Shown here: piece by piece, positions 1-64,000 of the stretch
Numbering within the stretch: position 1 is the first letter of the stretch
How the letters are laid out: every line of letters begins with the position of its first letter
From: Gammaproteobacteria bacterium
Lineage (GTDB): Bacteria > Pseudomonadota > Gammaproteobacteria > Tethybacterales > Persebacteraceae
Reading direction: 5' to 3'
Assembly (NCBI GenBank): GCA_965221835.1
Contig: OZ244916.1
Location: 654,477-718,476, forward strand
DNA length: 64,000 nucleotides
The notes under the pieces: model-generated
The model's database searches: none
What the model was told of the DNA's origin: nothing
Seen by the model: only the letters and a program-made list of their open reading frames with translations
Position numbers and translations under genes: made by a program

Positions 1-1226
1 ATCGCGGCGATTGGCGACGCGCGATGGACACATTGCATTCCACAAATAACTTTCCCGAATTTACCGGACGCGTCTGCCCCGCCCCGTGCGAATCCGCCTG
101 CACGCTAAATATTAACGACGATGCGGTAACAATTAAATCCATAGAACGCGCGATTGTCGACAACGCATGGAACGAAGGACAAATTGCACCGCTGCCGCCG
201 CAAACCAAAACCGGCAAACGAGTCGCCGTTGTCGGTTCCGGTCCGTCCGGACTCGCTTGCGCACAACAACTCGCGCGCGCCGGACACGCCGTTGAAGTGT
301 TGGAAAAAAACGAAAAACCCGGCGGACTTTTGCGTTTCGGCATTCCCGATTTTAAGATGGAAAAATATCTCATAGACCGCCGCATTATGCAAATGGAATC
401 CGAAGGCGCGGTTTTCAAAACCGGCATAAATGTCGGCGGCGACACGGACGCAAAAAAATTGGCGCGAGAATACGACGCTGTCGTTATCGCTTGCGGTTCC
501 GAAACGCCGCGCGATTTGCCGATTGACGGACGCGATTTGCGCGGCGTGCATTTTGCGATGGATTTTTTGCCGCAACAAAATCGCCGTGTCGCCGGATTGC
601 CGGTCGGGGCGGCGGACATTCTCGCCGCCGGAAAACATGTTGTCGTTATCGGCGGCGGCGATACTGGTTCCGATTGCATCGGTACTTCCAACCGGCAAGG
701 CGCAGCGGAAATTGTGCAATTTGAATTGTTGCCGCAACCGCCGCACGACGAAGACAAACCGCTGACATGGCCGCACTGGCCGCTAAAACTTCGCGCTTCT
801 ACTTCGCACGATGAAGGATGCGAACGCGAATGGGCGGTAATGACGAAAGCGTTTGTCGGCGACGAAAACGGCAATGTCCGCAAACTTCGCGGCGCGCGAG
901 TTGAGTGGAAAAACCAAAACGGAAAAATGAAAATGGAAGAAATTCCCGGCGGCGAATTTGAACTTCCCGCCGACCTCGTTTTGCTGGCGATGGGCTATAT
1001 GCATCCGACACAAAACGGAATGCTGTCCGATTTAAATTTGCAATTGGACGCGCGCGGCAACATTTTGGCGGACGACAAAAACTATAAAACTTCGGTAAAA
1101 AACATTTTCGCCGCCGGCGACTGCCGCCGCGGTCAATCCCTCGTCGTCTGGGCAATCCGCGAAGGACGACAATGCGCCCGCGCAGTAGACAAATTCCTCA
1201 CCGGCAAATCGGATCTGCCGCGATAA
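1..1226 (+). CDS. gltD: Glutamate synthase small (beta) subunit, 5'-partial. The reading frame is open from position 1. The encoded protein contains [24 protein letters not shown] and GGGDTGSDC motifs.
   Basis: The ORF translation matches GltD along its whole length, covering the 4Fe-4S region and both nucleotide-binding motifs. There is no stop codon between position 1 and the listed ATG at 24. Confidence 0.9.
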
Positions 1227-1249
1227 AAAATTTCGCAAATCGCGGCAAC

Positions 1250-1876
1250 ATCATAATCCACACCCGCCCAAATGGGCGGGTGAATACTGACGAATTTCGA
1301 GTTGTGTGTGCGGCTGTTTCAATCCACACCCGCCCAAATGGACGGGTGAATGTTGGATAATCACATTCCCGACACTTTTGAGTTTCAATCCACACCCGCC
1401 CAAATGGACGGGTGAATCCACGAAGTCGCAGGGATATGAATCCAACGGTTTCAATCCACACCCGCCCAAATGGACGGGTGAATGACGAAATAAAACTCAA
1501 GCATCCGGTCTATGTTTCAATCCACACCCGCCCAAATGGACGGGTGAATCGGCAGTACGGTTGTTATAACTTCGGCATTGTTTCAATCCACACCCGCCCA
1601 AATGGACGGGTGAATTTCGGCGGCAGAGTCCTCATCTTGTTCTCGTTTCAATCCACACCCGCCCAAATGGACGGGTGAATGGCGGCGGCGGTTTTTCCTT
1701 GATTTTATCGTTTCAATCCACACCCGCCCAAATGGACGGGTGAATCAATTTCCTTCAATGCCATTTTCATATTGTGTTTCAATCCACACCCGCCCAAATG
1801 GACGGGTGAATAAAACCCGAATATGAAGCGGGTTTTCTTTGTTTCAATCCACACCCGCCCAAATGGACGGGTGAAT
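1250..1876 (-). CRISPR. CRISPR array of 10 repeats and 9 spacers. The repeat is 36 bp, GTTTCAATCCACACCCGCCCAAATGGACGGGTGAAT on the plus strand. Its reverse complement ends in GATTGAAAC, as type I-C repeats do. Spacers are 29-30 bp. The terminal repeat at 1250-1285 is degenerate.
   Basis: The repeat recurs with a 65-66 bp period at 1316, 1382, 1448, 1514, 1580, 1645, 1710, 1776 and 1841. Every spacer is unique. The repeat contains an internal palindrome, CACCCGCCCA / TGGACGGGTG. The array abuts the cas genes. Transcription is inferred to run on the minus strand, from the leader at 1877-1939. Confidence 0.95.
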
Positions 1877-1939
1877 AGCAAAATGTTAAAGATCTGTTAA
1901 TTCGCTTTTTTGCGAATAATCGGCGAATTAAAATTACTG
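1877..1939 (-). promoter_or_regulatory. AT-rich CRISPR leader lying between the cas7 stop codon and the first repeat.
   Basis: This is a 63-bp AT-rich stretch sitting directly between the cas7 stop at 1940 and the leader-proximal repeat, which ends at 1876. The repeat-degeneration gradient is consistent with this orientation. Confidence 0.6.
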
Positions 1940-2834
1940 TTATTTTAACCAATCTTCCAGCGTTACGCCCCAACTTTTCGGCGGCGTTTCGGCGGATACT
2001 TCAAAATCGGAAAAAGAACGCGGCGGCGCGGCGGCGTTTTTGCGCGCTACTTTTACCAAATCAAATAACTGATGCGCCGGTCTGTTGCCGAGTTTGCCAT
2101 CGTGCTTAAAAACATACAAACCGCGGACGGACATCATCCCGCGCGCCGCCGAACGGTCGTGTTCAAACATATTCCGCAACGCCTCCCAAAACAACGCCAA
2201 ATCTTCATCGGAAAAACCGATCCGCCGCCAAATGCGCCGAAATAAATCCGTGCGCGCGATACAGCGAATATGGAATCGTGTGCTTCCGCCCCATCGTCCG
2301 ATTGTCGCCGCTTTGTTTTTGCGCCTCCTTTTCGGTGGTGACCGCCATCCGCGTAATGGAATGTTCCAGCGAAACAATCGGCGCAACCGAACGCGCAAAA
2401 GTCATCTGCACCGGTCCGCGCACCTGTCCGCAATTGACGCCGGTGGACATCACCGCGCCGAAAGTGCGAATGTCGTAAAAATTGCCGCACATCCATTTGC
2501 GGAGATTTTTCGGTTCCCTTTCCGTTTTTGTCAACGCGTCATGGGCGCGCTGGTGTTGATTGTTCAGCACTGCCTTTTCTTTTACATAAATTTCATGGCG
2601 CGGCGACTCGCCGATTTTATAACTCTTCGGCTTGCCGTCCGCTTCGTCTTCCGCAAACTTCATTTCCACATAGTTGCGAATTTTGCGTTTCAGGCATACA
2701 TCGGTTACCAGCCCGTCGCCGGTTTCCGCGTCTATGCGCGGGTGATTTCCCGCATCGGGGTCGCCGTTCGGATTGCCGTCCAGCACATCAAAAAGCAATA
2801 CAAAATCATGCCGGTTTTGGATGGGATTATTCAT
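1940..2834 (-). pseudogene. cas7: Type I-C Cas7 (Csd2) with a broken reading frame. The N-terminal 209 aa and the C-terminal roughly 90 aa lie in different frames.
   Basis: The N-terminal part, [56 protein letters not shown], is a classic Csd2 start. That frame stops at 2205 after [15 protein letters not shown] second frame covering 2398 to 1940 carries the expected continuation, [27 protein letters not shown]...LFDLVKV. The junction lies near 2218-2226 in the sequence gcggcggatcgg. A strong RBS (aaggag) precedes the ATG at 2834. Confidence 0.7.
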
Positions 2835-4590
2835 TGTTATTCTCCTTTTTTGTGAAAAAATTCTGCCGCTGATGATAGTAGCCGAGGGCAAACAGCCCCT
2901 GCTCCTGCATTGTCAGTTGCGGCGGGAAATTGGCGAGTTTGCACATAATTTCGCCGACGGTTTTTTGGCGATTGACGGCAAGCCCGGGTTTGGCGTCTTT
3001 TAGTTTACTCAGATGGTGTTGGTGCAATTTTATCAGCGCGGGAAATGCCGCACCCGGCGACGATGACGCCGCACCGTAATAGCGGTCGCGAATGGTGGCG
3101 TTTATGCCGGGATTCGCGTCTTCTTGCAATTTTTCCAGCGCGGCAAACAACGCGCCCAGCCAATACCCCGGCGATTTAACTTCCGGATCCAGTTTCATAT
3201 CAATCTCCTTGTTGAGTTGCAAAGCGGGCGGCAATTGTTCCGCCCGATAAAATCGGTTTATGCAACCGCGCAAAAGCGCGGCGCGGTCCGGCGAAACATT
3301 TTCGCGTCGTTCCCCGTATTTTACGCCCGCGCGGCAACGATTGACCGCCGCCAGAAATGCCGTGCGCGGATACGGCGAATTTTGCAATATCGCCTGCATC
3401 ATTTCGCCGCCCAAATTGGGCGGGATATTGTCCGCCTTGCCTTGCACCGCCGTGGCAACCAGCAAACGAAATAGCCCCGGCGGGCGGGAGTCGTCCGCGC
3501 CGTCAATTTTAATGTCGTCAAAATGCCGCCGAATTCTTTCCGCAACATCTCCTACCGTTCCGTCGTGCCAAAAACGCACCGTCAACCGCACGCGATTCGC
3601 CCACAATCCCAGCACATAAAACGGCAAATCGCCTTCCGCGGCGTATGTTTTTCCGCTTCGGGGCGATTCGTACAATTTTTTCACCGCGGCAGTCCGGCGG
3701 TCGGGATTGTCTTCGGATGCGCCGCCAAATAAAACGCTAAAATCGGTTTCCAGTAGCGCGTCCTTTCCCGCCCAAAACACGGCGGTAGAATCGCCGACCT
3801 TGATTTTTTGTTCGCCAGTCAGCAGCATATTTAACGCGGCGGTGTATTTGTACATTGTCGCTTTTCCCACGGACGCATTTTTTGCCTTTGTTTTGCCGTA
3901 CGAATTAAACGCCGATTGCTTAAACGCGATAACTCCCGCGCCCGCCCCCGCACCGTTCACGCCGCGCACCGCGTTGTGCATATCCGGTATTTCGTCTTCG
4001 TCTCCGGAAATAATGCACCGTCCGTCCGGTTTCGCCGCCGCGCCGACATTTCGTTTTATTTCCGCCGCAACCGGCGGCGAATCGGAAACTATCGCATAAT
4101 CCGAATTTGCCAACTGAAACGACAAATACGCCAGACGCAAACGTTCATCACAAATTTCCGCCCACATCGGATCGCCGCGCACCGCGTCCATATCGGGATT
4201 TTGCAGAAACGCGACAACCGCGCGAACGCCCGAATCTTCGGCGACACTCTCCGGAATTTGCGTTTGTATTTTCCGCAAAAAACTTTCGCGGCGTTTTTTT
4301 GATACGGCGGCGGATGTGCCGCCGACTCCGAAAATATATTCCAAATTGTCGTACAATAAATTCGGATTTATCGCGCTTCCGCCGCGACACGACGGTTTAA
4401 TTGCAACTCTAACCGTATACTTCCCGCCGCGGTCTTTCGCATCGGCGCGGGTATCCTTAAAACCGGCAAACTCGCCGCTTTCGTTCAACACAATCAAAAA
4501 CGGAATTGGTTGATGTTCAAATCCCAGCGGCGGCATTTCGCCGCGCAACATTTTGCGGTCGTAATATTCCGTCAACGCGCGAACAGTCAT
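2827..4590 (-). CDS. cas8c: Type I-C Cas8c (Csd1) large subunit.
   Basis: The 587-aa translation begins [41 protein letters not shown], matching Csd1. It is positioned between cas5c and cas7, as in a canonical I-C operon. Confidence 0.85.
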
Positions 4591-5237
4591 TTGCGAATTT
4601 CCGCGCTATCGGGCGGCGGCAGATGAATCACGCCGTTTTGCATTTTCGCCCGAAACATCATCGGTTTCATTTCATCGGCAAAATCAATGTCGTACAACAT
4701 AAATCCCAAATCGCGGGAGTCGTCAATCGCCGCCCGTGCCGCCGCTTTCGTTCCCGGCGTTGCCAGACAAAACGCCGCCGAAAATTCGCGACATCCCAAA
4801 TACGGCTGATTAAAACACTGCCCTTTTTCCGCCCGCCGCGCAAATATTTCGGCGAATTTAACAATGCCGTCGCCCTCGCCCGCCTTGTCGGTCAATTGCA
4901 ACCGCGCATGCAAACGATACGCCACATCGCGCAAAAACAATCCCGCCCGCTGTTGCCGGTCTTCTTCCACATAAATTCCGCAACCCGCTTTGGACGGCGG
5001 ACGCGCAACACTCCCCACTTCGTTGCGGCGAAGATTAATCCACCGAATCGGTTTTAGTACTTCAATTTTTTCGGGAATCCACCTGATTGCCGGTTTCCAC
5101 ATAATCGCCTCAAAAATCGCCCGCGCCGCGGACGGAGTCATCACATCATAAGAAACGCGTTCCACTTTCATTTCCGGGCGCGTAAAGCAGGCAAAATCGC
5201 CCCAAACTTTCAGGCAAAAAGACGGCGACGATTTCAT
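4587..5237 (-). CDS. cas5: Type I-C Cas5c (Csd5d), the pre-crRNA-processing Cas5.
   Basis: The 216-aa translation contains FCLKVWGDFACFTRPEMKVERVSYDVMTPSAARAIFEAIMWKPAIRW, the Cas5d signature. Its stop overlaps the cas8c start by 4 bp. Confidence 0.9.
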   Translation of the reverse strand: MKSSPSFCLKVWGDFACFTRPEMKVERVSYDVMTPSAARAIFEAIMWKPAIRWIPEKIEVLKPIRWINLRRNEVGSVARPPSKAGCGIYVEEDRQQRAGLFLRDVAYRLHARLQLTDKAGEGDGIVKFAEIFARRAEKGQCFNQPYLGCREFSAAFCLATPGTKAAARAAIDDSRDLGFMLYDIDFADEMKPMMFRAKMQNGVIHLPPPDSAEIRK

Positions 5238-5245
5238 AACCGCGA

Positions 5246-7510
5246 TTATACTCCGCCCCGCCCGGGAATCGCAAACCCCGTTTCGTCCGAATAATTCGCC
5301 GCGCCCGATTCCGTCAGCACAAAAACGCCCGCCGTCAATTCTTCTATTTCGCCGCGACCGCGCATTTCGTCAAAATCTTTTTCCGGCACAGAAACCGAAA
5401 ACCGTTGCAACCCGCGCATCGTTGCACGCAAACGCGCACCTTCCGCCATCTGCAACGTTTTCCGCATTTTTTCGGAACCGGTATACCAAACGATAACCGG
5501 AATTTTTCCGTCTTCTTCAATAAACCGGAACTTCGCCGCCGCATCCCGAAATTGCATCTCGTCCGAACTCAACAGCCGGGAAATTCCTTTGTCATCAAAA
5601 TTGCGAATATCCCGATACAACAATTCAAAATAGCGGCGAAACTTGTCCGGCGTAAACATATCGTCGTCCGCGGCGAACAATTGCCGCATTTCTTGCACGA
5701 CCTGCCACCCCTGACGGATAAAACCCGGCGGCGGTATTTTCGGCGGCATAAACACGCGCAACTCGCCGCCGTCCGGCAATTTTCCTTCGCGGTTGCATCT
5801 TCCCGCCGCCTGCGCAATAGAATCCAATCCCGCCAGCGCGCGCCAGACGACCGGAAAATCAATATCCACGCCCGCCTCTATCAATGTCGTACTGACGACA
5901 ATCACTGGTTCGTTATTTTTCAATCGCGCCTTGATTTTTGCAATTTGTCGCGCGCGATGTTCGCCGCACATCAGCGCGGACAAATGAAAACATTCGGCGG
6001 CACCCCGTCCGATTGCGGACATTCGCGCCTTCGTTTTTTCGTACAAATCGCGGCACTCGTTCCGGCTGTTGACGATGCAAAGCGCGGATTTGTTTTCGCA
6101 AAGTTTTACGGCGATTTCGTCCCATTCCGTTTTTGACAAATCCCAGCGCGCGCGTACGCGCCGGAATTGGTCGCGGCGGAACAATGTTTCCGGCTGTTCG
6201 CAAACTTCGCGCGGCGCGCTGTTCAACGCCGCTTTCGCTTTCCGCAACGATTCCGCCCGAAACGCCGGTTGCGTAGCGGTGCAAAAAACAAAACTCGTTT
6301 TGTAAAACGCCGTCAATTCTTCAATCGCCGCCAAAGTCGGCGCGATCAATTCCAGCGGCAACGTTTGCGCTTCGTCCAAAATAACGACCGAATCGGCGAT
6401 GTTATGCAGTTTGCGACATTTCCCCGGCGCGGCGGCGAAAAGCGATTCAAAAAATTGCACATTCGTCGTAATGACAATCGGTGCGTCCCAATTTTCGGTT
6501 GCCAGCCGATTTTTGTACGCCGCGCGGCGCGCCTGTTCGTCTTCGGATTCTTCGCCGCGAATGTTGGAATGATGTTCCACGACATTGTCGTCGCCGAAAA
6601 CGCCGCGAAAAATATCGGCGGTTTGTTCAATAATGGAAGTGAACGGAATGGCGTAAATAATTCGCCGTTTGCCGTGCGCCGCGGCATGCGCCAGCGCGAA
6701 CGCCATGGACGACAATGTTTTGCCGCCGCCGGTCGGCACCGTGAAACTGAACAATCCCGGCGACTGTTCGCCCGCCGCAACGCATTGCGTCAAAATGTCG
6801 GCGCGGATTTTGTCAATCGCCGTTTTTTCCGCGTCCGTCTTAAAACCTTTCATATAGCCGTCAAACTTTTCGCGCAACGCGGAAATTTCCGCATAATCGC
6901 CGCGCACCGGCGGAACAGGCGAAGAAGATTTTTCCGCATGCAACCGGTCGGCATCCACCAAACACGAAAACAACATTCGCGTCCACAAAGAAAGTCGAAT
7001 CCAAGAAGGGGCGTTTTCATGTCCGGTGTTGCGGCGCAAACACGCCAAACCGGGAATTGTCGCGTTGCGCACAAATTCGGGAAAATGTTTCTCGTTTTTG
7101 CGCGCCTTATCCAGCCATTCGCCTTCGCGGAAAATTCGTTCTTCCAAACTCGCGCCTTTCGCATCGCCGTCTCCGCAATTCGGCAAGCCGGTGTGATGTC
7201 CGAAAATGACAAACGACAACAACTTCGCCGCGCATTTTTCTTCCGCATTTTTTGCGAGAAAGTTTTGCGCGTACAATCCGCCCGCCGAGGAATGTTTAAT
7301 TTTTCCGCGCGGCGCATTAATTTCGCCGCGTAAATATTGTTGAAACTCATCGCCGTATTTGCCGAGGTCGTGCAATCGCCCCGCCAACGTCGCCCATTCT
7401 TTCGCGCCAAAAACGGCGGCAAATCCTCCCGCATTTTTACCGACCGAATTTAAATGTTCCGCCAAATCGCATTTGGTGTTTTCGGAAAAATGCGAAAAAA
7501 ATGTTTTCAC
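5246..7510 (-). CDS. cas3: Cas3 HD-nuclease/helicase with a GTG start.
   Basis: The 754-aa translation has an N-terminal HD domain (HDLGKYGDEFQ), a Walker A motif (VPTGGGKT) and a DEAD-like VILDEAQ motif. The GTG start lies 4 nt after the mpl stop codon. Confidence 0.9.
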   Translation of the reverse strand: MKTFFSHFSENTKCDLAEHLNSVGKNAGGFAAVFGAKEWATLAGRLHDLGKYGDEFQQYLRGEINAPRGKIKHSSAGGLYAQNFLAKNAEEKCAAKLLSFVIFGHHTGLPNCGDGDAKGASLEERIFREGEWLDKARKNEKHFPEFVRNATIPGLACLRRNTGHENAPSWIRLSLWTRMLFSCLVDADRLHAEKSSSPVPPVRGDYAEISALREKFDGYMKGFKTDAEKTAIDKIRADILTQCVAAGEQSPGLFSFTVPTGGGKTLSSMAFALAHAAAHGKRRIIYAIPFTSIIEQTADIFRGVFGDDNVVEHHSNIRGEESEDEQARRAAYKNRLATENWDAPIVITTNVQFFESLFAAAPGKCRKLHNIADSVVILDEAQTLPLELIAPTLAAIEELTAFYKTSFVFCTATQPAFRAESLRKAKAALNSAPREVCEQPETLFRRDQFRRVRARWDLSKTEWDEIAVKLCENKSALCIVNSRNECRDLYEKTKARMSAIGRGAAECFHLSALMCGEHRARQIAKIKARLKNNEPVIVVSTTLIEAGVDIDFPVVWRALAGLDSIAQAAGRCNREGKLPDGGELRVFMPPKIPPPGFIRQGWQVVQEMRQLFAADDDMFTPDKFRRYFELLYRDIRNFDDKGISRLLSSDEMQFRDAAAKFRFIEEDGKIPVIVWYTGSEKMRKTLQMAEGARLRATMRGLQRFSVSVPEKDFDEMRGRGEIEELTAGVFVLTESGAANYSDETGFAIPGRGGV

Positions 7511-7514
7511 TTTT

Positions 7515-8861
7515 TTAGATGTTTTTCACCATTTCCGCCACGGTTTGCGGGAGGTTGGCGAAGTCGCCGTTGGACATTAATATTATGCAGTCGTTTGTGC
7601 GGATTTCGTGGTGCAAGTAGTCGGCGGCGGTGGCGGCGGTCGGGAAAACTTTTGTTTTTTCGGGCGGCAGAAATGTCGCCAACCATTCTTGTTCTCCGAC
7701 TGCGACAACTTTGTGTGCCGCAGCGAAAGCGTTCGGTAAACGCGCGCGCAATGCGCCCGCTTTCATCGTGTTGGAACGCGGTTCAAACACTGCGACAATT
7801 CGTTTTTGCGGATATTCCGCCGCCGCTGCTTCCAAAGTTTTGCGGTAGGCGGTCGGATGATGTGCGAAATCGTCGTAGACCAAAATTCCGTTCGCGTCTG
7901 CAAGTTTTTGCATTCGCCGCAACGGCGGACGAAATCCTTGCAAATAATCCGGCAGTTTGCGCACATCCGCTCCCGCATAATGTGCGGCGGCAGCGGCGGC
8001 GAGAATATTGTCGCGATTCGCTTCGCCGAACATCGGCGGAACAAACGCGCACATTTCTTCGCCGCGATAATAAACGCGCATTATTTTTCCGTCTTTGTCG
8101 CGTCTTTGCCATTCGCCGCCTTTTCCGAATTGCGACAGCGGCGAATATATTCCCGCCTTCGCCGCCGCGCGCAAATAACGCGAACGGGCGCGCATAATCA
8201 CCCGCCCGTTGCCGGGAACGCAACGCAACAAATAATGAAACTGTCGCGCGATTTCGTTTTCATTACGATAAATATCTGCGTGATCAAATTCTAAATTATT
8301 TAACAACGCGATGTGCGGGCGGTAATGCAAAAACTTCGGACGTTTATCAAAAAACGCCGTGTCATATTCGTCCGCTTCAACTACAAACCATTCGGAATTG
8401 CCGCTGCGTGCGGAAACGCCGAAGTTTGGTGCGATTCCGCCTGCCAAAAATCCCGGCGACAAACCGGCGCGTTCCAAAATCCATGCCAGCAATGCTGTCG
8501 TTGTTGTTTTGCCGTGCGTGCCGGCAACCGCTAATACTTTTCTGTCGGCGAGAATATTTTCGCCAAGCCATTGCGCCGCCGAAATATACGGACGGCGTTC
8601 CGCCAACACCGATTCCACCAACGGATTGCCGCGCGAAACCGCGTTGCCGACAATATACAAATCGGCGGGACGGTCAACGACTGTCGCCTCGTATCCTTCG
8701 TATAACTTCGCGCCCGATTGTCGCGCCGCATCGCCGAAAGGCGGATAAAATGCGCGGTCGCTGCCGCAAACAGTGAATCCTTTTTCCGCCGCCAGTTGTG
8801 CAACCCCCGCTCCCAATGCGCCGGCGATTCCGATGAAATGCAAATGTTTCATCGCCGCCAA
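7515..8861 (-). CDS. mpl: UDP-N-acetylmuramate:L-alanyl-gamma-D-glutamyl-meso-DAP ligase.
   Basis: The 448-aa translation shows the Mur ligase fold, with GIAGALG and GTHGKTTTT motifs and an Mpl-like C-terminus. Confidence 0.9.
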   Translation of the reverse strand: MAAMKHLHFIGIAGALGAGVAQLAAEKGFTVCGSDRAFYPPFGDAARQSGAKLYEGYEATVVDRPADLYIVGNAVSRGNPLVESVLAERRPYISAAQWLGENILADRKVLAVAGTHGKTTTTALLAWILERAGLSPGFLAGGIAPNFGVSARSGNSEWFVVEADEYDTAFFDKRPKFLHYRPHIALLNNLEFDHADIYRNENEIARQFHYLLRCVPGNGRVIMRARSRYLRAAAKAGIYSPLSQFGKGGEWQRRDKDGKIMRVYYRGEEMCAFVPPMFGEANRDNILAAAAAAHYAGADVRKLPDYLQGFRPPLRRMQKLADANGILVYDDFAHHPTAYRKTLEAAAAEYPQKRIVAVFEPRSNTMKAGALRARLPNAFAAAHKVVAVGEQEWLATFLPPEKTKVFPTAATAADYLHHEIRTNDCIILMSNGDFANLPQTVAEMVKNI

Positions 8862-9526
8862 AGCGGTTTGATTCCGGTATCTTTTTCCATCGCATCCAAA
8901 AATAATTCGTGTGCGGCAAGTTCTGTTGCAGACGGCGCGCGCGAAATAATTTTTTTCGCTTGCAAAATATCTTTTGCTTTTGCACCGCGCGACATACTCA
9001 TCGCGATTTGTTCACGCGTCATTGCAAAATAAACTTGCGCCAAAAGACGGGCGTCCAAAAGCGCGCTGTGTGTTGTGCGTTCCGAATCGTCAACGCCGAA
9101 ATGTTTGCATAAATCTTCCAAACGATGATGCCGAAGTCCTTGGTTTTTTAGACGCGACATTTCCAAAGAACATGTTATTTTGCAAATATCTTCCAGCGGC
9201 GGCATTCCGCATATTTTAAATTCTGAATTTAAAAATCCTTTGTCAAAAGCGGCGTTGTGAATAATGACTTCGCCGCCTTGCAAAAAGTTTTGCAATTGTT
9301 CTGCAATTTCCGAAAAATCCGGTTTGTCCGCCAAAAACTCATCGGAAATGCCATGTACTTTTTTTGCGTCCGCATCAATAGCGCGATGCGGATTGCAGAA
9401 AAAATGTATACTTTCAAACGCGTTCGTGCGGCGGTCGGGATAGGTCAGGGCGACGACTTCCACGATGCGATGTCCGCGTTCCACTTCCAAACCGGTAGTT
9501 TCGGTATCCAAAAAAATTTGTCTCAT
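8849..9526 (-). CDS. dnaQ: DNA polymerase III epsilon subunit (3'-5' exonuclease). The true start is the internal ATG at 9526 of the longer listed ORF.
   Basis: The translation begins [13 protein letters not shown] and contains HNAAFD. This gives a 225-aa product. The upstream extension of the listed ORF overlaps rnhA. Confidence 0.9.
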
Positions 9527-9960
9527 TGTTGTGCCGCCTCGCTTGCGCCCCGGTTTGCCAAATTGTCCGCCGCTTCGTTGCCGTCGTTGCCCGCATGCCC
9601 TTTCAGCCACCGCCATTCCACGCGATGACGCATCGCTGCTTGTTTTAGCAACTTCCACAAATCTGCATTTTTTATCGGGCGTTTTTTGGCGTTGAGAAAT
9701 CCGCGCCGTTCCCAATTCGGCAACCATTCGGTAATTCCTTTTTGCAAGTACGCGGAATCGGTATACAACACCACTTCGCATTCGCGTTTTAACGATTCCA
9801 GCGCGCGAATTGCGGCGCACATTTCCATCCGATTGTTGGTTGTGTCGCGTTCGCCGCCGTACAATTCTTTTTTCGTTTCGCCCCAATACAATACCGCCCC
9901 CCAGCCGCCGGGACCGGGATTGCCTTTGCATGCGCCGTCCGTATAAATCACAACTTTCAT
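9523..9960 (-). CDS. rnhA: Ribonuclease HI.
   Basis: The translation begins [21 protein letters not shown] and runs to DNLANRGA, 145 aa. Its stop overlaps the dnaQ start by 4 bp. Confidence 0.9.
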
Positions 9961-10658
9961 CGCCGGCACTCCGCTTTTGCTTTGGACGGCGCACGCCAGA
10001 ACGGAATGCGGCGATGACGCAAACGCCGAATCATTCGCATCCCGCAAGTATATTTTGTCGCGCTTAAAATATAAACGCCGCCGGCAAGCGGCCACCATCG
10101 CCGTCCGGCTTTTTCCATCCAGCCGAACCATTTACGATGACGGCGGCGATGCGGCGGCATAAACGCCGCGAATTGTCCTTCTTCGGCGGATAAATTCAAC
10201 AGCGTCAACCAATCTTTAACGCGCATCAGCGAAATCCAGTTTTTGCGCCACGGCATTACCGAAATCCGCGCACCCAACAAACTCCACGGATTGAATCCTA
10301 TAACCAACAGCCGCCCGTGCGGACGCAACACCCGCGCCGCTTCGCGCAATACTTCGTGCGGCGCACCGGATGCTTCCAAAGCGTGCGCAAGAACGATGCA
10401 ATCTACCGATTCCGCGGCAAACGGCAATGCCGTCCAGTCGGCGACAATGCTGCAATCGCGATTGACGCCGACAATCGCATGACTGCGCACCGGCACGCGC
10501 AAAATGCGGCGGCGATAACCGAGTTGCAACGCATAAAATCCGAACACTTCGCCGCTCATCATCCGGCAGCAACGCATTTCTTGCGCCATTATGCCGCGCC
10601 CGAATTCGGACGCGAACCAGTTTTCGGATTTGTTTTCGCCGGCGGATTGTATTAACAT
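9957..10658 (-). CDS. Class I SAM-dependent methyltransferase. The start is uncertain: M1 at 10658 or M24 at 10589.
   Basis: The translation contains a VLDLACGTG-like methyltransferase type 11 region ([23 protein letters not shown]...[11 protein letters not shown]). It sits downstream of rnhA, as in other Neisseria genomes. Confidence 0.7.
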
Positions 10659-10665
10659 TTACGGG

Positions 10666-11427
10666 ATGAGTTTTGACATACAAATTATTAACGCGTTTGC
10701 CGACAATTATATCTATTTGACGGCGGCGAACGGTAAAACCGTCGTCGTAGACCCCGGCGATGCGGATGCGGTATCGGATTCGTTGCCCGCACAAACGGCG
10801 TTGGAAGCGATTCTTCTCACCCATTCGCATGCCGACCACATCGGCGGTGTGCGGACGTTGATGCGGCGTTTTCCGTCTGCGAAACTATACGCCGCCGAAG
10901 AATGCGGTTTCGCCGCAGCCAGAATCTGCGCAGAAGGTGCGCAAATCGCGTTATTGAACGGCGCGCTTAATCTTGCGACAATGGAAACGCCCGGGCATAC
11001 CGCCGGGCATATTTCGTTTTACGGCAGCGGCGTTTTATTTTGCGGCGATGTTATGTTTGCCTGCGGTTGCGGCAGATTGTTGGGCGGTACGGCGGCGCAA
11101 ATGCAAAACTCTCTCGCCCGTTTCGCCGCCCTGCCCGCCGACACGAAAGTTTATTGCGGACACGAATATACGCTTGCAAATATCGCCTTTGCGCGGGCGG
11201 CGGATTGCGAAAACGCCGCTTTGCGCGAACGGCAAAAAATCGCCGAAAACTTGCGCGCCCGCCGATTGCCGACAATCCCTTTCACCATCGCCGAAGAGTT
11301 GGAAACTAATCCGTTTTTGCGTTTGGATTCGCCCGCCGTCATCGCCGCCGCCCGCGCCCGAAATCCCGCCGCCGCCGACAAAACCGCCCTTTTCGCCGCT
11401 TTGCGAGAATGGAAAGACGATTTTTAA
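10666..11427 (+). CDS. gloB: Hydroxyacylglutathione hydrolase (glyoxalase II).
   Basis: The translation begins MSFDIQIINAFADNYIYL and contains THSHADHIGG and GHEYT motifs. The start is placed at the internal ATG at 10666. Confidence 0.85.
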   Translation: MSFDIQIINAFADNYIYLTAANGKTVVVDPGDADAVSDSLPAQTALEAILLTHSHADHIGGVRTLMRRFPSAKLYAAEECGFAAARICAEGAQIALLNGALNLATMETPGHTAGHISFYGSGVLFCGDVMFACGCGRLLGGTAAQMQNSLARFAALPADTKVYCGHEYTLANIAFARAADCENAALRERQKIAENLRARRLPTIPFTIAEELETNPFLRLDSPAVIAAARARNPAAADKTALFAALREWKDDF

Positions 11428-11543
11428 GAAGGTGCAACAAAATACTGAATAATGGATATTTGTCGGAGAAGGGCAATATGGTTTATGGGCTGTGGCAGAT
11501 AAGAACCATCTTGCATTAAATAAGAATCGGCGGCGGCAGAATG

Positions 11544-11582
11544 ACAAAAACCGGCGGGGATTCCGTTTCCCCGCCGTTTTTT
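11544..11582. terminator. Intrinsic terminator hairpin, CCGGCGGGGATTCCGTTTCCCCGCCG followed by T6. An identical copy is present at 23668-23714.
   Basis: An 8-9 bp GC-rich stem with a U-tract lies downstream of gloB. A 39-bp identical sequence recurs about 12 kb away. Confidence 0.7.
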
Positions 11583-11738
11583 ATGGGAATTCGGCGCGCT
11601 GTGGAATTCGCAACTTCGGCGATAAACGGCGGCGGGAAAATCCGCAACTGCGGCGAAAGTTTATTCTCGGAAGCGAACGCGGGAATGGAAAAAAGCGGCA
11701 ATTTTTTCGGTTTGCGGTCTTTGCGCTATAATTGACGG

Positions 11739-12251
11739 ATGCAAAAAAATATGTCCGAAATGCGCGCGCGATTTCGCCGCTATCTATCTTCGCTTTTGCT
11801 TGCAGAATTGTGCCGGGGAATGGCGCTGACTTTCCGGCAGATGTTCCGCCGCAAAATCACCGTGCATTTTCCCGAAGAAAAAACACCGCGCAGCCCCCGA
11901 TTTCGCGGACTGCACGCCTTGCGCCGCTATCCGAACGGCGAAGAACGATGCATCGCTTGCAAATTGTGCGAGGCGGTTTGTCCGGCGATGGCGATTCATA
12001 TCGCTTCCGAACAACGCGAAGACGGCAGCCGCCGCACTACTCAGTACGACATTGATTTAACCAAATGCATTTTTTGCGGAATGTGCGAAGAGGCGTGTCC
12101 CGTTGATGCAATTGTAGAAACGCATGTTTTGGAATATCACGGCGAACGGCGCGGCGATTTGTACTACACAAAAGAAATGCTGCTCGCCGTGGGCGATAAA
12201 TACGAAGCGGAAATCGCTTCCGCCCGCAAAACCGATGCCGCTTATCGCTAA
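11739..12251 (+). CDS. nuoI: NADH-quinone oxidoreductase subunit I (2x[4Fe-4S] ferredoxin). It is isolated from any nuo operon.
   Basis: The translation contains [31 protein letters not shown] and [18 protein letters not shown], and is near-identical to NuoI over its full length. A TATAAT box lies about 20 bp upstream. Confidence 0.85.
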
Positions 12252-14418
12252 ACTTTTCCGCGCAACGGCGGCGGCGATTGTTCTCGGCATATTGTCGCCA
12301 TCTTTCGCCGAACCCGTCTCGGCGTATTCGCCGGAAAAAGAAATAGAAGAATTGGAACAGCGGTTTGTGCGCCAAGAAATTCTCGCCTTGCAGCGGGTGG
12401 AAGATGTGGAAACGCGGATTGAAATATTGGACCGCCATTTCAATCGCGTTTTTTTGATTTTGGGATTATCGGCGGCACTTGCGTTGATGCTTTTCGCCGC
12501 CCATCAACGCAGTCGCAATCGCTTAAATACCGAACGCTTAAATCGTGCCGTGCGCGAAGCCGATATGTTGCGAGACGATATTCGCCGCGAATTGCATCGC
12601 CCGGAAACGGAGTTTTTGCGCATCGGACATTTTTTGCGAAGAATGATGCGCGAATCGCTGGACGCCAAACCCGCCGAACGACATTTTTCGGAAATTCGTG
12701 CCATTATTCGCGACCCTAATGTGCCGGTGTCGCTGCATTATATGGCGCAAATTTTGCTTTTTGAACACGATTCGCGTTGGCGAGATGCCGAACATGTTTT
12801 GGAACAACTTCGGCAAATGGATCCCGAAGATCCTTTCGTACTTTTGCATTTATTTCATGTACATACCCGCATTTCCGAAGGTTCGGGCGATTCGTACGAC
12901 CGCAAACGCCATCGTCAAACCGCAAATCAATACTACGCCCAATTTGCAGTTATCGCGCAAACAAAAGACATTCCCGCCTCTCCGGCAACGGCGAAAAAAT
13001 CCCCGCCCGCCCCGAAAACGCCGCCCCCGGCAATTGCCGCCGCCGAATCCGAATCCGAAAACGCTTCCAAAACTGCCGAAAACGATTCCGAATTTGATTC
13101 CGAATCCGCCGCCGAAAACATTACCAAAAACGCCGCTGAATCCAAATCCAAATCCGCCGCCGAATCCGAATCCAAATCCGCCGCCGAATCCGAATCCGAA
13201 TCTGCATCCAAAATTGCCGAAAACGTTTCTGAATCTGATTCCGAATCCGTTGCCAAATCCGCCGCCGAATCTAAATCCAAAACTTCCGAAAACGTTTCTG
13301 AATCTGATTCCGAAAACATTGTCAAAAACGCCGCTGAATCCGAATCCAAATCCGCCGCCGAATCTAAATCCAAAACTTCCGAAAACGTTTCTGAATCTGA
13401 TTCCGAATCTGCTTCCGAAAACATTGTCAAAAACGCTGTTGAATCTGAATCCAAAACTTCCGAAAATGTTTCTGAATCTGATTCCGAAAACATTGCCGAA
13501 AACGTTTCTGAATCTGAATCCAAAACTTCCGAAAAAGATTCCGAAAACGATTCTGAATCTGAATCCGAATCTGGTGCGGAAGTGCAAACGAATATTTCCA
13601 AACCGCAATCGGAAATTGTGCATACAAAACCCGCGCAATCGCCGCCGGTTAAAACCGAATTCGCTCCTCCTCAAATTGTACCGCCCAAACCGCCGAAAAC
13701 GGCGGAAACAAAGCCCGCTCCGAAAATGCCGCCGTCATTGCCGTCCGCCGCAAACGGCAAAAAACGTCCCGCCGAAAATTTATTAATGAAAAAAATCGGC
13801 AAACTATCATGGCGGGGAATCGGCGGCGCAATCAAAAACAAAACCGTCAATTTAATCGGCGAAGCAACGAATGTTGCCGGAAAAATTAACAACGGCGCGA
13901 ACGGCGACATCCCGCCGTTTTTGCCGGTGCCCGCAATTTCCGAATTGCCGGAAAAAAAAGGAACGGCAGAAAGCGAAATGTGGAAATGCATTCGCGCCGG
14001 TGATTTGGCAATGGCGCAAGCCGCCGCAGTTGCGAATATGCGTCATCGCAATCGTTTGATAGACCGCGCGTTAATTTCTTATGCGCAAGCGCAAGGACAC
14101 AAAACTAACGAAACTTTGTATTTGAATTGGGGATTGTCTTTGCTCGGCAAGGCGTTGCATTTGCCGCTCAAAAAACGCGAACCATTTTTTAATGCCGCCA
14201 TAGATAAATTTTTGGCGGGCAATGTTATCAGTCCGCACCGTTTTGATTTTTCGCTGGCGACTTTATACGCTATCATCGGGCGCGAAACCGAGTGCAAACA
14301 ATGGCTTGCCACAGCGCGCGAATCGGGAACGCTGAATTTGGAATCGTTGCATCATGCGCCCGATTTTGACGGCGTGCGCAATCAGCCGTGGTTTGCCGAA
14401 TTCATGCGCGACGAATGA
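12235..14418 (+). CDS. Hypothetical membrane protein. It has an N-terminal signal/anchor, a coiled coil, a second transmembrane segment, an acidic Ser/Glu-rich tandem-repeat region, a Pro/Lys-rich linker and a C-terminal helical (TPR-like) domain.
   Basis: The 727-aa reading starts at the ATG at 12235, overlapping the nuoI end. Hydrophobic segments [14 protein letters not shown] and [18 protein letters not shown] are present. Repeats of the form [31 protein letters not shown] recur. A proline-rich stretch, [28 protein letters not shown], follows. Confidence 0.6.
13020..13600 (+). repeat. Imperfect in-frame tandem repeats of roughly 69-bp units, encoding Ser/Glu/Lys-rich acidic repeats.
   Basis: The motif gaatc(c/t)gaatccaaa(a/t)c... 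recurs many times. Antisense and alternative-frame ORFs here are artefacts of this repeat: 12698-13786 (PNPNPP-rich) and 12850-13674 (GFGFGG-rich). Confidence 0.8.
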
Positions 14419-16046
14419 TTCCTTCCGTTTTTATTGCGCAACGCGATTATCCGGTCGGCGCGCTCGCCCGAAATCGTTGCGCTATTTTGGCGGCGGCACA
14501 ACAAGCGCAAAAAAACGATGCATGCGCAGCGCTTACGCCGGAACTCGCGTTGACCGGCTATTGCCCGGACGATATGCTTTTTGATTCTTCGTTTATGGAT
14601 GCGGTGGAACGCGAGTTTGAAATACTCGCCGCGGAAGTGCCGCCGCTGCCGCTGATTGTCGGATTGCCGTGGCGCGAAGATGGAAAATTGTACGGCGCGG
14701 CGGCGTTGTTGCAAAACGGGCGCGTTGAATTTGTTTACAAAAAAACGCGTTTGCCGAACGAATCGGTATTTGACGAACGGCGATATTTTACCGCCGGAAA
14801 CGAATCGCCGCCGTGTTTTGAATCGGGCGGCGTAAAATTCGCTGTGCAAATTTGCGCCGATGTGTGGGATGTTTCGCAAGGTGCGCGAGTCGCCGAATGC
14901 GGCGCCGATTTTGTATTGTCGCCGAATGCCTCGCCGTTTCATCTCGGCAAACACGCCGAACGATTGCGCGCCGCCCGCGCATTTGTTGCCGCCGCCCGCG
15001 CCGGTTTATTTTATTGCAATTCGGTCGGCGGACAAGACGAATTGGTGTTTGACGGCGCATCTTTTTTTATGGACAAAGACGGCGCGGTGCAACGACAATC
15101 GCCCGCATTTGCGGCGGATGATGGCGGCGACAACATCGCGCAATATCCGGATGACGACGAGGCGGCGTATTCCGCATTGGTGACGGGACTTCGCGATTAT
15201 GCCGCTGCCGCCGGATTTCGCGGCGCGGTGTTCGGATTGTCGGGCGGAATCGATTCGGCATTAACCGCGGCGATTGCAGCAGACGCCCTCGGCGCAAAAA
15301 ACTTGCTGGCGGTGATGATGCCCTCCCCCCATACTTCCGCCGCGAGTTTGCAAGACGCCGCTGCAATCGCCTCCAATCTCGGTCTGGAATTGTTGACGAT
15401 TCCGATAAATCCGCTGATGGAATCGTTTGCCGCCGCGTTGTCGCCGCATTTGCAAACGCGAGACGGCGACATAACGCACGAAAATATACAAGCGCGTCTG
15501 CGCGGAATGTTGCTGATGGCGTTGTCCAACAATCGCGGATTGTTGACTCTCGCAACCGGCAACAAAAGCGAACTCGCTTGCGGTTACGCGACTTTATACG
15601 GCGACATGTGTGGCGGTTTTGCGCCGCTGAAAGATGTTGTCAAAACGCGCGTGTGGACGCTTTCGCGTTATCGCAACCGGCGCGGCGAAGTCATTCCCGC
15701 GCGCGTTATTTCCCGCGCCCCGTCCGCCGAATTGCGCGACAACCAAACCGACCAACAAACATTGCCGCCGTACGAAACGATAGATGCCGCCATCGCCGCG
15801 CATGTGGAAAACGGTGCGCCTTTTGGCGAATGGACTCGCGCGGCGGGTGCGCAAACGGCGCGACAATTTTTAACTCTTCTCGCGGCGGGCGAACATAAAC
15901 GGCGGCAAGGCGCGCCGGGACCAAAAATTACATCCCGCGCATTCGGACGCGATTGGCGAATGCCGATTGCGAATCGTTTTCGTTATCCGTTGCAAAACGA
16001 GTCGCCGAACGCGGCGAATGAAAACAATGCCGACAATGTCGATTGA
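14415..16046 (+). CDS. nadE: Glutamine-dependent NAD+ synthetase, with an N-terminal CN-hydrolase domain.
   Basis: The translation contains a GLSGGIDSALTAAIA PP-loop and an N-terminal nitrilase-like domain. The start is the ATG inside ATGA overlapping the upstream stop. Confidence 0.9.
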   Translation: MIPSVFIAQRDYPVGALARNRCAILAAAQQAQKNDACAALTPELALTGYCPDDMLFDSSFMDAVEREFEILAAEVPPLPLIVGLPWREDGKLYGAAALLQNGRVEFVYKKTRLPNESVFDERRYFTAGNESPPCFESGGVKFAVQICADVWDVSQGARVAECGADFVLSPNASPFHLGKHAERLRAARAFVAAARAGLFYCNSVGGQDELVFDGASFFMDKDGAVQRQSPAFAADDGGDNIAQYPDDDEAAYSALVTGLRDYAAAAGFRGAVFGLSGGIDSALTAAIAADALGAKNLLAVMMPSPHTSAASLQDAAAIASNLGLELLTIPINPLMESFAAALSPHLQTRDGDITHENIQARLRGMLLMALSNNRGLLTLATGNKSELACGYATLYGDMCGGFAPLKDVVKTRVWTLSRYRNRRGEVIPARVISRAPSAELRDNQTDQQTLPPYETIDAAIAAHVENGAPFGEWTRAAGAQTARQFLTLLAAGEHKRRQGAPGPKITSRAFGRDWRMPIANRFRYPLQNESPNAANENNADNVD

Positions 16047-16488
16047 ACGCGCCGCAAAAACACCCGCCGCTGCCGCCGCCATGGCGCGCCGATTTGCGCG
16101 TGCATTGCCGCCGCCGCCGATGCATTTGCATTTGCGCGGCGAGTTGGGAGCGGGCAAAACATTGTGGGCGCGCGCCGTCATTAAAGAATTGGGCGGCGGG
16201 CATGCGCCGAGTCCGAGTTATGCAACGGCGTTGTCTTACCCATCGCCGAAAATGCCGGTGCATCATTTAGATTTATTTCGTCTGCCGCCGCATTCGTTGT
16301 TGCCCGGCGAGTTGTCGGAGTTGCTTGGCGAAAATGCGTTGTGCATTGTGGAATGGCCGGAACGGGCGGCGGATTTACCGGCGGCGGATGTGGAAGTGCA
16401 TTTCCATTTCGCCCCTGCGGGTAGACGGCTGATTTTTACCGCCGCCGGAGAACGGGGAGAAAAATGTTTGCGCGCTTTTTTACGTTGA
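16018..16488 (+). CDS. tsaE: tRNA threonylcarbamoyladenosine biosynthesis ATPase TsaE (YjeE).
   Basis: The translation contains the P-loop GELGAGKT and is about 156 aa. It precedes amiC-mutL-miaA, as in the conserved operon. Confidence 0.8.
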   Translation: MKTMPTMSIERAAKTPAAAAAMARRFARALPPPPMHLHLRGELGAGKTLWARAVIKELGGGHAPSPSYATALSYPSPKMPVHHLDLFRLPPHSLLPGELSELLGENALCIVEWPERAADLPAADVEVHFHFAPAGRRLIFTAAGERGEKCLRAFLR

Positions 16489-17597
16489 TATTGTCGCTTG
16501 TTTTGTTGTCGCCGGTACGCGGCGCAGATTTTGATGCGCGTCTGTGGCCGGCGGCAGACCGAACGCGTCTCGTGATAGAAACATCCGCACAAGTGGAATA
16601 CCGAATTTTAAGTTTGCAAAATCCCGCCCGTTTGGCGGTAGACATTACCGACACAAAAAATAACGCCGATTTTTTGAACGACATTTCGCTGCGAGATGCA
16701 TCTTATTTGGGCGGTTTGCGCGCCGCACGACACGACAACAACACGCTGCGGTTGGTGTTTGACATCGCGGCGAAAATTAATTACGAAGTGCGCGCTATCG
16801 CCCCCGTCGCCGGCTATGCGCATCGTTTGGTAATAGACATTGCGCCGCAAGAATATACAGATCCGTTGCTCGCGCTCATTCGTTCGCTGGAAGAAAAAGA
16901 TCGCGAAGATGTACCGCAGTTTTTGGTACTAATAGATCCCGGACACGGCGGCGAAGATCCCGGTGCGGTCAGCAAAAATAATATTTATGAAAAAGATATT
17001 GTTTTATCTATTTCGCGAAAATTGAAAGAAGAAATTGAACGCCGTCCGGGAATGCGCGCGATATTGACGCGTTCCGAAGATCGTTTTTTGCCGCTTGCAC
17101 AACGAGTGTTAATCGCGCATCGTTTGGAAGCGGACGCTTTTGTATCGGTGCATGCCGATTCGGTTGCATCATCAAAAGCGAGTGGTTCGTCGGTGTTTAT
17201 GTTGTCGCAGCGAGGTGCAAGTTCCAAACTCGCGCAGCGATTGGCACGAGACGCGAATTTGTCCGACATTGTCGGCGGTGCGGCGGACGACCCGCAGTTT
17301 TCCGCCGCCTTGCCCGCTTTTTTTAAGGACGGCAAAGAACGCGCCTCGCGCACGCTTGCGATGTTGCTTGTTAAAGAAATTTCCGCAATTAATAAAATGC
17401 ACAAAAAGGAAGTGGAATCGGCGGGGTTTGCGGTATTAAAATCGCCGTCCATTCCTTCGGTGCTTGTTGAAACTGCTTTCATCAGCAATCCGCACGAAGA
17501 AAAAAAGTTGCGCAACGAATCCTTTCAGCAAAAAATGGCATCCGCCATCGCCGAAGGTTTGGATCAATATCGCCGCTGCTGCGAAGTGAGCGAATAA
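16464..17597 (+). CDS. amiC: N-acetylmuramoyl-L-alanine amidase with an N-terminal AMIN domain and a signal peptide.
   Basis: A signal peptide (MFARFFTLILSLVLLSPVRGADF) is followed by the amidase_3 motifs IDPGHGGEDPGA and VSVHAD. Confidence 0.9.
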   Translation: MFARFFTLILSLVLLSPVRGADFDARLWPAADRTRLVIETSAQVEYRILSLQNPARLAVDITDTKNNADFLNDISLRDASYLGGLRAARHDNNTLRLVFDIAAKINYEVRAIAPVAGYAHRLVIDIAPQEYTDPLLALIRSLEEKDREDVPQFLVLIDPGHGGEDPGAVSKNNIYEKDIVLSISRKLKEEIERRPGMRAILTRSEDRFLPLAQRVLIAHRLEADAFVSVHADSVASSKASGSSVFMLSQRGASSKLAQRLARDANLSDIVGGAADDPQFSAALPAFFKDGKERASRTLAMLLVKEISAINKMHKKEVESAGFAVLKSPSIPSVLVETAFISNPHEEKKLRNESFQQKMASAIAEGLDQYRRCCEVSE

Positions 17598-17600
17598 AAA

Positions 17601-19367
17601 ATGCGGCGGCGCATTAAAACATTGGCGCCTGCGGTCGCGGGAAAAGTCGCCGCCGGCGAAGTCATTGAACGACCGGCATCGGCGTTAAAAGAACTCATGG
17701 AAAACGCGTTGGATGCGCGCGCCGAAAATATTCGCATCCGCATTCGCGATGGCGGAGCGGCGTTGCTGGAAGTGCAAGATGACGGCGAAGGAATCGTTTC
17801 CGAAGATTTGCCTTACGCATTGATGCGACACGCAACAAGCAAAATCGCAAGCGAAGAAGATTTTTGCAAAGTGTCAACTTTCGGATTTCGCGGCGAAGCG
17901 TTGGCATCTTTGGCGGCGGTGTCGGAGTTTTCGCTCGCAAGTCGCACGGCAAATTCACCGCACGGTGCAATCTTTTCGCCGGGCATGAACGCGCCGCGCC
18001 CGCATCCGATGGCGTCCGGCACGATTGTATCGGCGCGCGCGTTATTCGCCGATTTTCCGGGACGGCGACGTTTTTTGCGTTCGCCTGCAACCGAAACCGC
18101 ACACTGCGCAAACGCTGCGACAATCGCCGCATTGTGCGCCCCGCAAACCGCATTCAATTTTAATGTCAACGGGCGCGACCGTTTAACTTTGCCGTCCAAA
18201 CAAACGCCGCAAGAACGTCTCACCGAATTGTTTCCGAAATTGCAAGACAATGTTCGCGAAGTCGCCGAAAATGCAGGCGCGCTATCTTTAAGCGGCGCGA
18301 TATTCGCCCCCCGACTCGGCGCGACCGCCCGCAGCATCGGGCAGTTTTTTTATGTCAACGACCGATTCGTTCGCGACCGTCTTTTGCGGCGCGCGGTATC
18401 AGATGCGTTGCGCGGTATGGCGCATGACGGCGAACCGGGTTATGCGCTTTTTTTGCGTCTTCCGCCCGCGGCGGTGGATGTAAATATGCATCCGGCAAAA
18501 CTGGAAGTGCGATTTATGGAACCGCGCGCGATTTTTGAATTCGTCCGCCGCGGCGCGGCAAAAGCGATGTCCGCACCGCTGGGAGAACCGCTCAATGCGG
18601 AAACATTGCCCGCGTCTTTGCCGCCCGCCGCCGATTCCAAATCGCCCGCATCGCCGTCAAATCCCGCCCCCGCCTTGCATTCGCCGCCGTCTTCTGCTTC
18701 CGCCGCCGCCGAAACATGGCGGCAGATGTTCGGCGATATGTACGCCCCGCCGTCTTCATCCGAATCGTCTTCGTCTCTTTTCGGCGATGCACCGCTCGGA
18801 CGCGCTATCGGACAATTGCACGACATTTACATCATTGCCGAAAACAAAAACGGACTCGTCGTATTGGATATGCACGCCGCACACGAACGAATTTTGTACG
18901 AAGAATTAAAAACCGCATGCGACAATGCGCGCCCGCCGATGCAACGTCTTCTCGCGCCCGTTGCGGTGGCGTTGTCGCCGTTGCAAGCGGCGGCGCTCGC
19001 CGAACACGGCGACAAACTGCCGGGAATCACCGCGGTGTTGCGGGACGATTACACCGCCGAAGTGCGCGAAGTAGCATCCGTCATCGCGCGCACATGCGAC
19101 CCGGCGAGTTTGCTGGCGGAAATATTGGACGCCGTCGCCGAAGCCGCAACAGGCGACCGGGCGCAAGTGTTGCGCGATGCCGCATTGTCGTCGGTCGCAT
19201 GTCATGCGGCGGTGCGGGCGAATCGCCGTTTGTCGCTGGACGAAATGAATGCGCTATTGCGGCGAATGGAAGAAACGGAACGGTCAGGCACATGCAATCA
19301 CGGTCGTCCGTGCTGGCAAAATATCGGGCGCAACTATTTTGACCGGATTTTCCGGCGCGGACGATGA
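17601..19367 (+). CDS. mutL: DNA mismatch repair protein MutL.
   Basis: The translation has an N-terminal GHKL ATPase (VAAGEVIERPASALKELMENALDA) and a C-terminal dimerisation region. It is 588 aa. Confidence 0.9.
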   Translation: MRRRIKTLAPAVAGKVAAGEVIERPASALKELMENALDARAENIRIRIRDGGAALLEVQDDGEGIVSEDLPYALMRHATSKIASEEDFCKVSTFGFRGEALASLAAVSEFSLASRTANSPHGAIFSPGMNAPRPHPMASGTIVSARALFADFPGRRRFLRSPATETAHCANAATIAALCAPQTAFNFNVNGRDRLTLPSKQTPQERLTELFPKLQDNVREVAENAGALSLSGAIFAPRLGATARSIGQFFYVNDRFVRDRLLRRAVSDALRGMAHDGEPGYALFLRLPPAAVDVNMHPAKLEVRFMEPRAIFEFVRRGAAKAMSAPLGEPLNAETLPASLPPAADSKSPASPSNPAPALHSPPSSASAAAETWRQMFGDMYAPPSSSESSSSLFGDAPLGRAIGQLHDIYIIAENKNGLVVLDMHAAHERILYEELKTACDNARPPMQRLLAPVAVALSPLQAAALAEHGDKLPGITAVLRDDYTAEVREVASVIARTCDPASLLAEILDAVAEAATGDRAQVLRDAALSSVACHAAVRANRRLSLDEMNALLRRMEETERSGTCNHGRPCWQNIGRNYFDRIFRRGR

Positions 19368-20290
19368 TTCGCGCGCTGGCGCTCGCCGGTCCGACAGCAT
19401 GCGGCAAAAGCGCGTTCGCGCCGACTCTCGCCGCCGCATTCGGCGGAGAAATTATCAGCGTCGATTCGGGCGCGGTCTATCGCGAAATGGATATCGGCAC
19501 CGCAAAACCGCCCGCCGAATTGCGCGCGCGTCTGCCGCATCATTTGGTGGATGTGTGCGCGCCGGACGAACCGTTTAATGTCGGAATGTTTTGTCGTCTC
19601 GCAACGGCGGCGGCGAAAGAAGTTTGCGCGCGCGGTGATGTACCGATTTTTGTCGGCGGCGCGATGATGTATTTTAATGCGCTCGTTCGCGGACTGCACG
19701 ATTTTCCCGAAATAACCGCCGAAATCCGCGACACCGTGCGCGAAATGATGCGACAAAACGGCGCGCCCGCAATGCATCAAAAATTGGCGGCGTTAGATTC
19801 GCGGGCGGCAGAAAAAATTCTCATCACCGATTCGCAGCGAATCGCGCGCGCGATGGAAATCGCAATGCAAACGCGCCGTTCGCCATCCGATTTTATCGCA
19901 GGCGCAACACCGCCGCCGCAACTAAATTTAACTTTCGTTTTTTTGTCGCCCGCAAATCGCACACCGTTGCGCGATTCTATCGCCGCACGACTCGCGCAAA
20001 TGTGGACGAACGGACTCGTCGACGAAACCGAACAGGTAATGCGCAAATACAAACTACCGCCGCAATCGCCGCCGTTGCGAATGGCGGGCTATCGTCAAGC
20101 GGCGGCGTTTTTGCGCGGCGAAACAAGCGAAAGCGAAATGCGCGAACACGCCCTTTTCGCCACCCGCCAACTCGCCAAGCGACAAATGACATGGATTCGC
20201 AACTGGAAAACCCCCGCCACAATCATCGACCCGTTCACACCAAACTCCGAAAAACAAATCCTCTCCGCATTTCACAAATTTTCAGATTAA
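19364..20290 (+). CDS. miaA: tRNA dimethylallyltransferase.
   Basis: The translation begins MIRALALAGPTACGKSAFA (P-loop). It overlaps the mutL stop by 4 bp. Confidence 0.9.
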   Translation: MIRALALAGPTACGKSAFAPTLAAAFGGEIISVDSGAVYREMDIGTAKPPAELRARLPHHLVDVCAPDEPFNVGMFCRLATAAAKEVCARGDVPIFVGGAMMYFNALVRGLHDFPEITAEIRDTVREMMRQNGAPAMHQKLAALDSRAAEKILITDSQRIARAMEIAMQTRRSPSDFIAGATPPPQLNLTFVFLSPANRTPLRDSIAARLAQMWTNGLVDETEQVMRKYKLPPQSPPLRMAGYRQAAAFLRGETSESEMREHALFATRQLAKRQMTWIRNWKTPATIIDPFTPNSEKQILSAFHKFSD

Positions 20291-20398
20291 TAAAAAATTT
20301 TAAATTAACGAAATTTTATTTATTTCGCCAAAGCGAACCGTTTTTATGATTTTGCAAAATCGGTTAAAATAGTGTTTTTACTTTTCGGAGAAATATCA

Positions 20399-21046
20399 AT
20401 GAAACTCAAAACTATTCTTTTCCCGCTTTTCGCCGCCGCACTGATGACGGTTGCGCCGTCTACATTCGCGCAAACCAAAGAAAAGAAAGCAATTGCTGCC
20501 CCGTTCGGTCTCAAATGGGGACAGTCCAAAGACGAAATTCGCGCGTTGGGCGTGAAGTTTGGTATCGTTAATATTTTCGGTTTCACATCTACTGATAAAT
20601 GTACCGATGAAGGCGCGTACGAATATTGTATTACAAATTCGCTTCCCAAAAATATAGAGAATGTATATTTCTATCGCCTTACGATTAATCCGAAATACGG
20701 GCTGATAGAAGTGTATTATGAATCCGAGAGTTTCGTTAACGATTCGTATGGGACGCACGGAAAAGAAGCATATCAGCGGATAAAAGATTTCATATCCGCG
20801 AAGTACGGTGCGCCGATATCAGAAGAATATGAGGGAGGAACAGAACTTTCCTCTAATAAATATTTTTATGAATGCTTGGAAAATGAAAAATGCGGACAAT
20901 GGCGTTCTGATTGGGAGGGAACTAATGACGGATTCATTCAACTTCGGCTATATCCCGAAAGCGATGACGGAGGTTCATTATCATTATTTTATGTTTCGCC
21001 CGATTATTCCAAAGCGGAAAATGAACACGCGGCGGACGCTTTTTAA
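20399..21046 (+). CDS. Hypothetical secreted protein. The gene is noticeably AT-rich.
   Basis: A signal peptide, MKLKTILFPLFAAALMTVAPSTFAQ, is present. An RBS (ggag) and an AT-rich promoter region lie upstream. There is no recognisable domain. GC content is lower than in flanking genes. Confidence 0.6.
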   Translation: MKLKTILFPLFAAALMTVAPSTFAQTKEKKAIAAPFGLKWGQSKDEIRALGVKFGIVNIFGFTSTDKCTDEGAYEYCITNSLPKNIENVYFYRLTINPKYGLIEVYYESESFVNDSYGTHGKEAYQRIKDFISAKYGAPISEEYEGGTELSSNKYFYECLENEKCGQWRSDWEGTNDGFIQLRLYPESDDGGSLSLFYVSPDYSKAENEHAADAF

Positions 21047-21077
21047 TTTCACTCTCCGCCATTCCGCATCCACATTT

Positions 21078-21884
21078 TCACTTTTGACAACGCGGGCAAT
21101 AATAAGTAGCGCGGGAGTTTTGGGTGATTTTTTTGACGATTCCGCCGCAGGTGCATTTTGTGTTTTCGCGTCCGTATACTTTCCACTGCATTTGAAAATA
21201 ACCCGGTGCGCCGTCCGTTTTTGCAAAATCGCGCATTGTGGAACCGCCCGCACGAATCGCCCGCCGCAATATATTTTTTATTGCCGCCGCCAGTTTTTTG
21301 GTGCGGACAGAAGACAATTCGCCCGCCGCAGTTTGCGGATTCACGCCCGCCAAATATAAAGATTCGGACGCGTAAATGTTGCCGATTCCGGCGACAACTT
21401 TGCCGTCCATCAGCGCGGTTTTAATCGACATTTTTCGCCCGCGCAACTTTTCGCGCAATACCGAACCGGAAAAAGCCGCCGACAACGGTTCCGGTCCCAA
21501 CTTTTGCAGCAAGGGATGCGAATCGGGCGAATCGCATAAAACAATGCATCCGAATCGCCGCGGATCTTTGTATATTAAAAATTCTTTTTCAATCTTAAAT
21601 CCGACATGTTCGTGTCGCGCTTTTTCCGGCGGCGAATCGGAAAAATAAAAAACGCCGCTCATTCCCAAATGCGCGATTAATGCAATTTCGTTAAATTCAA
21701 AAACTAAATATTTTCCGCGCCGCCGTAAATTTAATATGCGCCGTCCACAAATCCGGCGGCGAAAACTCGCATCCAACGGCAAACGCAAACGCCGTTCGCG
21801 AATGACAATATCGGAAATGATTCGCCCGACAATGCGCGGCGATAAACCGCGGCGGACGGTTTCCACTTCGGGCAATTCGGGCAT
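21078..21884 (-). CDS. mutM: Formamidopyrimidine-DNA glycosylase.
   Basis: The translation runs from MPELPEVETVRRGL to a C-terminal zinc finger, CPRCQ. It is 268 aa. The listed ORF over-extends upstream. Confidence 0.9.
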   Translation of the reverse strand: MPELPEVETVRRGLSPRIVGRIISDIVIRERRLRLPLDASFRRRICGRRILNLRRRGKYLVFEFNEIALIAHLGMSGVFYFSDSPPEKARHEHVGFKIEKEFLIYKDPRRFGCIVLCDSPDSHPLLQKLGPEPLSAAFSGSVLREKLRGRKMSIKTALMDGKVVAGIGNIYASESLYLAGVNPQTAAGELSSVRTKKLAAAIKNILRRAIRAGGSTMRDFAKTDGAPGYFQMQWKVYGRENTKCTCGGIVKKITQNSRATYYCPRCQK

Positions 21885-21898
21885 GCGATGCGCGTATT

Positions 21899-22762
21899 TT
21901 AACGCGGACGAACGGCGAAAGTCATGCGCGGCAAACGCGCCATATCGCGGCGACAACAAATGCCGCAAAAACCGGCGGCGGCAAAAATCTTCCGCACTTC
22001 GTCTTCCTGATTCGCGCCGTGTTCCACAAACAACAATCCGCCGGGACGAAGTTTTTGCGGCGCACCAGCGATGATTTCTTTTAACGCGCGCAATCCGTCC
22101 GCACCGCCGCACAACGCGAGATGCGGTTCGTAATGCAAACTTGCCAACGCGGAATCGTCCGCCGCAATATACGGCGGATTTGCGACAATCAAATCAAACT
22201 CGTCGCCGATTCCGTTGAACCAATCGCTGCGACAAAACCGCGCCGGGGATTGCAACATTTCGGCATTGCGCCGCGCCAACGAAAGCGCATCTTCGCTGCA
22301 ATCCGCCAACAAAACGCTGCTTTGCGGACGCAATCGCGCGATGGACAAACCGATAACGCCGCATCCCGCACCGAGATCCAACGCCCGCGCGGCGCGTCCC
22401 GGCAAAATATGCGCAAGCGCGATTTCGGTCAACTCTTCGGTTTCGGGACGCGGCACTAACGCGGCGGATGTGGTGATGAAATCCATCCCCATAAATTCGC
22501 GTTTGCCGACAATATAGGCGGCGGGTTCGCCGTCCAAACGCCGCGCAATGTCGCGCAAAAACGCGCGGCACACTTCGCCGTCCACAATGTCGTTTTCGCG
22601 CGCGACAAGCGCGGCGTCGCCGATTTGCAACCGGTGTTTTAGCAATGCGCGCGCATCCACATCGGCGGCGGCAACTCCGCCCGCCGACAAACGCCGCGCC
22701 CCGTCCCGCAAAAGCATTCCCGCCGTGCAATCCGCCCCGCCCGTTTTATTTTGTCCGGTCAT
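21899..22762 (-). CDS. prmC: Release factor glutamine N5-methyltransferase (HemK).
   Basis: The translation contains DLGAGCGVIGL and FDLIVANPPYI motifs. Confidence 0.85.
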   Translation of the reverse strand: MTGQNKTGGADCTAGMLLRDGARRLSAGGVAAADVDARALLKHRLQIGDAALVARENDIVDGEVCRAFLRDIARRLDGEPAAYIVGKREFMGMDFITTSAALVPRPETEELTEIALAHILPGRAARALDLGAGCGVIGLSIARLRPQSSVLLADCSEDALSLARRNAEMLQSPARFCRSDWFNGIGDEFDLIVANPPYIAADDSALASLHYEPHLALCGGADGLRALKEIIAGAPQKLRPGGLLFVEHGANQEDEVRKIFAAAGFCGICCRRDMARLPRMTFAVRPR

Positions 22763-22897
22763 TGTTTCATATTATAAGAAACAATCGGCAAAAATTTGGA
22801 ATTTCCGCCGATTTTTTCGGGTATAATATCATTTTCTACGGGCGGAAAATGGTTTCCGTCCGGGATTCCATCAACTCTCAAAAAGGAGAATAAAATA

Positions 22898-23218
22898 ATG
22901 AAAAAGAAAACTATGGCATTTATGCCGATTATCGCCGCCTTTGCTTTGGCGGGTTGTGCAACGCCGCATGTCGTTGAGGAAACGAAAACTTCGGACAAGG
23001 ATTTGTCTTGCACATCTCTGCAGTCCGAAATTGACGAAGCCAAGCGATTTGAACAACAGGCGCGGGAAGAAAAAGGGTTTACCGGCACGAATGTCGCGGC
23101 GGGACTTCTCTTTTGGCCGGCAATTATCGGCACCTATGCCAACGCCAACGAGGCGATAGAAGCGGCGCAGGAACGGCAAGAACATCTGTTGAAAATCTTC
23201 AACGAAAAGGATTGCTAA
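22898..23218 (+). CDS. Small lipoprotein, paralogue 1.
   Basis: A lipobox (FALAGCATPHVVEETKTSDKDLSCTSLQSEI) is present. A strong RBS (aaaggag) lies upstream. The product is 106 aa. Confidence 0.65.
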   Translation: MKKKTMAFMPIIAAFALAGCATPHVVEETKTSDKDLSCTSLQSEIDEAKRFEQQAREEKGFTGTNVAAGLLFWPAIIGTYANANEAIEAAQERQEHLLKIFNEKDC

Positions 23219-23652
23219 TGTATATCCGCAAAACCTTGATTCGTTTTGCGGGCGTTTCGGCGGCGGCGGCGGTTTTCATCGCCCTCGCCGGTTGCGCGAC
23301 TCCGCATGTCGTAGACGAGATAAAAATATCCGACCGCGATTTAAATTGTGACGCGCTTGATTCCGAAATTCGGAAATCCCGGGAACATTGGAGAACCGCG
23401 GAAAATGAACGGGAATCAACAACCGCGTCTGTTGTTTTTAACGGCATACTTTTTCCGCCGATGTTTTTGTTTTTGCCCGCCTCTATCGCTCTGGATAGCG
23501 CGAGCAATTCCAACATTGAAGAGGCGAAAAACGCCGCAAACAAACGGGAAGCGCATCTTCGGGATTTGTATAATAAGAAAAAATGCAATGAAAAAAAGGC
23601 GCGCGATGCCGAACGCACTTGGCCGACAAAAAATTCGAAAGAAGGGGAATAA
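23218..23652 (+). CDS. Small lipoprotein, paralogue 2.
   Basis: The ATG overlaps the upstream stop (TAATG). A lipobox (IALAGCATPHVVDEIKISDRDLNCDALDSEI) is present. The N-terminus is homologous to the upstream gene. Confidence 0.65.
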   Translation: MYIRKTLIRFAGVSAAAAVFIALAGCATPHVVDEIKISDRDLNCDALDSEIRKSREHWRTAENERESTTASVVFNGILFPPMFLFLPASIALDSASNSNIEEAKNAANKREAHLRDLYNKKKCNEKKARDAERTWPTKNSKEGE

Positions 23653-23667
23653 TTTGCCTTTTCGGAG

Positions 23668-23714
23668 GCAACAAAAACCGGCGGGGATTCCGTTTCCCCG
23701 CCGTTTTTTGTTGC
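23668..23714. terminator. Bidirectional intrinsic terminator. It is identical to the hairpin at 11544-11582.
   Basis: The sequence GCAACAAAAACCGGCGGGGATTCCGTTTCCCCGCCGTTTTTTGTTGC forms an extended palindrome with A/T tracts on both sides. Confidence 0.7.
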
Positions 23715-24077
23715 ATTCGTCTCCCGATTCCATTTCCGCCCAATTTATCATTCCCGCGAACGCGGGAATCTATTATGAGAGACAAATTCGCGCTTTCACC
23801 TCGTTTTTTGCGAAAAAATGCGGAAATTTCAAATTTAATTTTCGCATAAAATTCGCGGGAATTTCAAACTTAATCTCCCTTCCCGCTTTCGCAAGAATGA
23901 CGAATTTTTTTCGTTCGCAAACGCGCGAATCTCTGCGCAAACAGTGGAAATTTTTGTTTCGCGGAATTTTCTTGGTCTTTGCAAATAAAAAAATAACGAA
24001 AACGTTTTTCGGTTTTTTGGGAAATTAAAAAAATTTCCGTTTTTGTCAAAAAACACGAAAATGCCGAAAAAAAATCG
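23715..24077. repeat. NIME-like repeat block made of dRS3 (ATTCCCGCGAACGCGGGAAT) and RS-like units.
   Basis: ATTCCC-N8-GGGAAT elements are present. RS-like units (gaaatttcaaatttaattttcgc...) are shared with the array at 56658-57776. Confidence 0.7.
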
Positions 24078-25166
24078 TCATTCCCCGCCGTCCGCATCGG
24101 CGAGGGCGTTTAGTACTTCGTCCAAATCGCCTTCTATTACGGCGGGGAGTTTGTACAGAGTTAAGCCGATTCGGTGGTCGGTGATTCTGCCTTGCGGAAA
24201 GTTATAAGTGCGAATTCGTTCGGAACGGTCGCCGCCGCCGACAAGTGCGCGGCGTTCGCCCGCTTCTTTTTCGCGGCGTTCGCGGCGTTTTTGTTCTGCG
24301 ACTCGCGCATGCAAAACCGCTAACGCGCGTTCGCGATTTTTGTGTTGCGAACGGTCGTCCTGACATTCAACAACCGCACCGGTCGGCAAATGCGTAATTC
24401 GCACGGCGGAATCGGTCGTGTTGACATGCTGTCCGCCCGCACCGGACGAACGAAAAGTTTCAATGCGCAAATCGGCGGGCGAAATATGCACATTGTCTTC
24501 GGGTGCGGATTCGGGCATTACCGCAACGGTCGCAACCGAAGTATGAATGCGTCCTTGCGATTCGGTATCGGGAACGCGTTGTACGCGATGCGCACCCGAT
24601 TCGTATTTGAGTTTTCCGTAGACGCCGCCGCCGCCGATGCGGGCGATGATTTCTTTGTAGCCGCCAATTTCACCTGCGGCGGATGAAACAATTTCGGCGC
24701 GCCATTTTTGCGATTCGGCGTATCGCGAATACATGCGAAATAAATCGCCCGCAAAAAGACACGATTCCACGCCGCCGACCGCCGCGCGAATTTCCAAAAA
24801 ACAACTGCGCGAATCGTTTTCCGATTCCGGCGCAAAAAGACGGCGCAAAGTTTTCGTTAAAGTTTCGCATTGCGCGACAAGGGCGTCGCATTCTTCGCCG
24901 GCGATTGCGCCGAGTTCGGGATCGTTTTGCATTTCGCGCAACTCGCAAATTTTGGTTTGCGCGGCGCGCCATTGCCGATATTTGTCCGTTGCGGGCAGCA
25001 GTTTTCCATATTCTTCCGATAACGCCTGCCATTCTTCGCGCCCGGGTTGCGCCGCCATTTTATTTTCCAAAATCGTCCGCCGCGCATTTAACGCATCAAG
25101 TTTTTCTTGCACTTTCGGCGGCAATATACGATTTCGCACATTTTGCAAAGAATCAGAATCTGTCAT
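24078..25166 (-). CDS. prfA: Peptide chain release factor 1.
   Basis: The translation contains GGQHVNTT and the RF1-type RTYNFPQGRITDHRI motif. It is 362 aa. Confidence 0.9.
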   Translation of the reverse strand: MTDSDSLQNVRNRILPPKVQEKLDALNARRTILENKMAAQPGREEWQALSEEYGKLLPATDKYRQWRAAQTKICELREMQNDPELGAIAGEECDALVAQCETLTKTLRRLFAPESENDSRSCFLEIRAAVGGVESCLFAGDLFRMYSRYAESQKWRAEIVSSAAGEIGGYKEIIARIGGGGVYGKLKYESGAHRVQRVPDTESQGRIHTSVATVAVMPESAPEDNVHISPADLRIETFRSSGAGGQHVNTTDSAVRITHLPTGAVVECQDDRSQHKNRERALAVLHARVAEQKRRERREKEAGERRALVGGGDRSERIRTYNFPQGRITDHRIGLTLYKLPAVIEGDLDEVLNALADADGGE

Positions 25167-25273
25167 TAAGCAATTGTATCAAAAATCCCACATCCGAAGT
25201 TGGTGTTTGATTCCCGCTTTCGCGGAAATGACGAGTACTTATTATTTCGCCCCCGCCGCCCGTCATTCCCGCA

Positions 25274-26599
25274 TTAGATATATCCGAGTTCGTGCAGCCG
25301 TTTGCGGGCGTTTTCCATTGTGCGCGTTGATTTAATGGTGTTGCACGAACCGCAAAGAAGTTGCAAATTTCCGTCCACATCCGGACCGCCTTTTGCGCGG
25401 GGAATAATATGATCTAAATGAAAATAACGCGGTTCAAAATGGTGTTTGCAAAGATTGCAATTACCCCCCTGTCGTCCGTACAAAATTTGGCGAATATCCC
25501 GGCTGCGGATTTGTTTATAATCGGTGCGCATCGGGCAGTCGTTTTTAATGTTGCGGTGATGCACTTTCCGCTCGCCTTCGCCGAGTTTGCCTTTTTCGGT
25601 TTCCGATTTCAGCCGGGCTTTTACCAAACTTGCCGCCTTTTCGGCAACATCAATTCCAATCCATTTTCGGTCCAATCTTTCGGCGGCGATGCAAGTTGTC
25701 GCGCAACCGCAAAACGGATCAATAACCAAATCGCCTTCGTTGGAGGATGCAAGAACGATTCTTTCCAAAAGCGCGAGTGGTTTTTGCGTCGGGTATCCGG
25801 TGCGTTCGGGGGAATTCGGACCGAATGTAATTTCCCACCAATCTTCCGGAACTTTTCCCGCCGAATGCCGTGCCGCCAATTTTTCGGGCGGATCCCCCTT
25901 CCATATTCCGGATCCTCCGCGATTTCTTTCGGGGATATTTTTCCGTTCGGGCATGCGGGAAAGTTTGTAAGGCACGCGAACGGAATCGGCGTTAAAAACA
26001 TAATTCTCCGTTTTGCTATACCGGAAAATTAAGTCATGTTTTCGCGGAAAATCTTTTTTTGCGCTGCTTGTTGACGCATAACACCAGACAATTTCGTTGC
26101 GAAAATTGTTGTCGCCAAAAACAATATCCATAAGAAGTTTCAGCGAATGCGACATCGTCGGGTCGCAATGCAAATAAATGCTGCCGGTCGGTTTCAGCAG
26201 TCGCCGCATTTCCATCAATCGCGCCGCCATAAACGATAAATACGCCATTTCCGCATTGCCAACGATTTCGCCCATCGTTTCCAAAAAGCGCACGATTTTT
26301 TTCGCCGTTGCGCCGTCTATCAGCGGATTCCCGTCCGCCGCCGCCGCAATCAATTCGTCAAACGCATACAACTCCGCGTACGGCAAATACGGATTTTTTT
26401 CGTCCGCCGCGCTGTCCCAACCCCAAATATCCTTAAATCCAAACTCGGCGGAACCGCCTTTTCCAATCGGAAAAACAAACTTTTTATTGAACGGCGGATC
26501 TAGATAAATTAAATCCACCGTTTCGGAATTCATCGCGCGCATCACCTCCAAATTGTCGCCAGTAAACAAAGTCCGATTTTCTATCTGTTTTTTACTCAT
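25274..26599 (-). CDS. DNA methyltransferase (beta-class N6-adenine/N4-cytosine family, DPPF motif) fused to a C-terminal HNH nuclease domain. This is copy 1.
   Basis: The translation contains DLIYLDPPFN (motif IV), then ERTGYPTQKP and VIDPFCGCATT (motif I), then C-terminal CNLCKHHFEPRYFHLDHIIPRAKGGPDVDGNLQLLCGSCN (HNH). The start is placed at MSKKQIENR, which has an RBS (aaaagga). Confidence 0.8.
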   Translation of the reverse strand: MSKKQIENRTLFTGDNLEVMRAMNSETVDLIYLDPPFNKKFVFPIGKGGSAEFGFKDIWGWDSAADEKNPYLPYAELYAFDELIAAAADGNPLIDGATAKKIVRFLETMGEIVGNAEMAYLSFMAARLMEMRRLLKPTGSIYLHCDPTMSHSLKLLMDIVFGDNNFRNEIVWCYASTSSAKKDFPRKHDLIFRYSKTENYVFNADSVRVPYKLSRMPERKNIPERNRGGSGIWKGDPPEKLAARHSAGKVPEDWWEITFGPNSPERTGYPTQKPLALLERIVLASSNEGDLVIDPFCGCATTCIAAERLDRKWIGIDVAEKAASLVKARLKSETEKGKLGEGERKVHHRNIKNDCPMRTDYKQIRSRDIRQILYGRQGGNCNLCKHHFEPRYFHLDHIIPRAKGGPDVDGNLQLLCGSCNTIKSTRTMENARKRLHELGYI

Positions 26600-26757
26600 A
26601 ACATTCCTTTTCAATTCCGATATCCGCAAAAACTAATTATACCCGAATCCCGCCGCCGTTAAATGGTAATCGTGCGGGGTGATTTTCATTGTTCATCATT
26701 TCCGTGGCGGGCGGAGTCGGGGGCTTAATGGTGGGAAGATTTGTTTTGGTCATTTTT

Positions 26758-27774
26758 TTATTCGCCGTGCAAAATTCGTGTTTCGCGTTTTTCCCACCAT
26801 AAGCAAAACTCGTGTACATGGCGGGTGATGATTTCGTCTGCTGCTGTTGTTGCCGCCCGTCTTGCTGTTTGCGATTGTTCGGCTTGTTTTCCTAACTGTT
26901 CTAGCGTGTAGACAAACGCGCCGGATAGTTTGGCGATTTCGGGTTCTAAATCGTGCGGGACGCCCAAATCGGCGAATACGATTGGCGTGCGGCGGATCAT
27001 TAATGCGTGTTCGGCGGCGCCTTTTCCGATAATCGGCAGCGGGCTGGCGGTTGCGGAAATGACGATGTCAAACTGCGGCAGCATTTCTGGTACGCGCGAC
27101 AATGCAATCATTTCGCCGCCCGCTTGTGCGGCGAGTTCTTCCGCGCGTTCGGGCGTTCGTCCGGCGACGGCGATTCGGCGAACGCCCCTTCCGGCAAAAA
27201 TCGGAATGCCGGAACGGGTCATATCTCCGGTGCCGATAAATAAAACCGAAAGGCGCGAAAAATCGGGGAAAATGCCCGCCGCAGCGCGCGCGACCAATCC
27301 GCTGTATGAAACCGAACGCCGTCCGATGTCGGTGCGGGTGCGCACTTCTTTGGCGGCGGCGAGGGATTTTTCTAACAGGCGATTGACGAAAACGCCGGAA
27401 GTTCCGGCATCGCGCGCGATTTGGGCGGCGCGTTTGACTTGTCCGGTTATTTCGGTTTCGCCCAAAATTTGCGATTCTATTCCGCTGGCGATGCAGAATG
27501 CGCGGCGGACTGCATCTTTTGCGCGAACGCAAAATAACGCATTTTCGCTGCCGTTTGCTAACCATCGCGCGACTTCGTCGGGGCGGTCGGTGAGGCAATA
27601 AATTTCGGTGCGGTTGCAAGTAGAAAGCACCGCCGCCTCGCTGGCAATTCCGGAAACGAGTTGACGCAATTTTTGGGCGGCGGAATCGGCGGAAATTCCG
27701 ATAACTTCGCGCAACGCCCGCGGCGACATCCGAAAATCCGCGCCGATAGAAAACAAGTTTGATATTTCGCCCAT
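26758..27774 (-). CDS. hemA: Glutamyl-tRNA reductase, apparently 3'-truncated. The product is 338 aa against about 415 expected.
   Basis: The translation contains LSTCNRTEIYC and NAD-binding motifs. The N-terminus aligns from MGEISNLFSIGADFRMSPRALREV. The protein ends at WWEKRETRILHGE, which is where the roughly 80-aa C-terminal dimerisation region normally continues. Confidence 0.75.
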   Translation of the reverse strand: MGEISNLFSIGADFRMSPRALREVIGISADSAAQKLRQLVSGIASEAAVLSTCNRTEIYCLTDRPDEVARWLANGSENALFCVRAKDAVRRAFCIASGIESQILGETEITGQVKRAAQIARDAGTSGVFVNRLLEKSLAAAKEVRTRTDIGRRSVSYSGLVARAAAGIFPDFSRLSVLFIGTGDMTRSGIPIFAGRGVRRIAVAGRTPERAEELAAQAGGEMIALSRVPEMLPQFDIVISATASPLPIIGKGAAEHALMIRRTPIVFADLGVPHDLEPEIAKLSGAFVYTLEQLGKQAEQSQTARRAATTAADEIITRHVHEFCLWWEKRETRILHGE

Positions 27775-27839
27775 CGCGTTAATTATACAAAAATATGCGG
27801 CACTTGCGGAAGAAGCAAAACGGCGGCACTTCCTCGCCC

Positions 27840-27950
27840 ATGACATTTTTCGGGTGAGAACAGCCGCAAAAGTTTACTGCTACAAAACCCGGCATTTTCC
27901 GCAACTGATAAAACGGGCGGCGTAAACTCCGCCTTTTGCGGGAATGAAAA
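27840..27950. repeat. Partial, diverged copy of the MITE-like element found at 41968-42118.
   Basis: The sequence is about 80% identical to the internal part and right end of the 41968-42118 element, in inverted orientation. The short translated ORFs share AENxGFCSSKLLRL. Confidence 0.55.
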
Positions 27951-27956
27951 ACAAGG

Positions 27957-28046
27957 CGGAGAGAGGGGGATTCGAACCCCCGAAGGGAGGGAAACTCCCT
28001 TAACGGATTTCAAGTCCGCCGCATTCAACCGCTCTGCCATCTCTCC
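27957..28046 (-). tRNA. tRNA-Ser (anticodon TGA).
   Basis: On the minus strand the sequence reads GGAGAGATGGCAGAGCGGTTGAATGCGGCGGACTTGAAATCCG..., with a long variable arm and a GGGGGTTCGAATCCCCC T-arm. The acceptor pairing is GGAGAGA/TCTCTCC. Confidence 0.85.
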
Positions 28047-28076
28047 GCGCGAATTTGTGTTAAAATACGCCTTTCC

Positions 28077-28152
28077 GCCGCCATAGCTCAGCCCGGTAGA
28101 GCAGCTGATTTGTAATCAGTTGGTCGGGAGTTCAAATCTCTCTGGCGGCACC
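28077..28152 (+). tRNA. tRNA-Thr (anticodon TGT).
   Basis: The sequence GCCGCCATAGCTCAGCCCGGTAGAGCAGCTGATTTGTAATCAG...GGGAGTTCAAATCTCTCTGGCGGCACC folds as a cloverleaf. U33 and A37 flank the TGT anticodon. Confidence 0.85.
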
Positions 28153-28157
28153 GGAAT

Positions 28158-28922
28158 TTACGATGCCGGACAACGCGCTGCGCTTAAAATTCGCCCGGTA
28201 TCCCCTTGTTGCAACCATACTGCGCAATCTTGCAAATCGGCGTCAAATGCGGGAATGTCTATATCTCGCACGCCGAAAGGCGCACTTTCCAAACGCGTAA
28301 CGACATTTGTGTTGTGCAATAACTTTCCTTTATTTTCGCCGGCGACGACATCCGTTTGTCGCATTCGCCAAAAAATCGCGTAATAAACTTTTGCAGCGGG
28401 CGGCAATGCGCCTTCCGCCCGAACTTTGTTGCGCCCCGAAAAACGAAAGCGAACAGACGGCGTTTCTGCTAATGTTTCGTCTATCGCGCCGGTAATTCTG
28501 CCGCTTTGGGTGCCGGACGCTTGTTTTTGCCCTTGAATAATCGCTTGCGGCGTATAAACGGAACGGGTATTGCGAATGCGAATGTTATAACCGCTTTGCC
28601 GTCTCGTATATGCCGCATCGGAAAACGGATCTTTCCAGACCGACCCGCCGTATAACAAATCGTCCCAATAATCCACATGCAATTCCAGCGGCAACGCGCC
28701 GGGATATGTCGCAATTTCTTCCGCCAGAACGCGTTCGGCGGGCGGGCAGGAATAACATCCTTGCGAAGTAAACAACTCCACAATTGCCGCCGGGGGCGCG
28801 AAATCTTCCGCAAATGCGGGAATTGTTGCGCACAATGCCGCCGCGATTGCCGTTTTGCGCATTGTTTTGCACATCGTTTTGCGCATTATTGCCGATATTT
28901 TTTTTGGTGTCGTTTCAGGCAT
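28158..28922 (-). CDS. DUF1223 family secreted protein with a thioredoxin-like CxxC motif.
   Basis: The translation contains ELFTSQGCYSCPPAE. A signal peptide and a strong RBS (ggagg) are present. Confidence 0.7.
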   Translation of the reverse strand: MPETTPKKISAIMRKTMCKTMRKTAIAAALCATIPAFAEDFAPPAAIVELFTSQGCYSCPPAERVLAEEIATYPGALPLELHVDYWDDLLYGGSVWKDPFSDAAYTRRQSGYNIRIRNTRSVYTPQAIIQGQKQASGTQSGRITGAIDETLAETPSVRFRFSGRNKVRAEGALPPAAKVYYAIFWRMRQTDVVAGENKGKLLHNTNVVTRLESAPFGVRDIDIPAFDADLQDCAVWLQQGDTGRILSAARCPAS

Positions 28923-29004
28923 GAATTTCCTCCGAAAGTATTATAATAGCCGAATGGTAAGTTATTATACGCGTAAACGATACAAATCGGAAAGGATATA
29001 AATC

Positions 29005-30414
29005 ATGCCCGCAAAAACTTCGGCGGCAAAAAAAACCGCCGCCAAAACCGCCGACAAACCGGCGAAATATAACAGCACGAGTTTGACCGCTTTTATGAGC
29101 GGATTGACTCGCCGCACGCCCGGCGAATCGGAGTTTCATCAGGCGGTACGCGAAGTCGCCGAAACGGTCGTGCCATACATTCGCCGACACGACAAAATGA
29201 CTCGCGCCATCATTATGGAACGAATGACGGAACCCGAACGGGTTTTTATGTTTCGCGTGTTGTGGGAGGACGACGACGGCAATGTCCGCCTAAATCGCGG
29301 CTATCGCGTTCAATTTAATAACGCATTGGGACCGTACAAAGGCGGTTTGCGGTTTCATCCGTCCGTCAATCTCGGCGTATTAAAATTTCTCGCATTTGAA
29401 CAAACTTTTAAGAACGCCCTCACCGGATTGCCGTTGGGTGCGGCAAAAGGCGGTTCCGATTTCAATCCGCGCGGAAAATCGGACGCCGAAATGCTCCGGT
29501 TCTGCAAATCTTTTATGCTGGAATTATTTCATCATATCGGTCCAGACATAGATGTGCCTGCCGGCGACATCGGTGTCGGCGAACGCGAAATCGGCTATCT
29601 TTTCGGGCAATACAAACGCATCACCGGCAAATTCGCTTCCGGCGTACTGACCGGCAAAGGATTGACTTTCGGCGGCAGTTTAATCCGCCGCGAAGCGACC
29701 GGTTACGGCACGGCATATTTCGCCGAAGAAATGCTGAACCGGCGCGGTGATTCGTTGCGGGGCAAAACTTGCACGGTATCCGGCAGCGGCAATGTCGCAC
29801 AGTTTTGCGCCCAAAAAATTATTCAACTCGGCGGCAAAGTAATGACAATGTCCGATTCCGACGGTTCCATAGAAGACCCGGACGGAATTGATGAAGAAAA
29901 ACTCGCGCACATTATGGAGTTGAAAACCGTCCAACGCGCACGCATTCGCGAATATACAAATCGCTATCGCCGTGCGCGTTATCACGCCGGAAAACGTCCG
30001 TGGGATGTCGCATCTTTCGCCGCTTTTCCGTGCGCAACGCAAAACGAAGTAGACGCCGCAGACGCCCGCCGTCTGTTGCGCAACAAATGTTTTCTGATGG
30101 CGGAAGGCGCGAATATGCCGACAACATTAGACGCCCTCGCCCTTTTGCGCGACAAAGTAATGATCGCCCCGGCGAAAGCGGCAAATGCGGGCGGAGTCGC
30201 CATTTCCGGTTTGGAAATGAGTCAGAACAGTTTGCGTTTGTCGTGGTCCGAAGAAGAAATGCAGACGCGTCTTCGCGACATTATGCGCCGCATTCATTCG
30301 CAATGCGTCCAACACGGCGGCAAACGCGGGCGCAAAGAAATTGATTATATCGCCGGTGCGAACATCGCCGGTTTTGTCCGTGTCGCGGAGGCGATGCTCG
30401 CGCACGGCGTTTAA
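29005..30414 (+). CDS. gdhA: NADP-specific glutamate dehydrogenase. With the ATG at 29005 it carries an Ala/Lys-rich N-terminal extension. An alternative start lies at 29095.
   Basis: The translation contains the GGLRFHPSVNLGVLKFL and GAAKGGSDFNP motifs. An RBS (aaagga) precedes 29005. Confidence 0.9.
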   Translation: MPAKTSAAKKTAAKTADKPAKYNSTSLTAFMSGLTRRTPGESEFHQAVREVAETVVPYIRRHDKMTRAIIMERMTEPERVFMFRVLWEDDDGNVRLNRGYRVQFNNALGPYKGGLRFHPSVNLGVLKFLAFEQTFKNALTGLPLGAAKGGSDFNPRGKSDAEMLRFCKSFMLELFHHIGPDIDVPAGDIGVGEREIGYLFGQYKRITGKFASGVLTGKGLTFGGSLIRREATGYGTAYFAEEMLNRRGDSLRGKTCTVSGSGNVAQFCAQKIIQLGGKVMTMSDSDGSIEDPDGIDEEKLAHIMELKTVQRARIREYTNRYRRARYHAGKRPWDVASFAAFPCATQNEVDAADARRLLRNKCFLMAEGANMPTTLDALALLRDKVMIAPAKAANAGGVAISGLEMSQNSLRLSWSEEEMQTRLRDIMRRIHSQCVQHGGKRGRKEIDYIAGANIAGFVRVAEAMLAHGV

Positions 30415-30495
30415 TATCGCGATGCGTTATCTCTTCATTTCCGGCGATTCCGAAAATTTTTCGGCGCATTTTATGGCGCGCAATCTTGCCGCATT

Positions 30496-31548
30496 TTGGC
30501 GGGATGCGCTTTCCGGTCGTCTGCAAAATTGAACGCAAAACGGCGGCTGGCGTGGTTTGTCGTATTGCTGGCGGTGTGCGCCGCCGGTTATGGCGGCTGG
30601 CGACATTATCAAAGCGCGCTTTTTGAGGCGATGCTTGCCCGTCCGCTGGCGGCGCAAATGACAATTGAAATTCCGTCCGGCGCATCTTTGCGCGACATTG
30701 CCGCCGCCGCATCGCAATCGGGTGCGCCGTTGTCGGCTACCGAATTTATTCTCGCGGCGCGGCGGATGAATGTTGCCGCTAAATTGCAGGCGGGATATTA
30801 CGAGTTTATGGCGGGCGAATCGGCGCGCGATATTTTGCTGGCATTCGCCGCCGGAAAAGTCGCTCCGGCGTTGCGATTTACTATCGTGGAAGGAATCACT
30901 TACCGCGATTTGCGCGAAAACTTGCGCGCCGATTCGCGTTTGATGCAAAAACTTCCGCAAATGAATGAAGAAGAAATCCGGCGCGAAATGGAAAGCGAAA
31001 ACGGTCTGGAAGGCGTTTTTTTGCCGGAAACTTATTTTTTCAATCGCGGCGATTCCGATTTGGATATTTTGCGGCGGGCGCGGCGCGAAATGCAAAAAAC
31101 ATTGCAACCGCTATGGGAAAAACGACAAGACGGCGGATTATTTAATAACCGTTACGAAGCGTTAGCACTCGCATCCATCGTAGAAAAAGAAACCGGCGCG
31201 GCGGAAGAACGTCCGTTAATCGCATCAGTTTTTGCAAACCGTTTGCGGCGGGGAATACCGCTGCAAGCCGACCCGACTGTGATTTACGGACTCGGCGAAA
31301 CATTTGACGGCAACTTAACACGCGCGCATTTGCGCGACAAAAAAAATCCCTACAACACTTACGCGCGGCGCGGCATAACGCCGACTCCCATCGCGTTGCC
31401 GGGAAAAGATGCAATCGCTGCCGTTTTGAATCCGCCGGAAACGGATTATTATTATTTTGTCGCAAGCGGCGGCGGGCGACATGTTTTTTCTAAAACTTTG
31501 CGCGAACATAACAACGCAGTCAACAAATATCAGCGGCGGCGAAAATAA
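30496..31548 (+). CDS. mltG: Endolytic murein transglycosylase (YceG family).
   Basis: The translation has an N-terminal transmembrane segment and a YceG-like domain. It is followed by tmk-holB-tatD, as in the conserved cluster. Confidence 0.85.
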   Translation: MAGCAFRSSAKLNAKRRLAWFVVLLAVCAAGYGGWRHYQSALFEAMLARPLAAQMTIEIPSGASLRDIAAAASQSGAPLSATEFILAARRMNVAAKLQAGYYEFMAGESARDILLAFAAGKVAPALRFTIVEGITYRDLRENLRADSRLMQKLPQMNEEEIRREMESENGLEGVFLPETYFFNRGDSDLDILRRARREMQKTLQPLWEKRQDGGLFNNRYEALALASIVEKETGAAEERPLIASVFANRLRRGIPLQADPTVIYGLGETFDGNLTRAHLRDKKNPYNTYARRGITPTPIALPGKDAIAAVLNPPETDYYYFVASGGGRHVFSKTLREHNNAVNKYQRRRK

Positions 31549-32186
31549 TGCGCGGCGTTTTTGTCAGTTTTGAAGGAATGGACGGCGCCGGAAAATCCAC
31601 GCAACTTAAAATGTTGGCGGCGCGTTTGCGCGAACGCGGCGTAAAAGTTTTAGAAACGCGCGAACCCGGCGGCGATGCAACTGCCGAAAAACTCAGACAA
31701 ATTGTGTTGGACGCCGAAGGCGGTTTGGACGGCGCAACCGAAACTTTATTGATGGCGGCAGCGCGATGCGAACATGTCATTCGCCGAATCCGCCCCGCTT
31801 TGTCGGACGGCGAATGGGTGTTGTGCGATCGGTTCAGCGATTCGACTTTCGCCTATCAGGGCGGCGGGCGCGGCGTTTGTCGCGAATGGATTCGGGAAGT
31901 TTTGCGCGAAGCAGAAAAAAATATCGCACCCGACATTACATTTTATTTGCAAGCAAGCGCGCGTTCGGCGGGGCAACCTTTGTTGGCGGCGGGCGATAGT
32001 TTTGAAAATCAAAATGGCGATTTTTATTGCGCCGTAGAATCGGAATACAAAAAATTGAAAAAACAAAATCCGAAACGCATCTCTGAGATTCGCGCTTTTG
32101 TCGGCAACGCACGGCGCGAACGAAAAGAAATCGCCGAAGAAATTTACGCCGCTGTTCTAAAACAATTTTCGCACAAACTGCCATGA
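31548..32186 (+). CDS. tmk: Thymidylate kinase.
   Basis: The translation begins MRGVFVSFEGMDGAGKSTQ. Confidence 0.9.
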   Translation: MRGVFVSFEGMDGAGKSTQLKMLAARLRERGVKVLETREPGGDATAEKLRQIVLDAEGGLDGATETLLMAAARCEHVIRRIRPALSDGEWVLCDRFSDSTFAYQGGGRGVCREWIREVLREAEKNIAPDITFYLQASARSAGQPLLAAGDSFENQNGDFYCAVESEYKKLKKQNPKRISEIRAFVGNARRERKEIAEEIYAAVLKQFSHKLP

Positions 32187-33109
32187 TTTATCCGTGGCAC
32201 CGACAAACATTAAAAGAAACCGCGTTGGTACCGGCGACTCTGTTGCTCGGCGAAGAAGGCGACGGGCGCGATACATTGGCGTTGGCGTTGGCGGCGTCTT
32301 TTGCGGGCGCAGAAGAAAACGCAAATATCAATTCGCTCATCGGCAATTTAACTGCAATCAAAAAAAGCGAATCGTCCGCGAAAGAATGGTTTTTGGATAA
32401 AAATACCGACATTATGGCGGTGCGTCCGGATCAGGAAATTATTCCCGTAGATGCCGTGCGGCGGGTGATTGAGTTTTGCGCGTTGACGCCGATTGCGCTC
32501 GCCCGCCGTGCGGTCGCGATTTTGCGCGCCGAGTGTTTGAACGCCGCCGCCGCAAACGCCTTATTAAAAACTTTGGAAGAACCTGCCGAAGATAAAATTT
32601 TAATTCTTTCGGCGCGTTCGTCTTCTTTATTGCCGCCGACAATTACGAGTCGCTGTCGCATTGTTATCGCGCCCCGCCCCGCCGCCGAAGATGCACGCGA
32701 ATGGGTGATGCAACACGGCGGCACAGATTCCACTCTCGCATTTTGCGGCGGCGCACCGATTGCCGCAGCGACAACGGACGAAAACAAAATCGGGGAAGCC
32801 GCGGCACATTTTGCGGCAGGCAAAAACATCAACATTCACGCCGCGGCGCAAACAATGGCAAACTTTGACGGCTGGCTGGATTGTTTGCAAAAATGGATAG
32901 CAGATGGTGCGCGGGCGGCGGCGGGACTTTCGTGCCGCTATTTTCCGGGCGTTGAAAAACGGCAAATCGCATTGTGCGACAATCCGTTGCGATGGCTGGA
33001 TGCGTACGCCGCCCTAATTAAAAAACGTCGCCTCGTCAATCATCCGCTGGCGGCGGATTTATTTATCAAAGAGATTTTATATGATTTCCGAAAAATGTTT
33101 TTGGATTGA
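32183..33109 (+). CDS. holB: DNA polymerase III delta-prime subunit.
   Basis: The position in the tmk-holB-tatD cluster and the AAA-like N-terminus support the call. It is 308 aa. Confidence 0.75.
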   Translation: MIYPWHRQTLKETALVPATLLLGEEGDGRDTLALALAASFAGAEENANINSLIGNLTAIKKSESSAKEWFLDKNTDIMAVRPDQEIIPVDAVRRVIEFCALTPIALARRAVAILRAECLNAAAANALLKTLEEPAEDKILILSARSSSLLPPTITSRCRIVIAPRPAAEDAREWVMQHGGTDSTLAFCGGAPIAAATTDENKIGEAAAHFAAGKNINIHAAAQTMANFDGWLDCLQKWIADGARAAAGLSCRYFPGVEKRQIALCDNPLRWLDAYAALIKKRRLVNHPLAADLFIKEILYDFRKMFLD

Positions 33110-33875
33110 TTCGCATTGTCATCCGCATTTTCCGCAAACCGGCGGCGACATCTCCGCGGTGCGAAATGCCATGCGCGAAAACGGAGTCGCGTCTGCGTTG
33201 GCGGTGGCGACCGGCGGAAAAGAATGGGAAACAGTGCGCGAACTGGCGCGCGATTATCCGGGCGTATTTTACGCCGCTTGCGGCGTTCATCCGCTCGCCG
33301 ATGCAGATGAAAAAGATGATGAAAAAAGTTTAACCGCCGCATGCGAAGACAAAACGGTGTTGGCGGTCGGCGAAACCGGTTTGGATTTTTTTCGCGGTGC
33401 AGAAAGCGAAACAATGCAACGGCGGCGATTCGCGGCGCACATTGCAACGGCGCGCCGTTTGCAAAAACCGCTGATTATTCACACTCGCGATTCGCTGCCG
33501 CAAACTTTGGATATGTTGCGCGCCGAAAACGCGCGCGATTGCGGCGGCGTTTTGCATTGTTTTACCGGCGATGAAAAAGAAATGCGGGCGGCAGCAGACA
33601 TTAATTTTGTCGTCTCTTTTTCCGGCATTTTAACTTTTCGCAAATCGGATGAAATGCGTCGGGTCGCGGCGGCGGCGGCGGCGGACGGTTATATGATTGA
33701 AACCGATGCGCCGTATTTGTCGCCCGCACCGCATCGCGGAAAAATCAACACGCCCGGTTATGTGCGATTTGTCGGCGAAACAATTGCCGCCGCGCGCAAC
33801 ATTTCCGCCTCGCAAGCGGCGGCGGAAAGCGCGGCAACATTCCGGCGATTGTTCAAACCGGAAAACGCGCAATGA
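33081..33875 (+). CDS. tatD: TatD-family metal-dependent DNase/hydrolase (YcfH).
   Basis: The translation contains WIDSHCH and other TatD motifs. The start overlaps the holB end. Confidence 0.85.
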   Translation: MISEKCFWIDSHCHPHFPQTGGDISAVRNAMRENGVASALAVATGGKEWETVRELARDYPGVFYAACGVHPLADADEKDDEKSLTAACEDKTVLAVGETGLDFFRGAESETMQRRRFAAHIATARRLQKPLIIHTRDSLPQTLDMLRAENARDCGGVLHCFTGDEKEMRAAADINFVVSFSGILTFRKSDEMRRVAAAAAADGYMIETDAPYLSPAPHRGKINTPGYVRFVGETIAAARNISASQAAAESAATFRRLFKPENAQ

Positions 33876-34747
33876 TGCGGCGCGGAGTTTTATTGGCGGG
33901 CGGCGCAAACACGCGATTGTATCCGGCGACATTGGCAACGGCGAAATCGCTACTACCGATATACGACAAGCCGCTGATTTATTATCCGCTTGCGTCATTG
34001 ATGGATGCGGGGGTGCGCGAAGTTTTGATTATCGCCGCGCCTGCGCATCTCGAATCGCACCGCCGCCTTTTCGCGGACGGCGCAAAATGGGGAATGCATT
34101 TTTCATATTTGCCGCAAGAAAAACCGCGCGGAATCGCGGACGCATTTATACTCGGCGCGGATTTTATCGGCGGCGAATCGTCCGCGCTGGCGTTGGCGGA
34201 CAATATCCATTGCGGCAACGGCATGCGAAAAATGTTGCGACAAGCGGCGGCGCAAACAGATGGCGCAACGGTGTTCGTCCGGTGCGTAAAAGATCCGGAA
34301 CGATTCGGCATTGCAGAATTCGGCGAAGACGGACGGGTGTCGGGTTTGGAAGAAAAACCGGAAAATCCCAAATCGCCTTTTGCCATCACCGGAATATATT
34401 TTTACGATTCGCAAGTTTGCGATATTGCGGCGAATTTGTCGCCGTCTGCGCGCGGCGAGTTGGAAATTACCGATGTCAATCGCGAATATTTGCGGCGCGG
34501 CGAATTGCGGGCGGAAAAAATGCCCCGCACCGCCGCATGGTTTGACGCCGGCACGCCCGACAGTTTAACGGAATCGGCGAATTTCATTCGCAAAACGCAA
34601 ATGCGTAAACAAAACATTATCGCCGCTCCCGAAACAATCGCTTTCCGAAATAAATGGATTACGCGCGAAGAACTCCGCCGCCTCGCCGCCGCCCTCGGCA
34701 AAACCGAATACGCCGCCGCCTTACAAAAAATCGCCGAAAACGAATAA
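33872..34747 (+). CDS. rmlA: Glucose-1-phosphate thymidylyltransferase.
   Basis: The translation contains GGANTRLYPATLATAKSLLPIYDKPLIYYPL, the RmlA signature. Confidence 0.9.
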   Translation: MMRRGVLLAGGANTRLYPATLATAKSLLPIYDKPLIYYPLASLMDAGVREVLIIAAPAHLESHRRLFADGAKWGMHFSYLPQEKPRGIADAFILGADFIGGESSALALADNIHCGNGMRKMLRQAAAQTDGATVFVRCVKDPERFGIAEFGEDGRVSGLEEKPENPKSPFAITGIYFYDSQVCDIAANLSPSARGELEITDVNREYLRRGELRAEKMPRTAAWFDAGTPDSLTESANFIRKTQMRKQNIIAAPETIAFRNKWITREELRRLAAALGKTEYAAALQKIAENE

Positions 34748-34793
34748 AACTTTCACCCGCCCCTTTTCCATTCCCGCGAAAATTGGGCGAGAA

Positions 34794-34930
34794 GATAAAT
34801 TTTTTTTTCGAACATTTTCGGATAAATTAAATTTGCACCATTTCCGCAACTCGTTTTTTATAGATAAATTTTTTTCGGACATTTTCGGATAAAATTAAAT
34901 TTGCACCATTTCCGCAACTCGTTTTTTATT
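34794..34930. repeat. Direct tandem duplication of a 68-bp unit. The two copies carry T9 and T7 homopolymer tracts.
   Basis: Two near-identical units read gataaat(T7-9)cg(a/g)acattttcggataaa(a)ttaaatttgcaccatttccgcaactcgtttttta. They are followed by a TATAAT box at about 34947. Confidence 0.8.
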
Positions 34931-34957
34931 CGCGGCGAAATTTATTATAATAGCGAA

Positions 34958-35135
34958 ACCACATCACGCGAGATCTTTCCGACTCTGTCGGGTGGCTCGT
35001 GAATACAATACCCGATAACGGAGGGAATAATTAACCCGCCGGGGGAATAAACGGGGACATTCAGGAAGGTCTGCGTGTGATGTGGTAATCCTCCCGACTT
35101 TTTGGGGGACTTTGTCATTACCGCAAAGGACTACT
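34958..35135 (+). promoter_or_regulatory. Long structured 5' leader of the second MTase-HNH gene. A long-range stem (ACCACATCAC at 34958-34967, GTGATGTGGT at 35067-35076) encloses about 100 nt. The leader shows partial sequence similarity to the leader of copy 1.
   Basis: A 10-bp perfect long-range inverted repeat is present, with internal hairpins (CCGACTCTGTCGG). The motifs CCGACTC and TAACGG.GGG.ATAATT also occur in the leader of copy 1, which spans 26757-26600 on the minus strand. Confidence 0.4.
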
Positions 35136-36461
35136 GTGAACCAAGCGCAAATAGAGAACCGGACTCTGTTTACCGGCGACAATTTGGAAGTGATGCGCGC
35201 CGTCAATTCCGAGACGGTGGATTTGATTTATCTGGATCCGCCGTTTAACAAAAAATTCGTTTTTCCGATTGGAAAAGGCGATTCCGCCGAATTCGGATTT
35301 AAAGATATTTGGGGATGGGATAGCGCACCGGATGAAGGCAATCCGTATTTGCCGTACGCGGAGTTGGCGGCGTTTGACGAACTTGTGGCGGCGGAAGCGG
35401 ACGGCAATCCGTTAATAGACCGCAAGATGGCGAAAAACACCGTCCGCTTTTTGGAAACGATGGGACAAATCGCCGGCGAAGCGGAAATGGCGTATTTGTC
35501 GTTTATGGCGGCGCGTTTAATTGAAATGTGGCGGTTGCTGAAACCGACCGGCAGCATTTATTTGCACTGCGACCAAACAATGTCGCACTCGCTTAAACTT
35601 TTGATGGATATTGTTTTCGGTGAAAATAATTTCCGCAACGAAGTTATTTGGTGTTATGTCGGTGGCGGAAACGCAAAAAACGCTTTTAACAAAAAACATG
35701 ACACGGTCTTTTTTTACACGAAACAAAAAAATCGTTCGTTTTTTAATTGGAAAGATGTTGCTATGCCATATAATAATATTCCGCTTACGGCGCAATGGCG
35801 CAAAGGGTTTACAAACAGACAAGAAGCGGAAAAACGCGCCTTGGCAAAATATAAAGATGGCAAAGCGCGATATGATTGGTGGACGGATATTCCATCTTAT
35901 GGAACGGCTACGCGGAATCCCGAAAGAACCGGCTACCCGACTCAAAAACCGGTTTTGCTTTTGGAAAGAATCATAAAAGCGTCCAGCAACGAAGGCGATT
36001 TTGTTCTTGACCCGTTTTGCGGATGCGCGACAACTTGCGTTGCCGCCGAAAGATTAAACCGCCATTGGTGCGGAATTGATGTTGCCGAAAAAGCGGCGCA
36101 ACTCGTTCGCGCCCGCCTTCTTGCCGAAACAAAACAAGGCAAACTCGGCGACAAAGTACCGCAAGTGCATCACCGCGATTTCGGCAAAGGCGATTTTCCG
36201 ATGCGCACCGATTTGGGCGATTCGCGCAGTAAAAATATCCGCATAGTTTTGTTTGGAAATCAGGAAGGCAAATGCAATCTTTGTAAACGCCGTTTTGATT
36301 TGCGCGATTTTGAGGACGATCATATTATTCCGCGCAAAAAAGGCGGACCGGATGTTGACCGCAATTTGCAATTGCTTTGCAGTTCGTGCAACCGAATTAA
36401 ATCCACGCGCACAATGGAACAAGCCCGCAAACGACTGCGCGAATTGGGATACGCCGCTTAA
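35136..36461 (+). CDS. DNA methyltransferase (DPPF, beta-class) fused to a C-terminal HNH nuclease. This is copy 2, with a GTG start.
   Basis: It is about 70% identical at the protein level to the 25274-26599 product. The N-terminal 200 aa are near-identical, and the DNA is about 85-90% identical there. HNH motif: CNLCKRRFDLRDFEDDHIIPRKKGGPDVDRNLQLLCSSCN. An RBS (aaagga) lies 5 nt before the GTG. Confidence 0.8.
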   Translation: MNQAQIENRTLFTGDNLEVMRAVNSETVDLIYLDPPFNKKFVFPIGKGDSAEFGFKDIWGWDSAPDEGNPYLPYAELAAFDELVAAEADGNPLIDRKMAKNTVRFLETMGQIAGEAEMAYLSFMAARLIEMWRLLKPTGSIYLHCDQTMSHSLKLLMDIVFGENNFRNEVIWCYVGGGNAKNAFNKKHDTVFFYTKQKNRSFFNWKDVAMPYNNIPLTAQWRKGFTNRQEAEKRALAKYKDGKARYDWWTDIPSYGTATRNPERTGYPTQKPVLLLERIIKASSNEGDFVLDPFCGCATTCVAAERLNRHWCGIDVAEKAAQLVRARLLAETKQGKLGDKVPQVHHRDFGKGDFPMRTDLGDSRSKNIRIVLFGNQEGKCNLCKRRFDLRDFEDDHIIPRKKGGPDVDRNLQLLCSSCNRIKSTRTMEQARKRLRELGYAA

Positions 36462-36500
36462 AACGGAATCGGATTTACGCGGCGGGAAATTCCGATTTTT
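36462..36500 (+). terminator. Intrinsic terminator: GGAATCGG ... CCGATTCC hairpin followed by T5.
   Basis: A hairpin and a T-run lie immediately after the stop of the MTase-HNH copy 2. This is a convergent gene end. Confidence 0.55.
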
Positions 36501-36503
36501 CCA

Positions 36504-37319
36504 TTAGTTTTCGTGGCGGGATTTTAGGGTTTCTTCCAAACTTTTTAGGCGGGCGGAAATGTCGGCGAGTTGTTCGTCGGTTGTCGGCGAATCGTCTTCC
36601 TCTTTCATCATTCGTTCGTGCGCTTCCTGCATTACATTAATCACCACGCCGATCATCATATTGAGAAAAACAAACGCAGAAAGAAAAATAAAACTGATAT
36701 AAAAAATCCAACTCAACGGATATTCCACCATCGTCTCATACATCACATCCGTCCAATCTTCCAAAGTTGCAACGCGAAAAAGTGTGAGCATCGCTACGCC
36801 CACATCGCCCCACAATTCGGGATTGACCGGCGCAAAAAATAAGTTGCCCGCCGCAGCGTAAATATAAAAAATAATGAACATCATCAGCGCGATATACGAC
36901 ATTCGCGGCAAAGATGCCAGCAACGATTCCACCATTAAGCGCAGTTGCGGGACGAAAAAAATCAAACGCATCACGCGAAACAAGCGCAAAAGTCGCGCCA
37001 AAAGCGCGTATTCGCTTTCGTCTACCGGAATGAGAGAAGCGACGACGACAATGAAATCAAATATATTCCAGCCGCGCCGCCAAAAATTCCGCCAGCCGTC
37101 CGCCAGATAACGCACCGAAATTTCGGCGACAAAATATAAAGTCACCAAAAAATCCAACGCCTGCAACGCCACTTGCGCGGTTTCGGGAATGTCGTAAGTT
37201 TTTGCGCCGACCGCGAACGCCGACAACAAAATAACCGCCACCGTAAACCATTCAAATAAAGTATTGTGCCGCAACGCGCGCAGCGCATCCCGCCATTGCA
37301 CAAATTTATTTTGCGGCAT
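36504..37319 (-). CDS. Voltage-gated ion channel (NaChBac-like, single 6TM domain).
   Basis: An S4 segment with Arg at every third position (LLRLFRVMRLIFFV) and a pore motif (TLEDWTD) are present. It is 271 aa. Confidence 0.7.
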   Translation of the reverse strand: MPQNKFVQWRDALRALRHNTLFEWFTVAVILLSAFAVGAKTYDIPETAQVALQALDFLVTLYFVAEISVRYLADGWRNFWRRGWNIFDFIVVVASLIPVDESEYALLARLLRLFRVMRLIFFVPQLRLMVESLLASLPRMSYIALMMFIIFYIYAAAGNLFFAPVNPELWGDVGVAMLTLFRVATLEDWTDVMYETMVEYPLSWIFYISFIFLSAFVFLNMMIGVVINVMQEAHERMMKEEDDSPTTDEQLADISARLKSLEETLKSRHEN

Positions 37320-37334
37320 TGTCCGACAAAAAAA

Positions 37335-40300
37335 TCAGGCGACTCTGACGGATTCCATTTCCATCATCGCGCGGCGATATTCGTGCGGCAGTACTTTGAC
37401 GAATTTCATCCGGCAGGAATTCCAATCCGCCAGCACCGCCCGCGCCTTGGGACTGCCGGTATGCAAAATATGTTTTTCCAGCATATCGCGAACGATTTCC
37501 ACATCCGGACGACCGAGATGTTGCCCCGGACCGGGCGCGGCAGTCAGCGGTTCCAATGAAACCATATCCATATTGCACATCCGCGCAAAACGCGCGTGTT
37601 CGTCAAAAATATATGCCACGCCGCCGCTCATGCCCGCCGCAAAGTTGCGCCCGACATCGCCCAATACCAGCACCGTGCCGCCGGTCATATATTCGCAACA
37701 ATGATCGCCCGCATGTTCTACCACCGCATGCGCGCCCGAATTGCGCACCGCAAAACGCACACCCGCCGCACCGCGACAATAGCATTCGCCGCAAATCGCC
37801 CCGTATAACGCCGTGTTGCCGACAATCGCATTGTCGCCGTCCGCACCGCGCGAAGACGGCGGCGGAAATATCGCCAAAACGCCGCCCGACAATCCTTTGC
37901 CGACATAATCGTTCGCCTCGCCGCACAAACAAATCGTCATTCCGCGCGCGGCGAATGCACCAAAACTTTGTCCGGCAACTCCGCGTAAATTAATGTGAAT
38001 GGTATCCGGCGGCAATCCGGCATGTCCGCGGCGGGCGGCGATGGCGTTTGCAATCATCGCGCCCGCCGTGCGGTCGGTGTTTTTAATTTCGTCATTTATG
38101 ATAACTTTTTCGCCGTGCATAACCGCCCGTTCGCAACGCGCAAGCCATTTTTGATCAATCGCATTTTGCAATGCGTGTTCTTGTTTTTGGATATTGCGGC
38201 GCGCATATTCCGGCGGTGCTTGCGGCAACGCCAACACCGGCGACAAATCCACCGCCGCGCTTTTCCAATGTCCGCCCCGCCGCCGCCGCAACAAATCGGC
38301 GCGCCCGACAATATCGTTTAGTTTGCGAAATCCCATTTCCGCTAACAATCGCCGTACTTCTTCGGCAACAAAGAAAAAATAGTTGACGACATGTTCGGGT
38401 TTGCCCGCAAACTTCGCGCGCAATCTTTTGTCTTGAGTCGCGATGCCGACCGGGCAAGTATTGAGATGACACTTGCGCATCATAATGCATCCTTCGGCGA
38501 CAAGCGGCGCGGTGGCGAATCCGAATTCGTCCGCGCCCAATAACGCACCGATAACGACATCGCGTCCGGTTTTAATTTGCCCGTCTACTTGCAAACAAAC
38601 GCGCCCGCGCAAATCGTTTAATACGAGCGTTTGATGCGTTTCGGATAATCCCAACTCCCACGGCGTACCGGCGTGTTTGATGGACGACAGCGGACTCGCA
38701 CCGGTGCCGCCATCGTGTCCGGCGATGGTGATATGATCGGATTTTGCCTTTGCAACGCCCGCCGCAACGGTGCCGACTCCGCAACGGGAAACGAGTTTTA
38801 CGCTTACCTGCCCGCGCGGATTTGCACATTTCAAATCGTAAATCAGTTGCGCAATATCTTCTATGGAATAAATATCGTGATGCGGCGGCGGCGAAATCAA
38901 TCCGACTCCCGGCACCGAATGTCGAACGCCCGCAATCGCGTCGTCTACTTTGTGTCCGGGCAGTTGTCCGCCTTCGCCCGGTTTTGCGCCTTGCGCGATT
39001 TTAATTTGCATCATATCGGCGTTGGCGAGATATTCAGCGGTTACGCCGAATCGTCCGGACGCTACTTGTTTGATGGCGGAACGCATAGAATCGCCGGACG
39101 GCAGCGGGACAAAACGCGCCGCCTCTTCGCCGCCTTCGCCCGTGTTGGATTTGCCGCCGATGCGATTCATCGCAATCGCCAATGTGGTGTGCGCCTCGCG
39201 CGAAATGGAACCGAACGACATCGCGCCGGTGGAAAAACGCCGCACAATTTCCGCCGCCGATTCCACTTCTTCCAAAGCGACGGGTTGTTTTGCATCGACA
39301 ATTTCCAGCATACCGCGCAATGTCATTCGCTTTTCGTTTTGGATATTTATGTTGTCGGCGTATTCGCGATATTTTTCGTCACCGCCGCCGCGCACAGCGT
39401 GTTGCAATGCTGCAACAGTTTGCGGCGTCCACAAATGCGATTCGCCGCGAATGCGATAGGCGTAATCGCCGCCCGCATCCAAAGAATCGTCGCCGGAAAT
39501 AGATTCCGCACCGTACGCCGATTCGTGCAAGCGAAATGTTTCGCGCGCAACTTCCGCCGCCCCCACGCCGTCAATTTGCGAAACCGTGCCGCAAAAATAC
39601 TCGTCTACAAAATCGCGCGCGAGTCCGACTGCTTCAAAAATTTGCGCGCCGCAGTACGATTGATAAGTCGACACGCCCATTTTTGACATTGTTTTAAGAA
39701 GCCCTTTTCCCGCCGCGCGACGGTATCTTTGAATCCGTTGACGCGGCGACATTGCAGACGATTTGCGCACCGGAATCGCCGCCGCCAAATCATAAGCAAG
39801 CCACGGATAAATCGCTTCCGCACCATAACCCGCCAATACCGCAAAATCATGCACTTCGCGCGCCGCGCCGGTTTCGGCGACAATTCCCGCACGAAGTCGC
39901 GCACCATTAGCGACAAGATGATGATGCACCGCCGCCGCCGCCAAATAAACCGGCACGGCAATTCGGTCTTCGCCCGCCGCACGGTCGGACAAAATTAAAA
40001 TGTCGCATCCGTCTTCGCACACCGCCCGCAAAGCGGCATCGCGCAAATCGCGTACCGCCTTTTCCATTCCCGCCTCGCCCGCCGCCACCGCCCATGTAAA
40101 ATCCAACACCCGCGTACCAGAATGCGCGCGCAACTTCGCAAACTCTTCGGGCAACAATATCGGCGATTCCAGCGCGATACACGAAGTTTCCGGCGCATCC
40201 AGCGGACGAAATAAATCGGGACGTCCGCCGAGAAATGATTTCAGCGACATCACAACTTCTTCGCGAATCGGATCAATCGGCGGATTGGTCACCTGCGCAA

Positions 40301-41870
40301 ATTCTTGCCGAAAATATGCCGAAAGCGGTTTCATTCGTTCGGACAATACCGCCGTCGGCGCATCATCGCCCATCGCACCGATTGGTTCGGCGGCGTCTTC
40401 TACCATCGGGCGAAGAATAAATTTAATATCCTCTTCGGTATAACCAAAACTTTTTTGCAATCGCCGTTCGTCGTTTTCGGACAATGCGATTTTTTCCGCC
40501 GCCGCTGCCGGCAACTCGGCAATCGGCGTTTGCGACCGCCGCCGCCATTCGTCATAATCGCGTTGCAAAATCAATTCTTTTTTGATTTCGGAATCGTATA
40601 CCACCCCGCCTTTTTGCATATCTACAAGCAACATTTTGCCGGGTTCAATAAACCATTTGCCGGTAATTTCCGAATCGGGAATATCCAACGCACCGGCTTC
40701 AGACGCCATTACAATTCGCTCGTCTTTGGTTAAACAATATCTGCCGGGACGCAAACCGTTGCGATCCAACACGGCGGCAATTTGTACGCCATCCGAAAAA
40801 ACCACCTCGGCGGGACCGTCCCACGGTTCCATCATCGGCGCATGATATGCATAAAACGCGCGCCGTGCAGGATCCATCAGACGATCTTGCTGCCACGCTT
40901 CGGGAATGAGTACCGACAACGCATGCGCCGGCGAATAACCGGACAATCGCAACAACTCCACGGCGTTATCCAAAGATGCAGTGTCAGATTGATTTTCGTC
41001 CGCCAGCGGCGCAAGTTTGGCAGAATCGCCGCCCCAAATTGTAGACGGCGAAATATCGCCACGCGCGCGCATATTGTTAACATTGCCGCGCAAAGTATTG
41101 ATTTCGCCGTTGTGTGCGATGTAGCGATACGGATGCGCAAGCCGCCACGCCGGAAAAGTATTGGTGGAAAATCGCTGATGCACAAGTGCCAACGCCGAAG
41201 CAAAAAGCGGATTGGTTAAATCGGGATAATACGCCGCCAACTGCGCCGCCAAAAACATTCCCTTATACACCACCGTGCGCGAAGACAGCGAACAACAATA
41301 AAATCCCGCCGCATCATTTTCGGCAACAACAGCGCGTTCCATACATTTTCGTGCGACAAACAAACGCCGCTCAAACGCATCGCCGGCGGCGGTATCATTG
41401 CGCCCGACAAAAACTTGCCACACCGCCGGTTCGCTCGCCGCAACTTCGTCATTAATCGCCGCACGATTTGTCGGCACCCGCCGCCAGCCCAAAACAGGCA
41501 GATTTTCGCCGCGCAAAACTTCTTCAATTTTGGCAACTGCCGCCGCGCGTATTTTTTCGTCTTGCGGCATAAACATCATCCCGCAAGCATATTCGCCCGC
41601 CGGCGGCAATGCAAATTCGGTTTCGGCACGCAACAAAACATCCGGCATTTGCGCCAGCAATCCCGCCCCGTCGCCCGTTGTCGGATTTGCACCGGTCGCA
41701 CCGCGGTGTGTCAGATTGACGAGAATTTGCAACCCTTGCCGCACAATATCGTGTGCCGCCCGCCCCCGAATATCCGCAACAAAACCGACGCCGCAACTGT
41801 CATGCTCATAACGCGGATCATACAAACCATGCTTTGGCGGCTGCAAATGCCGATTAATTCGTTCTTTCAT
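37335..41870 (-). CDS. gltB: Glutamate synthase large (alpha) subunit. The start is probably the ATG at 41870. The listed ORF extends to 41966.
   Basis: The translation has an N-terminal amidotransferase domain with EHDSCGVGFV, FMN-binding and GXGXG domains, and a C-terminal GAGGRH-like region. It is about 1510 aa. Confidence 0.9.
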   Translation of the reverse strand: MKERINRHLQPPKHGLYDPRYEHDSCGVGFVADIRGRAAHDIVRQGLQILVNLTHRGATGANPTTGDGAGLLAQMPDVLLRAETEFALPPAGEYACGMMFMPQDEKIRAAAVAKIEEVLRGENLPVLGWRRVPTNRAAINDEVAASEPAVWQVFVGRNDTAAGDAFERRLFVARKCMERAVVAENDAAGFYCCSLSSRTVVYKGMFLAAQLAAYYPDLTNPLFASALALVHQRFSTNTFPAWRLAHPYRYIAHNGEINTLRGNVNNMRARGDISPSTIWGGDSAKLAPLADENQSDTASLDNAVELLRLSGYSPAHALSVLIPEAWQQDRLMDPARRAFYAYHAPMMEPWDGPAEVVFSDGVQIAAVLDRNGLRPGRYCLTKDERIVMASEAGALDIPDSEITGKWFIEPGKMLLVDMQKGGVVYDSEIKKELILQRDYDEWRRRSQTPIAELPAAAAEKIALSENDERRLQKSFGYTEEDIKFILRPMVEDAAEPIGAMGDDAPTAVLSERMKPLSAYFRQEFAQVTNPPIDPIREEVVMSLKSFLGGRPDLFRPLDAPETSCIALESPILLPEEFAKLRAHSGTRVLDFTWAVAAGEAGMEKAVRDLRDAALRAVCEDGCDILILSDRAAGEDRIAVPVYLAAAAVHHHLVANGARLRAGIVAETGAAREVHDFAVLAGYGAEAIYPWLAYDLAAAIPVRKSSAMSPRQRIQRYRRAAGKGLLKTMSKMGVSTYQSYCGAQIFEAVGLARDFVDEYFCGTVSQIDGVGAAEVARETFRLHESAYGAESISGDDSLDAGGDYAYRIRGESHLWTPQTVAALQHAVRGGGDEKYREYADNINIQNEKRMTLRGMLEIVDAKQPVALEEVESAAEIVRRFSTGAMSFGSISREAHTTLAIAMNRIGGKSNTGEGGEEAARFVPLPSGDSMRSAIKQVASGRFGVTAEYLANADMMQIKIAQGAKPGEGGQLPGHKVDDAIAGVRHSVPGVGLISPPPHHDIYSIEDIAQLIYDLKCANPRGQVSVKLVSRCGVGTVAAGVAKAKSDHITIAGHDGGTGASPLSSIKHAGTPWELGLSETHQTLVLNDLRGRVCLQVDGQIKTGRDVVIGALLGADEFGFATAPLVAEGCIMMRKCHLNTCPVGIATQDKRLRAKFAGKPEHVVNYFFFVAEEVRRLLAEMGFRKLNDIVGRADLLRRRRGGHWKSAAVDLSPVLALPQAPPEYARRNIQKQEHALQNAIDQKWLARCERAVMHGEKVIINDEIKNTDRTAGAMIANAIAARRGHAGLPPDTIHINLRGVAGQSFGAFAARGMTICLCGEANDYVGKGLSGGVLAIFPPPSSRGADGDNAIVGNTALYGAICGECYCRGAAGVRFAVRNSGAHAVVEHAGDHCCEYMTGGTVLVLGDVGRNFAAGMSGGVAYIFDEHARFARMCNMDMVSLEPLTAAPGPGQHLGRPDVEIVRDMLEKHILHTGSPKARAVLADWNSCRMKFVKVLPHEYRRAMMEMESVRVA

Positions 41871-41967
41871 AGCCGCAAATTTTACCACAACGCCGCAAAC
41901 CACTATACAAATCTCTCCATTTCCGCAAAACGACCGGGAAATAAAATTTACCATTCCGGCGTTCATG

Positions 41968-42118
41968 ACTCGCCCCCGACATTTGTCGGGGGCGAAACGA
42001 GTTCGGCGGAGTTTACTCCGCCCCGCATTTCTATCGTTCGCGGAAAATTCCGGGTTTTGCAGCAGTAAACTGCTGCGGCTTGTTTCGCCCCCGACAAATG
42101 TCAGGGGCGAGAAATTAA
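41968..42118. mobile_element. MITE-like element of about 150 bp with about 30-bp terminal inverted repeats (GACTCGCCCCCGACATTTGTCGGGGGCGAAAC / GTTTCGCCCCCGACAAATGTCAGGGGCGAG).
   Basis: Near-perfect terminal inverted repeats are present. A partial copy lies at 27840-27950. The element sits between two gene ends. Confidence 0.6.
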
Positions 42119-42121
42119 GAA

Positions 42122-43555
42122 TCAGAAACGATGAATCGCGTTTATTTGGAATCTGGCGTTTTCGGTGAAATCTTTTGCGTTTTCCCAGCGGAATCCGGCG
42201 GAGGGGAGAATCGTCCAGCCGTCATAACGGAAATTGCCTTGCAGATTTAACTCGTTGCGAGTTTCCGTTTCGCCTTTGTCATATTCGGAGTGCAGGCGAT
42301 AGACGGGGGAAAACATCATTAAACTCCCGTCTATATCCGCCGACAGCATAAATGAGGAGTTAGCCGTCTCGCCTGCAACGGATTCGGAAAATGCCGCTGT
42401 AAATAAATCGCCGTTATATTTTCCGCCCGATGTGTAGCGGAAATCACCGAAATCGCCGTTTGCGTTTGTTTGTTTTGCGGTGTAATACAAATGCCAATTG
42501 TCTTTGCGGAAATCCGCCCGTCCGCCGACATTTGCGTAATAGCCGCTTTCGGTTATGGAATAGCCGAAATCGGGCGACATATTAAAAGACGGAACGCCGC
42601 CTGCCAAAAATACCGCTATCACTCCGACAGCCAAAAGTCCGGTAGCGGTATTGATAGATTTTACCCTTCTCTCCTTATTATCCGCCCGATTTTGCGGTGT
42701 TTGCGTTGTCGGATTTTGCGTTTCCGGCGGATTAGTTCCCGTTTCCGTGTTGCCGTCTTGCGGATTTTCCGTTTCCGTGTTGTCGTCTTGCGGATTTGTT
42801 TGACAAATTCCGGCGTCGTCTCTTGTTTCAGTATCCAAACATGCGTCTACGCAAACGCCGTTAACAAAATCGGGAGTCGCCCCCGGGCAATCGGCGGCGG
42901 ATTCAATTGCACGGCAAGAAAGTCCGCCTGTTTCCAAAATCGGCAATTCATCGGTTGCACATTCGCATGCATCGCCCGCCTCGTTTAAGTTTGCAGTCGT
43001 GCCATCGCAAAAATCGGTTTCAATTATCGTATCGCAAGTTGTCGTTCTTCCCGCATCCGCCGCCGTGAAAGTAAACACATCGGTCAGCGGGATAGCATTT
43101 TCGGTTATATCCCGTGCAACGACAAGACAATCGCAGTTTGCGGGATCTGCACACTGATTCATTGCATGTGTGTGTGCCTCTGCTGCGGTGTCGCCTAGTC
43201 CCTCAATAGTTGCTACATCTCCTAAATTGGGTATGGATAAATCTGCATAAACGGCAAAATATTCCTCACCATTAACATTTCTTGCTACTGCTGAACAAGT
43301 ACTAGCAGTATCAGGATGAGATTGACATGTTAAAGCTGAATGAGCTACTGCAAGACGTTCCGTTTCTCCCATAACCTCCTCTGCAGGATAGCCGACAGCA
43401 ACACCGATAATAAGTATTGTTGGGTCTGGGCTGCCCGGACTAAAATCAGTATCAAATCCGGCAGTAGCAGCCCCTTCTGCATTTGCGGAAATGTTAGACA
43501 ATCCCGCCGCAAAAAAGACGGCGGCGATGATGATTTTATTGATTGTGTTTTTCAT
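42122..43555 (-). CDS. Hypothetical secreted or surface protein. It has a signal peptide, a Cys/Asp/Thr-rich central region, and a C-terminal region rich in aromatic/Gly beta-strands that ends in RF, which is outer-membrane-barrel-like.
   Basis: The start is at MKNTINKIIIAAVFFAAGLSNISANA with a strong RBS (gaggag). The C-terminus, ...FRWENAKDFTENARFQINAIHRF, has a terminal Phe. The listed 632-aa ORF over-extends into the upstream repeat array. Confidence 0.6.
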   Translation of the reverse strand: MKNTINKIIIAAVFFAAGLSNISANAEGAATAGFDTDFSPGSPDPTILIIGVAVGYPAEEVMGETERLAVAHSALTCQSHPDTASTCSAVARNVNGEEYFAVYADLSIPNLGDVATIEGLGDTAAEAHTHAMNQCADPANCDCLVVARDITENAIPLTDVFTFTAADAGRTTTCDTIIETDFCDGTTANLNEAGDACECATDELPILETGGLSCRAIESAADCPGATPDFVNGVCVDACLDTETRDDAGICQTNPQDDNTETENPQDGNTETGTNPPETQNPTTQTPQNRADNKERRVKSINTATGLLAVGVIAVFLAGGVPSFNMSPDFGYSITESGYYANVGGRADFRKDNWHLYYTAKQTNANGDFGDFRYTSGGKYNGDLFTAAFSESVAGETANSSFMLSADIDGSLMMFSPVYRLHSEYDKGETETRNELNLQGNFRYDGWTILPSAGFRWENAKDFTENARFQINAIHRF

Positions 43556-43684
43556 GGTTTTGCTCCTCTGATTAAAAATGTCTGCGAAAGTATAACACAT
43601 TCCGCCCGAATCAACAAAAAAACGGGCGGGTTCGGCAAGAAATGCGTAAATTGCTGATTTCCCGCCTTTTTTCTGCATTTCCGT

Positions 43685-43936
43685 GCGTTCGGAAATGTTT
43701 TCAGAGCGTTCCAAAATGTTTTCAGAGCGTTCGGAAATGTTTTCAGAGCATTCCGAAAAGTTTTCAGAGCGTTCGGAAATGTTTTCAGAGCATTCCGAAA
43801 TGTTTTCAGAGCATTCCGAAATGTTTTCAGAGCGTTCGGAAAAGTTTTCAGAGCGTTCGGAAATGTTTTCGGAGCGTTCGGAAATGTTTTCAGAGCATTC
43901 GGAAATGTTTTCAGAGCGTTCGGAAAAGTTTTCCGA
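43685..43936. repeat. Twelve tandem copies of a 21-bp unit (GCGTTCGGAAATGTTTTCAGA and variants), 130-380 bp upstream of the 42122-43555 gene.
   Basis: The units are head-to-tail with an exact 21-bp period and minor variants (gcattccgaaat, gcgttccaaaat). The ORFs 43642-44052 and 43683-43967 are translation artefacts of this array. Confidence 0.9.
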
Positions 43937-44035
43937 GACCTCGCAAAACATTTGCGGGGTTTTGTGAACGCCCTTTTTTGCCGAAAATTTTCGGCTGTGG
44001 TACAATTGGCATTCGCACATTTGGAATTGAAATTA

Positions 44036-45307
44036 ATGAACGAAACTTTTAATCAGACCGCCGCCCCGTCCGTTTCGGGGGGCGATATTGCCCGTGCCGC
44101 CCGCACCGCCGCACCCGTTATGTCGCGATTGCCGAGTGCAGTCAAAAACGCGGTATTGCAATTTTTTGTTGAAGAATTGCGCGATCAATCCGCGCGCATT
44201 ATTGCCGAAAATCGGCGCGATATGGAAGCCGGTGCCGGTTTGCCGGAGTCGCTAAAAGACCGCCTGCTTTTGGACGAAAAACGTCTGAATGCGATGGCGG
44301 CGGGAATCGGCGAAGTTATCGCCTTGCCCGACCCGATAGGCGAAATCGCAAACGCCATCGTCCGCCCTTCCGGAATTCGTGTCGGACAAATGCGCGTGCC
44401 GCTCGGCGTGATTTTGGCGATTTACGAATCGCGTCCGAATGTCACCGCAGACATCGCCGCCTTGGCATTAAAATCGGGCAACGCCGTTATTTTGCGCGGC
44501 GGCAGCGAAGCGAAATATAGCAACACCGCCATCGGCGATTGTCTCAACGCCGCGTTGCAAAAAGCCGAATTGCCGCCCGCCGCCGCACAAGTTGTCGCCG
44601 ATCCGTCCCGCAGTTTGGTGGATGAATTGTTGGCATGCGGCGACGATATTGATCTCGCCATTCCGCGCGGCGGACGCGGTCTGATAGAACGCGTTGCAAA
44701 AATCGCGCGGATGCCGGTGTTGAAACATTTGGACGGCAACTGCCATGTGTATGTGGACGCCGCCGCCGATTTAACAATGGCGGAAAAAATTGTAGAAAAC
44801 GCAAAAACCAGACGCTATGGCGTATGTTGTGCCGCCGAAAGTTTGCTGGTGCATCGCGATATTGCCGCCGTTTTTTTGCCGTCTATCGCATCTGTTTTTG
44901 CCAAACACGGCGTGGAAATTCGCGGCTGTCCGGCGACTCGCAAAATCATAAAATGCAAAACGGCGACGGCAGACGATTGGCGCAGCGAATATCTCGCGCC
45001 GATTATCAGCGTCAAAATCGTGCCGGATGCGGACGCCGCAATCGCGCACATAAACGAATTCGGTTCCGGGCATACCGATGCGATTGTGTCGGACAGCGTC
45101 AAAATCGGCGAACGATTTTTGCGCGAAGTGGATTCGTCTTCCGTGATTCTAAACGCGTCCACCGCATTTGCGGACGGCGGCGAATACGGTCTCGGCGCGG
45201 AAGTCGGAATTTCCACCGGCAAATTGCACGCCCGCGGTCCCGTCGGGCTTTGCGGTCTTACATGCCAAAAATATGTCGTCATCGGCGACGGCGCATTGCG
45301 CGCCTGA
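44036..45307 (+). CDS. proA: Gamma-glutamyl phosphate reductase.
   Basis: The translation begins MNETFNQ and contains aldehyde dehydrogenase-family motifs. It is 423 aa. Confidence 0.85.
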   Translation: MNETFNQTAAPSVSGGDIARAARTAAPVMSRLPSAVKNAVLQFFVEELRDQSARIIAENRRDMEAGAGLPESLKDRLLLDEKRLNAMAAGIGEVIALPDPIGEIANAIVRPSGIRVGQMRVPLGVILAIYESRPNVTADIAALALKSGNAVILRGGSEAKYSNTAIGDCLNAALQKAELPPAAAQVVADPSRSLVDELLACGDDIDLAIPRGGRGLIERVAKIARMPVLKHLDGNCHVYVDAAADLTMAEKIVENAKTRRYGVCCAAESLLVHRDIAAVFLPSIASVFAKHGVEIRGCPATRKIIKCKTATADDWRSEYLAPIISVKIVPDADAAIAHINEFGSGHTDAIVSDSVKIGERFLREVDSSSVILNASTAFADGGEYGLGAEVGISTGKLHARGPVGLCGLTCQKYVVIGDGALRA

Positions 45308-45322
45308 TATTAATTTTTTGCG

Positions 45323-46687
45323 ATGGAAGTTTTAATTCTCGGTTGCGGAAAAGTCGGCGGTGAAATCGCCCGGGCGCTCATCCAAAACGGATGTCGTGTC
45401 ACCGTCGTCGACAACGACACCCGCCAACTTTTGGAATTGCAATCTATGTACGATTTGCGCACCGTCACCGGCAACGCCGCCGATCCTACCGTATTGCGGC
45501 GGGCGGGCGGCGAAAATGCCGAAATCGTCATCGCCGTCACCGCCATAGACGAAGTCAATCTTGTCGCCTGCCGCATCTGTTCGGTCATATTTAAGACGCC
45601 CAAAAAAATCGCCCGTTTGCGAAACGATGCGCTCAACACGCCCGAAATTTCCTCACCCGAAGGATTTGACATTACCCGCATTTTTTCGCCGGAACAAATT
45701 ATTGCGGACAGCATTTGCGATACGATTCAACATCCCGGATGTCTTACGGTACACCGTTTTTCCGACCATCGTGTCGCGCTGGCTTCGGTGCGCGTTCTGG
45801 CGGGCGGCGAAATGACCGGTGCCGCCATCGGCGACATTCGCCGCGCCTATCCCGAAATTGATTTTCGCGTTGTCGCCGTTTATCGCGACAACAAAATTCA
45901 CATGCCGAACGGTCTTACGCGTCTTTTTGTCGGCGATGAAATTTCAATTGTTATTGCCGAAAACGATTTGGATGCGTTGCTGCCGCTCATCGCCGGCAAA
46001 GGCGATTGCCGCAATGTAATGATCGCCGGCGGCGGCAACATCGGATTGCAAGTCGCCCGCAAAATTCAGAAAACCAGCCGATTAAAAATAATAGAAAGAT
46101 CGCAAGAACGATGCGCCCTGCTTTCCGAAGAGTTGCAAGAATCGCTCGTCTTAAAAGGTCTTGCATCAGACGAAAGAACGCTGCTTGAAGAAAATATTCA
46201 CGACACCGATGTTTATTGCGCGTTGACAAACGATGACGAAGAAAATATTTTATCGGCGATGCTCGCCAAACGGTTGGGCGCAAAACGCAGCATCGTGCTG
46301 GTCAATCGCAACGCCTATGCCGATATTCTCGGACGCATTTTAGACAATGTCGTATCACCCGCCGAGCTTTCCATCGGCGCGATTCTCGCACACATTCGCG
46401 TAGGCGACATCGGCGTCGTGCATTCGTTGCACCACGGCAAAGCGGAAGTGATAGAGGCGATTATTCACGGCGCACCCGAAAACTCGCCGATTGTGGGACG
46501 CGCGATTATTGATATTGAATGGCCCGAAAACGCGATGCCCGGCGCGGTCGTGCGCGATGGCAGAATGATTGTCGCACACGACCGGACATTACTTTTGGAC
46601 GGCGACCGGCTGATTGTTTTTGTCGCCGGCGGAAAAGCAATGCGACAAACCGAAAAGTTATTGCAAGTTTCCGTTGGTTATTTTTAG
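45323..46687 (+). CDS. trkA: Trk potassium uptake system NAD-binding protein.
   Basis: The translation begins MEVLILGCGKVGGEIARAL. Two RCK/TrkA-N domains are present. It is 454 aa. Confidence 0.9.
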   Translation: MEVLILGCGKVGGEIARALIQNGCRVTVVDNDTRQLLELQSMYDLRTVTGNAADPTVLRRAGGENAEIVIAVTAIDEVNLVACRICSVIFKTPKKIARLRNDALNTPEISSPEGFDITRIFSPEQIIADSICDTIQHPGCLTVHRFSDHRVALASVRVLAGGEMTGAAIGDIRRAYPEIDFRVVAVYRDNKIHMPNGLTRLFVGDEISIVIAENDLDALLPLIAGKGDCRNVMIAGGGNIGLQVARKIQKTSRLKIIERSQERCALLSEELQESLVLKGLASDERTLLEENIHDTDVYCALTNDDEENILSAMLAKRLGAKRSIVLVNRNAYADILGRILDNVVSPAELSIGAILAHIRVGDIGVVHSLHHGKAEVIEAIIHGAPENSPIVGRAIIDIEWPENAMPGAVVRDGRMIVAHDRTLLLDGDRLIVFVAGGKAMRQTEKLLQVSVGYF

Positions 46688-46695
46688 GCGCGGCG

Positions 46696-48150
46696 GTGCG
46701 GCGGTTTTTCGGCATATTGGAACGGCTGGGAAAACTCGCCGTTTTTTTCAGCGCGCTGATGTGTCTGCCGGCAATCGTTTCTTTTTTGTACGAAGACAAT
46801 CTCGCGGCGGTATATTTGCAAAGTGCCGGACAAACCGCGTTCGGCGGATTGTGTTGCGCGTTGTTGGGCGCGCGATTTAAGAGTCCGCGTCTCGGATTGC
46901 GCGACGGTTTTTTGTTGGTCGCGCTGATTTGGATTTTATTGCCCGCCCTCGCCTCGCTGCCGATTATGCGCGTCTTGCCCGATTTGTCGTTTACCGGTGC
47001 ATATTTTGAAGCGGCATCCGGATTGACGGCGACTGGTGCGACAGTATTGTCGGGTTTGGATGATTTGCCGCCGTCTTTAAATTTCTGGCGCGGCGAAATG
47101 ATATGGCTCGGCGGGATGGGATTGATTGTTTTGGTTATCGCCATTTTGCCGGCGTTGTCGGCGGGCAACGCCGCGATGATGCAAAACGAATTACCCGGCG
47201 TTGCGCGCGACGAACGATTGACTCCGCAAATCGCGCAAACCGCAAAATCGTTGTGGCTGACCTACGCCGCATTGACGGCGGCATGCGCGGCGGCGTATTA
47301 TGCCGCCGGAATGTCCGGGCTGGACGCCGTCATTCATGCATTCACAACTTTGGGATTGGGCGGATTTTCATCGCACGATGCGAGTTATGCATTTTTTGAT
47401 TCGCCGCTCATAGAAGCGATTGCGGTGGTGTTTATGATTGTCGGCGGGATGAATTTCTTTTTGCATTTTCTGGCGTGGAAGCGGCGTGCGCCGCGAATGT
47501 ATTTGCGCAATTTGGAATGTCGCGCCTATTTGCTGGCGGTTTTTGCGGCGGCGGCGATTGTCGTTTTATATTTGCGTTTTTCGGGCGAATACGGATGGCT
47601 GGATGCCGCGCGTTTCGGCATCTTCAACACCGTTTCCATCATAACGACGACCGGTTATTCAAACAGCGATTACGGTGCGTGGCCATTGTTTGCGCCGTTG
47701 CTGATGCTGATTTTGGCGAACTTTATTTCTTGCGGCGGTTCTACCGGCGGCGGAATTAAAATGCAACGCACATTACTCACGCTATATCAAACCGGTTCCG
47801 AAAGCGACAAAAGTTTGCATCCGCAAGCGTATTACAGCAACAAAGCGGCGCCGTCTTTGCCGCAAAAACATTTGGTGACGGTGTTATTTTTTGTCCTCGC
47901 CTATTTCGGTACGGCGTGCGCGTTAATGCTTGTGTTGGCGGCAACGGGAATGGATTTTCTCACCGCCTTTTCGGCAGCGTTGGCGACAATCAGCAACACC
48001 GGTCCCGGACTCGGCGAAGTCGGTCCCGCCCAAAACTACGGATGGCTTTCGCCGCTGCAAACATGGCTATGCGCCGCCGCAATGCTGGTCGGACGACTGG
48101 AACTAATTTCATTTCTGGTAATACTCCGCCGCAGTTTTTGGAGATATTAA
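46696..48150 (+). CDS. trkH: Trk system potassium uptake protein TrkH, with a GTG start.
   Basis: The translation from the GTG begins (M)RRFFGILERLGKLAVFFSALMCLPAIVSFLYED, matching the TrkH N-terminus. It is 484 aa with multiple transmembrane segments. Confidence 0.85.
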   Translation: MRRFFGILERLGKLAVFFSALMCLPAIVSFLYEDNLAAVYLQSAGQTAFGGLCCALLGARFKSPRLGLRDGFLLVALIWILLPALASLPIMRVLPDLSFTGAYFEAASGLTATGATVLSGLDDLPPSLNFWRGEMIWLGGMGLIVLVIAILPALSAGNAAMMQNELPGVARDERLTPQIAQTAKSLWLTYAALTAACAAAYYAAGMSGLDAVIHAFTTLGLGGFSSHDASYAFFDSPLIEAIAVVFMIVGGMNFFLHFLAWKRRAPRMYLRNLECRAYLLAVFAAAAIVVLYLRFSGEYGWLDAARFGIFNTVSIITTTGYSNSDYGAWPLFAPLLMLILANFISCGGSTGGGIKMQRTLLTLYQTGSESDKSLHPQAYYSNKAAPSLPQKHLVTVLFFVLAYFGTACALMLVLAATGMDFLTAFSAALATISNTGPGLGEVGPAQNYGWLSPLQTWLCAAAMLVGRLELISFLVILRRSFWRY

Positions 48151-48686
48151 AGATTCGCGTTCGCGGATTTGGAGATATTAAAGTTTCGCGTTCGCGGAAA
48201 TGAAAGAGGGGCGGGAGAACGAATTTTTAATATCTCCAAAATGCGCGGCGCGAAATATCAATTGAATTTTCGCGGCGGTGTTTGTTATGCGGCGAAATTA
48301 GTACGGCGAAGTTTATTACGCCCCTGCTTGTTTTAGAAGAAGAATTATTTCCCAACCATAACTTTTTTCGGCGAACTTCAAAGCAGCGTCACCGTCTTTT
48401 GTGATTCGGATTACATTCCGCTGACAGCAAAATGTCGACAACTTCCGCATGCCAATTTTTTACCGCCAACATTAAAGGCGTGTTATTTTTTTTGATTGTC
48501 GTAATTCGGATTACCCTTTTGCCGCCAACAATATTTTGACAACTTCAACATATCCGTTTTTTGTTTTCTCTTTTTCGGAAAAAACAATTGTCCGCCGATA
48601 AAACAGAATAGTTGCGTCAAAATTAAAATCTTATTCCCTCTCCCGCCCGTAAAATGCGTTCTTTCGCGGCGGTGTGTGCGGCGAAA

Positions 48687-51452
48687 TTAATGTGTGATGA
48701 GTGCGGGCGGGGCGGTTTTCGGGGGTTTCGGGGTTTTAATTGGTGCATCGGCGGCGCGTTTGCGCGCGGTTTTGGCGGCGGGCATTTTGACAAGCGCCAG
48801 CGCAAAAACTTCGTCCACCCATTTGACCAAACAGATTTCAAACTTGTTTTTGATTTCTTGTTGGATTTCTAAAAGATCCTTTTCGTTTTCGGATGGCAAA
48901 ATAACGCGATTAATACCGCCGCGCGCCGCCGCGAGAAGTTTTTCTTTTACGCCGCCGACCGGCAATACTTCGCCGCGCAAAGTAATTTCGCCGGTCATCG
49001 CAACATCGGCGCGCACGGGAATATCGGCGACCGCGGACAAAATTGCCGTGGCAATGGCGACGCCCGCCGACGGACCGTCTTTGGGAATCGCGCCTTCTGG
49101 CAGGTGAATGTGAAAATCGCTTTCGCGCCACAACGCGGGCTTAATTTGATAGTTGTCGCACCGGCTGCGCACGGCGGAAAAAGCGGCGTCCACCGATTCT
49201 TGCAATACTTGTCCGAGTTTGCCGGTGCGCATGATTTTTCCGCGTCCGGCGAACTTGCACGATTCTATGGAAAGCAAATCGCCGCCGGTCGCCGTCCATA
49301 CGAGTCCGGTGACTTGTCCGACTTTGTCGTCCGCCGCCGATACGCCGAAACGGTGTTTGCGCGGCCCGAGATATTTGTCCAACGACGAAGCCGACACCCG
49401 CCGTCTGCGAACGCGTACGACATTTTCGGCGATGTTTGTTTTTTTCGCGATTTTGGCAATTTTGGTTTTTGCGCGTCTTTTTTTGGCGCGCGCGGAATCG
49501 TCGGCGGTGCGATCAATATCCAGAACGATTTTGCGGCACACCTTGGAAATACAACGATCCAAGGCGCGTACGCCCGCTTCGCGCGTGTAATAGCGAATCA
49601 TACCGCGCACGGCGGATTCTGTAATTTGCGCCTCTTTATTCTCCAGCCCGTTTTCTTTAAATTGGCGCGGAATAAGATGATCGCGGGCGATATTAATTCT
49701 TTCGTTTTCGGTGTAGCCGGATAAATTAACGATTTCCAACCGGTCCATCAGCGGCGGCGGAATATCCAGCGTGTTGGCGGTGGTGACAAACATTACTTCC
49801 GACAAATCAAAATCCACTTCCACATAATGGTCGGAAAAAGTCGCGTTTTGTTCGGGATCCAAAACTTCCAACAACGCCGAAGACGGATCGCCGCGAAAAT
49901 CGTATCCCATTTTGTCAATTTCGTCCAGCAAAATAATCGGATTTTTGACTCCCGCACGACTCATCGCGTTGATAATTTTTCCGGGCATTGAACCGATATA
50001 GGTGCGGCGATGCCCGCGAATTTCGGCTTCGTCGCGCACGCCGCCCAGCGAAATGCGCCCGAATACGCGCCCGGTCGCCGCCGCAATGCCGCGTCCCAAA
50101 GAAGTTTTACCGACTCCCGGCGGACCGACAAAACACAAAATCGGCGCTTTGCCGTTCGGTACGCGTTTTTGCACGGCGAGATGTTCCAAAATTCGTTCTT
50201 TGATTTTGTCCAGACCGTAATGATCCGAATCTAAAACTTTGCGCGCGTCTTTCGCCGAAACCGGCAGCGAAGTTCGCTTAACCCACGGCAGCGACAATAT
50301 GGTGTCTAAATAAGTACGCGTGACCGTTGCCTCGGCGGACATCGGCGGCATCATTTTTAGTTTGCGCATTTCCTGTTCGCATTTTTCGCGCGCCTGTTTG
50401 CTCATTCCCGATTTTTGGATGCGCTGTTTCATTGAATCCAACTCGGCATTTTGGTCGTCGCCGAGTTCGCGTTGAATGGCGCGCGCCTGTTCTTGCAAAT
50501 AATATTCGCGATGATTTTTTTCCATCTGATTTTTAATCCGCCCGCGAATCTTGCGTTCTATTTTTTGCACTTCGGTTTCGCGCCCGATAAGCGACAGCAA
50601 TCGCGCGGCGCGTTCGGCGACATCTGCCATTTCCAGCATTTCTTGCCGCTTTTTAATATTCAGCGGAAAGAAACCGGCAACATGATCCACCATCCGTTCA
50701 AAATCTTCAATCTCCTCTATTTTTGCCGACAAATCATCGCCGACTTTGTGATTAACCTTTGCATAAGAAGCAACGGCGGCGCGAAAAGACCGCAACAACG
50801 CGGTCGCTTCGTCAGCAGGCGGACGATTGACGGCGGGCATCGGAGAAACTTCGGCGGAAATTCGGGCGTTTTCTTCCACGCGATATTTCGCCTTGCCGCG
50901 CGAGATTCCTTCTACCAAAACTTTGACGGTGCCGTCCGGCAATCGCAACATTTGCAATACATTTGCCGCGCAACCGACATCGTATAAATCTTCCGCCGCC
51001 GGCGTATCGGTGTCGGGCGATTTTTGTGTTGCGAGAAAAACGCGCCCGCCTTCTTCCATCGCTTTGTTTAACGCGTCCAGCGACATTTGTCTGCCGACAT
51101 ACAAAGACAAAACGACTCGCGGAAATACCACGACATCGCGCAACGGTACCACTTGCATTCTCGTGTCATATTTCAATTCGCCGCCGCCCGCCGAATCGGA
51201 TTTTTTGACCGGCGCATTGTCGTTTGCGGAATCTGCCGCCGCATCCGCCGGGGATTCTTCCAAATCGGTCGGCGCGCGTTTTGTCGGATTTTTCGGCGAA
51301 TCCGCTGCGGCGGGTGCGCCGATAATCGCGTCTGTTGCGTCTATTGCCGCGTCTTTTGCGCCTGTTGTCGCGCCCGCAGCGGGTTCGTTTGCGGCGGAAT
51401 CGTCTTTAATGTCGCCGCCTTTTTTTATGTCGTCAAAACTGTCATCGCTCAT
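48687..51452 (-). CDS. lon: ATP-dependent Lon protease. The start is uncertain. The ATG at 51452 gives an acidic N-terminal extension of about 95 aa.
   Basis: The translation contains [10 protein letters not shown], the Walker A motif [11 protein letters not shown], and a C-terminal catalytic Ser-Lys proteolytic domain. Confidence 0.9.
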
Positions 51453-51558
51453 GTTTACCGACCTTTCCCGCCTTGCGGCGGCGTTAATCTTTTATTTATA
51501 GCACTTGAATTGCAAATTGCAAGCGCCCGCAAAAACGATGTTGCCGGACGCCGCATTT

Positions 51559-51861
51559 TTATTGTTCTCCGCCGGGCAATACAAAAATTTCGCCTTTTTT
51601 TATCATCTGCAAACGGCGGCGCGCGACTTCTTCCAGACGCGAAGTATCCGCCCGGACTTCGCGCACAAGAACGCGCATTTCTTCCACTTCCAGTTTCAGG
51701 CGGCTGTTGTCGCGCTGAAATGTCGCGAATTCGGCGCGGAGTTTCGCCGCCCGCACGGCACCGTCTCCCGGGTCGTAGGCGGCGGAATACAACATCCACG
51801 CGCTTCCGGCGACAAACGCCAGCGCCATCGCATAATATTTTCGTCCCGTCATGAACGACAT
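51559..51861 (-). CDS. ftsB: Cell division protein FtsB.
   Basis: A 100-aa product with a transmembrane segment (YYAMALAFVAGSAWMLY) and a coiled coil. It sits downstream of eno. Confidence 0.75.
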   Translation of the reverse strand: MSFMTGRKYYAMALAFVAGSAWMLYSAAYDPGDGAVRAAKLRAEFATFQRDNSRLKLEVEEMRVLVREVRADTSRLEEVARRRLQMIKKGEIFVLPGGEQ

Positions 51862-53147
51862 TTTAGCACGGATTGCCCGGCATATTTTGCCGCACCGCCC
51901 AATGCCTCGGCGATTCGCAAAAGACGGTTATATTTTGCGGTTCTTTCGCCGCGACACGGCGCGCCCGATTTGATTTGTCCGGCATTCCATGCAACCGCAA
52001 TATCCGCCAAATCCGCATATTCCGTTTCGCCGGAACGGTGCGACATCATCACGCCATAACCGGCATTTTGCGCCAGCCGCACTGCATCGCGCGTTTCCGT
52101 CAATGTGCCGATTTGATTCGGTTTAGCGAGCAACGCGTTCGCCGCCCGCCGGTCAATTCCTTTTTGCAACCGCACGCAGTTCGTCGCAAATAAATCGTCG
52201 CCGACAAGTTGCATTTTGTCGCCGAGACAATCGGTCAACAATCGCCAGCCGTCCCAATCCTCTTCGGCGCATCCGTCTTCAATACTTGCAATCGGATATT
52301 TTTTGTGCCAATCCGAAAACTTTTCCACCAACGCGTTCGCATCGCCGCGAAAGTTTTCGCCGGGCAAATGATACGCGCCGTTATGATGCAATTCGCCGGC
52401 GGCAACATCCAACGCAATTGCAATTTGTTTGCCGGGCGCAAAACCCGCGCTAATAATTGCCTCGCAAACTAATTCCAACGCTTTTTCGGCGTTATGCAAA
52501 TCGGGCGCAAATCCGCCTTCGTCGCCGACCGCCGTGGACAATTTTTGTCGCGCGAGCAATTTTTTTAACGAATGAAAAACTTCCGCGCCCGCAAAAAGCG
52601 CGGACGGAAAATCATCAAATCCTATCGGCGCAATCATAAACTCCTGAATATCTAAATTGTTGTCGGCATGCGCGCCGCCGTTAATGATGTTCATAAACGG
52701 CACCGGCATCGTGCATCCGTCGCCGAGAAATTCGTAAAACGGACGCGCACAAAACTTCGCCCCCGCTTTTGCCGCCGCCAAAGATGCCGCCAAAATCGCG
52801 TTCGCACCGAGGCGCGATTTGTCCGCACTGTTGTCGGCGGCAATCAGCAAATTGTCTACGCTTTCATAATCGCGGCAGTCCGCACCGCAAAGCGCATCGG
52901 CGATTTCCGAATTGAGATTCGCGGCGGCACGACGAACGCCTTTTCCTTGCAATCGTTTTTCTTTGTCGCGCAACTCCACCGCTTCGCCGCCGCCCACAGA
53001 CGCCCCGGACGGTGCGGCGGCGAATGCACGAATGCCACACGCGAGATGCACTTCGGCTTCCACAGTCGGCATTCCGCGCGAATCTAATATTTCGCGCCCG
53101 CAAACTTTCGCGATTTTCGCGCCCGCAGAATTGTCCGCCGCACTCAT
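51849..53147 (-). CDS. eno: Enolase.
   Basis: The translation contains GREILDSRGMPTVEAEVHL and SHRSGETE motifs. The start is placed at MSAADNSAGAKIAKV. Confidence 0.9.
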   Translation of the reverse strand: MSAADNSAGAKIAKVCGREILDSRGMPTVEAEVHLACGIRAFAAAPSGASVGGGEAVELRDKEKRLQGKGVRRAAANLNSEIADALCGADCRDYESVDNLLIAADNSADKSRLGANAILAASLAAAKAGAKFCARPFYEFLGDGCTMPVPFMNIINGGAHADNNLDIQEFMIAPIGFDDFPSALFAGAEVFHSLKKLLARQKLSTAVGDEGGFAPDLHNAEKALELVCEAIISAGFAPGKQIAIALDVAAGELHHNGAYHLPGENFRGDANALVEKFSDWHKKYPIASIEDGCAEEDWDGWRLLTDCLGDKMQLVGDDLFATNCVRLQKGIDRRAANALLAKPNQIGTLTETRDAVRLAQNAGYGVMMSHRSGETEYADLADIAVAWNAGQIKSGAPCRGERTAKYNRLLRIAEALGGAAKYAGQSVLKCRS

Positions 53148-53172
53148 CGCATTAAAATTAATAAATATTTTT

Positions 53173-55482
53173 TCATTTCGCAATTATACTCAAATCCCGG
53201 CGTTTGTTTTTTTCCGGCGGGCGATGCCAATAGCGAAAATATTCGTCACGCCATCTCGTCATTGCAACGCCGCTTGTCGAAAATTCGGCGACAATCGCGC
53301 CGTCTTTGTCGGTGCGATAAATCGCCGCCCCGAAATCCTCCGCACGCGCCACCACATCTTCGCGAGGATGCCCGAAACGGTTGCCGTCTCCTGCCGAAAA
53401 AATGACGGCGGCGGGCGACACTGTTTCCAAAAATGGAATCGCGGAAGAATCCGCACCGCCATGATGCGGCGCCAACAAAACATTCGCCCGCAACGAATCG
53501 CCATAACGCGCCGCCAAACGCAACTCCACTTCGCGCGGAATGTCGCCGGAAAGCAACGCCGTACCGCCCGCCGCGGTAATTTGAATAACGCAACTTTTCG
53601 CATTGTCATCGCCTTCGGCAGTTTCGCCGGACGGATGCAAAACCGCAAAATGCACGCCGTCCCATTCCCATTCGTCGCCCGCCGTACACGATTTTGCGTT
53701 TGTGTTGTGTCGCAACAAATGCCCCGCCGATAACGAAGATAAAAACACTTTCGGCGGACGCGCTTTCAACAATCGCGCCGCACCGCCGCTATGATCAATA
53801 TCGTCATGACTTACGACAATCATATCCAAATCGCCATGTCCGCGCAAAAAATCGTCAATGATGCGAAAGGCGAAAGGCGGACCGGTATCATAAACCAGCA
53901 AATGATTTTCGGTTTCCACCACCGCCGCCGCACCTTGTCCGACATCCAAAACCGTCATCTTAAAATCGCCCGCTTCCGGCGACGGTGCGCGCGCCAGCAG
54001 CATTGCAATTATCGGCGCAGCACCCGCCCACCGCAACGGCGTACCGCGCGGCATCAACATCCACGCCCCGCCCGCACATGCAGTCGCAAAAAACCACCAC
54101 GGCGCATTTGTTTGCAAAGCGGCAAACGGAAAATCGGATAACCAACGCAAAAAACTAAAACATTGCGTCAACACTTCCGCGGCAAGATACCACAACACAT
54201 CGCCGGGAATAAAAAGATCCAAAAAAATCAGCGGCAAAATAACAAATCCCGTCAACGGTACGGCAACCAGATTCGCCGGTAAAGACGCCAAAGACGCTTC
54301 GTTAAAAAATTGCAAAGTTAGCGGTATTGCAAAAAGCGATAATAAAAATTGCAACTTAAAAAGACGAATAAAAAAATTGCCGCCCGCCGAAGAAGCGGCG
54401 ACCACCGCCCCCGCCAACATAAACGAAAGCCAAAATCCCGCCGACAATACCGCCCACGGGTCAGCGAATGTCACGACAATCGCCGCCACCGCAATTGCAT
54501 TTGTCGCACCGATTGCGCCACCGGCAAGCATTGCCGCCGCCGCCGCCAGAAACATCAACGCGCCCCGCTGCACCGGCACTTCCAATCCTGCAAGCCACGC
54601 ATAACCCGCGACAAACGGAATCGCCGCCAGCAACGCCGCTTTTTGTGCGGGCATTATGCGCATCAGTTTACGATTTCGCCGCCAAAAAAATCCGCCCCAA
54701 AACGCAGCAACTCCCGCCACCAACGCAATATGCGTTCCCGAAATGCTGAACAAATGCGCGACTCCCGTACGCCGCAAAACGCGCCATTGTTCGTTGCGCA
54801 TTTGCGAACGGTCGCCGACAAGCAACGCCGACACCAACTCCCCGCCGTGCGGCAAAGACAACGCGCGTCGCCGCAACGCACCGCGAACACCTTCGCCCGC
54901 AGATAATAAAACAACTTTGTCGCGCGCGCGCACATAACCGGCGGCGCGAATGCCGCGCGCAAACAAATAACCCGCATAATCAAAACCGCGCGGATTAAGA
55001 TTCGTGCGCGGCGGACGGATGCGAATTTTCATTCGCAATCGCGCACCGTTTTGCAAAAAAGCAAACGATTTGCCGTAATGATAATCGGACAATCGCGCGC
55101 GCAATTGCAAATCCATCGGCGGCAAAACAATTCTTTCAATATCAAAATCAAAACGCGTACGCCGTTCGTCATTATCCGGAAATCCGCGCACGACGCCTTC
55201 CACAACAATGTCGCGCCATTCGTGCGCCGCCGGTACGCGTTCGGCGAGACGACTCTCGGCGCGATATGCCGCATATCCCCATCCGACAAAAAATATGCAA
55301 ATCAACATCGGCGCGCGCGCCCGCCGCCAAATCGCCCAAACCAACGGCGGCAAAAACGCCAACGCCCACTCCCACGGCGGCAAGGAATCTTGCGTCTGCA
55401 AAAGACATATTCCGGCGACAAATGCAGCGGCAGCGAACGGCATCGGCGAAATTATACGGCGCATTGCCGTACCGAAAAACAT
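53173..55482 (-). CDS. comEC: DNA internalisation competence protein ComEC/Rec2, with a C-terminal metallo-beta-lactamase domain.
   Basis: The protein is a polytopic membrane protein. Its C-terminus contains VLDVGQGAAAVVE...HDDIDHSGG. Confidence 0.85.
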   Translation of the reverse strand: MFFGTAMRRIISPMPFAAAAFVAGICLLQTQDSLPPWEWALAFLPPLVWAIWRRARAPMLICIFFVGWGYAAYRAESRLAERVPAAHEWRDIVVEGVVRGFPDNDERRTRFDFDIERIVLPPMDLQLRARLSDYHYGKSFAFLQNGARLRMKIRIRPPRTNLNPRGFDYAGYLFARGIRAAGYVRARDKVVLLSAGEGVRGALRRRALSLPHGGELVSALLVGDRSQMRNEQWRVLRRTGVAHLFSISGTHIALVAGVAAFWGGFFWRRNRKLMRIMPAQKAALLAAIPFVAGYAWLAGLEVPVQRGALMFLAAAAAMLAGGAIGATNAIAVAAIVVTFADPWAVLSAGFWLSFMLAGAVVAASSAGGNFFIRLFKLQFLLSLFAIPLTLQFFNEASLASLPANLVAVPLTGFVILPLIFLDLFIPGDVLWYLAAEVLTQCFSFLRWLSDFPFAALQTNAPWWFFATACAGGAWMLMPRGTPLRWAGAAPIIAMLLARAPSPEAGDFKMTVLDVGQGAAAVVETENHLLVYDTGPPFAFRIIDDFLRGHGDLDMIVVSHDDIDHSGGAARLLKARPPKVFLSSLSAGHLLRHNTNAKSCTAGDEWEWDGVHFAVLHPSGETAEGDDNAKSCVIQITAAGGTALLSGDIPREVELRLAARYGDSLRANVLLAPHHGGADSSAIPFLETVSPAAVIFSAGDGNRFGHPREDVVARAEDFGAAIYRTDKDGAIVAEFSTSGVAMTRWRDEYFRYWHRPPEKNKRRDLSIIAK

Positions 55483-55496
55483 ACTATAATAACGAA

Positions 55497-56657
55497 ATGC
55501 AATTTTCGCTTTCGCCCGAACAAAAAATGATCGTTTCCGCCGTCCGCAGTTTTGTGGAAAAGGAAGTTTATCCGCTGGAACGCGAGGTTGAAAAAACCGG
55601 AATCGTGCCGCGCGAAATCGCCGATTCCATTAAACAAAAATGCAAAGACGCCGGTTTTTACGCCGCCAACATTCCCGCCGAAGCAGGCGGCGGCGGATTA
55701 TGCAATTTGGATTTTGCATTATTAGAACGCGAACTCGGACGCGGGGCGATGGCGCTGACCGTTTTTTTCGGACGCCCGTCCAACATCTTAATGGCGTGTC
55801 GCGATTCGCAACGCGACAAATATCTTTATCCCGCAGTACGCGGCGAAAAAATGGACGCACTTGCAATGACCGAACCCGCCGCCGGTTCCGATGTACGCGG
55901 AATGCGATGCGCCGCCGTCCCCAAAAACGGCGATTGGATTCTTAACGGCGGCAAACATTTTATTTCGCATGCCGACATTGCCGATTTTTTCATCGTCTTT
56001 GCGGCAAGCGGCGAAGAAGAATCACCGCGCGGCATTCGCAAAAAAATTACATGTTTTTTGGTCGACCGCGATGCGCCCGGTTTTTCGGTTCGCCCCGGCT
56101 ATCATTCCGTTTCACATCGCGGCTATCACAACGGCGTTTTGCATTTTGACGATTGCCGCTTGTCAACCGAACAAATTTTGGGCGAAGTCCACCGCGGTTT
56201 CGAAACCGCAAACGAATGGCTATATGCAACGCGAATCACAGTCGCCGCAATGTGCGTCGGGCGGGCGAGACGCGTTTTTGATTTCGCACTTTCGCACGCC
56301 GCCGAACGAAAACAATTCGGGCAAGCAATCGGAAAATTTCAGGGAGTCGGATTCAAACTCGCGGATATGATTACCGATATTGACGCCGCAGATTTTTTAA
56401 CTTTGCACGCCGCATGGCGTTTGGACCAAAAACTTCCCGCCAATCGCGAAATCGCATCGGCAAAAGTTTTCGCCTCCGAAATGCTATCGCGAGTCACCGA
56501 CGAAGCAATTCAAATTCACGGCGGAATGGGATTGATGAACGATTTACCGCTGGAACGATTTTGGCGGGACGCCCGCGTAGAAAGAATCTGGGACGGCACT
56601 TCCGAAATCCAACGCCACATCATCGCCCGCGAACTCCTCCGCCCCCTCGGCGCATAA
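55497..56657 (+). CDS. Acyl-CoA dehydrogenase.
   Basis: The translation begins MQFSLSPEQKMIVSAVRSFVEKEV and ends with ...IWDGTSEIQRHIIAREL, the ACAD C-terminal signature. A TATAAT box lies just upstream. Confidence 0.85.
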   Translation: MQFSLSPEQKMIVSAVRSFVEKEVYPLEREVEKTGIVPREIADSIKQKCKDAGFYAANIPAEAGGGGLCNLDFALLERELGRGAMALTVFFGRPSNILMACRDSQRDKYLYPAVRGEKMDALAMTEPAAGSDVRGMRCAAVPKNGDWILNGGKHFISHADIADFFIVFAASGEEESPRGIRKKITCFLVDRDAPGFSVRPGYHSVSHRGYHNGVLHFDDCRLSTEQILGEVHRGFETANEWLYATRITVAAMCVGRARRVFDFALSHAAERKQFGQAIGKFQGVGFKLADMITDIDAADFLTLHAAWRLDQKLPANREIASAKVFASEMLSRVTDEAIQIHGGMGLMNDLPLERFWRDARVERIWDGTSEIQRHIIARELLRPLGA

Positions 56658-57776
56658 AAATTCCGAATTTCATCGGAATGGTAGAAGTTGGAAATTAGGA
56701 AAATAAAATTCACCATTCCCGTGAACGCGGCGGAATTCCGCAAAAAAACCCCGTCATTCCCGCGAAAGCGGGAATCCATTACGGGCGATTAATTTTAGAA
56801 TTTCCGCAAATTTTACGCGAAAATTAAATTTGAAAATTCCCGCATTTTTTCGCAAAAAACGAAGTGAAAGCGCGAATTTTACGCGAAAATTAAATTTGAA
56901 ATTCCCGCGAATTTTAAGCGAAAAACCCCCGTCATTCCCGCGAAAGCGGGAATCCATTACGGACGATTAAATTTGCAATTCCCGCAAATTTTACGCGAAA
57001 ATTAAGTTTGAAATTCCCGCACATTTTTTTGTGAAAAACGAGGTGAAGGCGGGAATTTGTCGGTAAAAATGGATTCCCGCTTTCGCGGGAATGACGGCGG
57101 GAATCCGCACATTTTACGCGAAAATTAAGTTTGGAATTTCCGCAAATTTTACGCAAAAAACCCCGTCATTCCCGCGAAAGCGGGAATCCATTACGGGAGA
57201 TTAATTTTAGAATTTCCGCGAATTTTACGCGAAAATTAAGTTTGGAATTTCCGCGAATTTTTTCGCAAAAAACGAGGTGAATGCGAGGGTTTGTCAGTAA
57301 AAATGGATTCCCGCTTTCGCGAGAATGACAAGGTGAAACCGCAAATTTTATGCGAAAATTAAGTTTCGCGAATTTTACGCAAAAAAACCCCGTCATTCCC
57401 GCGAACGCGGGAATCCATTACGGGAGATTAATTTTAGAATTTCCGCAAATTTTACGCGAAAATTAAGTTTGGAATTTCCGCATTTTTTCGCAAAAAACGA
57501 GGTGAAAGCGCGAAAACGAGGTGAATGCGGGAATCCATTTTGTCGCGAAAATTAAGTTTGGATTCCCGCTTTCGCGGGAATGACGGCGGGAATCCGCACA
57601 TTTTACGCGAAAATTAAGTTTGGAATTTCCATATTTTTTCGCAAAAAACGAGGTGAATGCGGGATTTTGTCGGTAAAAAATTCCCGCTTTCGCGGGAATG
57701 ACAAGGTGAAACCGTGAATTTTAAGAAAAAATTAAGTTTGGAATTTCCGTGCATTTTTTCGCGAAAAGGGTGGGAA
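56658..57776. repeat. NIME-like array of about 1.1 kb. It contains multiple dRS3 units (ATTCCCGCGAAAGCGGGAAT) in both orientations, separated by RS-like blocks of about 100-150 bp.
   Basis: At least 8 dRS3 copies are present. The block GATTAATTTTAGAATTTCCGCAAATTTTACGCGAAAATTAAGTTTGGAATTTCCGC recurs. The many small ORFs here are artefacts. Confidence 0.85.
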
Positions 57777-59090
57777 CTAATCGCGTTCTTCAACGAGGCG
57801 GAGTCCGGCGGCGATGGCTTGTTTGGAAAAACCGGGAAATGAAGTCGCGACATTGTCGCAATCGCGCACGATAATATCGCCTTTTGCGCGCAATGCCGCA
57901 ATCGCCATCGCCATCGCAATACGATGATCGCCGCGCGATTCTACTTCGCCTTTGTCAAAAACAAATTCGCGTTCGCCTCGTCCGTCCATTGTTAAGCCGT
58001 CTTCGGTTTCTTCGCATTCCACGCCCAGAGTGCGCAATCCGGCGACCATTGCGCCGATGCGGTCGCTTTCTTTGTGTCGCAACTCGCCCGCACCGGATAA
58101 TGTTGTTTCGCCTTTTGCGGCGGCGGCGGCAACCAGCAAAGCGGGAAACTCGTCTATCGCAAACGGCACATCGGCGGCGGTAATGTCAATTCCGCGCAAC
58201 TCGCCGCCCAATATGCGAATGTCCGCCACCGGTTCCGCGCCCATTCGCCGCGGATTTAAGATTTCAATGCGCGCGCCCATTCGTCGCAACAACTCCACGA
58301 CGCCGATGCGGGTCGGATTGATTCCCGTCTCGCGCAACAGCATTTCGCCGCCCGAAATTGCCGCACCGACCATCAAAAACGCCGCCGATGAAATATCCGC
58401 CGGCACGCCGAAACGGGCGGGCGACAACGCCGCCCCGCCGCAAACCGAAACGATATTGTCGTTTAGCGATACCGGTGCGCCGAAAACTTCCAGCATTCGT
58501 TCGGTATGATCGCGAGTCGGCAGCGGTTCTGCAACCGATGTTTCGCCTTCGGCACGCAATCCCGCCAGCAGAAGGGCGGATTTGACTTGCGCGCTTGCGA
58601 TGTCAATTGTGTGCGCCGTGCCGCGAAGTTTTGCGCCGCCGCCAATTTGCACCGGCGGCGTACCGTTTTCGGCGGTGCGAATGTCCGCCCCCATTGCCGC
58701 CAGCGGTTCGGCAACGCGCCGCATCGGTCGGCGCATTAGCGAAGAATCGCCGATTAGAGTTGCCGCAACTCCCCATCCCGCCGCAACGCCGCAAAACAAA
58801 CGCATTAAAGTGCCGGAGTTGCCGCAATCAATTTCGGCAGCGGGCGCGCGCAATCCGCCGCCGTCTACGGTGAGTCGTCCGTCTTCCCGTTCGCAAACTT
58901 TTACGCCGCATGCGCAAACGGCGTTGATGGTTGCGCGCACATCTTCGCTCATTAAAATGTTTGAGATTTCGCTTGTGCCGTCTGCAAGTGCGGCAAGCAT
59001 AACCGCCCGATGCGACACCGATTTGTCGGACGGTACGCGCCATTCGCCGCGCAACTCGCCGCCGGGTGATACGACAAAACGCACGGTCAT
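57777..59090 (-). CDS. aroA: 3-phosphoshikimate 1-carboxyvinyltransferase (EPSP synthase).
   Basis: The translation contains LRGEWRVPSDKSVSHRAVMLAALA. It is 437 aa from the internal ATG at 59090. Confidence 0.9.
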   Translation of the reverse strand: MTVRFVVSPGGELRGEWRVPSDKSVSHRAVMLAALADGTSEISNILMSEDVRATINAVCACGVKVCEREDGRLTVDGGGLRAPAAEIDCGNSGTLMRLFCGVAAGWGVAATLIGDSSLMRRPMRRVAEPLAAMGADIRTAENGTPPVQIGGGAKLRGTAHTIDIASAQVKSALLLAGLRAEGETSVAEPLPTRDHTERMLEVFGAPVSLNDNIVSVCGGAALSPARFGVPADISSAAFLMVGAAISGGEMLLRETGINPTRIGVVELLRRMGARIEILNPRRMGAEPVADIRILGGELRGIDITAADVPFAIDEFPALLVAAAAAKGETTLSGAGELRHKESDRIGAMVAGLRTLGVECEETEDGLTMDGRGEREFVFDKGEVESRGDHRIAMAMAIAALRAKGDIIVRDCDNVATSFPGFSKQAIAAGLRLVEERD

Positions 59091-59944
59091 TTTTCCAAAT
59101 CCTCGCGCCATCGCCGCCGCAATGCCCGCGCCGCCGAAAACTTTTGATTGAGCAATTCGCCATCGCCCGCGCGAATCGCCTCGTCCAATATGTCCAGTTG
59201 CCGCCGAAATCGCGCCGTTGCCGCCAGCAATGCATCGCCATTTTGCAGACAAATGTCGCGCCACATAACTGAATTTGAACCGGCGATTCGCGTAAAATCA
59301 CGAAATCCGCCCGCCGCAAAACGCAACGCCGATTCGCCTTCGGAATCGGCGCGCAACGATTCCATCAGCGCGAACGAAAGCAAGTGCGGCAGATGACTGA
59401 CCGCCGCAAAAACCGAATCGTGTTGCGCCGCCGTCATTTCCGTCACACGCGCACCGGTTCGTTGCCACGCCGATTTTGCAATTGCCGCAGCGTCCGCATC
59501 CGATTCCGCCGGACACATCACCACCCAGCGGTCGGCAAACAACTCCGCGAAAGATGCAGCAAAACCGCTATCTTCTCCGCCGGCAACCGGATGAGACGGC
59601 ACGAAACGCCCGGCTTTTTCGCCCAAATATTCCGCCGCAACCGCCGCCGCCTGCCGTTTGCAACTGCCGCAATCAAACACCGTTGTGCGCGGAGAAATAA
59701 CATCGGCGATTGCGGCGAAAATGTCGCCGAACGCCCCGACCGGCGTTGCGATAAAAACTTCATCGGCAACACAAACCGCCGCCGGTTCGGAATAAACTTC
59801 GTCCGCCGCACCCGCCGCCCGCGCCGCCGCCCGTGTTTCGGCGCAAATATCCGCGCCGATAACGCGCATTCCCGCCTTTTTGCACGCCCGCGCAAATGAC
59901 CCGCCGACAAGTCCCAAACCGATAACGCCCGCCGTGCGATTCAT
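59087..59944 (-). CDS. tyrA: Prephenate dehydrogenase.
   Basis: The translation begins MNRTAGVIGLGLVGGSFA (Rossmann fold). It overlaps the aroA start by 4 bp. Confidence 0.8.
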   Translation of the reverse strand: MNRTAGVIGLGLVGGSFARACKKAGMRVIGADICAETRAAARAAGAADEVYSEPAAVCVADEVFIATPVGAFGDIFAAIADVISPRTTVFDCGSCKRQAAAVAAEYLGEKAGRFVPSHPVAGGEDSGFAASFAELFADRWVVMCPAESDADAAAIAKSAWQRTGARVTEMTAAQHDSVFAAVSHLPHLLSFALMESLRADSEGESALRFAAGGFRDFTRIAGSNSVMWRDICLQNGDALLAATARFRRQLDILDEAIRAGDGELLNQKFSAARALRRRWREDLEK

Positions 59945-61047
59945 TGCGAAAAACTTTTGCGAAAACTTTTGAGTACGCGCAAAAAGCGGCGATTTTCTTC
60001 TTCCCGCCCGATGGAAACGCGCAACCATTCGGGCATTTTGTATCCCGCCAGCGGACGGATGATAATGCCGCCGTTTAACATTTCTTCGTAAATGTGTGCG
60101 GCGGCGGAACCGGCGTTAAAAGTGATGAAGTTTGCGCGCGAATGCAGGCGCGGAATTTTCATTTCGTCCAACGCCGCGCCAATTTGCGCCATTCCGGCGG
60201 CGTTTGTTTCCACGCTGCGGGCGACATGCGCGCGATCTGCAATCGCCGCAATCGCCGCCGTTTGCGCCGCCGCACCGACATTAAAAGGTTGACGAATGCG
60301 ATTTAACATCGCGACAACTTCCGCATCTGCAACGCCGAATCCGACTCGCAATCCGGCGAGTCCGTGTATTTTGGAAAAAGTGCGGGTGACCAGCACATTC
60401 GGAAATCCGGACGCCGTTATTCGGTCTTCGCCGTCCGTATATTCGCGATATGCCTCGTCCAAAACGACCAGCACATGCGGCGGCACGCGCGCTATCATTG
60501 CCGCGATTTTGTCGGGCGAATGCCAGCCGCCGGTAGGATTATTCGGATTTGCGACAAAAAGCAGACGCACATCGGGTTTCGCCGCCGCCGCTGCCAACGC
60601 ATCCAAATCGTGTTCGTAATCGCGGGCGGGAGCGACAATCGCGCGGGCACGGCGGGCGGCAACGGCAAGCCCATACACCGCAAACGAATACGCCGAAAAA
60701 ACCGCCGCATCGTTTTCCGTTAAAACGAGTTGCGCGGCGAGTTCCAAAACTTCGTTTGAGCCGTTGCCGACAATCACGCATTCCGGCGACACCGCAAGCC
60801 GTTCGCCGATAGCACGCCGCAATGTTTCGCCGCCGCCGTCCGGATAGTGCGATACCGCAGCAGGCGGCAACTCGCGCAACGCCCGCAACGCCGCCGCGCC
60901 CGCCCCAAGCGGATTTTCATTAGACGCCATTTTGACGACATCCTTCAATCCGCGTTCCGCCGCGACTTCTTCAATCGGTCGCCCCGGCTGATAAGGCGAC
61001 ATTTGCCGCACCGATTCCGCGACATTTTGCAACACCGGATTAACCAT
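59941..61047 (-). CDS. hisC: Histidinol-phosphate aminotransferase.
   Basis: The translation contains MASNENPLG and a PLP lysine region. It is 368 aa. Confidence 0.85.
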   Translation of the reverse strand: MVNPVLQNVAESVRQMSPYQPGRPIEEVAAERGLKDVVKMASNENPLGAGAAALRALRELPPAAVSHYPDGGGETLRRAIGERLAVSPECVIVGNGSNEVLELAAQLVLTENDAAVFSAYSFAVYGLAVAARRARAIVAPARDYEHDLDALAAAAAKPDVRLLFVANPNNPTGGWHSPDKIAAMIARVPPHVLVVLDEAYREYTDGEDRITASGFPNVLVTRTFSKIHGLAGLRVGFGVADAEVVAMLNRIRQPFNVGAAAQTAAIAAIADRAHVARSVETNAAGMAQIGAALDEMKIPRLHSRANFITFNAGSAAAHIYEEMLNGGIIIRPLAGYKMPEWLRVSIGREEENRRFLRVLKSFRKSFSQ

Positions 61048-61765
61048 ATTTTTGCAAAATCTGTTTGAGCATTTGCGGATTGTTATATGCGGCGCGTCCC
61101 ACAACCGCCCCGGCGATATTCGGATGCGCCGCCAATGCGCGAAAATCGTCTTCGTCACGCGCACCGCCTGATGCGATAACCGGACACGGCGACAGCCGCG
61201 CGACTTCGGCAGTCGCGTCCACATTGACGCCGCCCAACATTCCGTCCCGCCCGATATCGGTAAAAATCACCGCCGCAGGCGGATTCGCGCGAATCGCATC
61301 CAGCAATTCGCCGACTTGCATTCCCGCATCTTCGCACCAGCCGGCGACCGCGATGTGTCCGTTGCGGGCGTCTGCGGCGAGCATTATTTTTTCGGGAAAT
61401 GCCGCAAATATTTCTTCGCGAAATGTCGCATCGCGAATTGCAGCAGTGCCGACAATTGCAAATGCCGCGCCCGCATCCAGCACGCGGCGAATATCTTGCA
61501 TCGTCCGCAATCCGCCGCCGGTTTGCACTGTCGCACCGAATTCGGCGGCGGCGGCAATGACGGCGGCAACCGCCGCGGCGTTTTCGTCACCGCCGCTTTT
61601 AGCGGCATCCAAATCTATCAAATGCAAACGGCGCGCGCCGAGGGCGAAAAATCGCCGCGCCATTTCGGCGGGATTGTCGCCGAAAAACTCCGCCGATTCG
61701 TACGCGCCGCGCCGCAAACGGGCGCATTTGCCGCCGAGAATATCAATCGCCGGAATCGCCCGCAA
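61040..61765 (-). CDS. hisA: Phosphoribosylformimino-5-aminoimidazole carboxamide ribotide isomerase. The start is probably a TTG.
   Basis: The translation from the TTG begins (M)RAIPAIDILGGKCARLRRG, matching the HisA start. It is about 241 aa. The listed ORF over-extends. Confidence 0.7.
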   Translation of the reverse strand: MRAIPAIDILGGKCARLRRGAYESAEFFGDNPAEMARRFFALGARRLHLIDLDAAKSGGDENAAAVAAVIAAAAEFGATVQTGGGLRTMQDIRRVLDAGAAFAIVGTAAIRDATFREEIFAAFPEKIMLAADARNGHIAVAGWCEDAGMQVGELLDAIRANPPAAVIFTDIGRDGMLGGVNVDATAEVARLSPCPVIASGGARDEDDFRALAAHPNIAGAVVGRAAYNNPQMLKQILQKYG

Positions 61766-61769
61766 TCCG

Positions 61770-62234
61770 TTATTCCGCTTCGCGATAGCCGAGTCGCGCC
61801 AACTCCCGCTGAATTGCGGCGATATTGCGGCGGTGTTCGTCGCGGCGTTTTTGCAGAAATTGCCGCCGCCGGTCATCATCCGCGTTTTCCGCCATCCCGT
61901 TGAGACGCAACTCAATTTGTTTTTCGCTGCGCAATTCGTACAACAAAATATCCCCGCGTTTTTTGTCCATTTCGCTCTGCCGCCGCGATGACACTTTTCC
62001 GAATTTACCCGGCGAAGACGAAGACGCTTTCGGTGCGGCGGCGGAAGATTTTTTGACGGGTTTTTTGCCGCTAAACGAAGGCAACTCTTTGTACGACGAA
62101 GAACACTGTTCGGCGGAAGACACAAATCGCACTCGCCCGTCTTCGCCCTTGCATTGATACAACTGCGCCTGCGCCGCCCCCACCGCAAACAACACAAACG
62201 CGCAACCCGCGCAAATATTTCGTCCGTTTGTCAT
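61770..62234 (-). CDS. DUF4124-like periplasmic protein.
   Basis: A signal peptide (MTNGRNICAGCAFVLFAVGAAQA) is followed by LYQCKGEDGRVRFVSS. Confidence 0.55.
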   Translation of the reverse strand: MTNGRNICAGCAFVLFAVGAAQAQLYQCKGEDGRVRFVSSAEQCSSSYKELPSFSGKKPVKKSSAAAPKASSSSPGKFGKVSSRRQSEMDKKRGDILLYELRSEKQIELRLNGMAENADDDRRRQFLQKRRDEHRRNIAAIQRELARLGYREAE

Positions 62235-62246
62235 TAACCCGCAATT

Positions 62247-63803
62247 TTACACCGATTCCGCCGAATCAAAAAAAAGGGCGGCGGTGCGCCGCGCCGCGCC
62301 GACGACGCCGAAATCCTTGATAAACGCCTTCGCGTAGGATTTCCAGCCATTACGATAGTCGCGTCCAGTGCGGCGGATGAAAAAATCCATGTCGGCGGAA
62401 TTCAACTGCGCCAGCAACTCATCCTCGCCGATGGCGCGGTCTTTAATCTTAATCGCATAGCCCGAATAAAAAGTGTACTGCGGATCGGGGCATTTCATAA
62501 AATTCGGCGCGCGATTCATTCCCGAAGTCAGAATTTTGTCGCCCAAAGTTTTGTGCAGATTAATTTCGCGCCCGTACGCATACCACGGCGCACGCGCCGC
62601 GCCCTTGTCGCGCATCAGCAAACGCGGTTTGCGCGCCGAAAGATACGCGAATATTTTCGGAAATCGCGCGCGCAATTCGTCCTCCGGCAACAGCGGCGGA
62701 CGGCGCGCGTCCGTCATTTTGTACGGGCAAATAATAACGCGATTTTTGGGATCGCGCCCGCGCTTCATCACCGAAACTTTCAATATCGGCAAAACCCCCG
62801 CCTTTTCCAAGCGAACGGTGTCGCCGTCCGCGGTTTTGCAAACAAACCATTCGCCCTCTTCGCCGACGGTCTCCAAAATAAAAACATCGTCCGCCAGCGT
62901 TTGTACGCCCACGCTGATGTCGGCGATTTGTGCGAGCGGCGCGCCGCGGCGGCGAATGCTTTCCGTCCGCGCGTATTCTTCCCCGCCACACAAATCCCAG
63001 CGCGGCGCGTGCAGACGGTCACATTCCATCCGGTCGCAAAAGCGTATTTTGTCGCCGTCATAACGATATAAATCCAACGCCGCGCCGTCCGCGTTCTTGT
63101 CCAAAATGGTAATCAGTGAATAAGTCGTCGCGTTCGCAAAAACCTGATGTTCGCCGAAATCAATCAACGTTTGCACGACGCCCTCCGCCGCCAGCAATTC
63201 GCGCAACGGTTTTCCCGCGTCCGTCTTTGTAAAACCGTTCGGAGTGATATAACCGAGCCGCCCGCCAGCGTTCAACAGATTCAATCCCGCCTCAAAAAAC
63301 GCCATATAAATGTCGCTGCATCCCCGCGCCGCCGCCCGCCACTGCCGCGCAAGCCGCACGCGCGTTTCTTTCGGCAAATGTTGAATGCGGATATACGGCG
63401 GATTGCCGGCGACAAAATCAAACGCGCCGAAAAAAGGCGCGAGCGCGTTTTTGTCCGCGCCGTCCATTCGCCGCAAATTCCAATTGATATTCGCGCGCAT
63501 TCCGCGTTCGCGCAAAAGCGTATCCAACCGCGCGCGACATTTTTCCAAGGCGGCGGAATCCAAATCAAATCCGCAAACGCCGTTTTGCAAATCCCGTTTC
63601 AATGTTTTGGAATCACCGTGTTCGGAAAGAATTTTTTCCGCCGCGGCAACGAGAAAGTTGCCGTCCCCGCACGCCGGATCGCAAAGCGCCTTGCCGCGCA
63701 ATCCGCCCCCGCACAGACGCGAAAGAATTTCATCCACAATCCAGCGCGGCGTATACACCGCGCCATTCCGCTTTTGTTCGCCGATGTCGTTTCTCAACGG
63801 CAC
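62247..63803 (-). CDS. Gamma-class N6-adenine DNA methyltransferase (Eco57I/TaqI-like) with a C-terminal target-recognition domain. It has a GTG start.
   Basis: Motif X (VYTPRWIVDEIL), motif I (DPACGDGNFLV) and motif IV (VAGNPPYI) occur in gamma-class order. The start overlaps the stop of an upstream minus-strand ORF by 8 nt. Confidence 0.8.
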   Translation of the reverse strand: MPLRNDIGEQKRNGAVYTPRWIVDEILSRLCGGGLRGKALCDPACGDGNFLVAAAEKILSEHGDSKTLKRDLQNGVCGFDLDSAALEKCRARLDTLLRERGMRANINWNLRRMDGADKNALAPFFGAFDFVAGNPPYIRIQHLPKETRVRLARQWRAAARGCSDIYMAFFEAGLNLLNAGGRLGYITPNGFTKTDAGKPLRELLAAEGVVQTLIDFGEHQVFANATTYSLITILDKNADGAALDLYRYDGDKIRFCDRMECDRLHAPRWDLCGGEEYARTESIRRRGAPLAQIADISVGVQTLADDVFILETVGEEGEWFVCKTADGDTVRLEKAGVLPILKVSVMKRGRDPKNRVIICPYKMTDARRPPLLPEDELRARFPKIFAYLSARKPRLLMRDKGAARAPWYAYGREINLHKTLGDKILTSGMNRAPNFMKCPDPQYTFYSGYAIKIKDRAIGEDELLAQLNSADMDFFIRRTGRDYRNGWKSYAKAFIKDFGVVGAARRTAALFFDSAESV

Positions 63804-63805
63804 GA

Positions 63806-64000
63806 CAATTTTGCCGCCTTGTATTCGGTCAGTTTGACGAAAAGATTAATAAAATGTTCCAAACTCGCGTCTGTCTTTAGAAATTCTTTAATTTCCGGGT
63901 CAAATTCGGTTTTATCAATATCGGTCAGACGGGCGACTTTCCTGCTTTTGTAATTAATATCCACAAACACCAATCCGAACGCGTCCGGTTTATGCGGAAA
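63806..64000 (-). CDS. 3' end of an unidentified gene translationally coupled to the MTase. It may be the cognate restriction endonuclease or a specificity partner. It is AT-rich.
   Basis: An open frame runs from the window edge to the TGA at 63806-63808, giving ...DINYKSRKVARLTDIDKTEFDPEIKEFLKTDASLEHFINLFVKLTEYKAAKLSCR. GC content is lower than in flanking genes. Confidence 0.4.

Follow-up and report, generated by a model that had tools for sequence, protein, structure and literature searches.

A type I-C CRISPR-Cas locus without adjacent spacer-acquisition genes and its relatives with short, strain-variable spacers

Canonical type I-C CRISPR-Cas loci carry cas4-cas1-cas2 between cas7 and the array. 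In the 64,000-nucleotide stretch of DNA analyzed here (the window), there is an I-C locus between mpl and gltD, with the leader and the first repeat immediately after cas7. This raises the question of whether the locus is what is left of a complete system or a variant that is maintained without acquisition genes of its own, and, if the latter, where its spacers come from. Profile searches and the coordinates of the array and leader confirmed the minus-strand order described previously, namely, cas3, cas5c, cas8c, cas7, a 63-nt leader, and a 10-repeat array, together with the positions given for the cas7 stop, the leader, and the end of repeat 1 at 1876. The assignment of the open reading frames (ORFs) at 2827 to 7510 to Cas8c, Cas5, and Cas3 was likewise upheld, with all scores above the cut-offs. 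The locus is a real type I-C CRISPR-Cas system without adjacent spacer-acquisition genes. Its features are listed in Table 1. Only 4 nt separate the mpl stop from the cas3 start, which places the cas genes in a methyltransferase-rnhA-dnaQ-mpl operon. The G+C content of the locus is 53.3%, compared with 52.8% for the window; the only Rfam matches in the window were two tRNAs. The gltD gene, cut by the window edge, encodes 479 amino acids (aa) at full length in the close strain L001.

Table 1. Coordinates of the CRISPR-Cas locus and its flanking genes in the window
Feature	Position	Strand	Evidence and remarks
gltD, 3' part, cut by window edge	1..1226	+	TIGR01317, 581 bits; convergent flank of array
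CRISPR array with ten 36-nt repeats and nine spacers (29-30 nt)	1250..1876	-	Repeat search
Leader, 63 nt, AT-rich	1877..1939	-	Directly between cas7 stop and repeat 1
cas7 (csd2), disrupted	1940..2834	-	Stop codon 1940-1942; overlaps cas8c by 8 nt
cas8c (csd1), 587 aa	2827..4590	-	TIGR01863, 460.6 bits (cut-off 218.65); PF09709, 500 bits
Probable internal cas11c frame inside cas8c, 123 aa	2827..3198	-	ATG codon 465; AAGGAG 7 nt upstream
cas5c, 216 aa	4587..5237	-	TIGR01876, 193 bits (cut-off 85)
cas3, HD nuclease-helicase fusion, 754 aa	5246..7510	-	TIGR01596 and TIGR01587; GTG start
mpl	7515..8861	-	TIGR01081, 440 bits; housekeeping gene directly upstream of cas3

The products of the cas genes match those of nuclease-bearing I-C systems. 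In Cas3, both the HD (TIGR01596) and the helicase core (TIGR01587) profiles scored above their cut-offs, and the motifs LHDLGK, PTGGGKT, and DEAQ were seen. Cas5c is a predicted Cas5d-type pre-crRNA endonuclease, and there is no room for cas6 because the four cas genes are contiguous. Cas8c matches the I-C Cas8 chains 8g9u and 8dej of the Protein Data Bank (PDB), and its residues 466 to 586 align with 124-aa PDB Cas11 chains, so that Cas11c is probably made from an internal start in cas8c. The cas7 gene of the window is split into two ORFs, the N-terminal part of which matches TIGR02589 (269.9 bits), whereas cas7 of the sister strains L001 and L002 is intact (298 aa) and matches 7kha_B (E value, 3e-113). 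The preliminary description had reported this break and ascribed it to a homopolymer slip; the break itself stands, whereas the slip does not, since an 897-nt alignment with 2 gaps shows that 2 nt are missing between 2219 and 2220. Among the close strains, the dN/dS ratios of the cas genes were ~0 to 0.45, based on very few substitutions.

Nine of the repeats in the array, at 1316 to 1876, are identical 36-mers (minus strand, ATTCACCCGTCCATTTGGGCGGGTGTGGATTGAAAC), and a degenerate terminal copy lies at 1250 to 1285; the number of repeat matches expected by chance is zero. In the predicted fold of the repeat (-17.2 kcal/mol; z = -3.5), a stem of 9 bp closes a 4-nt loop, and an 11-nt tail, UGGAUUGAAAC, comes after the stem; the 3' end of the tail is ATTGAAAC. 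Repeats of this family also accompany canonical I-C loci. An exact 30-mer of the repeat had no match in the JGI metagenomes, and a repeat search of GTDB species genomes was equally negative; a degenerate pattern of the repeat family retrieved more than 120 arrays, all of them canonical 36-nt-spacer loci of other organisms. The leader of the window recurs almost unchanged in L001 and L002. Leaders of the clade to which these loci belong are short (63 to 90 nt) and AT-rich and lack the GGTTCGCGCAA motif shared by canonical I-C leaders.

The reported lack of cas1, cas2, and cas4 in the window withstood three kinds of search: (i) tblastn with canonical I-C Cas1, Cas2, and Cas4 proteins gave no match (best E value, 0.05); (ii) hidden Markov models built from nine canonical loci and run against the six frames of the window, L001, and L002 gave a best E value of 0.14; and (iii) PADLOC, applied to 40 of the 43 other long ORFs (as far as position 59899), detected none of the three genes. 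Nor were they found in the further 10 kb beyond each end of the locus region in L001 and L002. They are therefore absent from the 64-kb window and ~20 kb more in the sister strains, i.e., from ~84 kb in total, in a genome of about 2 Mb.

The cas7-leader-array junction recurs in other organisms. It is the same in L001 and L002, two independent long-read assemblies with genes ~99% identical to those of the window, which have the adaptation-less layout and no full I-C locus in their mpl-gltD interval. The same junction was found in L086 and L209, which are much more distant (53% identity to the window for Cas3, 68% for Cas5c, 48% for Cas8c, and 66% for Cas7), and in L210, a TARA metagenome contig with a Cas7 that is 69% identical. 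In total, it was seen in six independent assemblies (the window and these five) from at least five samples. The clade thus delimited comprises three lineages, two of which are known from short contigs only; in a comparison of Cas8c, P0001 and P0002 are each other's nearest neighbors. Because two close strains and two distant lineages keep the junction, it is neither an assembly artefact nor a one-off deletion. Further members were sought through homologues of individual proteins: Cas7 was too conserved to discriminate, and a Cas3 search returned the L086 organism as the only distinct one, the next match (L211) being canonical. A search for relatives based on Mpl yielded only a gammaproteobacterial metagenome-assembled genome from a sea cave (62% identity), which retains the methyltransferase-dnaQ-mpl synteny and has no cas genes after mpl.

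The arrays of these relatives differ in content and share an unusual spacer length. None of the 27 spacers was common to the window, L001, and L002, strains with ~99% identical genes and a housekeeping dS of 0.03 to 0.05, which indicates that acquisition went on after the loss of linked adaptation genes. L086 and L209, in turn, have different first spacers although they share 98.9% identity as far as repeat 1. Every one of the 32 complete spacers in the clade measured 29 to 30 nt, short of the ~33 to 37 nt typical of type I-C, whereas ~4,300 spacers from arrays that have 36-nt repeats of the same family and lie beside canonical cas4-cas1-cas2 were mostly 35 to 37 nt (mode, 36), and those of the canonical relatives L003 and L005 were 33 to 38 nt. 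The shift of 6 nt corresponds to exactly one Cas7 step. As PDB entries of I-C Cascade contain seven Cas7 chains each (42 chains in six entries), we infer that the Cascade of the clade has one Cas7 fewer, i.e., six.

The layout is thus kept while the spacers are short and strain variable, so that the enzymes that add new spacers are probably encoded at another place. Our preferred explanation, which we consider reasonably probable, is that the locus represents a maintained interference-only I-C variant that resides in a housekeeping operon and receives its spacers from an unlinked integrase. Transcription of the pre-crRNA would run on from the cas operon or begin in the leader, and Cas5c would cleave at the base of the repeat hairpin, leaving an 11-nt 5' handle. 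The 30-nt guide would be bound by the shortened Cascade, and the target would be degraded by Cas3. As to adaptation, we infer that it occurs in trans: the genes for a Cas1-Cas2 integrase would lie at another place in the genome or on a co-resident element, and this integrase would insert new spacers, with a measuring rule of 30 nt and not ~36 nt. Acquisition in trans has precedents in the II-C system that serves VI-B in Flavobacterium columnare (10.1101/2020.02.20.957498) and in the I-E system that serves IV-A3 (10.1101/2023.06.23.546257).

Where that integrase might come from separates two more specific forms of this explanation. One, which is a sub-case of it, is a split locus, in which a dedicated, I-C-derived cas4-cas1-cas2 has been relocated elsewhere in the chromosome and nothing is borrowed from another CRISPR type. 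CRISPR integrases are usually repeat specific, and the repeat, at 36 nt as in canonical relatives, clearly belongs to the I-C family, all of which fits a relocated module; however, relocation alone would not obviously alter either the spacer length or the leader, and we therefore regard the split locus as a possibility worth keeping in mind, though a minor one. In the other form, the clade would have given up its own Cas4-Cas1-Cas2; a heterologous integrase, with a rule of 36-nt repeats and 30-nt spacers, would supply it, and a six-Cas7 Cascade would have become co-adapted. Type II and type V-A modules follow such a rule. This form is speculative, and we advance it with little confidence.

Alternatively, the locus could be a decaying remnant, that is, a canonical I-C locus from which cas4-cas1-cas2 has been deleted and the rest of which is eroding, with the array as a fossil. 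The frame-breaking deletion in cas7 agrees with this view, as does the interpretation as inactivated of I-C loci without cas1, cas2, and cas4 in 87 strains of the Bacillus cereus group (PMC7242445). Several observations speak against it. (i) L001 and L002 do not have the cas7 lesion, and the other genes and motifs are all intact. (ii) The junction is kept down to 66 to 69% Cas7 identity, and erosion would not keep it so far. (iii) The replacement of all spacers between near-identical strains is not explicable by loss alone. (iv) The repeats are perfectly homogeneous. Decay is consequently an unlikely account of the locus. The preliminary description had left decay and an interference-only system with adaptation in trans side by side; the comparative sequence data favor the interference-only variant for the lineage, given the conserved junction, the intact genes elsewhere, and the spacer turnover, whereas decay is plausible for the window strain alone. 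Since the deletion is missing in the sister strains, the locus was possibly inactivated recently in that strain, and, if the deletion is real, the truncation of Cas7 has probably abolished interference there very recently.

A likeness to the minimal systems of mobile elements had also been suggested, according to which the locus would be an interference-only system borne by such an element. Systems on plasmids, phages, and transposons typically have short arrays and no adaptation genes (PMC8616872), but the likeness was not borne out, and a mobile origin appears very improbable. The locus occupies one chromosomal site, within the operon, in all three close strains, and its G+C content is that of its surroundings. 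Among the Pfam-annotated genes within 10 kb in L001 and L002, there were no integrase, transposase, or conjugation families; the nearest plasmid and phage Cas8c proteins are at most 34% identical, and the degenerate pattern of the repeat family had no match in viral contigs. Finally, the collapse or omission of cas4-cas1-cas2 during assembly would explain the odd layout, and the cas7 frameshift could be a sequence error, but the same cas7-leader-repeat junction in six independent assemblies makes such an artefact next to impossible.

Compared with the canonical I-C systems of Nitratidesulfovibrio vulgaris and Pseudomonas aeruginosa (Cascade structures 7KHA, 8DEJ, and 8G9S), the window locus has in common the gene order cas3-cas5c-cas8c-cas7, the lack of cas6, a Cas11c from inside cas8c (predicted here), an HD-helicase Cas3, and a repeat hairpin followed by an 11-nt handle ending in UGGAUUGAAAC. 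It differs in the missing cas4-cas1-cas2, in spacers of 29 to 30 nt instead of ~34 to 37 nt, in the short, AT-rich, motif-less leader, and in a complex predicted to be one Cas7 shorter. Previous work has described I-C loci without cas1, cas2, and cas4 in the Bacillus cereus group, where the defective 'I-C d2' loci have been interpreted as products of inactivation in a species that also holds complete loci (PMC7242445). Unlike these, the clade analyzed here retains the layout in divergent lineages, has a shifted spacer length, and turns its spacers over; a short-spacer, actively turning-over clade of this kind appears to be new. The VI-B/II-C and IV-A3/I-E pairs likewise combine an array of their own with the lack of adaptation genes and with strain-variable spacers that imply ongoing acquisition, but VI-B and IV-A3 are type VI and IV effectors with an identified donor, whereas the window locus is a predicted nuclease-competent I-C system with Cas3. 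Transposon-associated I-F3 and I-B systems (CASTs) share the missing adaptation genes and the short arrays; they have no Cas3 and lie between Tn7-like genes, in contrast to the intact Cas3 and the lack of transposon genes seen here.

It is accepted that effector modules of types III, IV, and VI, and those of transposon-borne type I, can do without adaptation genes. Nuclease-competent I-C loci without these genes have so far been read as wrecks, whereas in this clade the layout is conserved and the arrays are dynamic. The clade may thus serve as a test case for (i) Cascade length as set by the ruler of an integrase, (ii) the dependence of type I effectors on unlinked or foreign integrases, and (iii) the matching of protospacer-adjacent motif (PAM) choice during acquisition to PAM reading during interference without Cas4. 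If the heterologous integrase were confirmed, a type I nuclease system would permanently owe its memory to another CRISPR type. A naturally shorter I-C Cascade would also be of possible use in genome engineering.

As for the targets, blastn of all 27 spacers against GenBank phages and PLSDB plasmids gave no match, matches to the window and all retrieved loci did not exceed chance level (13 to 17 nt), and three spacer-derived patterns had no match in IMG/VR. Since no protospacer was found in the GenBank phages, PLSDB, or IMG/VR, no PAM was derivable from them. The PAM of type I-C is 5'-TTC. The seventh spacers of the window and of L001 have 16 nt in common, on opposite strands, and thus seem to have been taken up independently from a single target; the two 5' flanks deduced from this single pair, CAG and CCG, differ from the I-C motif.

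The gene order cas3-cas5c-cas8c-cas7-leader-array given in the preliminary description was confirmed by NCBIfam and Pfam scores and by the position of the leader; the features are compiled in the table.

Features of the type I-C locus and its flanks (positions in the window)
Feature	Position	Strand	Remarks
gltD, 3' part	1-1226	+	
CRISPR array	1250-1876		ten 36-nt repeats, nine identical and the terminal one degenerate; nine spacers, 29-30 nt each
leader	1877-1939	minus	63 nt, between repeat 1 and the cas7 stop codon (1940-1942)
cas7	1940-2834	minus	above curated NCBIfam/Pfam cut-offs
cas8c	2827-4590	minus	above curated NCBIfam/Pfam cut-offs
cas5c	4587-5237	minus	above curated NCBIfam/Pfam cut-offs
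cas3	5246-7510	minus	above curated NCBIfam/Pfam cut-offs
mpl	7515-8861	minus	directly upstream of cas3

Cas3 retains its HD motif and helicase motifs I and II. Within cas8c, codon 465 is an ATG that follows an AAGGAG sequence and would open a product of 123 aa; the Cas11 chains of the PDB align to exactly this segment. The minus-strand repeat, ATTCACCCGTCCATTTGGGCGGGTGTGGATTGAAAC, was computed to fold into a 9-bp stem with a 4-nt loop followed by an 11-nt tail (UGGAUUGAAAC), which is the form that would be expected of a type I-C repeat; shuffled sequence gave no repeat match in 100 of 100 shuffles. The mpl stop and the cas3 GTG start are 4 nt apart (7508-7517), and a methyltransferase gene, rnhA, and dnaQ precede mpl on the same strand, so that the cas operon appears to be fused to a methyltransferase-rnhA-dnaQ-mpl housekeeping operon. 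Similarly, cas3 follows folA by 19 nt in L211, a relative of canonical layout, and in L004, a canonical-type I-C locus, cas3 and cas5c are separated by an inserted PhdYeFM antitoxin/PIN toxin pair (6621-7357).

The absence of cas4-cas1-cas2 was likewise borne out. The searches comprised (i) tblastn with Cas4, Cas1, and Cas2 of canonical relatives as queries, which gave no match (best E value, 0.05), (ii) HMMs built from nine canonical loci, with which all stop-to-stop frames were screened in the window and in L001 and L002, the loci of two sister strains (best E value, 0.14), (iii) PADLOC models, which returned no Cas match for the 40 long ORFs covered out of the remaining 43 (positions up to 59899), and (iv) gene calls over the 10 kb on the far side of gltD and the 10 kb past the right end of the window, among which there was no cas1, cas2, or cas4. 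Since none of these four tests detected them, ~84 kb of a roughly 2-Mb genome is devoid of cas1, cas2, and cas4, and the Cas1-Cas2 integrase was not found in this portion.

The exact Cas8c protein is present on two further contigs of ENA sample ERZ25072152, namely, L001 (158 kb) and L002 (circular, 1,999,211 bp). Comparison of the mpl-gltD interval in these close strains, a check proposed in the preliminary description, revealed the same adaptation-less layout, mpl-cas3-cas5c-cas8c-cas7-array-gltD, with genes ~99% identical to those of the window. Among 5.8 billion proteins, the closest other Cas8c (48% identity) is encoded on L086, a locus of a more distant lineage, the other Cas proteins of which are 53% (Cas3), 68% (Cas5c), and 66% (Cas7) identical to ours. 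In one tblastn search, each of the four L086 proteins was nearer to its window counterpart than were those of the canonical loci included, and each of the two Cas8c proteins has the other as its nearest neighbor. In L086 and in L209, a contig of another sample that is 98.9% identical to it, cas7 is followed by a leader of ~90 nt and 36-nt repeats; the same arrangement was found in the TARA contig L210, which shares 80% nucleotide identity with L209 and encodes a Cas7 69% identical to that of the window. An assembly artifact or a one-off loss was rejected, as the layout recurs in L001, L002, L086, L209, and L210.

JGI metagenomes contain many arrays of the repeat family ATTCRCCCGT-N10-GGGYGTGGATTGAAAC; in loci with flanks available, these come after the full order cas3-cas5c-cas8c-cas7-cas4-cas1-cas2. 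Other close Cas8c or Cas3 relatives (L003, L005, L087, and L211) are canonical too. The ~4,300 spacers of the canonical arrays of this family are mostly 35 to 37 nt long (mode, 36), and those of L003 measure 33 to 38 nt, whereas all 32 complete spacers of the adaptation-less clade are 29 or 30 nt, about 6 nt shorter. In type I systems, each Cas7 subunit covers 6 nt of guide, and I-C Cascade entries in the PDB contain seven Cas7 chains each (42 chains in 6 entries); by this arithmetic, the complex of the adaptation-less clade would contain six Cas7 subunits. Canonical I-C leaders from diverse organisms (L003, L005, L101, L109, L134, L146, L162, L170, and L205) have in common a GGTTCGCGCAA motif ~45 to 55 nt upstream of repeat 1, which may serve the integrase or a host factor as a leader element; the leaders of the adaptation-less clade are AT-rich and without this motif.

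None of the 27 spacers of the window, L001, and L002 is common to these strains, and the first spacers of L086 and L209 are different, despite 98.9% identity of the two contigs through repeat 1. A 16-nt stretch is common to spacer 7 of the window (1418-1447) and, on the opposite strand, spacer 7 of L001 (13148-13176), which looks like independent capture from one target region; the 5' flanks deduced for this pair, CAG and CCG rather than TTC, are the only hint at a PAM, and two such data points prove nothing. Because the junction is common to the clade and all of its members are without linked adaptation genes, these genes were, on parsimony, lost before the spacers were acquired, and it is on this order of events that the case for adaptation in trans chiefly rests. 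The dN/dS ratios of the cas genes, about 0 to 0.45 from very few substitutions, are compatible with constraint. Among the three strains, dS was lower in the cas genes (1940-7510; 0.007 to 0.02) than in flanking housekeeping genes (0.03 to 0.05), perhaps a trace of recent recombination or of a sweep affecting the cas operon. The spacer search envisaged earlier yielded no protospacer in phage, plasmid, or IMG/VR collections, and no self-target was found within the window. The arrays of the window (1250-1876), L001 (12717-13343), and L002 (12717-13342) each have 10 repeats and 9 spacers, an equality that may be coincidental or due to a constraint on array size.

Of the two readings in the preliminary description, interference with adaptation in trans is thus favored for the lineage by the conserved junction and the spacer turnover: we consider it reasonably probable that the locus is a maintained interference-only type I-C variant receiving short spacers from an unlinked integrase. 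There are established cases of spacer acquisition in trans, namely, VI-B served by II-C (10.1101/2020.02.20.957498) and IV-A3 served by I-E (10.1101/2023.06.23.546257), and the adaptation-less loci listed in one review are mainly of types IV, III, and VI and CASTs (PMC8616872). I-C loci without cas1, cas2, and cas4 were described as variant I-C d2 in 87 Bacillus cereus-group strains and read as inactivation (PMC7242445); a limited literature search found no account of a conserved I-C clade that lacks a linked adaptation module and has 30-nt spacers. Decay, the other reading, is plausible for the window strain. Its cas7 carries a 2-nt deletion between 2219 and 2220 (GATACCGG in L001, GATCGG in the window), a change other than a homopolymer slip, and cas7 is intact (298 aa) in both L001 and L002. 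The deletion may be real and recent, in which case the locus was possibly freshly disabled in this strain; otherwise, it is an error of the local assembly. The further idea of a minimal system carried by a mobile element is not supported, given (i) the G+C content of the cas genes (53.3%, versus 52.8% for the window), (ii) the lack of integrase, transposase, or conjugation families among Pfam-annotated genes within 10 kb, (iii) the same chromosomal site in three strains, (iv) the distance to plasmid and phage Cas8c proteins (≤34% identity), and (v) a relative with a 62% identical Mpl that keeps the methyltransferase-dnaQ-mpl synteny and lacks the cas genes, the insertion therefore being lineage specific.

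Elsewhere in the window, two paralogous type II/III-like DNA methyltransferases (25274-26629, minus; 35082-36461, plus; PADLOC MTase_II, E value of about 1e-60) and an N6_Mtase/Eco57I-family protein (62247-63803, minus) were found, with no partner nuclease identified for any of them. Degenerate, GAATCC-rich tandem repeats of 24, 69, and 105 nt (13037-13564) lie within a plus-strand ORF (12124-14418; 764 aa) that matched no defense family. A coding tandem repeat (43678-43937; 21-nt unit, 12.4 copies, 89% matches) is located in the minus-strand ORF 42122-44020, and nested repeats of 35, 178, and 234 nt, with GCGAAAGCGGGAATCC-type units, form an intergenic block (56744-57533) that may represent a repetitive extragenic element family.

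What the first reader, a model, noticed from the sequence alone, without database searches (positions are those of the whole stretch)
1250..1876. Unusually long 36-bp repeat with 29-30 bp spacers for a type I-C array
Type I-C repeats are typically 32 bp with 33-35 bp spacers. Here all ten repeats share a 36-bp unit. Its reverse complement is ATTCACCCGTCCATTTGGGCGGGTGTGGATTGAAAC, which keeps the I-C-like GATTGAAAC 3' handle and a 10-bp stem. It carries four extra conserved 5' bases. The spacers are correspondingly short at 29-30 bp, so the period stays at about 66 bp. Alternatively the first 4 nt may derive from a fixed spacer-end, which would reflect an acquisition or ruler mechanism with an unusual spacer-side trimming specificity.
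Basis: seen in the sequence. Interest (0 to 1): 0.5.

Follow-up and report, generated by a model that had tools for sequence, protein, structure and literature searches.

The report
Type I-C CRISPR array with short spacers
This is a real type I-C CRISPR array whose 36-base repeat is normal for its family; what is unusual is that its spacers are about 5 bases shorter than in other type I-C systems and the genes that normally insert spacers are missing from the locus, a combination shared by a small distinct branch of type I-C systems.

Summary
In detail: 10 repeats (9 identical 36-mers and one degenerate terminal copy) and 9 spacers of 29-30 nt at 1250-1876. The array is read on the minus strand, downstream of cas3-cas5c-cas8c-cas7.

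Long repeats are not unusual for type I-C: in 48 related I-C arrays, 37-nt repeats outnumber 32-nt ones. This repeat is that 37-nt family (Rfam CRISPR-DR9-like) minus its first base. ATTC is repeat, not spacer. It is invariant in three strains that share none of 27 spacers, it is present in the leader-proximal repeat, and its C closes the 9-bp stem.

The real anomaly is the spacer length. All 32 spacers in this lineage are 29-30 nt, whereas only 5 of about 1,690 are 30 nt or shorter in canonical I-C arrays.

cas4-cas1-cas2 are absent from the locus and from the 64-kb window. Two other metagenomic lineages (L122, L123) show the same three traits: no cis adaptation genes, a 36-nt repeat and 30-nt spacers. 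With the window they form a 100%-bootstrap Cas7 clade.

Best reading: a distinct I-C sub-lineage that is probably supplied by an unlinked integrase with a shorter ruler and probably builds a Cascade with six rather than seven Cas7. In this particular genome cas7 carries a 2-bp frameshift.

The parts
1250..1876 (-). CRISPR array: 10 repeats and 9 spacers, transcribed on the minus strand (repeat ATTCACCCGTCCATTTGGGCGGGTGTGGATTGAAAC)
   Evidence: Orientation rests on the ATTGAAAC 3' end, the degenerate distal repeat, and the shared strand with the cas genes.
1841..1876 (-). Leader-proximal (first) repeat. It carries ATTC although no spacer precedes it.
1250..1285 (-). Degenerate terminal repeat (ATTCACCCGCCCATTTGGGCGGGTGTGGATTATGAT); its 3' handle is mutated.
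   Evidence: The terminal repeat is also degenerate, in different ways, in L081 and L117.
1286..1840 (-). Nine spacers (1286-1315, 1352-1381, 1418-1447, 1484-1513, 1550-1579, 1616-1644, 1681-1709, 1746-1775, 1812-1840) of 29-30 nt, interleaved with eight 36-nt repeats
   Evidence: None is shared with strains L081 or L117.
1877..1939 (-). Short AT-rich leader (63 nt) between the cas7 stop and repeat 1. It has the canonical I-C leader features TT at -13/-12 and GC at -3/-2, and a TTCGC box about 2 nt out of register.
   Evidence: This evidence is weak: the in-register PWM score is not significant.
1940..2834 (-). cas7 (csd2), disrupted in this genome by a 2-bp deletion at about 2219/2220 (GGATACCGG became GGATCGG). 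It is intact (298 aa) in sister strains L081 and L117.
2827..4590 (-). cas8c (csd1), 587 aa
   Evidence: TIGR01863, 460.6 bits against a cut-off of 218.65
4587..5237 (-). cas5c (the crRNA-processing Cas5d family), 216 aa
   Evidence: TIGR01876, 193.1 bits against a cut-off of 85
5246..7510 (-). cas3 (HD nuclease plus helicase), 754 aa

Best explanation
The feature is a genuine type I-C CRISPR array, transcribed on the minus strand from a 63-nt leader directly downstream of cas3-cas5c-cas8c-cas7.

Its 36-nt repeat belongs to the common long-hairpin (37-nt, Rfam DR9-like) class of I-C repeats and has lost only the first base. The layout is 3 nt, a 9-bp stem, a 4-nt loop, and an 11-nt tail that becomes the crRNA 5' handle. 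ATTC is part of the repeat.

The locus belongs to a monophyletic I-C sub-lineage with three shared traits: no cas4-cas1-cas2 next to the effector genes, 36-nt repeats, and spacers of 29-30 nt instead of 33-36 nt.

Shown: the anatomy, the clade, the outlier spacer length, complete spacer turnover between near-identical cas operons, and the absence of adaptation genes within 64 kb.

Inferred: (a) spacers are inserted in trans by a Cas1-Cas2 integrase encoded elsewhere in the roughly 2.0-Mb genome, whose ruler gives 29-30 nt and a 36-nt repeat duplication; (b) Cas5c cuts at the 3' base of the stem, giving crRNAs of about 65-66 nt; (c) because the spacer is about 6 nt (one Cas7 step) shorter than canonical, Cascade carries six rather than seven Cas7.

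In this genome the 2-bp cas7 frameshift probably inactivates interference.
For: Subtype: Cas8c, Cas5c, Cas7 and Cas3 all match type I-C models above cut-off.

Repeat class:
- Rfam DR9 hit at E = 2.5e-7 with an identical 9-bp stem, 4-nt loop and 11-nt tail.
- Gapless alignment to 37-nt I-C repeats, lacking column 1 only.
- A 9-bp stem using the C of ATTC.

ATTC is repeat: three strains (window, L081, L117) have identical repeats and 27 unshared spacers. Arrays with the same stem and handle but 33-36 nt spacers have homologous 5' ends, GATTC, GTTTC and GCATC.

Short spacers are an outlier: 48 I-C repeat families all have spacer medians of 33-36.5 nt, and only 5 of about 1,690 spacers are 30 nt or shorter. 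Here 32 of 32 are 29-30 nt.

No adaptation genes: tblastn and HMM profiles of I-C Cas4, Cas1 and Cas2 hit nothing in any of the six frames of the window. The remaining ORFs are housekeeping genes.

Clade: L122, L118 and L123 have cas7 followed by a leader of about 100 nt and then the array, with a 36-nt repeat and, where spacers could be read (L122, L123), 30-nt spacers. The Cas7 clade has 100/100 bootstrap support.

Live array: cas genes differ at pS 0.005-0.02 between strains against 0.03-0.05 for the neighbouring mpl, with pN/pS about 0.2, yet no spacer is shared. Spacers W7 and S7 are overlapping opposite-strand samples of one target.

Precedents: a cas1/2-less VI-B locus is served by a II-C module. 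Canonical I-C Cascade has seven Cas7. Cascade Cas7 number follows spacer length.
Against: - No adaptation module has been seen. It may not exist in this genome, because only 64 kb plus about 7 kb of roughly 2 Mb could be inspected.
- No protospacer was found, so the PAM, the spacer orientation and current activity are unverified.
- The six-Cas7 stoichiometry is extrapolated from I-E experiments and from the canonical I-C structure.
- The leader's resemblance to canonical I-C leaders is weak, so it does not identify the integrase type.
- The Rfam score of 39.2 bits is below the 45-bit gathering threshold.
- All three strains have exactly 9 spacers. Free-running adaptation does not predict this, and it remains unexplained.
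- The cas7 frameshift shows that at least one strain tolerates loss of the system.
Confidence: 0.6

Rival explanations
1. One reading: the true repeat is 32 nt, and the 4 nt ATTC are a fixed spacer end produced by an unusual trimming or ruler specificity, so the spacers are really 33-34 nt.
For: The period of 65-66 nt equals that of canonical arrays with 32-nt repeats and 33-34 nt spacers. ATTC contains TTC, the canonical I-C PAM.
Against: - ATTC is present in the leader-proximal repeat, which has no upstream spacer, and in the degenerate terminal repeat.
- It is invariant across 27 unrelated spacers in 3 strains.
- Homologous 5' tails occur in 37-nt repeats whose spacers are of normal length.
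- The C of ATTC forms the closing pair of the 9-bp stem, and removing it costs 2.6 kcal/mol.
- The Rfam DR9 model aligns ATTC to repeat positions 2-5.
- ATTC lies at the PAM-distal side of the spacer, whereas a PAM-derived base would adjoin the GAAAC end.
- Clade member L123 has AATC rather than ATTC at this position, varying with the repeat and not with the spacers.
Confidence: 0.02
2. The locus is a decaying relic. The adaptation module was deleted, no new spacers are being acquired, the array is a fossil, and the short spacers are a historical accident of the lost integrase.
For: - There is no cas4/cas1/cas2 in cis or within 64 kb.
- cas7 is frameshifted in the window's genome.
- The arrays are small (9 spacers) and of identical size in all strains.
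- No spacer matches any known phage or plasmid.
Against: - Strains whose cas operons differ at only about 1% of synonymous sites share 0 of 27 spacers. Frozen arrays would be shared.
- The same architecture is conserved in lineages whose Cas8c is only 48% identical and whose Cas7 is 66-69% identical by BLASTP (70-73% over trimmed alignment columns), with intact genes. This implies long-term maintenance.
- pN/pS is about 0.2.
- cas7 is intact in 2 of 3 strains.
Confidence: 0.1
3. A sub-hypothesis of the best explanation: the unlinked integrase belongs to a different CRISPR type with a native geometry of 36-nt repeats and 30-nt spacers (type II-like), and the I-C array has been adapted to that heterologous adaptation module.
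For: - The combination of 36-nt repeat and 30-nt spacers and the very narrow length distribution (only 29 or 30 nt) resemble Cas4-less ruler integrases more than I-C, whose spacers spread over 33-37 nt. That type II arrays have this geometry is from general knowledge.
- Cross-type in-trans adaptation is experimentally established for II-C serving VI-B, where both loci had equal repeat lengths in F. columnare.
- The composite W7/S7 target shows no TTC PAM directly adjacent to either spacer.
Against: - No type II or other cas gene has been seen.
- The repeat sequence and the leader-proximal motifs are I-C-like.
- The PAM inference rests on a single composite target.
- The clade spans hosts of very different GC content, so a conserved heterologous partner would have to co-occur in all of them.
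Confidence: 0.2
4. A sub-hypothesis of the best explanation: an I-C-type cas4-cas1-cas2 module of the same lineage sits elsewhere in the genome, possibly with a second array, and has itself evolved a shorter ruler.
For: The repeat is a one-base-shortened member of the I-C 37-nt family, and the leader keeps the canonical I-C junction features TT at -13/-12, GC at -3/-2 and a TTCGC box. This is what co-evolution with an I-C integrase would predict.
Against: - No I-C Cas1/Cas2/Cas4 was detected within 64 kb.
- Among about 50 canonical I-C loci examined, none has spacers shorter than a median of 33 nt, so there is no precedent for such a ruler in I-C.
- Split I-C loci were not seen among the 80 relatives.
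Confidence: 0.3

Closest known systems
Canonical type I-C CRISPR-Cas with 37-nt repeats (e.g. Deinococcus aetherius pDAETH-1, PGAP-annotated; loci L001, L002, L013, L100, L110, L111)
   Same: It has the same effector genes in the same order (cas3-cas5c-cas8c-cas7). The repeat architecture is the same: a 3-4 nt 5' tail, an 8-9 bp GC-rich stem, a 4-6 nt loop and an 11-nt tail ending GGATTGAAAC. The array lies downstream on the same strand.
   Different: Canonical loci carry cas4-cas1-cas2 between cas7 and the array and have 33-36 nt spacers (period 71-72). Here the adaptation genes are absent, the repeat is 36 nt and the spacers are 29-30 nt (period 65-66).
Rfam CRISPR-DR9 (RF01322)
   Same: The best and only CRISPR family hit. 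The stem, loop and tail geometry are identical and the GGAUUGAAAC 3' end is conserved.
   Different: The score of 39.2 bits is below the 45-bit gathering threshold. Model position 1 is missing, and the stem sequence differs through compensatory changes.
Canonical 32-nt type I-C repeats (D. vulgaris/Delftia type, GTCGCGCCCCGTGCGGGCGCGTGGATTGAAAC)
   Same: It shares the 11-nt handle-encoding 3' end and a GC-rich hairpin processed by Cas5c. The array period is a similar 66 nt.
   Different: The 32-nt class has a 7-bp stem and a 2-nt 5' tail, and in alignment it lacks 5 internal hairpin positions. Its spacers are 33-35 nt.
CRISPR loci that lack cas1/cas2 and acquire spacers in trans (F. columnare VI-B served by II-C; also type IV-A3 and many type III loci)
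   Same: An effector plus array without adaptation genes, with spacer content that nonetheless varies between strains.
   Different: Those cases are type III, IV or VI effectors. A type I-C effector lineage that has dispensed with its own cas4-cas1-cas2 and shows a non-native spacer length did not turn up in the two relevant literature searches made here. The donor module here is unidentified.
Engineered altered-stoichiometry Cascades (E. coli I-E with shortened spacers)
   Same: A spacer shortened by about one 6-nt Cas7 step is expected to give a Cascade with one fewer Cas7.
   Different: Those are laboratory constructs in type I-E. Here the short spacer would be the natural, fixed state of an I-C lineage, and the stoichiometry is inferred rather than measured.

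Membership tests
Type I-C CRISPR-Cas | Cas8c/Csd1 large subunit | tested here: met
   TIGR01863, 460.6 bits (cut-off 218.65); PF09709, 500 bits
Type I-C CRISPR-Cas | Cas5c (Cas5d family) as the crRNA-processing subunit in place of Cas6 | tested here: met
   TIGR01876, 193.1 bits (cut-off 85). No Cas6 was seen among the scanned ORFs, but ORFs at 10-45 kb were judged by reading translations only.
Type I-C CRISPR-Cas | Cas7/Csd2 backbone subunit, intact | tested here: inconclusive
   The N-terminal fragment scores 269.9 bits on TIGR02589 (cut-off 182.25), but the gene is split by a 2-bp deletion in the window. It is intact (298 aa) in sister strains L081 and L117.
Type I-C CRISPR-Cas | Cas3 with fused HD nuclease and helicase | tested here: met
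   TIGR01596 (HD) 104.6 bits and TIGR01587 (helicase core) 127 bits, both above cut-off
Type I-C CRISPR-Cas | cas4-cas1-cas2 adaptation module in the operon | tested here: not met
   cas7's stop is 63 nt from repeat 1. tblastn and HMM profiles of I-C Cas4/Cas1/Cas2 find nothing in the 64 kb. The module is also absent in L081, L117, L118, L122 and L123.
Type I-C CRISPR-Cas | Repeat with a GC-rich hairpin and an 11-nt 3' tail ending ATTGAAAC | tested here: met
Type I-C CRISPR-Cas | Typical spacer length of 33-37 nt | tested here: not met
   Spacers are 29-30 nt in 32 of 32 cases, against medians of 33-36.5 nt in 48 I-C repeat families.
Type I-C CRISPR-Cas | 5'-TTC PAM | tested here: inconclusive
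   No protospacer was found. One composite target from overlapping spacers shows no adjacent TTC.
Rfam CRISPR-DR9 (RF01322) | Score at or above the gathering threshold (45 bits) | tested here: not met
   The best score is 39.2 bits, E = 2.5e-7.
Rfam CRISPR-DR9 (RF01322) | Consensus structure: 4 nt, 9-bp stem, 4-nt loop, 11-nt tail | tested here: met
   All 9 pairs are formed. Only model position 1 is missing from the repeat proper.
CRISPR loci adapted in trans | No cas1/cas2 in cis, but spacer content varies between close strains | tested here: met
   0 of 27 spacers are shared among three strains whose cas genes differ at pS of about 0.01.
CRISPR loci adapted in trans | A co-resident adaptation module elsewhere in the genome | not testable with these tools
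   Only the window and 10-kb flanks are accessible.

The most novel reading that the evidence does not exclude
This would be a natural 'short-Cascade' branch of type I-C. The branch has permanently given up its own cas4-cas1-cas2. Its arrays would be filled by a heterologous integrase with type II-like geometry (36-nt repeat, 30-nt spacer). The effector would then have co-evolved to a crRNA one Cas7 step shorter, giving six Cas7. That would be cross-type adaptation feeding a type I DNA-targeting effector, with the spacer length set by the donor system.
Probability: 0.2. Interest if true: 0.75.

Novelty: new variant of a known kind. Interest (0 to 1): 0.5.

Why it matters
Spacer length is normally a fixed signature of each CRISPR subtype. 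It is set by the Cas1-Cas2(-Cas4) ruler and matched by the number of Cas7 subunits in Cascade.

A conserved I-C lineage with spacers one Cas7 step shorter and no adjacent adaptation genes offers a natural test of two questions. One is how effector size and integrase ruler co-evolve. The other is whether a type I effector can depend on an unlinked, possibly heterologous, adaptation module.

Type I-C is also the compact Cascade-Cas3 system used for genome engineering, so a naturally shorter I-C Cascade could have practical interest.

For annotation practice, the result corrects a common assumption. 36-37 nt repeats are a major I-C class and not an anomaly.

Tried and rejected
1. Neisseria-type host with a II-C system. 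No DUS or USS uptake sequence of any dialect occurs in 64 kb. GltB places the host in an uncultured small-genome lineage labelled Gammaproteobacteria. The taxon-based argument was dropped.

2. Protospacer and PAM mapping. All of the following found nothing: blastn of all three arrays against 50,697 phage and 72,556 plasmid records, six exact-seed scans of IMG/VR, and self-target searches. The 16-mer hits were chance. The Deinococcus hits were repeat-to-repeat alignments.

3. Scoring the leader with a PWM of the canonical I-C leader box. The in-register score is not significant, and with a 2-nt shift it reaches only 2 bits. It is used only as weak evidence.

4. Looking beyond the far end of the window. 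The chosen protein was not on record.

5. Finding the genome's own cas1. No tool gives access to the rest of the roughly 2-Mb genome.

6. Promoter and terminator scan of the leader and array. Nothing exceeded the shuffled expectation.

7. A first cas1/2/4 script failed on file layout and was repeated. The HMM for component 0 mixed Cas4 and Cas1 ORFs, so its sensitivity is limited.

Full report
OBSERVATION

The region 1250-1876 contains ten direct repeats with a 65-66 nt period. Nine copies are the identical 36-mer GTTTCAATCCACACCCGCCCAAATGGACGGGTGAAT on the + strand. The copy at 1250-1285 is degenerate. The nine spacers are 30 nt (6) or 29 nt (3). A 25-nt core of the repeat occurs 10 times in the window and never in 100 shuffles, and nowhere else in the 64 kb. 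Two small corrections apply: only nine copies are identical, and the stem is 9 bp including one G-U pair, not 10 bp.

CONTEXT AND ORIENTATION

Immediately beside the array, on the minus strand, lie four cas genes.
- cas3: 5246-7510.
- cas5c: 4587-5237.
- cas8c: 2827-4590.
- cas7: 1940-2834.
All match type I-C models above the curated cut-offs.

The array is read on the same strand as ATTCACCCGTCCATTTGGGCGGGTGTGGATTGAAAC. The degenerate repeat is at the far end, next to gltD. Only 63 AT-rich nucleotides separate the cas7 stop from repeat 1.

Two things differ from a textbook I-C locus.

First, cas7 is split by a frameshift. Two sister strains show this to be a 2-bp deletion specific to this genome (GGATACCGG became GGATCGG at about 2219/2220). 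The deposited assembly also has cas7 called in two pieces.

Second, there is no cas4-cas1-cas2. tblastn with adaptation genes from five I-C loci, and HMM profiles built from about 50 loci, hit only cas7 in all six frames of the window. The other ORFs are housekeeping genes plus DNA methyltransferases.

IS A 36-NT REPEAT UNUSUAL FOR I-C? NO.

I fetched 80 I-C loci related by Cas7 (54-67% identity) and 20 metagenomic arrays that share the 3' half of the repeat. I then called their arrays.
- Of 48 well-resolved repeat families, 26 are 37 nt, 13 are 32 nt, 6 are 33 nt, and one each is 31, 35 and 38 nt.
- A PGAP-annotated complete I-C locus on a Deinococcus aetherius plasmid also has a 37-nt repeat.
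- Rfam's best match is CRISPR-DR9, a 37-nt model with a 4-nt tail, 9-bp stem, 4-nt loop and 11-nt GGAUUGAAAC tail. The match has E = 2.5e-7 and 39.2 bits, below the 45-bit gathering score.

In a multiple alignment, the window's repeat aligns without gaps to the 37-nt family and lacks only column 1. The 32-nt class instead lacks five positions inside the hairpin. So the extra length relative to 32-nt repeats is a longer hairpin, not four added 5' bases.

IS ATTC REPEAT OR SPACER? REPEAT.

Two further strains of the same species-level lineage were recovered through exact Cas8c and Cas5c matches.
- L081 is a 158-kb contig.
- L117 is a 1,999,211-bp contig whose name suffix (_c) suggests it is circular.
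- Both are 97-98% identical to the window in the flanks.

Both have the same locus and the same 36-nt repeat, and their spacers are entirely different. That gives 27 spacers with none shared, all 29-30 nt, and every one followed by ATTC.

Further evidence points the same way.
- ATTC is present in the leader-proximal repeat, where no spacer lies upstream.
- Its C forms the closing pair of the stem. The 32-nt version loses that pair and 2.6 kcal/mol.
- Arrays with the same stem and handle but normal 33-36 nt spacers have homologous tails: GATTC, GTTTC and GCATC.

THE REAL ANOMALY: SPACER LENGTH

In the 48 comparison families every spacer median is 33-36.5 nt. Only 5 of about 1,690 spacers are 30 nt or shorter. 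Here all are 29-30 nt, with a very narrow distribution. Arrays with essentially the same repeat (L100, L110, L111) have 34-36 nt spacers. The short spacers are therefore not a consequence of the repeat sequence or of a boundary artefact.

A CLADE, NOT AN ACCIDENT

This Cas8c is isolated; the next homolog is 48% identical. That nearest relative (L118, L122) and the nearest Cas7 relative (L123, a Tara contig) show the same three traits.
- The cas7 stop is followed by a leader of about 100 nt and then the array, with no cas4/1/2.
- The repeats are 36 nt: ATTCGCCCGTACTAAAATACGGGCGTGGGTTGAAAC in L122 and AATCATCCGCTATATTATGCGGATGGGGATTGAAAC in L123.
- The spacers that could be read are 30 nt: four in L122 and one in L123; L118's contig ends inside its first spacer.

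In a neighbour-joining tree of the 120 nearest Cas7 proteins these three lineages form a clade in 100 of 100 bootstraps. The next-nearest loci (L119, L120, L121, L124) are canonical. All four carry cas4-cas1-cas2, and the two whose arrays could be called, L120 and L121, have 33-38 nt spacers.

IS THE ARRAY LIVE?

Between the three strains the cas genes differ at only pS 0.005-0.02. That is less than the neighbouring mpl (0.03-0.05), and pN/pS is about 0.2. Yet no spacer is shared.

One pair of spacers (W7 and S7) begins with reverse-complementary 16-mers. They are overlapping samples of one target taken from opposite strands (E = 3e-6).

Spacer content therefore turns over much faster than the cas genes diverge. 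That requires an adaptation activity which is not encoded in cis.

MECHANISM

Shown:
- The anatomy and the I-C effector set.
- The repeat class.
- The absence of adaptation genes in cis.
- The clade.
- The outlier spacer length.
- The spacer turnover.

Inferred:
(a) Insertion is carried out in trans by an unlinked Cas1-Cas2 whose ruler yields 29-30 nt spacers and duplicates a 36-nt repeat. Cross-type in-trans adaptation has an experimental precedent in II-C serving VI-B.
(b) Cas5c cleaves at the 3' base of the hairpin. This would give crRNAs of about 65-66 nt: an 11-nt 5' handle, a 29-30 nt guide and a 25-nt 3' hairpin.
(c) Canonical I-C Cascade has seven Cas7, and Cascade assembles fewer Cas7 subunits on shortened spacers. 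The shortfall of about 6 nt predicts six Cas7.

Whether the donor integrase is an I-C-type module elsewhere or a heterologous one with 36/30 geometry cannot be decided here.
- The leader keeps the canonical I-C junction features, TT at -13/-12 and GC at -3/-2. Its upstream TTCGC box is 2 nt out of register and statistically weak.
- The single composite target shows no adjacent TTC PAM.

In this genome the cas7 frameshift probably abolishes interference.

WHAT REMAINS UNEXPLAINED

- No protospacers were found.
- The host is an uncultured lineage with genomes of about 2 Mb, and its genome could not be scanned beyond the window.
- All three strains have exactly nine spacers, which free-running adaptation does not predict.

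VERDICT

This is a real type I-C array. The long repeat is ordinary. The 'fixed spacer-end' idea is refuted.

The finding worth keeping is different from the one flagged. It is a conserved I-C sub-lineage with 29-30 nt spacers and no cis adaptation module. I rate it a new variant of a known kind, of moderate interest, with a clear decisive test: scan the complete genome for cas1-cas2.

Noticed in passing
window 2219-2220 (minus strand, inside cas7 1940-2834): A 2-bp deletion (GGATACCGG became GGATCGG) splits cas7 into two ORFs in this genome only. Sister strains L081 and L117 have an intact 298-aa cas7, and the deposited assembly also has it called in 209-aa and 76-aa pieces. It is not a homopolymer site, so it is probably a real lesion, but the raw reads were not checked.
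   Followed up: yes
window 1250-1876; L081 12717-13343; L117 13364-13989: All three strains have exactly 9 spacers and 10 repeats although they share no spacer. This could be coincidence or some constraint on array size. It is unexplained.
   Followed up: partly
window 1418-1447 (spacer W7) and L081 13148-13176 (spacer S7): Two spacers, both the 7th in their arrays, begin with reverse-complementary 16-mers (CGTTGGATTCATATCC and GGATATGAATCCAACG). They are overlapping opposite-strand protospacers of one unknown target. The deduced flanks (..GAATTCCCG| and ..GAAGTCGCAG|) show no directly adjacent TTC PAM.
   Followed up: partly
window 2827-8861 compared with L081 and L117: The cas operon is several-fold less diverged between strains (pS 0.005-0.02) than the adjacent housekeeping gene mpl (pS 0.03-0.05). 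This suggests a recent sweep or recombinational transfer of the cas locus within the species.
   Followed up: partly
window 25274-26629 (-) and 35082-36461 (+): Two paralogous genes of about 450 aa encode a DNA methyltransferase (DPPFN motif) fused to a C-terminal HNH-like module. Their N-terminal halves are nearly identical. They lie 9 kb apart on opposite strands among housekeeping genes.
   Followed up: no
window 62247-63803 (-): An Eco57I-type / N6 DNA methylase gene (PF07669, PF02384), possibly part of a type IIG or type I-like restriction-modification system at the window edge.
   Followed up: no
window 12124-14418 (+) and 42122-44020 (-): Two large proteins contain long low-complexity tandem repeats rich in Ser and Glu ([10 protein letters not shown]... 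and SENISERSENFSE...). The second ends in what looks like an outer-membrane beta-barrel-like region. Their function is unknown.
   Followed up: no
window 1812-1840 (spacer W1, leader-proximal): The newest spacer reads as a hairpin plus U-run on the transcribed strand (AAAACCCG-CTTCATATT-CGGGTTTT). It looks like a captured intrinsic terminator and could attenuate pre-crRNA transcription. The simple terminator scan did not flag it.
   Followed up: partly
leaders of 46 canonical I-C arrays (loci L001-L080), positions -55 to -46, -13/-12 and -3/-2 relative to repeat 1: Canonical I-C leaders share a conserved box G.TTCGCG.A about 50 nt upstream of the first repeat, plus TT at -13/-12 and GC at -3/-2, irrespective of whether the repeat is 32 or 37 nt. 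This may be an integrase or host-factor recognition element. I did not check whether it is already described.
   Followed up: partly
L121 6130-8674; L124 1-2055: Some canonical I-C relatives carry inserted or neighbouring genes. L121 has a HEAT-repeat gene and a Fic/RhuM gene inserted among cas7, cas4 and cas1. L124 has a second cas1-cas2-cas6 module plus HIRAN and WYL genes just upstream of the I-C operon.
   Followed up: no
window 53173-55482 (-): A ComEC-type competence channel gene is present, but none of the known Neisseriaceae or Pasteurellaceae uptake-sequence dialects occurs in the 64 kb.
   Followed up: partly

Follow-up and report, generated by a model that had tools for sequence, protein, structure and literature searches.

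A type I-C CRISPR-Cas interference operon lies on the minus strand at positions 1-7510 of the 64,000-nt stretch of DNA analyzed here (the window). In the preliminary description of this stretch, the cas7 (csd2) gene was held to be interrupted, suggesting an inactivated Cascade, with a sequencing indel and, less plausibly, programmed frameshifting named as other readings. The locus raises the question of whether the interruption belongs to the organism or to its assembly, and of what it would leave of the encoded immunity. The host, an uncultured gammaproteobacterium, has a ~2-Mb genome (window GC, 52.8%) and an enolase only 64% identical to its best named match, from Candidatus Persebacteraceae bacterium Df01 (order Tethybacterales). 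At least ten strain-level contigs are found in the ENA assemblies ERZ25072152, ERZ25070530 and ERZ25072479.

The remaining genes of the operon are intact (Table 1). The signature genes cas8c/csd1 and cas5c are present, cas6 is absent, and the interval from cas3 to the array holds no further gene. The cas3 frame has no internal stops and is equal in length to the copies in two conspecific loci, L001 and L022. Likewise, cas8c has no stops and at most one amino-acid difference from its relatives, and its stop overlaps the start of cas7 by 8 nt. The small subunit of type I-C systems is made by internal translation (bioRxiv 10.1101/2020.04.18.045682; PMC7684278), and the internal ATG at 3198, with its strong Shine-Dalgarno sequence, would yield such a Cas11c product from the cas8c message.

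Table 1. Positions of the type I-C genes, the cas7 lesion, the leader and the CRISPR array in the window
Feature	Position	Strand	Remarks
cas3 (HD nuclease and helicase), 754 aa, intact	5246..7510	-	TIGR01596 (Cas3 HD), TIGR01587 (Cas3 core)
cas5c, 216 aa, intact	4587..5237	-	TIGR01876 positions 1-203/203, E 6e-57
cas8c/csd1, 587 aa, intact	2827..4590	-	TIGR01863 positions 2-587/588, E 7.7e-138
Probable internal cas11c, 123-aa C-terminal cas8c product	2827..3198	-	In-frame ATG 3198, AAGGAG 6 nt upstream
cas7/csd2, N-terminal frame	2205..2834	-	TIGR02589 positions 1-195/284, E 1.8e-80
2-nt (AC) deletion site	2219..2220	-	DNA alignments with L001 and L022: GATACCGG there, GATCGG here
cas7, C-terminal third, +1 frame (GFSDEDL...LEDWLK)	1940..2218	-	TIGR02589 positions 194-282, E 6e-29
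Leader, 63 nt, cas7 stop to first repeat	1877..1939	-	Identical to L022; one base differs from L001
CRISPR array, nine 36-nt repeats and one degenerate terminal repeat, 9 spacers	1250..1876	-	Arrays of L001 and L022 at 10960-11620 and 10960-11625 of their loci

The interruption lies where the preliminary description had put it. The cas7 frame opens at ATG 2834 and reads through ...GCG GCG GAT CGG TTT TTC CGA TGA to a premature stop at 2207-2205, giving a product of 209 aa whose final four residues, RFFR, are out of frame. The C-terminal third continues in another frame to the TAA at 1942-1940 and is not translated from the cas7 start. No single-ORF cas7/csd2 is present in the window; the break falls at profile position 194/195 of TIGR02589, and in Pfam PF05107 the two parts of the gene match positions 1-171 and 173-247 of 249. 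The pieces abut in the profile with no residues lost, far above chance, and since the N and C parts adjoin exactly, the interruption is real in the sequence. Two details of the earlier account call for correction. The downstream frame, given there as -1, is in fact +1 (equivalently -2), as the codons of the N part start at positions ≡2 mod 3 and those of the C part at positions ≡1 mod 3 on the descending strand. Of the two alternatives offered for the 4 nt at the break, a shortfall from 6 nt or an excess over 3, the first is correct: GATC in the window corresponds to GATACC in the relatives, the missing AC falling between 2220 (T) and 2219 (C). Over a longer stretch, the site reads GGCGGATACCGGTTTTT in the relatives and GGCGGAT--CGGTTTTT in the window. 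The truncated Cas7 is without the last 93 of 298 residues, among them the highly conserved NMFEHDRSAARG block of the family.

Comparison with the cas7 of close relatives, a check suggested at the outset, returned a single 298-aa ORF in both L001 and L022. A search with the repaired Cas7 placed four proteins in its 90%-identity cluster. Two of these are intact at 298 aa: P0001, from locus L001 on a circular 1,999,211-bp ENA contig, and P0122, whose locus, L022, lies on a 158,646-bp contig from that sample. The other two, P0121 (209 aa, identical to the N fragment of the window) and P0123 (76 aa, a C-terminal piece from an internal ATG), come from a single 1,984,335-bp contig (NCBI, ENA), presumed to belong to the genome of the window itself. 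Outside this cluster, the next relative among the homologues listed is only 69% identical. At the break site, LAADTGFSDEDL is found in both intact proteins. The L022 cas7 DNA equals that of the window except for the AC, with no synonymous and no non-synonymous differences, and the C part of the window gene is 100% identical to residues 207-298 of P0122. Because the L022 gene departs from the window gene only in having GATACCGG for GATCGG, the difference amounts to two nucleotides, AC. At this site the intact allele aligns without gaps to the Cas7 of D. vulgaris (7KHA: LAEKTGFSDEDL), which makes it the ancestral form, and the lesion is therefore a 2-nt deletion in the window. The picture is that of a recent-frameshift pseudogene, in which the orthologue is intact in close relatives and one indel explains the lesion. 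The lesion also looks very young, because window-specific amino-acid changes in the cas genes are near nil (three in cas3, none in cas5c, cas8c or cas7). Across the three strains carrying the I-C operon, the cas genes are >99% identical.

More distant comparisons agree on the expected form of the gene. Over its whole length the repaired protein is homologous to the Cas7 of D. vulgaris (7KHA, 8DEX) and Neisseria lactamica (8G9S), with E values from 3e-113 to 1e-103, and every one of the 120 homologues listed is a single protein of 290-323 aa. In a search of genome contigs with Cas7, all relatives were at or below 65% identity and no conspecific genome was among the matches; a scan of JGI metagenomes for the junction, in both alleles, gave 0 matches. 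The deleted allele is thus on record in one assembly only.

This single record is one reason to consider that the organism itself has an intact GATACCGG and that the gap arose in the sequencing, assembly or polishing of a multi-strain metagenome. Consensus building would be hard in a sample with at least ten strain-level contigs of the species, and the window cas7 is otherwise base-for-base equal to the intact allele. Against this, the context of the deletion, GATACCGG, contains no homopolymer and no short tandem repeat. In addition, the window was aligned over ~41 kb, at 98-99% identity, with 5-9 other strains (1-12,835 with L001 and L022; 11,361-20,050 with L028, L031, L034 and L036; 35,314-56,679 with L023-L027), and no second frame-breaking indel was found in the conserved genes of these stretches. 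Outside the CRISPR array, the other indels are intergenic (among them 1 nt at 11,603-11,605, T-run lengths at 17,595 and 11,688, and one at 43,991 ahead of proA), preserve the reading frame (mutL, 3 nt at 18,699; lon, a net change of 6 nt at 51,222-51,235) or lie within two hypervariable repeat-rich genes (12,124-14,418 and 42,122-44,020). An NCBIfam scan of 25 further ORFs of the window matched 22 to a family; with the exception of hemA, these aligned near-completely to the best-fitting or threshold-passing model. The assembly is not indel-prone, because its other indels break no conserved gene and the matched ORFs, hemA apart, are near full-length. The sole disrupted gene is a dispensable accessory defense gene, which is what purifying selection acting on a real mutation would predict. 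We therefore rank a real mutation as most likely and a consensus error second: cas7 probably carries a very recent, strain-specific 2-bp loss-of-function deletion that prevents Cascade assembly, whereas an artefact of the consensus is possible but unlikely. On this ranking we infer that the AC deletion is present in the organism and not in the assembly alone.

Two further candidates for disrupted genes were examined and rejected. The hemA match ends at position 338 of 416, and three-frame translation revealed no continuation; this hemA is simply shorter. The four minus-strand ORFs at 57.8-62.2 kb were considered as fragments of one giant gene, and the three that were scanned proved to be separate, full-length aroA, tyrA and hisC.

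If the deletion is real, a complete Cas7 might still be made by ribosomes that shift by +1 at the break, in a programmed or tolerated manner, restoring some full-length protein and throttling the dosage of Cascade. Such a shift could occur at GAU-C-GGU, to give LAAD-GFS, or by slippage of tRNA-Phe on a run of five U residues, to give LAADRF-SDEDL. The run (GGUUUUUCC) and a CGG codon do lie shortly 5' of the stop, and the product of a +1 shift would be one residue shorter than the wild type. Nevertheless, the arrangement is not shared by orthologues: cas7 is a plain ORF in the two nearest relatives, one of which is otherwise DNA-identical in this gene, and each of the 120 homologues listed is a single protein of 290-323 aa. 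Programmed frameshifting is unsupported because these nearest relatives need no shift, in line with the low plausibility it had been given from the start. At the site itself, no stop codon occupies the A site at the shift position, tRNA-Asp would have no re-pairing, and, when compared by eye with established +1 sites, only GGCGG is present in place of a good Shine-Dalgarno-like stimulator. A run of five U residues is shorter than efficient transcriptional slippage generally requires. Occasional spontaneous slippage on GGUUUUUCC is possible, and nothing suggests a programmed event, which we consider extremely improbable. Even less likely is a functional split Cas7, in which the 209-aa N fragment reassembles with a separate C fragment, such as the 76 aa encoded from ATG 2170. 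The gene caller did produce both fragments on the public contig (P0121 and P0123), but the 76-aa piece is missing a conserved 16-residue segment, and the 30 nt upstream of ATG 2170 carry, by eye, no evident AGGAGG-type Shine-Dalgarno sequence, the nearest being GGGAGG at 13-18 nt upstream. Moreover, no split Cas7 occurs among the 120 homologues listed.

Returning to the reading of a recent 2-bp deletion, its consequence for the effector can be anticipated from the architecture of the complex. Type I-C Cascade consists of seven Cas7, one Cas8c, one Cas5c and two Cas11c subunits with one crRNA, and the seven Cas7 subunits form a filament around the crRNA (PMC7684278). Because Cascade is built on this seven-Cas7 filament, a truncated Cas7 should fail to assemble. 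Judged from the family profile and the published structures, the AC deletion would abolish Cas7 function: translation from ATG 2834 would meet the TGA after 209 codons, a Cas7 without its C-terminal third would form no filament and hence no Cascade, Cas3 would not be recruited, and the nine spacers would give no interference, even though cas3, cas5c, cas8c/cas11c, the leader and the array are all intact. Inactivation of Cascade, as originally proposed, is accordingly the best-supported consequence of the lesion. In the DNA examined, neither a self-targeting spacer nor any other selective cause of a knock-out was found. The most likely account is thus an ordinary and recent knock-out by frameshift in a gene of known type, with an error of assembly as the less likely one. 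There is a very small chance of something more unusual, either low-efficiency +1 slippage that keeps a throttled Cascade or the selected switch-off of an adaptation-less I-C cassette that is hot-swappable and has its spacers renewed in trans; neither is supported by the evidence.

The absence of adaptation genes had been put forward as corroborating the inactivation, and this part of the argument does not stand. In the gene maps the CRISPR array directly follows cas7, and cas4-cas1-cas2 are absent from the locus. The ORFs downstream of cas7 in six I-C relatives, where cas4, cas1 and cas2 are expected (the ORFs were not individually identified), were used as tblastn queries against the 64-kb window and L001 and gave no match. 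The two strains whose cas7 is intact (L001/L036 and L022/L031) agree with the window in their cas3-cas5-cas8c-cas7-array layout, likewise without cas4, cas1 and cas2. Because these strains lack them too, the absence of the adaptation genes is a feature that the cassettes share and that predates the frameshift, and is no sign of decay in this strain.

The array of the window has the repeat ATTCACCCGTCCATTTGGGCGGGTGTGGATTGAAAC in cas orientation, ending in ...ATTGAAAC and containing a stem-loop read by eye from the sequence. Its spacers are 29-30 nt long, eight being tabulated and a ninth, of 30 nt, being read after the last canonical repeat, with a period of 65-66. Model type I-C systems have repeats of ~32 nt and spacers of 34-35 nt, so a 36-nt repeat with 29-30-nt spacers is unusual by comparison; from these lengths, a Cascade would be expected to contain six Cas7 subunits instead of seven. 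Each of the three I-C strains has nine spacers, and none is shared among the eight compared per strain, trailer end included. Such disjoint sets, at loci without cas1, cas2 and cas4, imply adaptation in trans or exchange of arrays. A 16-nt overlap, on opposite strands, between spacer 7 of the window and spacer 7 of L022 suggests that the two were acquired independently from one target. The target reconstructed from these two spacers had 0 matches in an IMG/VR scan. When 24 of the 27 spacers (eight per strain) were compared by BLAST with the window and 37 loci, neither self-targets nor targets in the alternative cassettes were found.

Set against known systems, the locus resembles the type I-C loci of D. 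vulgaris and N. lactamica in its cas3-cas5c-cas8c-cas7 order, its internal cas11c start and its repeat end ...GGATTGAAAC, and differs from them in a cas7 cut at residue 205 and in the absence of cas4-cas1-cas2. Where immunity is costly, cas function is commonly lost (PMC7145637). As in degenerate CRISPR-Cas loci, one disabling frameshift lies in an essential effector gene while the remaining locus is apparently intact; unlike such loci, the window has no further decay and no identified self-targeting spacer, and conspecifics are intact. With +1 frameshifting of the prfB type the window cas7 would have in common that the frame is restored by a +1 shift a short distance ahead of an in-frame UGA, but its site is without conservation, without a stop codon at the shift and without a proper Shine-Dalgarno stimulator.

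The operon is situated in the gap between mpl and gltD, which is a strain-variable defense hotspot (1227-7514 in the window, ~12,450-17,900 in L028-L037) with at least six alternative cassettes over ten conspecific contigs. The type I-C CRISPR-Cas cassette is found in the window, L031 and L036. Elsewhere, the same gap is filled by a 1617-aa type ISP restriction-modification enzyme (L029, L030), a methylase with a ResIII helicase (L034, L035), HNH_4 and AAA_17 proteins with the PADLOC candidate PDC-M11A/B (L028), HNH_4 with a C5 methylase and a type II REase-like protein (L032), or a PDC-M33A-like protein with three genes without family (L033, L037).

Strain-level variation was also observed at other places in the window. 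A hypervariable gene without family match, at 42122-44020 on the minus strand (~6800-8250 in L023-L027), lies beside a variable intergenic region. Its ORF measures 632 aa in the window; three strains have it as one ORF of 478-483 aa, whereas L024 and L026 have it broken up into two or three. The gene may encode a phase-variable or fast-evolving surface protein. On the plus strand, the gene at 12124-14418 encodes a repeat-rich protein of 764 aa, against 678-726 aa elsewhere, that differs in length between strains by in-frame repeat units and has a weak ClfA-like match in the repeats. Short dispersed DNA repeats of 85-90% identity link 56919-57767 of the window with 16118-16669 of L001; in L001 and L022 they fall in the region upstream of a gene of >2,600 aa, for which no protein-level match was found in the window. 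GCC/GGC triplet runs are the commonest 10-mers of the window, CGCCGCCGCC occurring 43 times. A full-length comEC is present at 53173-55482, and no uptake sequence of the Neisseria or Pasteurellaceae type was found in the whole window. An Rfam scan of the window returned two tRNAs and nothing else.

For annotation, these findings mean that cas7 is to be flagged as a frameshifted pseudogene or possible assembly error, and that counting the strain as CRISPR-competent would be unwarranted. The wider context, a defense hotspot and adaptation-less I-C cassettes with wholly different spacer sets, may outweigh the cas7 lesion itself, which adds one further case of a defense system turned off in one strain of a population.

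Follow-up and report, generated by a model that had tools for sequence, protein, structure and literature searches.

The window, the whole stretch of 64,000 nucleotides analysed here, carries a tightly packed group of genes in which a large reading frame, termed X in this work, is placed between nuoI and nadE (Table 1). The ATG of X at 12235 lies 17 nt within nuoI, whose TAA is at 12249-12251, so that the overlap with the nuoI end described in the first-pass annotation is indeed present, and at the other end an ATGA (14415-14418) joins the 3' end of X to the start of nadE. The same X start was picked by an independent gene caller in the sister strain L006; for nuoI, the start favoured by the gene callers was the ATG at 11751. 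The NuoI product matched the NF004538 equivalog with 295 bits (cut-off 135, model positions 3-162 of 162) and its Fer4 domains, with two 4Fe-4S motifs, were found by Pfam. A Pfam scan of the larger window ORFs showed no other nuo genes, nuoI being isolated there. The hairpin between gloB and nuoI has a stem of 9 bp, 8 of them G-C pairs; T runs are present on either strand, and the structure appears to mark the upstream limit of the X transcription unit. No Shine-Dalgarno sequence is visible upstream of the X ATG, which fits coupling to nuoI without proving it. X would be co-transcribed with nuoI and nadE, and translational coupling to both is probable. Alternative-frame ORFs lying over the repeat (12698-13786 on the plus strand, 12850-13674 and 12933-13601 on the minus strand) were dismissed as by-products of the hexamer repeat.

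Table 1. Features of the X locus (positions in the window; residue numbers refer to X; topology and processing are predicted)
Feature	Position	Strand	Remarks
Terminator-like hairpin, bidirectional	11552..11576	.	Between gloB and nuoI
nuoI (NADH-quinone oxidoreductase subunit I)	11739..12251	+	NF004538 match, two 4Fe-4S motifs
X	12235..14418	+	727-aa CDS; start overlaps nuoI, stop overlaps nadE ATG
X signal peptide, aa 1-25	12235..12309	+	Basic n-region, hydrophobic core, S-F-A at -3/-1
X periplasmic helix, aa 26-70	12310..12444	+	Net charge -6; pattern QxxLxLRRxExVExR conserved
X transmembrane (stop-transfer) helix, aa 71-90	12445..12504	+	Hydropathy, AlphaFold2 helix, flanking charges
X membrane-proximal cytoplasmic TPR-like domain, aa 91-245	12505..12969	+	TPR_14/TPR_19 matches
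X basic Pro-rich segment, aa 246-268	12970..13038	+	Linker start; 35% Pro, net +3, pLDDT <50
X acidic Ser/Glu tandem-repeat tract, aa 269-447	about 13039..13575	+	23-aa unit; pLDDT <50
X basic Pro/Lys-rich linker, aa 448-520	13576..13794	+	Disordered in model
X conserved pre-domain segment, aa 521-576	13795..13962	+	Short helix aa 541-548; near-invariant motif aa 561-576
X C-terminal TPR domain, aa 577-727	13963..14415	+	pLDDT >90; 'TPR end-of-group' cap PDFDxVRxxPWFxEF at end
nadE (glutamine-dependent NAD synthetase)	14415..16046	+	NAD_synthase + CN_hydrolase domains
tsaE, amiC (AMIN + Amidase_3)	15967..17597	+	Then mutL, miaA up to 20290; rest of conserved block

Only two hydrophobic segments were found in X, at aa 1-25 and aa ~70-90. 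Cleavage of the first, inferred by rule, is predicted directly before EP (after aa 25), and the homologs carry signal-peptidase sites of the A-x-A type followed by Q or E. The second has a Kyte-Doolittle peak of 2.29 across aa 72-90 and is included in aa 33-120, which AlphaFold2 modelled as one unbroken helix (pLDDT >90). Across 31 family members, the net charge beside the transmembrane helix was -0.45 in the 15 residues before it and +3.2 in the 15 after. A cleavable A-x-A signal peptide, a stop-transfer helix and these flanking charges would confine the periplasmic part to ~45 aa and put ~640 aa on the cytoplasmic side, and by charge and signal-peptide rules X is predicted to be a bitopic (type I) inner-membrane protein, N-out/C-in. 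The signal/anchor and second transmembrane segment proposed earlier were recovered, in the order signal peptide, helix, transmembrane segment, the putative coiled coil being seen as a helix; the accompanying suggestion of an envelope-spanning, TolA-like protein is contradicted by the stop-transfer helix and the charge bias.

In the full-length model pLDDT exceeds 90 at aa 40-245 and 560-727 and falls below 50 at aa 246-555, and a separate model of the N domain reached a pLDDT of 92. The N domain is matched by TPR_14 and TPR_19. For the C-terminal helical domain, which had been expected and is modelled by AlphaFold2 with a pLDDT >90, TPR_END_plus (NF047558) matches 30 of 34 family members (best E 4.9e-10), X itself matching below threshold, and the remote tail of the C-domain profile matches consists of TOM20_plant-type TPR proteins. 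When the full-length model was searched with Foldseek, the top 50 matches were TPR domains, the best ones being 3-TPR peptide-binding domains, with E only ~0.2. PDB profiles gave a best E of 0.2 for the N domain (PA4667 and CDC27 TPRs) and of 0.9 for the C domain, neither of which is significant. At the level of fold both modules are TPR domains, and their similarity to known ones is generic. No kinship between the N and C modules was detectable (hhalign probability 1.6%), and an origin by internal duplication was rejected. Ahead of the C domain, P561, L563, P564, V565, P566, S569 and P572 of the aa 561-576 motif are invariant among close homologs, and in the wider family the motif is loosened to LPxLPxPxxSxxP. 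As this stretch has a pLDDT of 91-94 and lacks secondary structure, it is probably packed onto a folded domain.

The part joining the two modules is of a different nature. The in-frame acidic repeats of ~69 bp reported from the first reading of the sequence were found at about 13037-13575, as a 23-aa unit. Using a score cut-off of 50 for reporting, Tandem Repeats Finder returned a period of 69 at 13037-13314 (4.0 copies, score 243) and also at 13196-13357 and 13336-13564, a period of 105 at 13055-13455 (3.9 copies, score 306), and sub-periods of 24, 12 and 6 bp, the repeat being built from a GAATC[CT] (Glu-Ser) hexamer. The tract of 179 aa has a net charge of -31, and aa 269-462 hold 28% Ser and 22% Glu (pI 4.1). 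The Pro/Lys-rich linker was likewise recognised (aa 463-520, 26% Pro, net charge +8). The description of the repeats as highly acidic is appropriate for the tract of the window species and does not extend to the family, in which 24 of 28 linkers examined are basic and Pro/Ala-rich, with a pI of 9-11. Linkers of full-length members range from 120 to 498 aa and elsewhere in the family carry unrelated lineage-specific repeats, such as PPELPK x10, AQPQAA x7 and PPVSEI x5, and the acidic repeat of the window species is absent from every other member. The prevalence of basic linkers, often with unrelated repeats, marks the acidic repeat as a species-specific expansion, and it is outside the conserved family core.

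It was also proposed in the first-pass annotation that the repeats could vary in copy number between strains, and this proved to be the case. Fourteen strain variants of X range from 678 to 739 aa, all in frame, and their repeat alleles (130-191 aa) are distinct in 14/14 at ~1% genome divergence, making the tract a strain-typing marker; the N domain and the C domain each have one and the same sequence in 13 of the 14 variants. Between the window and L006, with ~1-1.5% substitutions, 138 gap columns lie inside 13135-13734 and only one, in 15835-16134, lies outside the repeat region. Gain or loss of units by slipped-strand or recombinational events would vary tether length and charge by strain and leave the folded modules intact.

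Searched against 1.84 billion representatives, a profile of the C domain matched 29 clusters at E<1e-30, and the X architecture is common to about 30 sequence clusters, all full-length members having a signal peptide, a transmembrane helix at aa ~50-110 and the C-terminal domain. Named sources of the family are solely Ca. Tethybacterales symbiont MAGs from sponge and nudibranch hosts, homologs being present in Ca. Eurynomebacter and Ca. Doriopsillibacter, which would place the window genome in the Tethybacterales. Scanning contigs for two narrow peptide patterns gave one locus, that of L001, and so says little on the distribution of X. No family model of Pfam or NCBIfam matches X beyond compositional MSCRAMM hits and the sub-threshold TPR_END_plus, and the PDB profiles included, none of these sources gave a confident match to a characterised family. 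X is a real, conserved member of a small undescribed family; it is a novel family, not a novel kind of machine.

Considering these features together, we lean towards X being a membrane-anchored TPR recruitment scaffold which shares its layout with FimV, HubP and ZipA and stands outside those families. This predicted function draws, for the recruitment role, on TPR domains generally and on the FimV/HubP layout (PMC12918733). X would consist of a conserved periplasmic helix of ~45 aa, a stop-transfer helix and ~640 aa of cytoplasmic protein, in the order membrane-held TPR, disordered tether of ~310 aa, PxLPxP-type motif and end-capped C-terminal TPR. Partners in the cytoplasm or at the membrane would be bound through short peptide motifs that fit the TPR grooves, at a reach set by the flexible tether, in a mode of action that would parallel those of FimV/HubP, the pole organisers, and ZipA, the FtsZ tether. 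Against a scaffold role it can be said that the TPR similarity is generic (Foldseek ~0.2, PDB profiles E >= 0.2), that hypervariable repeats are commoner in surface-exposed proteins, and that the conserved charged pattern of the periplasmic helix suggests an additional, unexplained function.

Gene context raises another possibility. The order X-nadE-tsaE-amiC was found in 9/9 lineages examined, and the gene order of the X block is the same across L001-L011, with nadE always directly downstream. In 6 of the 9 lineages (the window species together with L006, L001, L003, L004/5, L010 and L011) nuoI lies directly upstream of X. Since the gene preceding the pair is a different one each time (gloB, a DUF gene, Cys_Met_Meta_PP, nuoH or ruvX), the nuoI-X junction has outlasted rearrangements that split nuoH from nuoI. 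L010 has the order nuoF-G-H-I-X-nadE, the 17-nt overlap is identical in members only ~29% identical, and in a further MAG X and NuoI have consecutive accessions on one 8.7-kb contig. The retention of nuoI with X, with the same overlap, through at least 5 upstream rearrangements suggests a partnership with NuoI or complex I, in which X could serve assembly, tethering or regulation by means of a fast-evolving disordered tether, and the persistent adjacency may reflect a specific role that is masked by the generic label of 'scaffold'. That nuoI-X forms a functional unit, with X as a new membrane-anchored TPR partner of NuoI/complex I, is nevertheless unlikely in our estimation, and the related proposal that X works with NuoI or complex I, for instance by anchoring NuoI to the membrane or helping in its assembly or tethering where the nuo operon is fragmented, is improbable to the same degree. 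X is present without an upstream nuoI in three lineages (L002, L007, L009), the nadE-tsaE-amiC side is the more universal one, and a need of X for the nuoI promoter and for translational coupling may be all that preserves the adjacency. We know of no bacterial complex I factor with the architecture of X, and a literature search for one found nothing.

Other readings start from the layout of the protein. In FimV a signal peptide, a periplasmic part and one transmembrane helix precede an internal TPR in the cytoplasm, which is followed by a disordered stretch and a TPR at the C-terminus, the imperfect acidic repeats of HubP vary in number and sequence between close species, and FimV/HubP homologs are very divergent in sequence (PMC12918733); with topology and part order in agreement, X might be a true, strongly diverged FimV/HubP/TspA orthologue that lost LysM and is still a landmark or organiser. 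We regard this as quite unlikely. The absence of LysM noted at the outset was confirmed (no Pfam match at E<=1), merely 45 residues would be periplasmic, the linker of the X family is basic, and FimV, HubP and TIGR03504-type models matched neither X nor any of 34 members (NCBIfam HMM scans, E<=1). Furthermore, the one relative seen by FISH has coccoid cells (PMC12625764), which leaves a 'pole' ill-defined, and pilus or flagellar clients cannot be assumed. The likeness to FimV/TspA pointed out earlier thus stands for layout and fails for membership, X having no LysM and no FimV C-terminal motif. A ZipA-like tether of the divisome or cell wall, which would join a division or elongation component of the cytoplasm to the membrane and be co-expressed with the septal amidase AmiC, was also considered; the succession of transmembrane helix, structured segment, Pro-rich linker and C-terminal domain parallels ZipA, and X is always first in the nadE-tsaE-amiC(AMIN)-mutL-miaA block. 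We give this reading a small chance as well, as signatures of ZipA_C (PF04354), SPOR, LytM and FtsZ binding were absent from X in Pfam/NCBIfam scans. The tsaE-amiB-mutL-miaA cluster is widespread and of housekeeping type, and its genes have no functional relation to one another, so adjacency to it carries little information. It is very improbable that most of X is extracytoplasmic, either as an envelope-spanning protein of the TolA/TonB kind or as a surface 'eukaryotic-like' TPR protein with its variable acidic repeats turned towards host or phages. The signal peptide, the Pro/Lys-rich spacer recalling TonB/TolA, strain-hypervariable Ser-rich acidic repeats of a type typical of surface proteins, with compositional matches to MSCRAMM SD-repeats, and the enrichment of TPR proteins in a related symbiont genome (PMC12625764) would fit such a placement; it is opposed by the strongly hydrophobic 20-residue helix after the signal peptide, the positive-inside bias seen throughout the family, the lack of TonB_C, TolA (domain III) and LPXTG matches in Pfam/NCBIfam scans, and the absence of the repeats from all other family members. 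The MSCRAMM SD-repeat models stayed at 30-45 bits, far below their cut-offs of 999-2500, over low-complexity sequence at aa 256-457, and an MSCRAMM-like reading was rejected on these scores.

As a membrane-tethered TPR scaffold, X would converge on the design of FimV, HubP and ZipA, namely an anchor, a disordered tether and a TPR hook. It offers a clean natural case of tether evolution by lineage-specific tandem repeats, in which the charge of the tether switches from basic to acidic and both folded ends are frozen. The family adds ~30 clusters for which Pfam and NCBIfam have no model, with named members from the widespread, uncultured Ca. Tethybacterales, and the persistent nuoI-X junction gives a testable pointer towards a possible accessory protein of complex I. 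These findings are descriptive and hypothesis-generating, and current understanding is not overturned by them.

Several known systems were compared with X. Residues ~610-727 align with TOM20_plant/TPR_END_plus-type modules (E 1e-10 to 1e-20), and the aligned proteins (SIR2_2-TPR and ParA-TPR C-termini) carry PF06552, TPR_11 and TPR_17; unlike X, however, they combine several TPRs with an N-terminal enzymatic or NTPase domain in a soluble protein, and they have no signal peptide, transmembrane helix or disordered tether. Like staphylococcal ClfA and SdrC/D, X has an acidic, Ser-rich, dipeptide-based low-complexity repeat of strain-variable length, but A domain, LPXTG and cell-wall context are all missing from it, and the predicted location of its repeats is the cytoplasm. 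With TonB and TolA it shares a membrane anchor, an extended Pro/Lys/Glu-rich spacer and a C-terminal globular domain, yet neither has a signal peptide before the anchor and their topology is opposite, the spacer of X being predicted to be cytoplasmic; a TolA/TonB-like reading was rejected on topology. ZipA is bitopic, most of it lying inside and the N-terminus outside, and has a Pro-rich flexible tether and a C-terminal partner-binding domain, and X resembles it in its predicted N-out, bitopic arrangement, its Pro-rich tether and its putative C-terminal binding module. A cleaved signal peptide and a TPR, both predicted for X, are lacking in ZipA, whose C-terminal domain is alpha/beta whereas that of X is an all-helical TPR. 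From FimV, HubP and TspA, X differs in lacking a LysM/peptidoglycan-binding domain, its periplasmic part being a 45-aa helix, in its nuoI / nadE-tsaE-amiC context, in its hosts, which are small-genome symbionts of which at least one is coccoid, and in a family linker that is basic and Pro/Ala-rich instead of acidic, the window species alone being acidic. It shares with these proteins a signal peptide, a periplasmic N-terminus, a single transmembrane helix, a long cytoplasmic part that is mostly disordered, and a C-terminal TPR, which in them is the client-binding hub; the TPR inside the cytoplasmic part recalls FimV, and the imperfect acidic repeats, of a number and sequence that differ among close relatives, recall HubP (PMC12918733).

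The open reading frame that the first-pass annotation had described as overlapping nuoI is real, and the observation was accurate. The start codon of its product, here called X, sits 17 nt within nuoI, whose TAA lies at 12249-12251, while an independent gene caller picked the identical start in the sister strain (L006), and the X stop overlaps the nadE start as ATGA. The annotated ATG is the biologically sensible start of X. Three long alternative-frame ORFs over the repeat stretch arise from the hexamer repeat and were dismissed. When X was searched against Pfam and NCBIfam, no family covering the protein was found.

A second claim was that X contains in-frame acidic repeats of roughly 69 bp. 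Tandem Repeats Finder (score threshold of 50) recovered period-69 and period-105 arrays within 13037-13573, with scores of 191-306, both composed of 24-, 12- and 6-bp sub-periods. The encoded tract (aa 269-447) has a 23-aa unit and a net charge of -31, the wider segment aa 269-462 has a pI of ~4.1, and the tract is flanked on either side by Pro-rich basic segments. It had also been predicted that copy number would differ between strains, and this was demonstrated: other assemblies yielded 14 near-identical X proteins, 678-739 aa in length, and all 14 have a distinct repeat allele (130-191 aa), every one in frame, while the N domain (the membrane-proximal TPR-like domain, aa 91-245) and the C domain (the C-terminal TPR, aa 577-727) are each unchanged in 13 of the 14. 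At the DNA level, substitutions between the window and L006 amount to ~1-1.5%; the flanks are free of indels except for a single gap column, and the remaining 138 gap columns all fall within 13135-13734.

A C-domain profile searched against 1.84 billion representatives returned 29 clusters at E<1e-30, of 520-950 aa and common architecture, every one from metagenomes or MAGs. Named sources are Ca. Eurynomebacter symbioticus (WSBS OTU1 MAG), a member of the Persebacteraceae, Tethybacterales (PMC12625764), and Ca. Doriopsillibacter californiensis Df01 (PMC10262491). The organism of the window, whose contig is ~1.98 Mb long with a G+C content of 52.8%, probably falls within this clade. Identity to distant homologs is 48-60% in the N domain and 65-83% in the C domain, and the middle is not alignable. 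In full-length members this linker measures 120-498 aa, and of the 28 linkers examined, several of which come from partial proteins, 24 are basic (pI 9-11) and Pro/Ala-rich. Four family members (P0042, P0029, P0022 and P0025) carry in this linker the unrelated repeats PPELPK x10, AQPQAA x7, PPVSEI x5 and AVNNNA x5, which evolved independently, and the linker is the fast-evolving part of X. The property conserved across the family is a long disordered tether. Since the Ser/Glu repeat is confined within the family to the window species, the acidity of the linker is a species-level novelty, and no requirement of the family.

X carries two TPR modules and a disordered tether. An AlphaFold2 model built with a 34-sequence family alignment has pLDDT >90 over aa 40-245 and 560-727 and <50 over aa 246-555. 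The 'TPR end-of-group' model NF047558 matches the C-terminal domain in 30 of the 34 family members, and distant profile matches of this domain are TPR proteins of the TOM20_plant type that also carry a SIR2_2 or ParA domain as a fusion. Foldseek neighbours were the 3-TPR peptide-binding domains FKBP38, SycD/PcrH, Sgt2 and designed CTPR3, matches that came from the full-length model of X, are not attributable to either one TPR domain, and bear on the C domain indirectly. Comparison of the two TPR modules with each other detected no relationship. Directly before the C-TPR lies a motif (aa 561-576), near-invariant among close homologs and degenerating to LPxLPxPxxSxxP in the wider family; as it combines pLDDT >90 with a lack of secondary structure, it is suggested to pack against a folded domain.

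Only two hydrophobic segments occur in X, at aa 1-25 and aa ~70-90. At the N-terminus X shows a basic n-region and a hydrophobic core together with an S-F-A site, where the homologs have textbook A-x-A|Q/E sites; the 45 residues after the signal peptide carry a net charge of -6 and are followed by a very hydrophobic 20-residue helix. Among 31 family members the mean net charge is -0.45 in the 15 residues before this helix and +3.2 in the 15 after it, so that the positive-inside rule gives a consistent prediction, a mature X of ~45 periplasmic and ~640 cytoplasmic residues. In the model, aa 33-120 form a single unbroken helix running from periplasm through membrane to cytoplasm. X is thus predicted to be a bitopic membrane protein of type I. 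The first-pass interpretation was partly right, but its envelope-spanning, TolA-like reading is contradicted by the predicted cytoplasmic part.

Beyond the hairpin upstream of nuoI, the genes nuoI, X, nadE, tsaE, amiC, mutL and miaA follow head to tail and overlap, which links X to its neighbours as in an operon, and X-nadE(-glnB)-tsaE-amiC is kept in all nine lineages examined. The window nuoI is bona fide (full NuoI equivalog, 295 bits) and stands apart from all the remaining nuo genes; in relatives of the window species (L003, L004, L010 and L011 compared) the nuo operon is broken up. It was found that nuoI lies directly upstream of X in six of nine lineages and is absent there in L002, L007 and L009, and that the gene preceding nuoI varies by lineage (gloB, a DUF gene, Cys_Met_Meta_PP, nuoH or ruvX) with the nuoI-X junction retained. 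The order nuoF-G-H-I-X-nadE in L010 suggests that X originally lay downstream of a nuo fragment ending in nuoI. The window, L001 and L011 share an identical 17-nt overlap, in which the Asp-Ala codons at the C-terminal end of NuoI supply the ATG of X, even though their X proteins are down to ~29% identical. The persistence of this junction is the most interesting loose end. In L002, the most divergent full-length lineage, glnB (P-II) is inserted between nadE and tsaE, and nadE (8865-10477) is possibly split, since the gene calls give it as a 143-aa and a 397-aa ORF.

Coordinates of X and of other features in the window
Feature	Position	Strand	Remark
Type I-C CRISPR-Cas locus	1250-7510	- (genes)	array 1250-1905
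cas7, two ORFs	2205-2891 and 1940-2398	-	looks frameshifted
cas8c/Csd1	2827-4590	-	
cas5c	4587-5237	-	
cas3	5246-7510	-	
Strong bidirectional terminator-like hairpin	11552-11576	both	9-bp stem, 8 G-C pairs; between gloB and nuoI
Perfect TATAAT	11727-11732		just upstream of nuoI
nuoI	11739-12251		
X	12235-14418	+	ATG 12235, stop 14416-14418; 727 aa
N6_N4_Mtase DNA methylase + HNH endonuclease fusions	25274-26629 and 35082-36461	- and +	paralogous, ~9 kb apart
632-aa ORF	42122-44020	-	sole Pfam match IFT57, sub-threshold, coiled-coil-like
Eco57I-type restriction-modification methylase	62247-63803	-	

Elsewhere in the window, the CRISPR array next to the cas genes has 10-11 repeats of a 36-nt unit (GTTTCAATCCACACCCGCCCAAATGGACGGGTGAAT). 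As the locus leaves no room for cas4/cas1/cas2, the type I-C system may be degenerate or devoid of adaptation genes.

We propose that X acts as a membrane-anchored recruitment scaffold, in which the TPR grooves would capture short peptides from partner proteins, with the tether determining how far they reach. FimV/HubP and ZipA work on this principle. In the window species the acidic repeat makes a block polyampholyte of the tether, with net charges of +3, -31 and about +8; speculatively, such a pattern should extend the tether and push it away from the anionic membrane. Membership of X in ZipA, TonB/TolA or MSCRAMM was rejected, as the defining domains are missing. FimV/HubP is the nearest to X in layout: FimV combines a signal peptide and a TM helix with two TPRs, one internal and one C-terminal, and a disordered acidic region between them, and HubP has acidic repeats that differ between close species (PMC12918733). 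However, X is without LysM and without the FimV C-terminal motif, so membership fails, and the acidic character is present in X of the window species only. Within the 'anchor-tether-TPR hook' class X stands as a new and lineage-restricted variant; it does not amount to a different kind of system.
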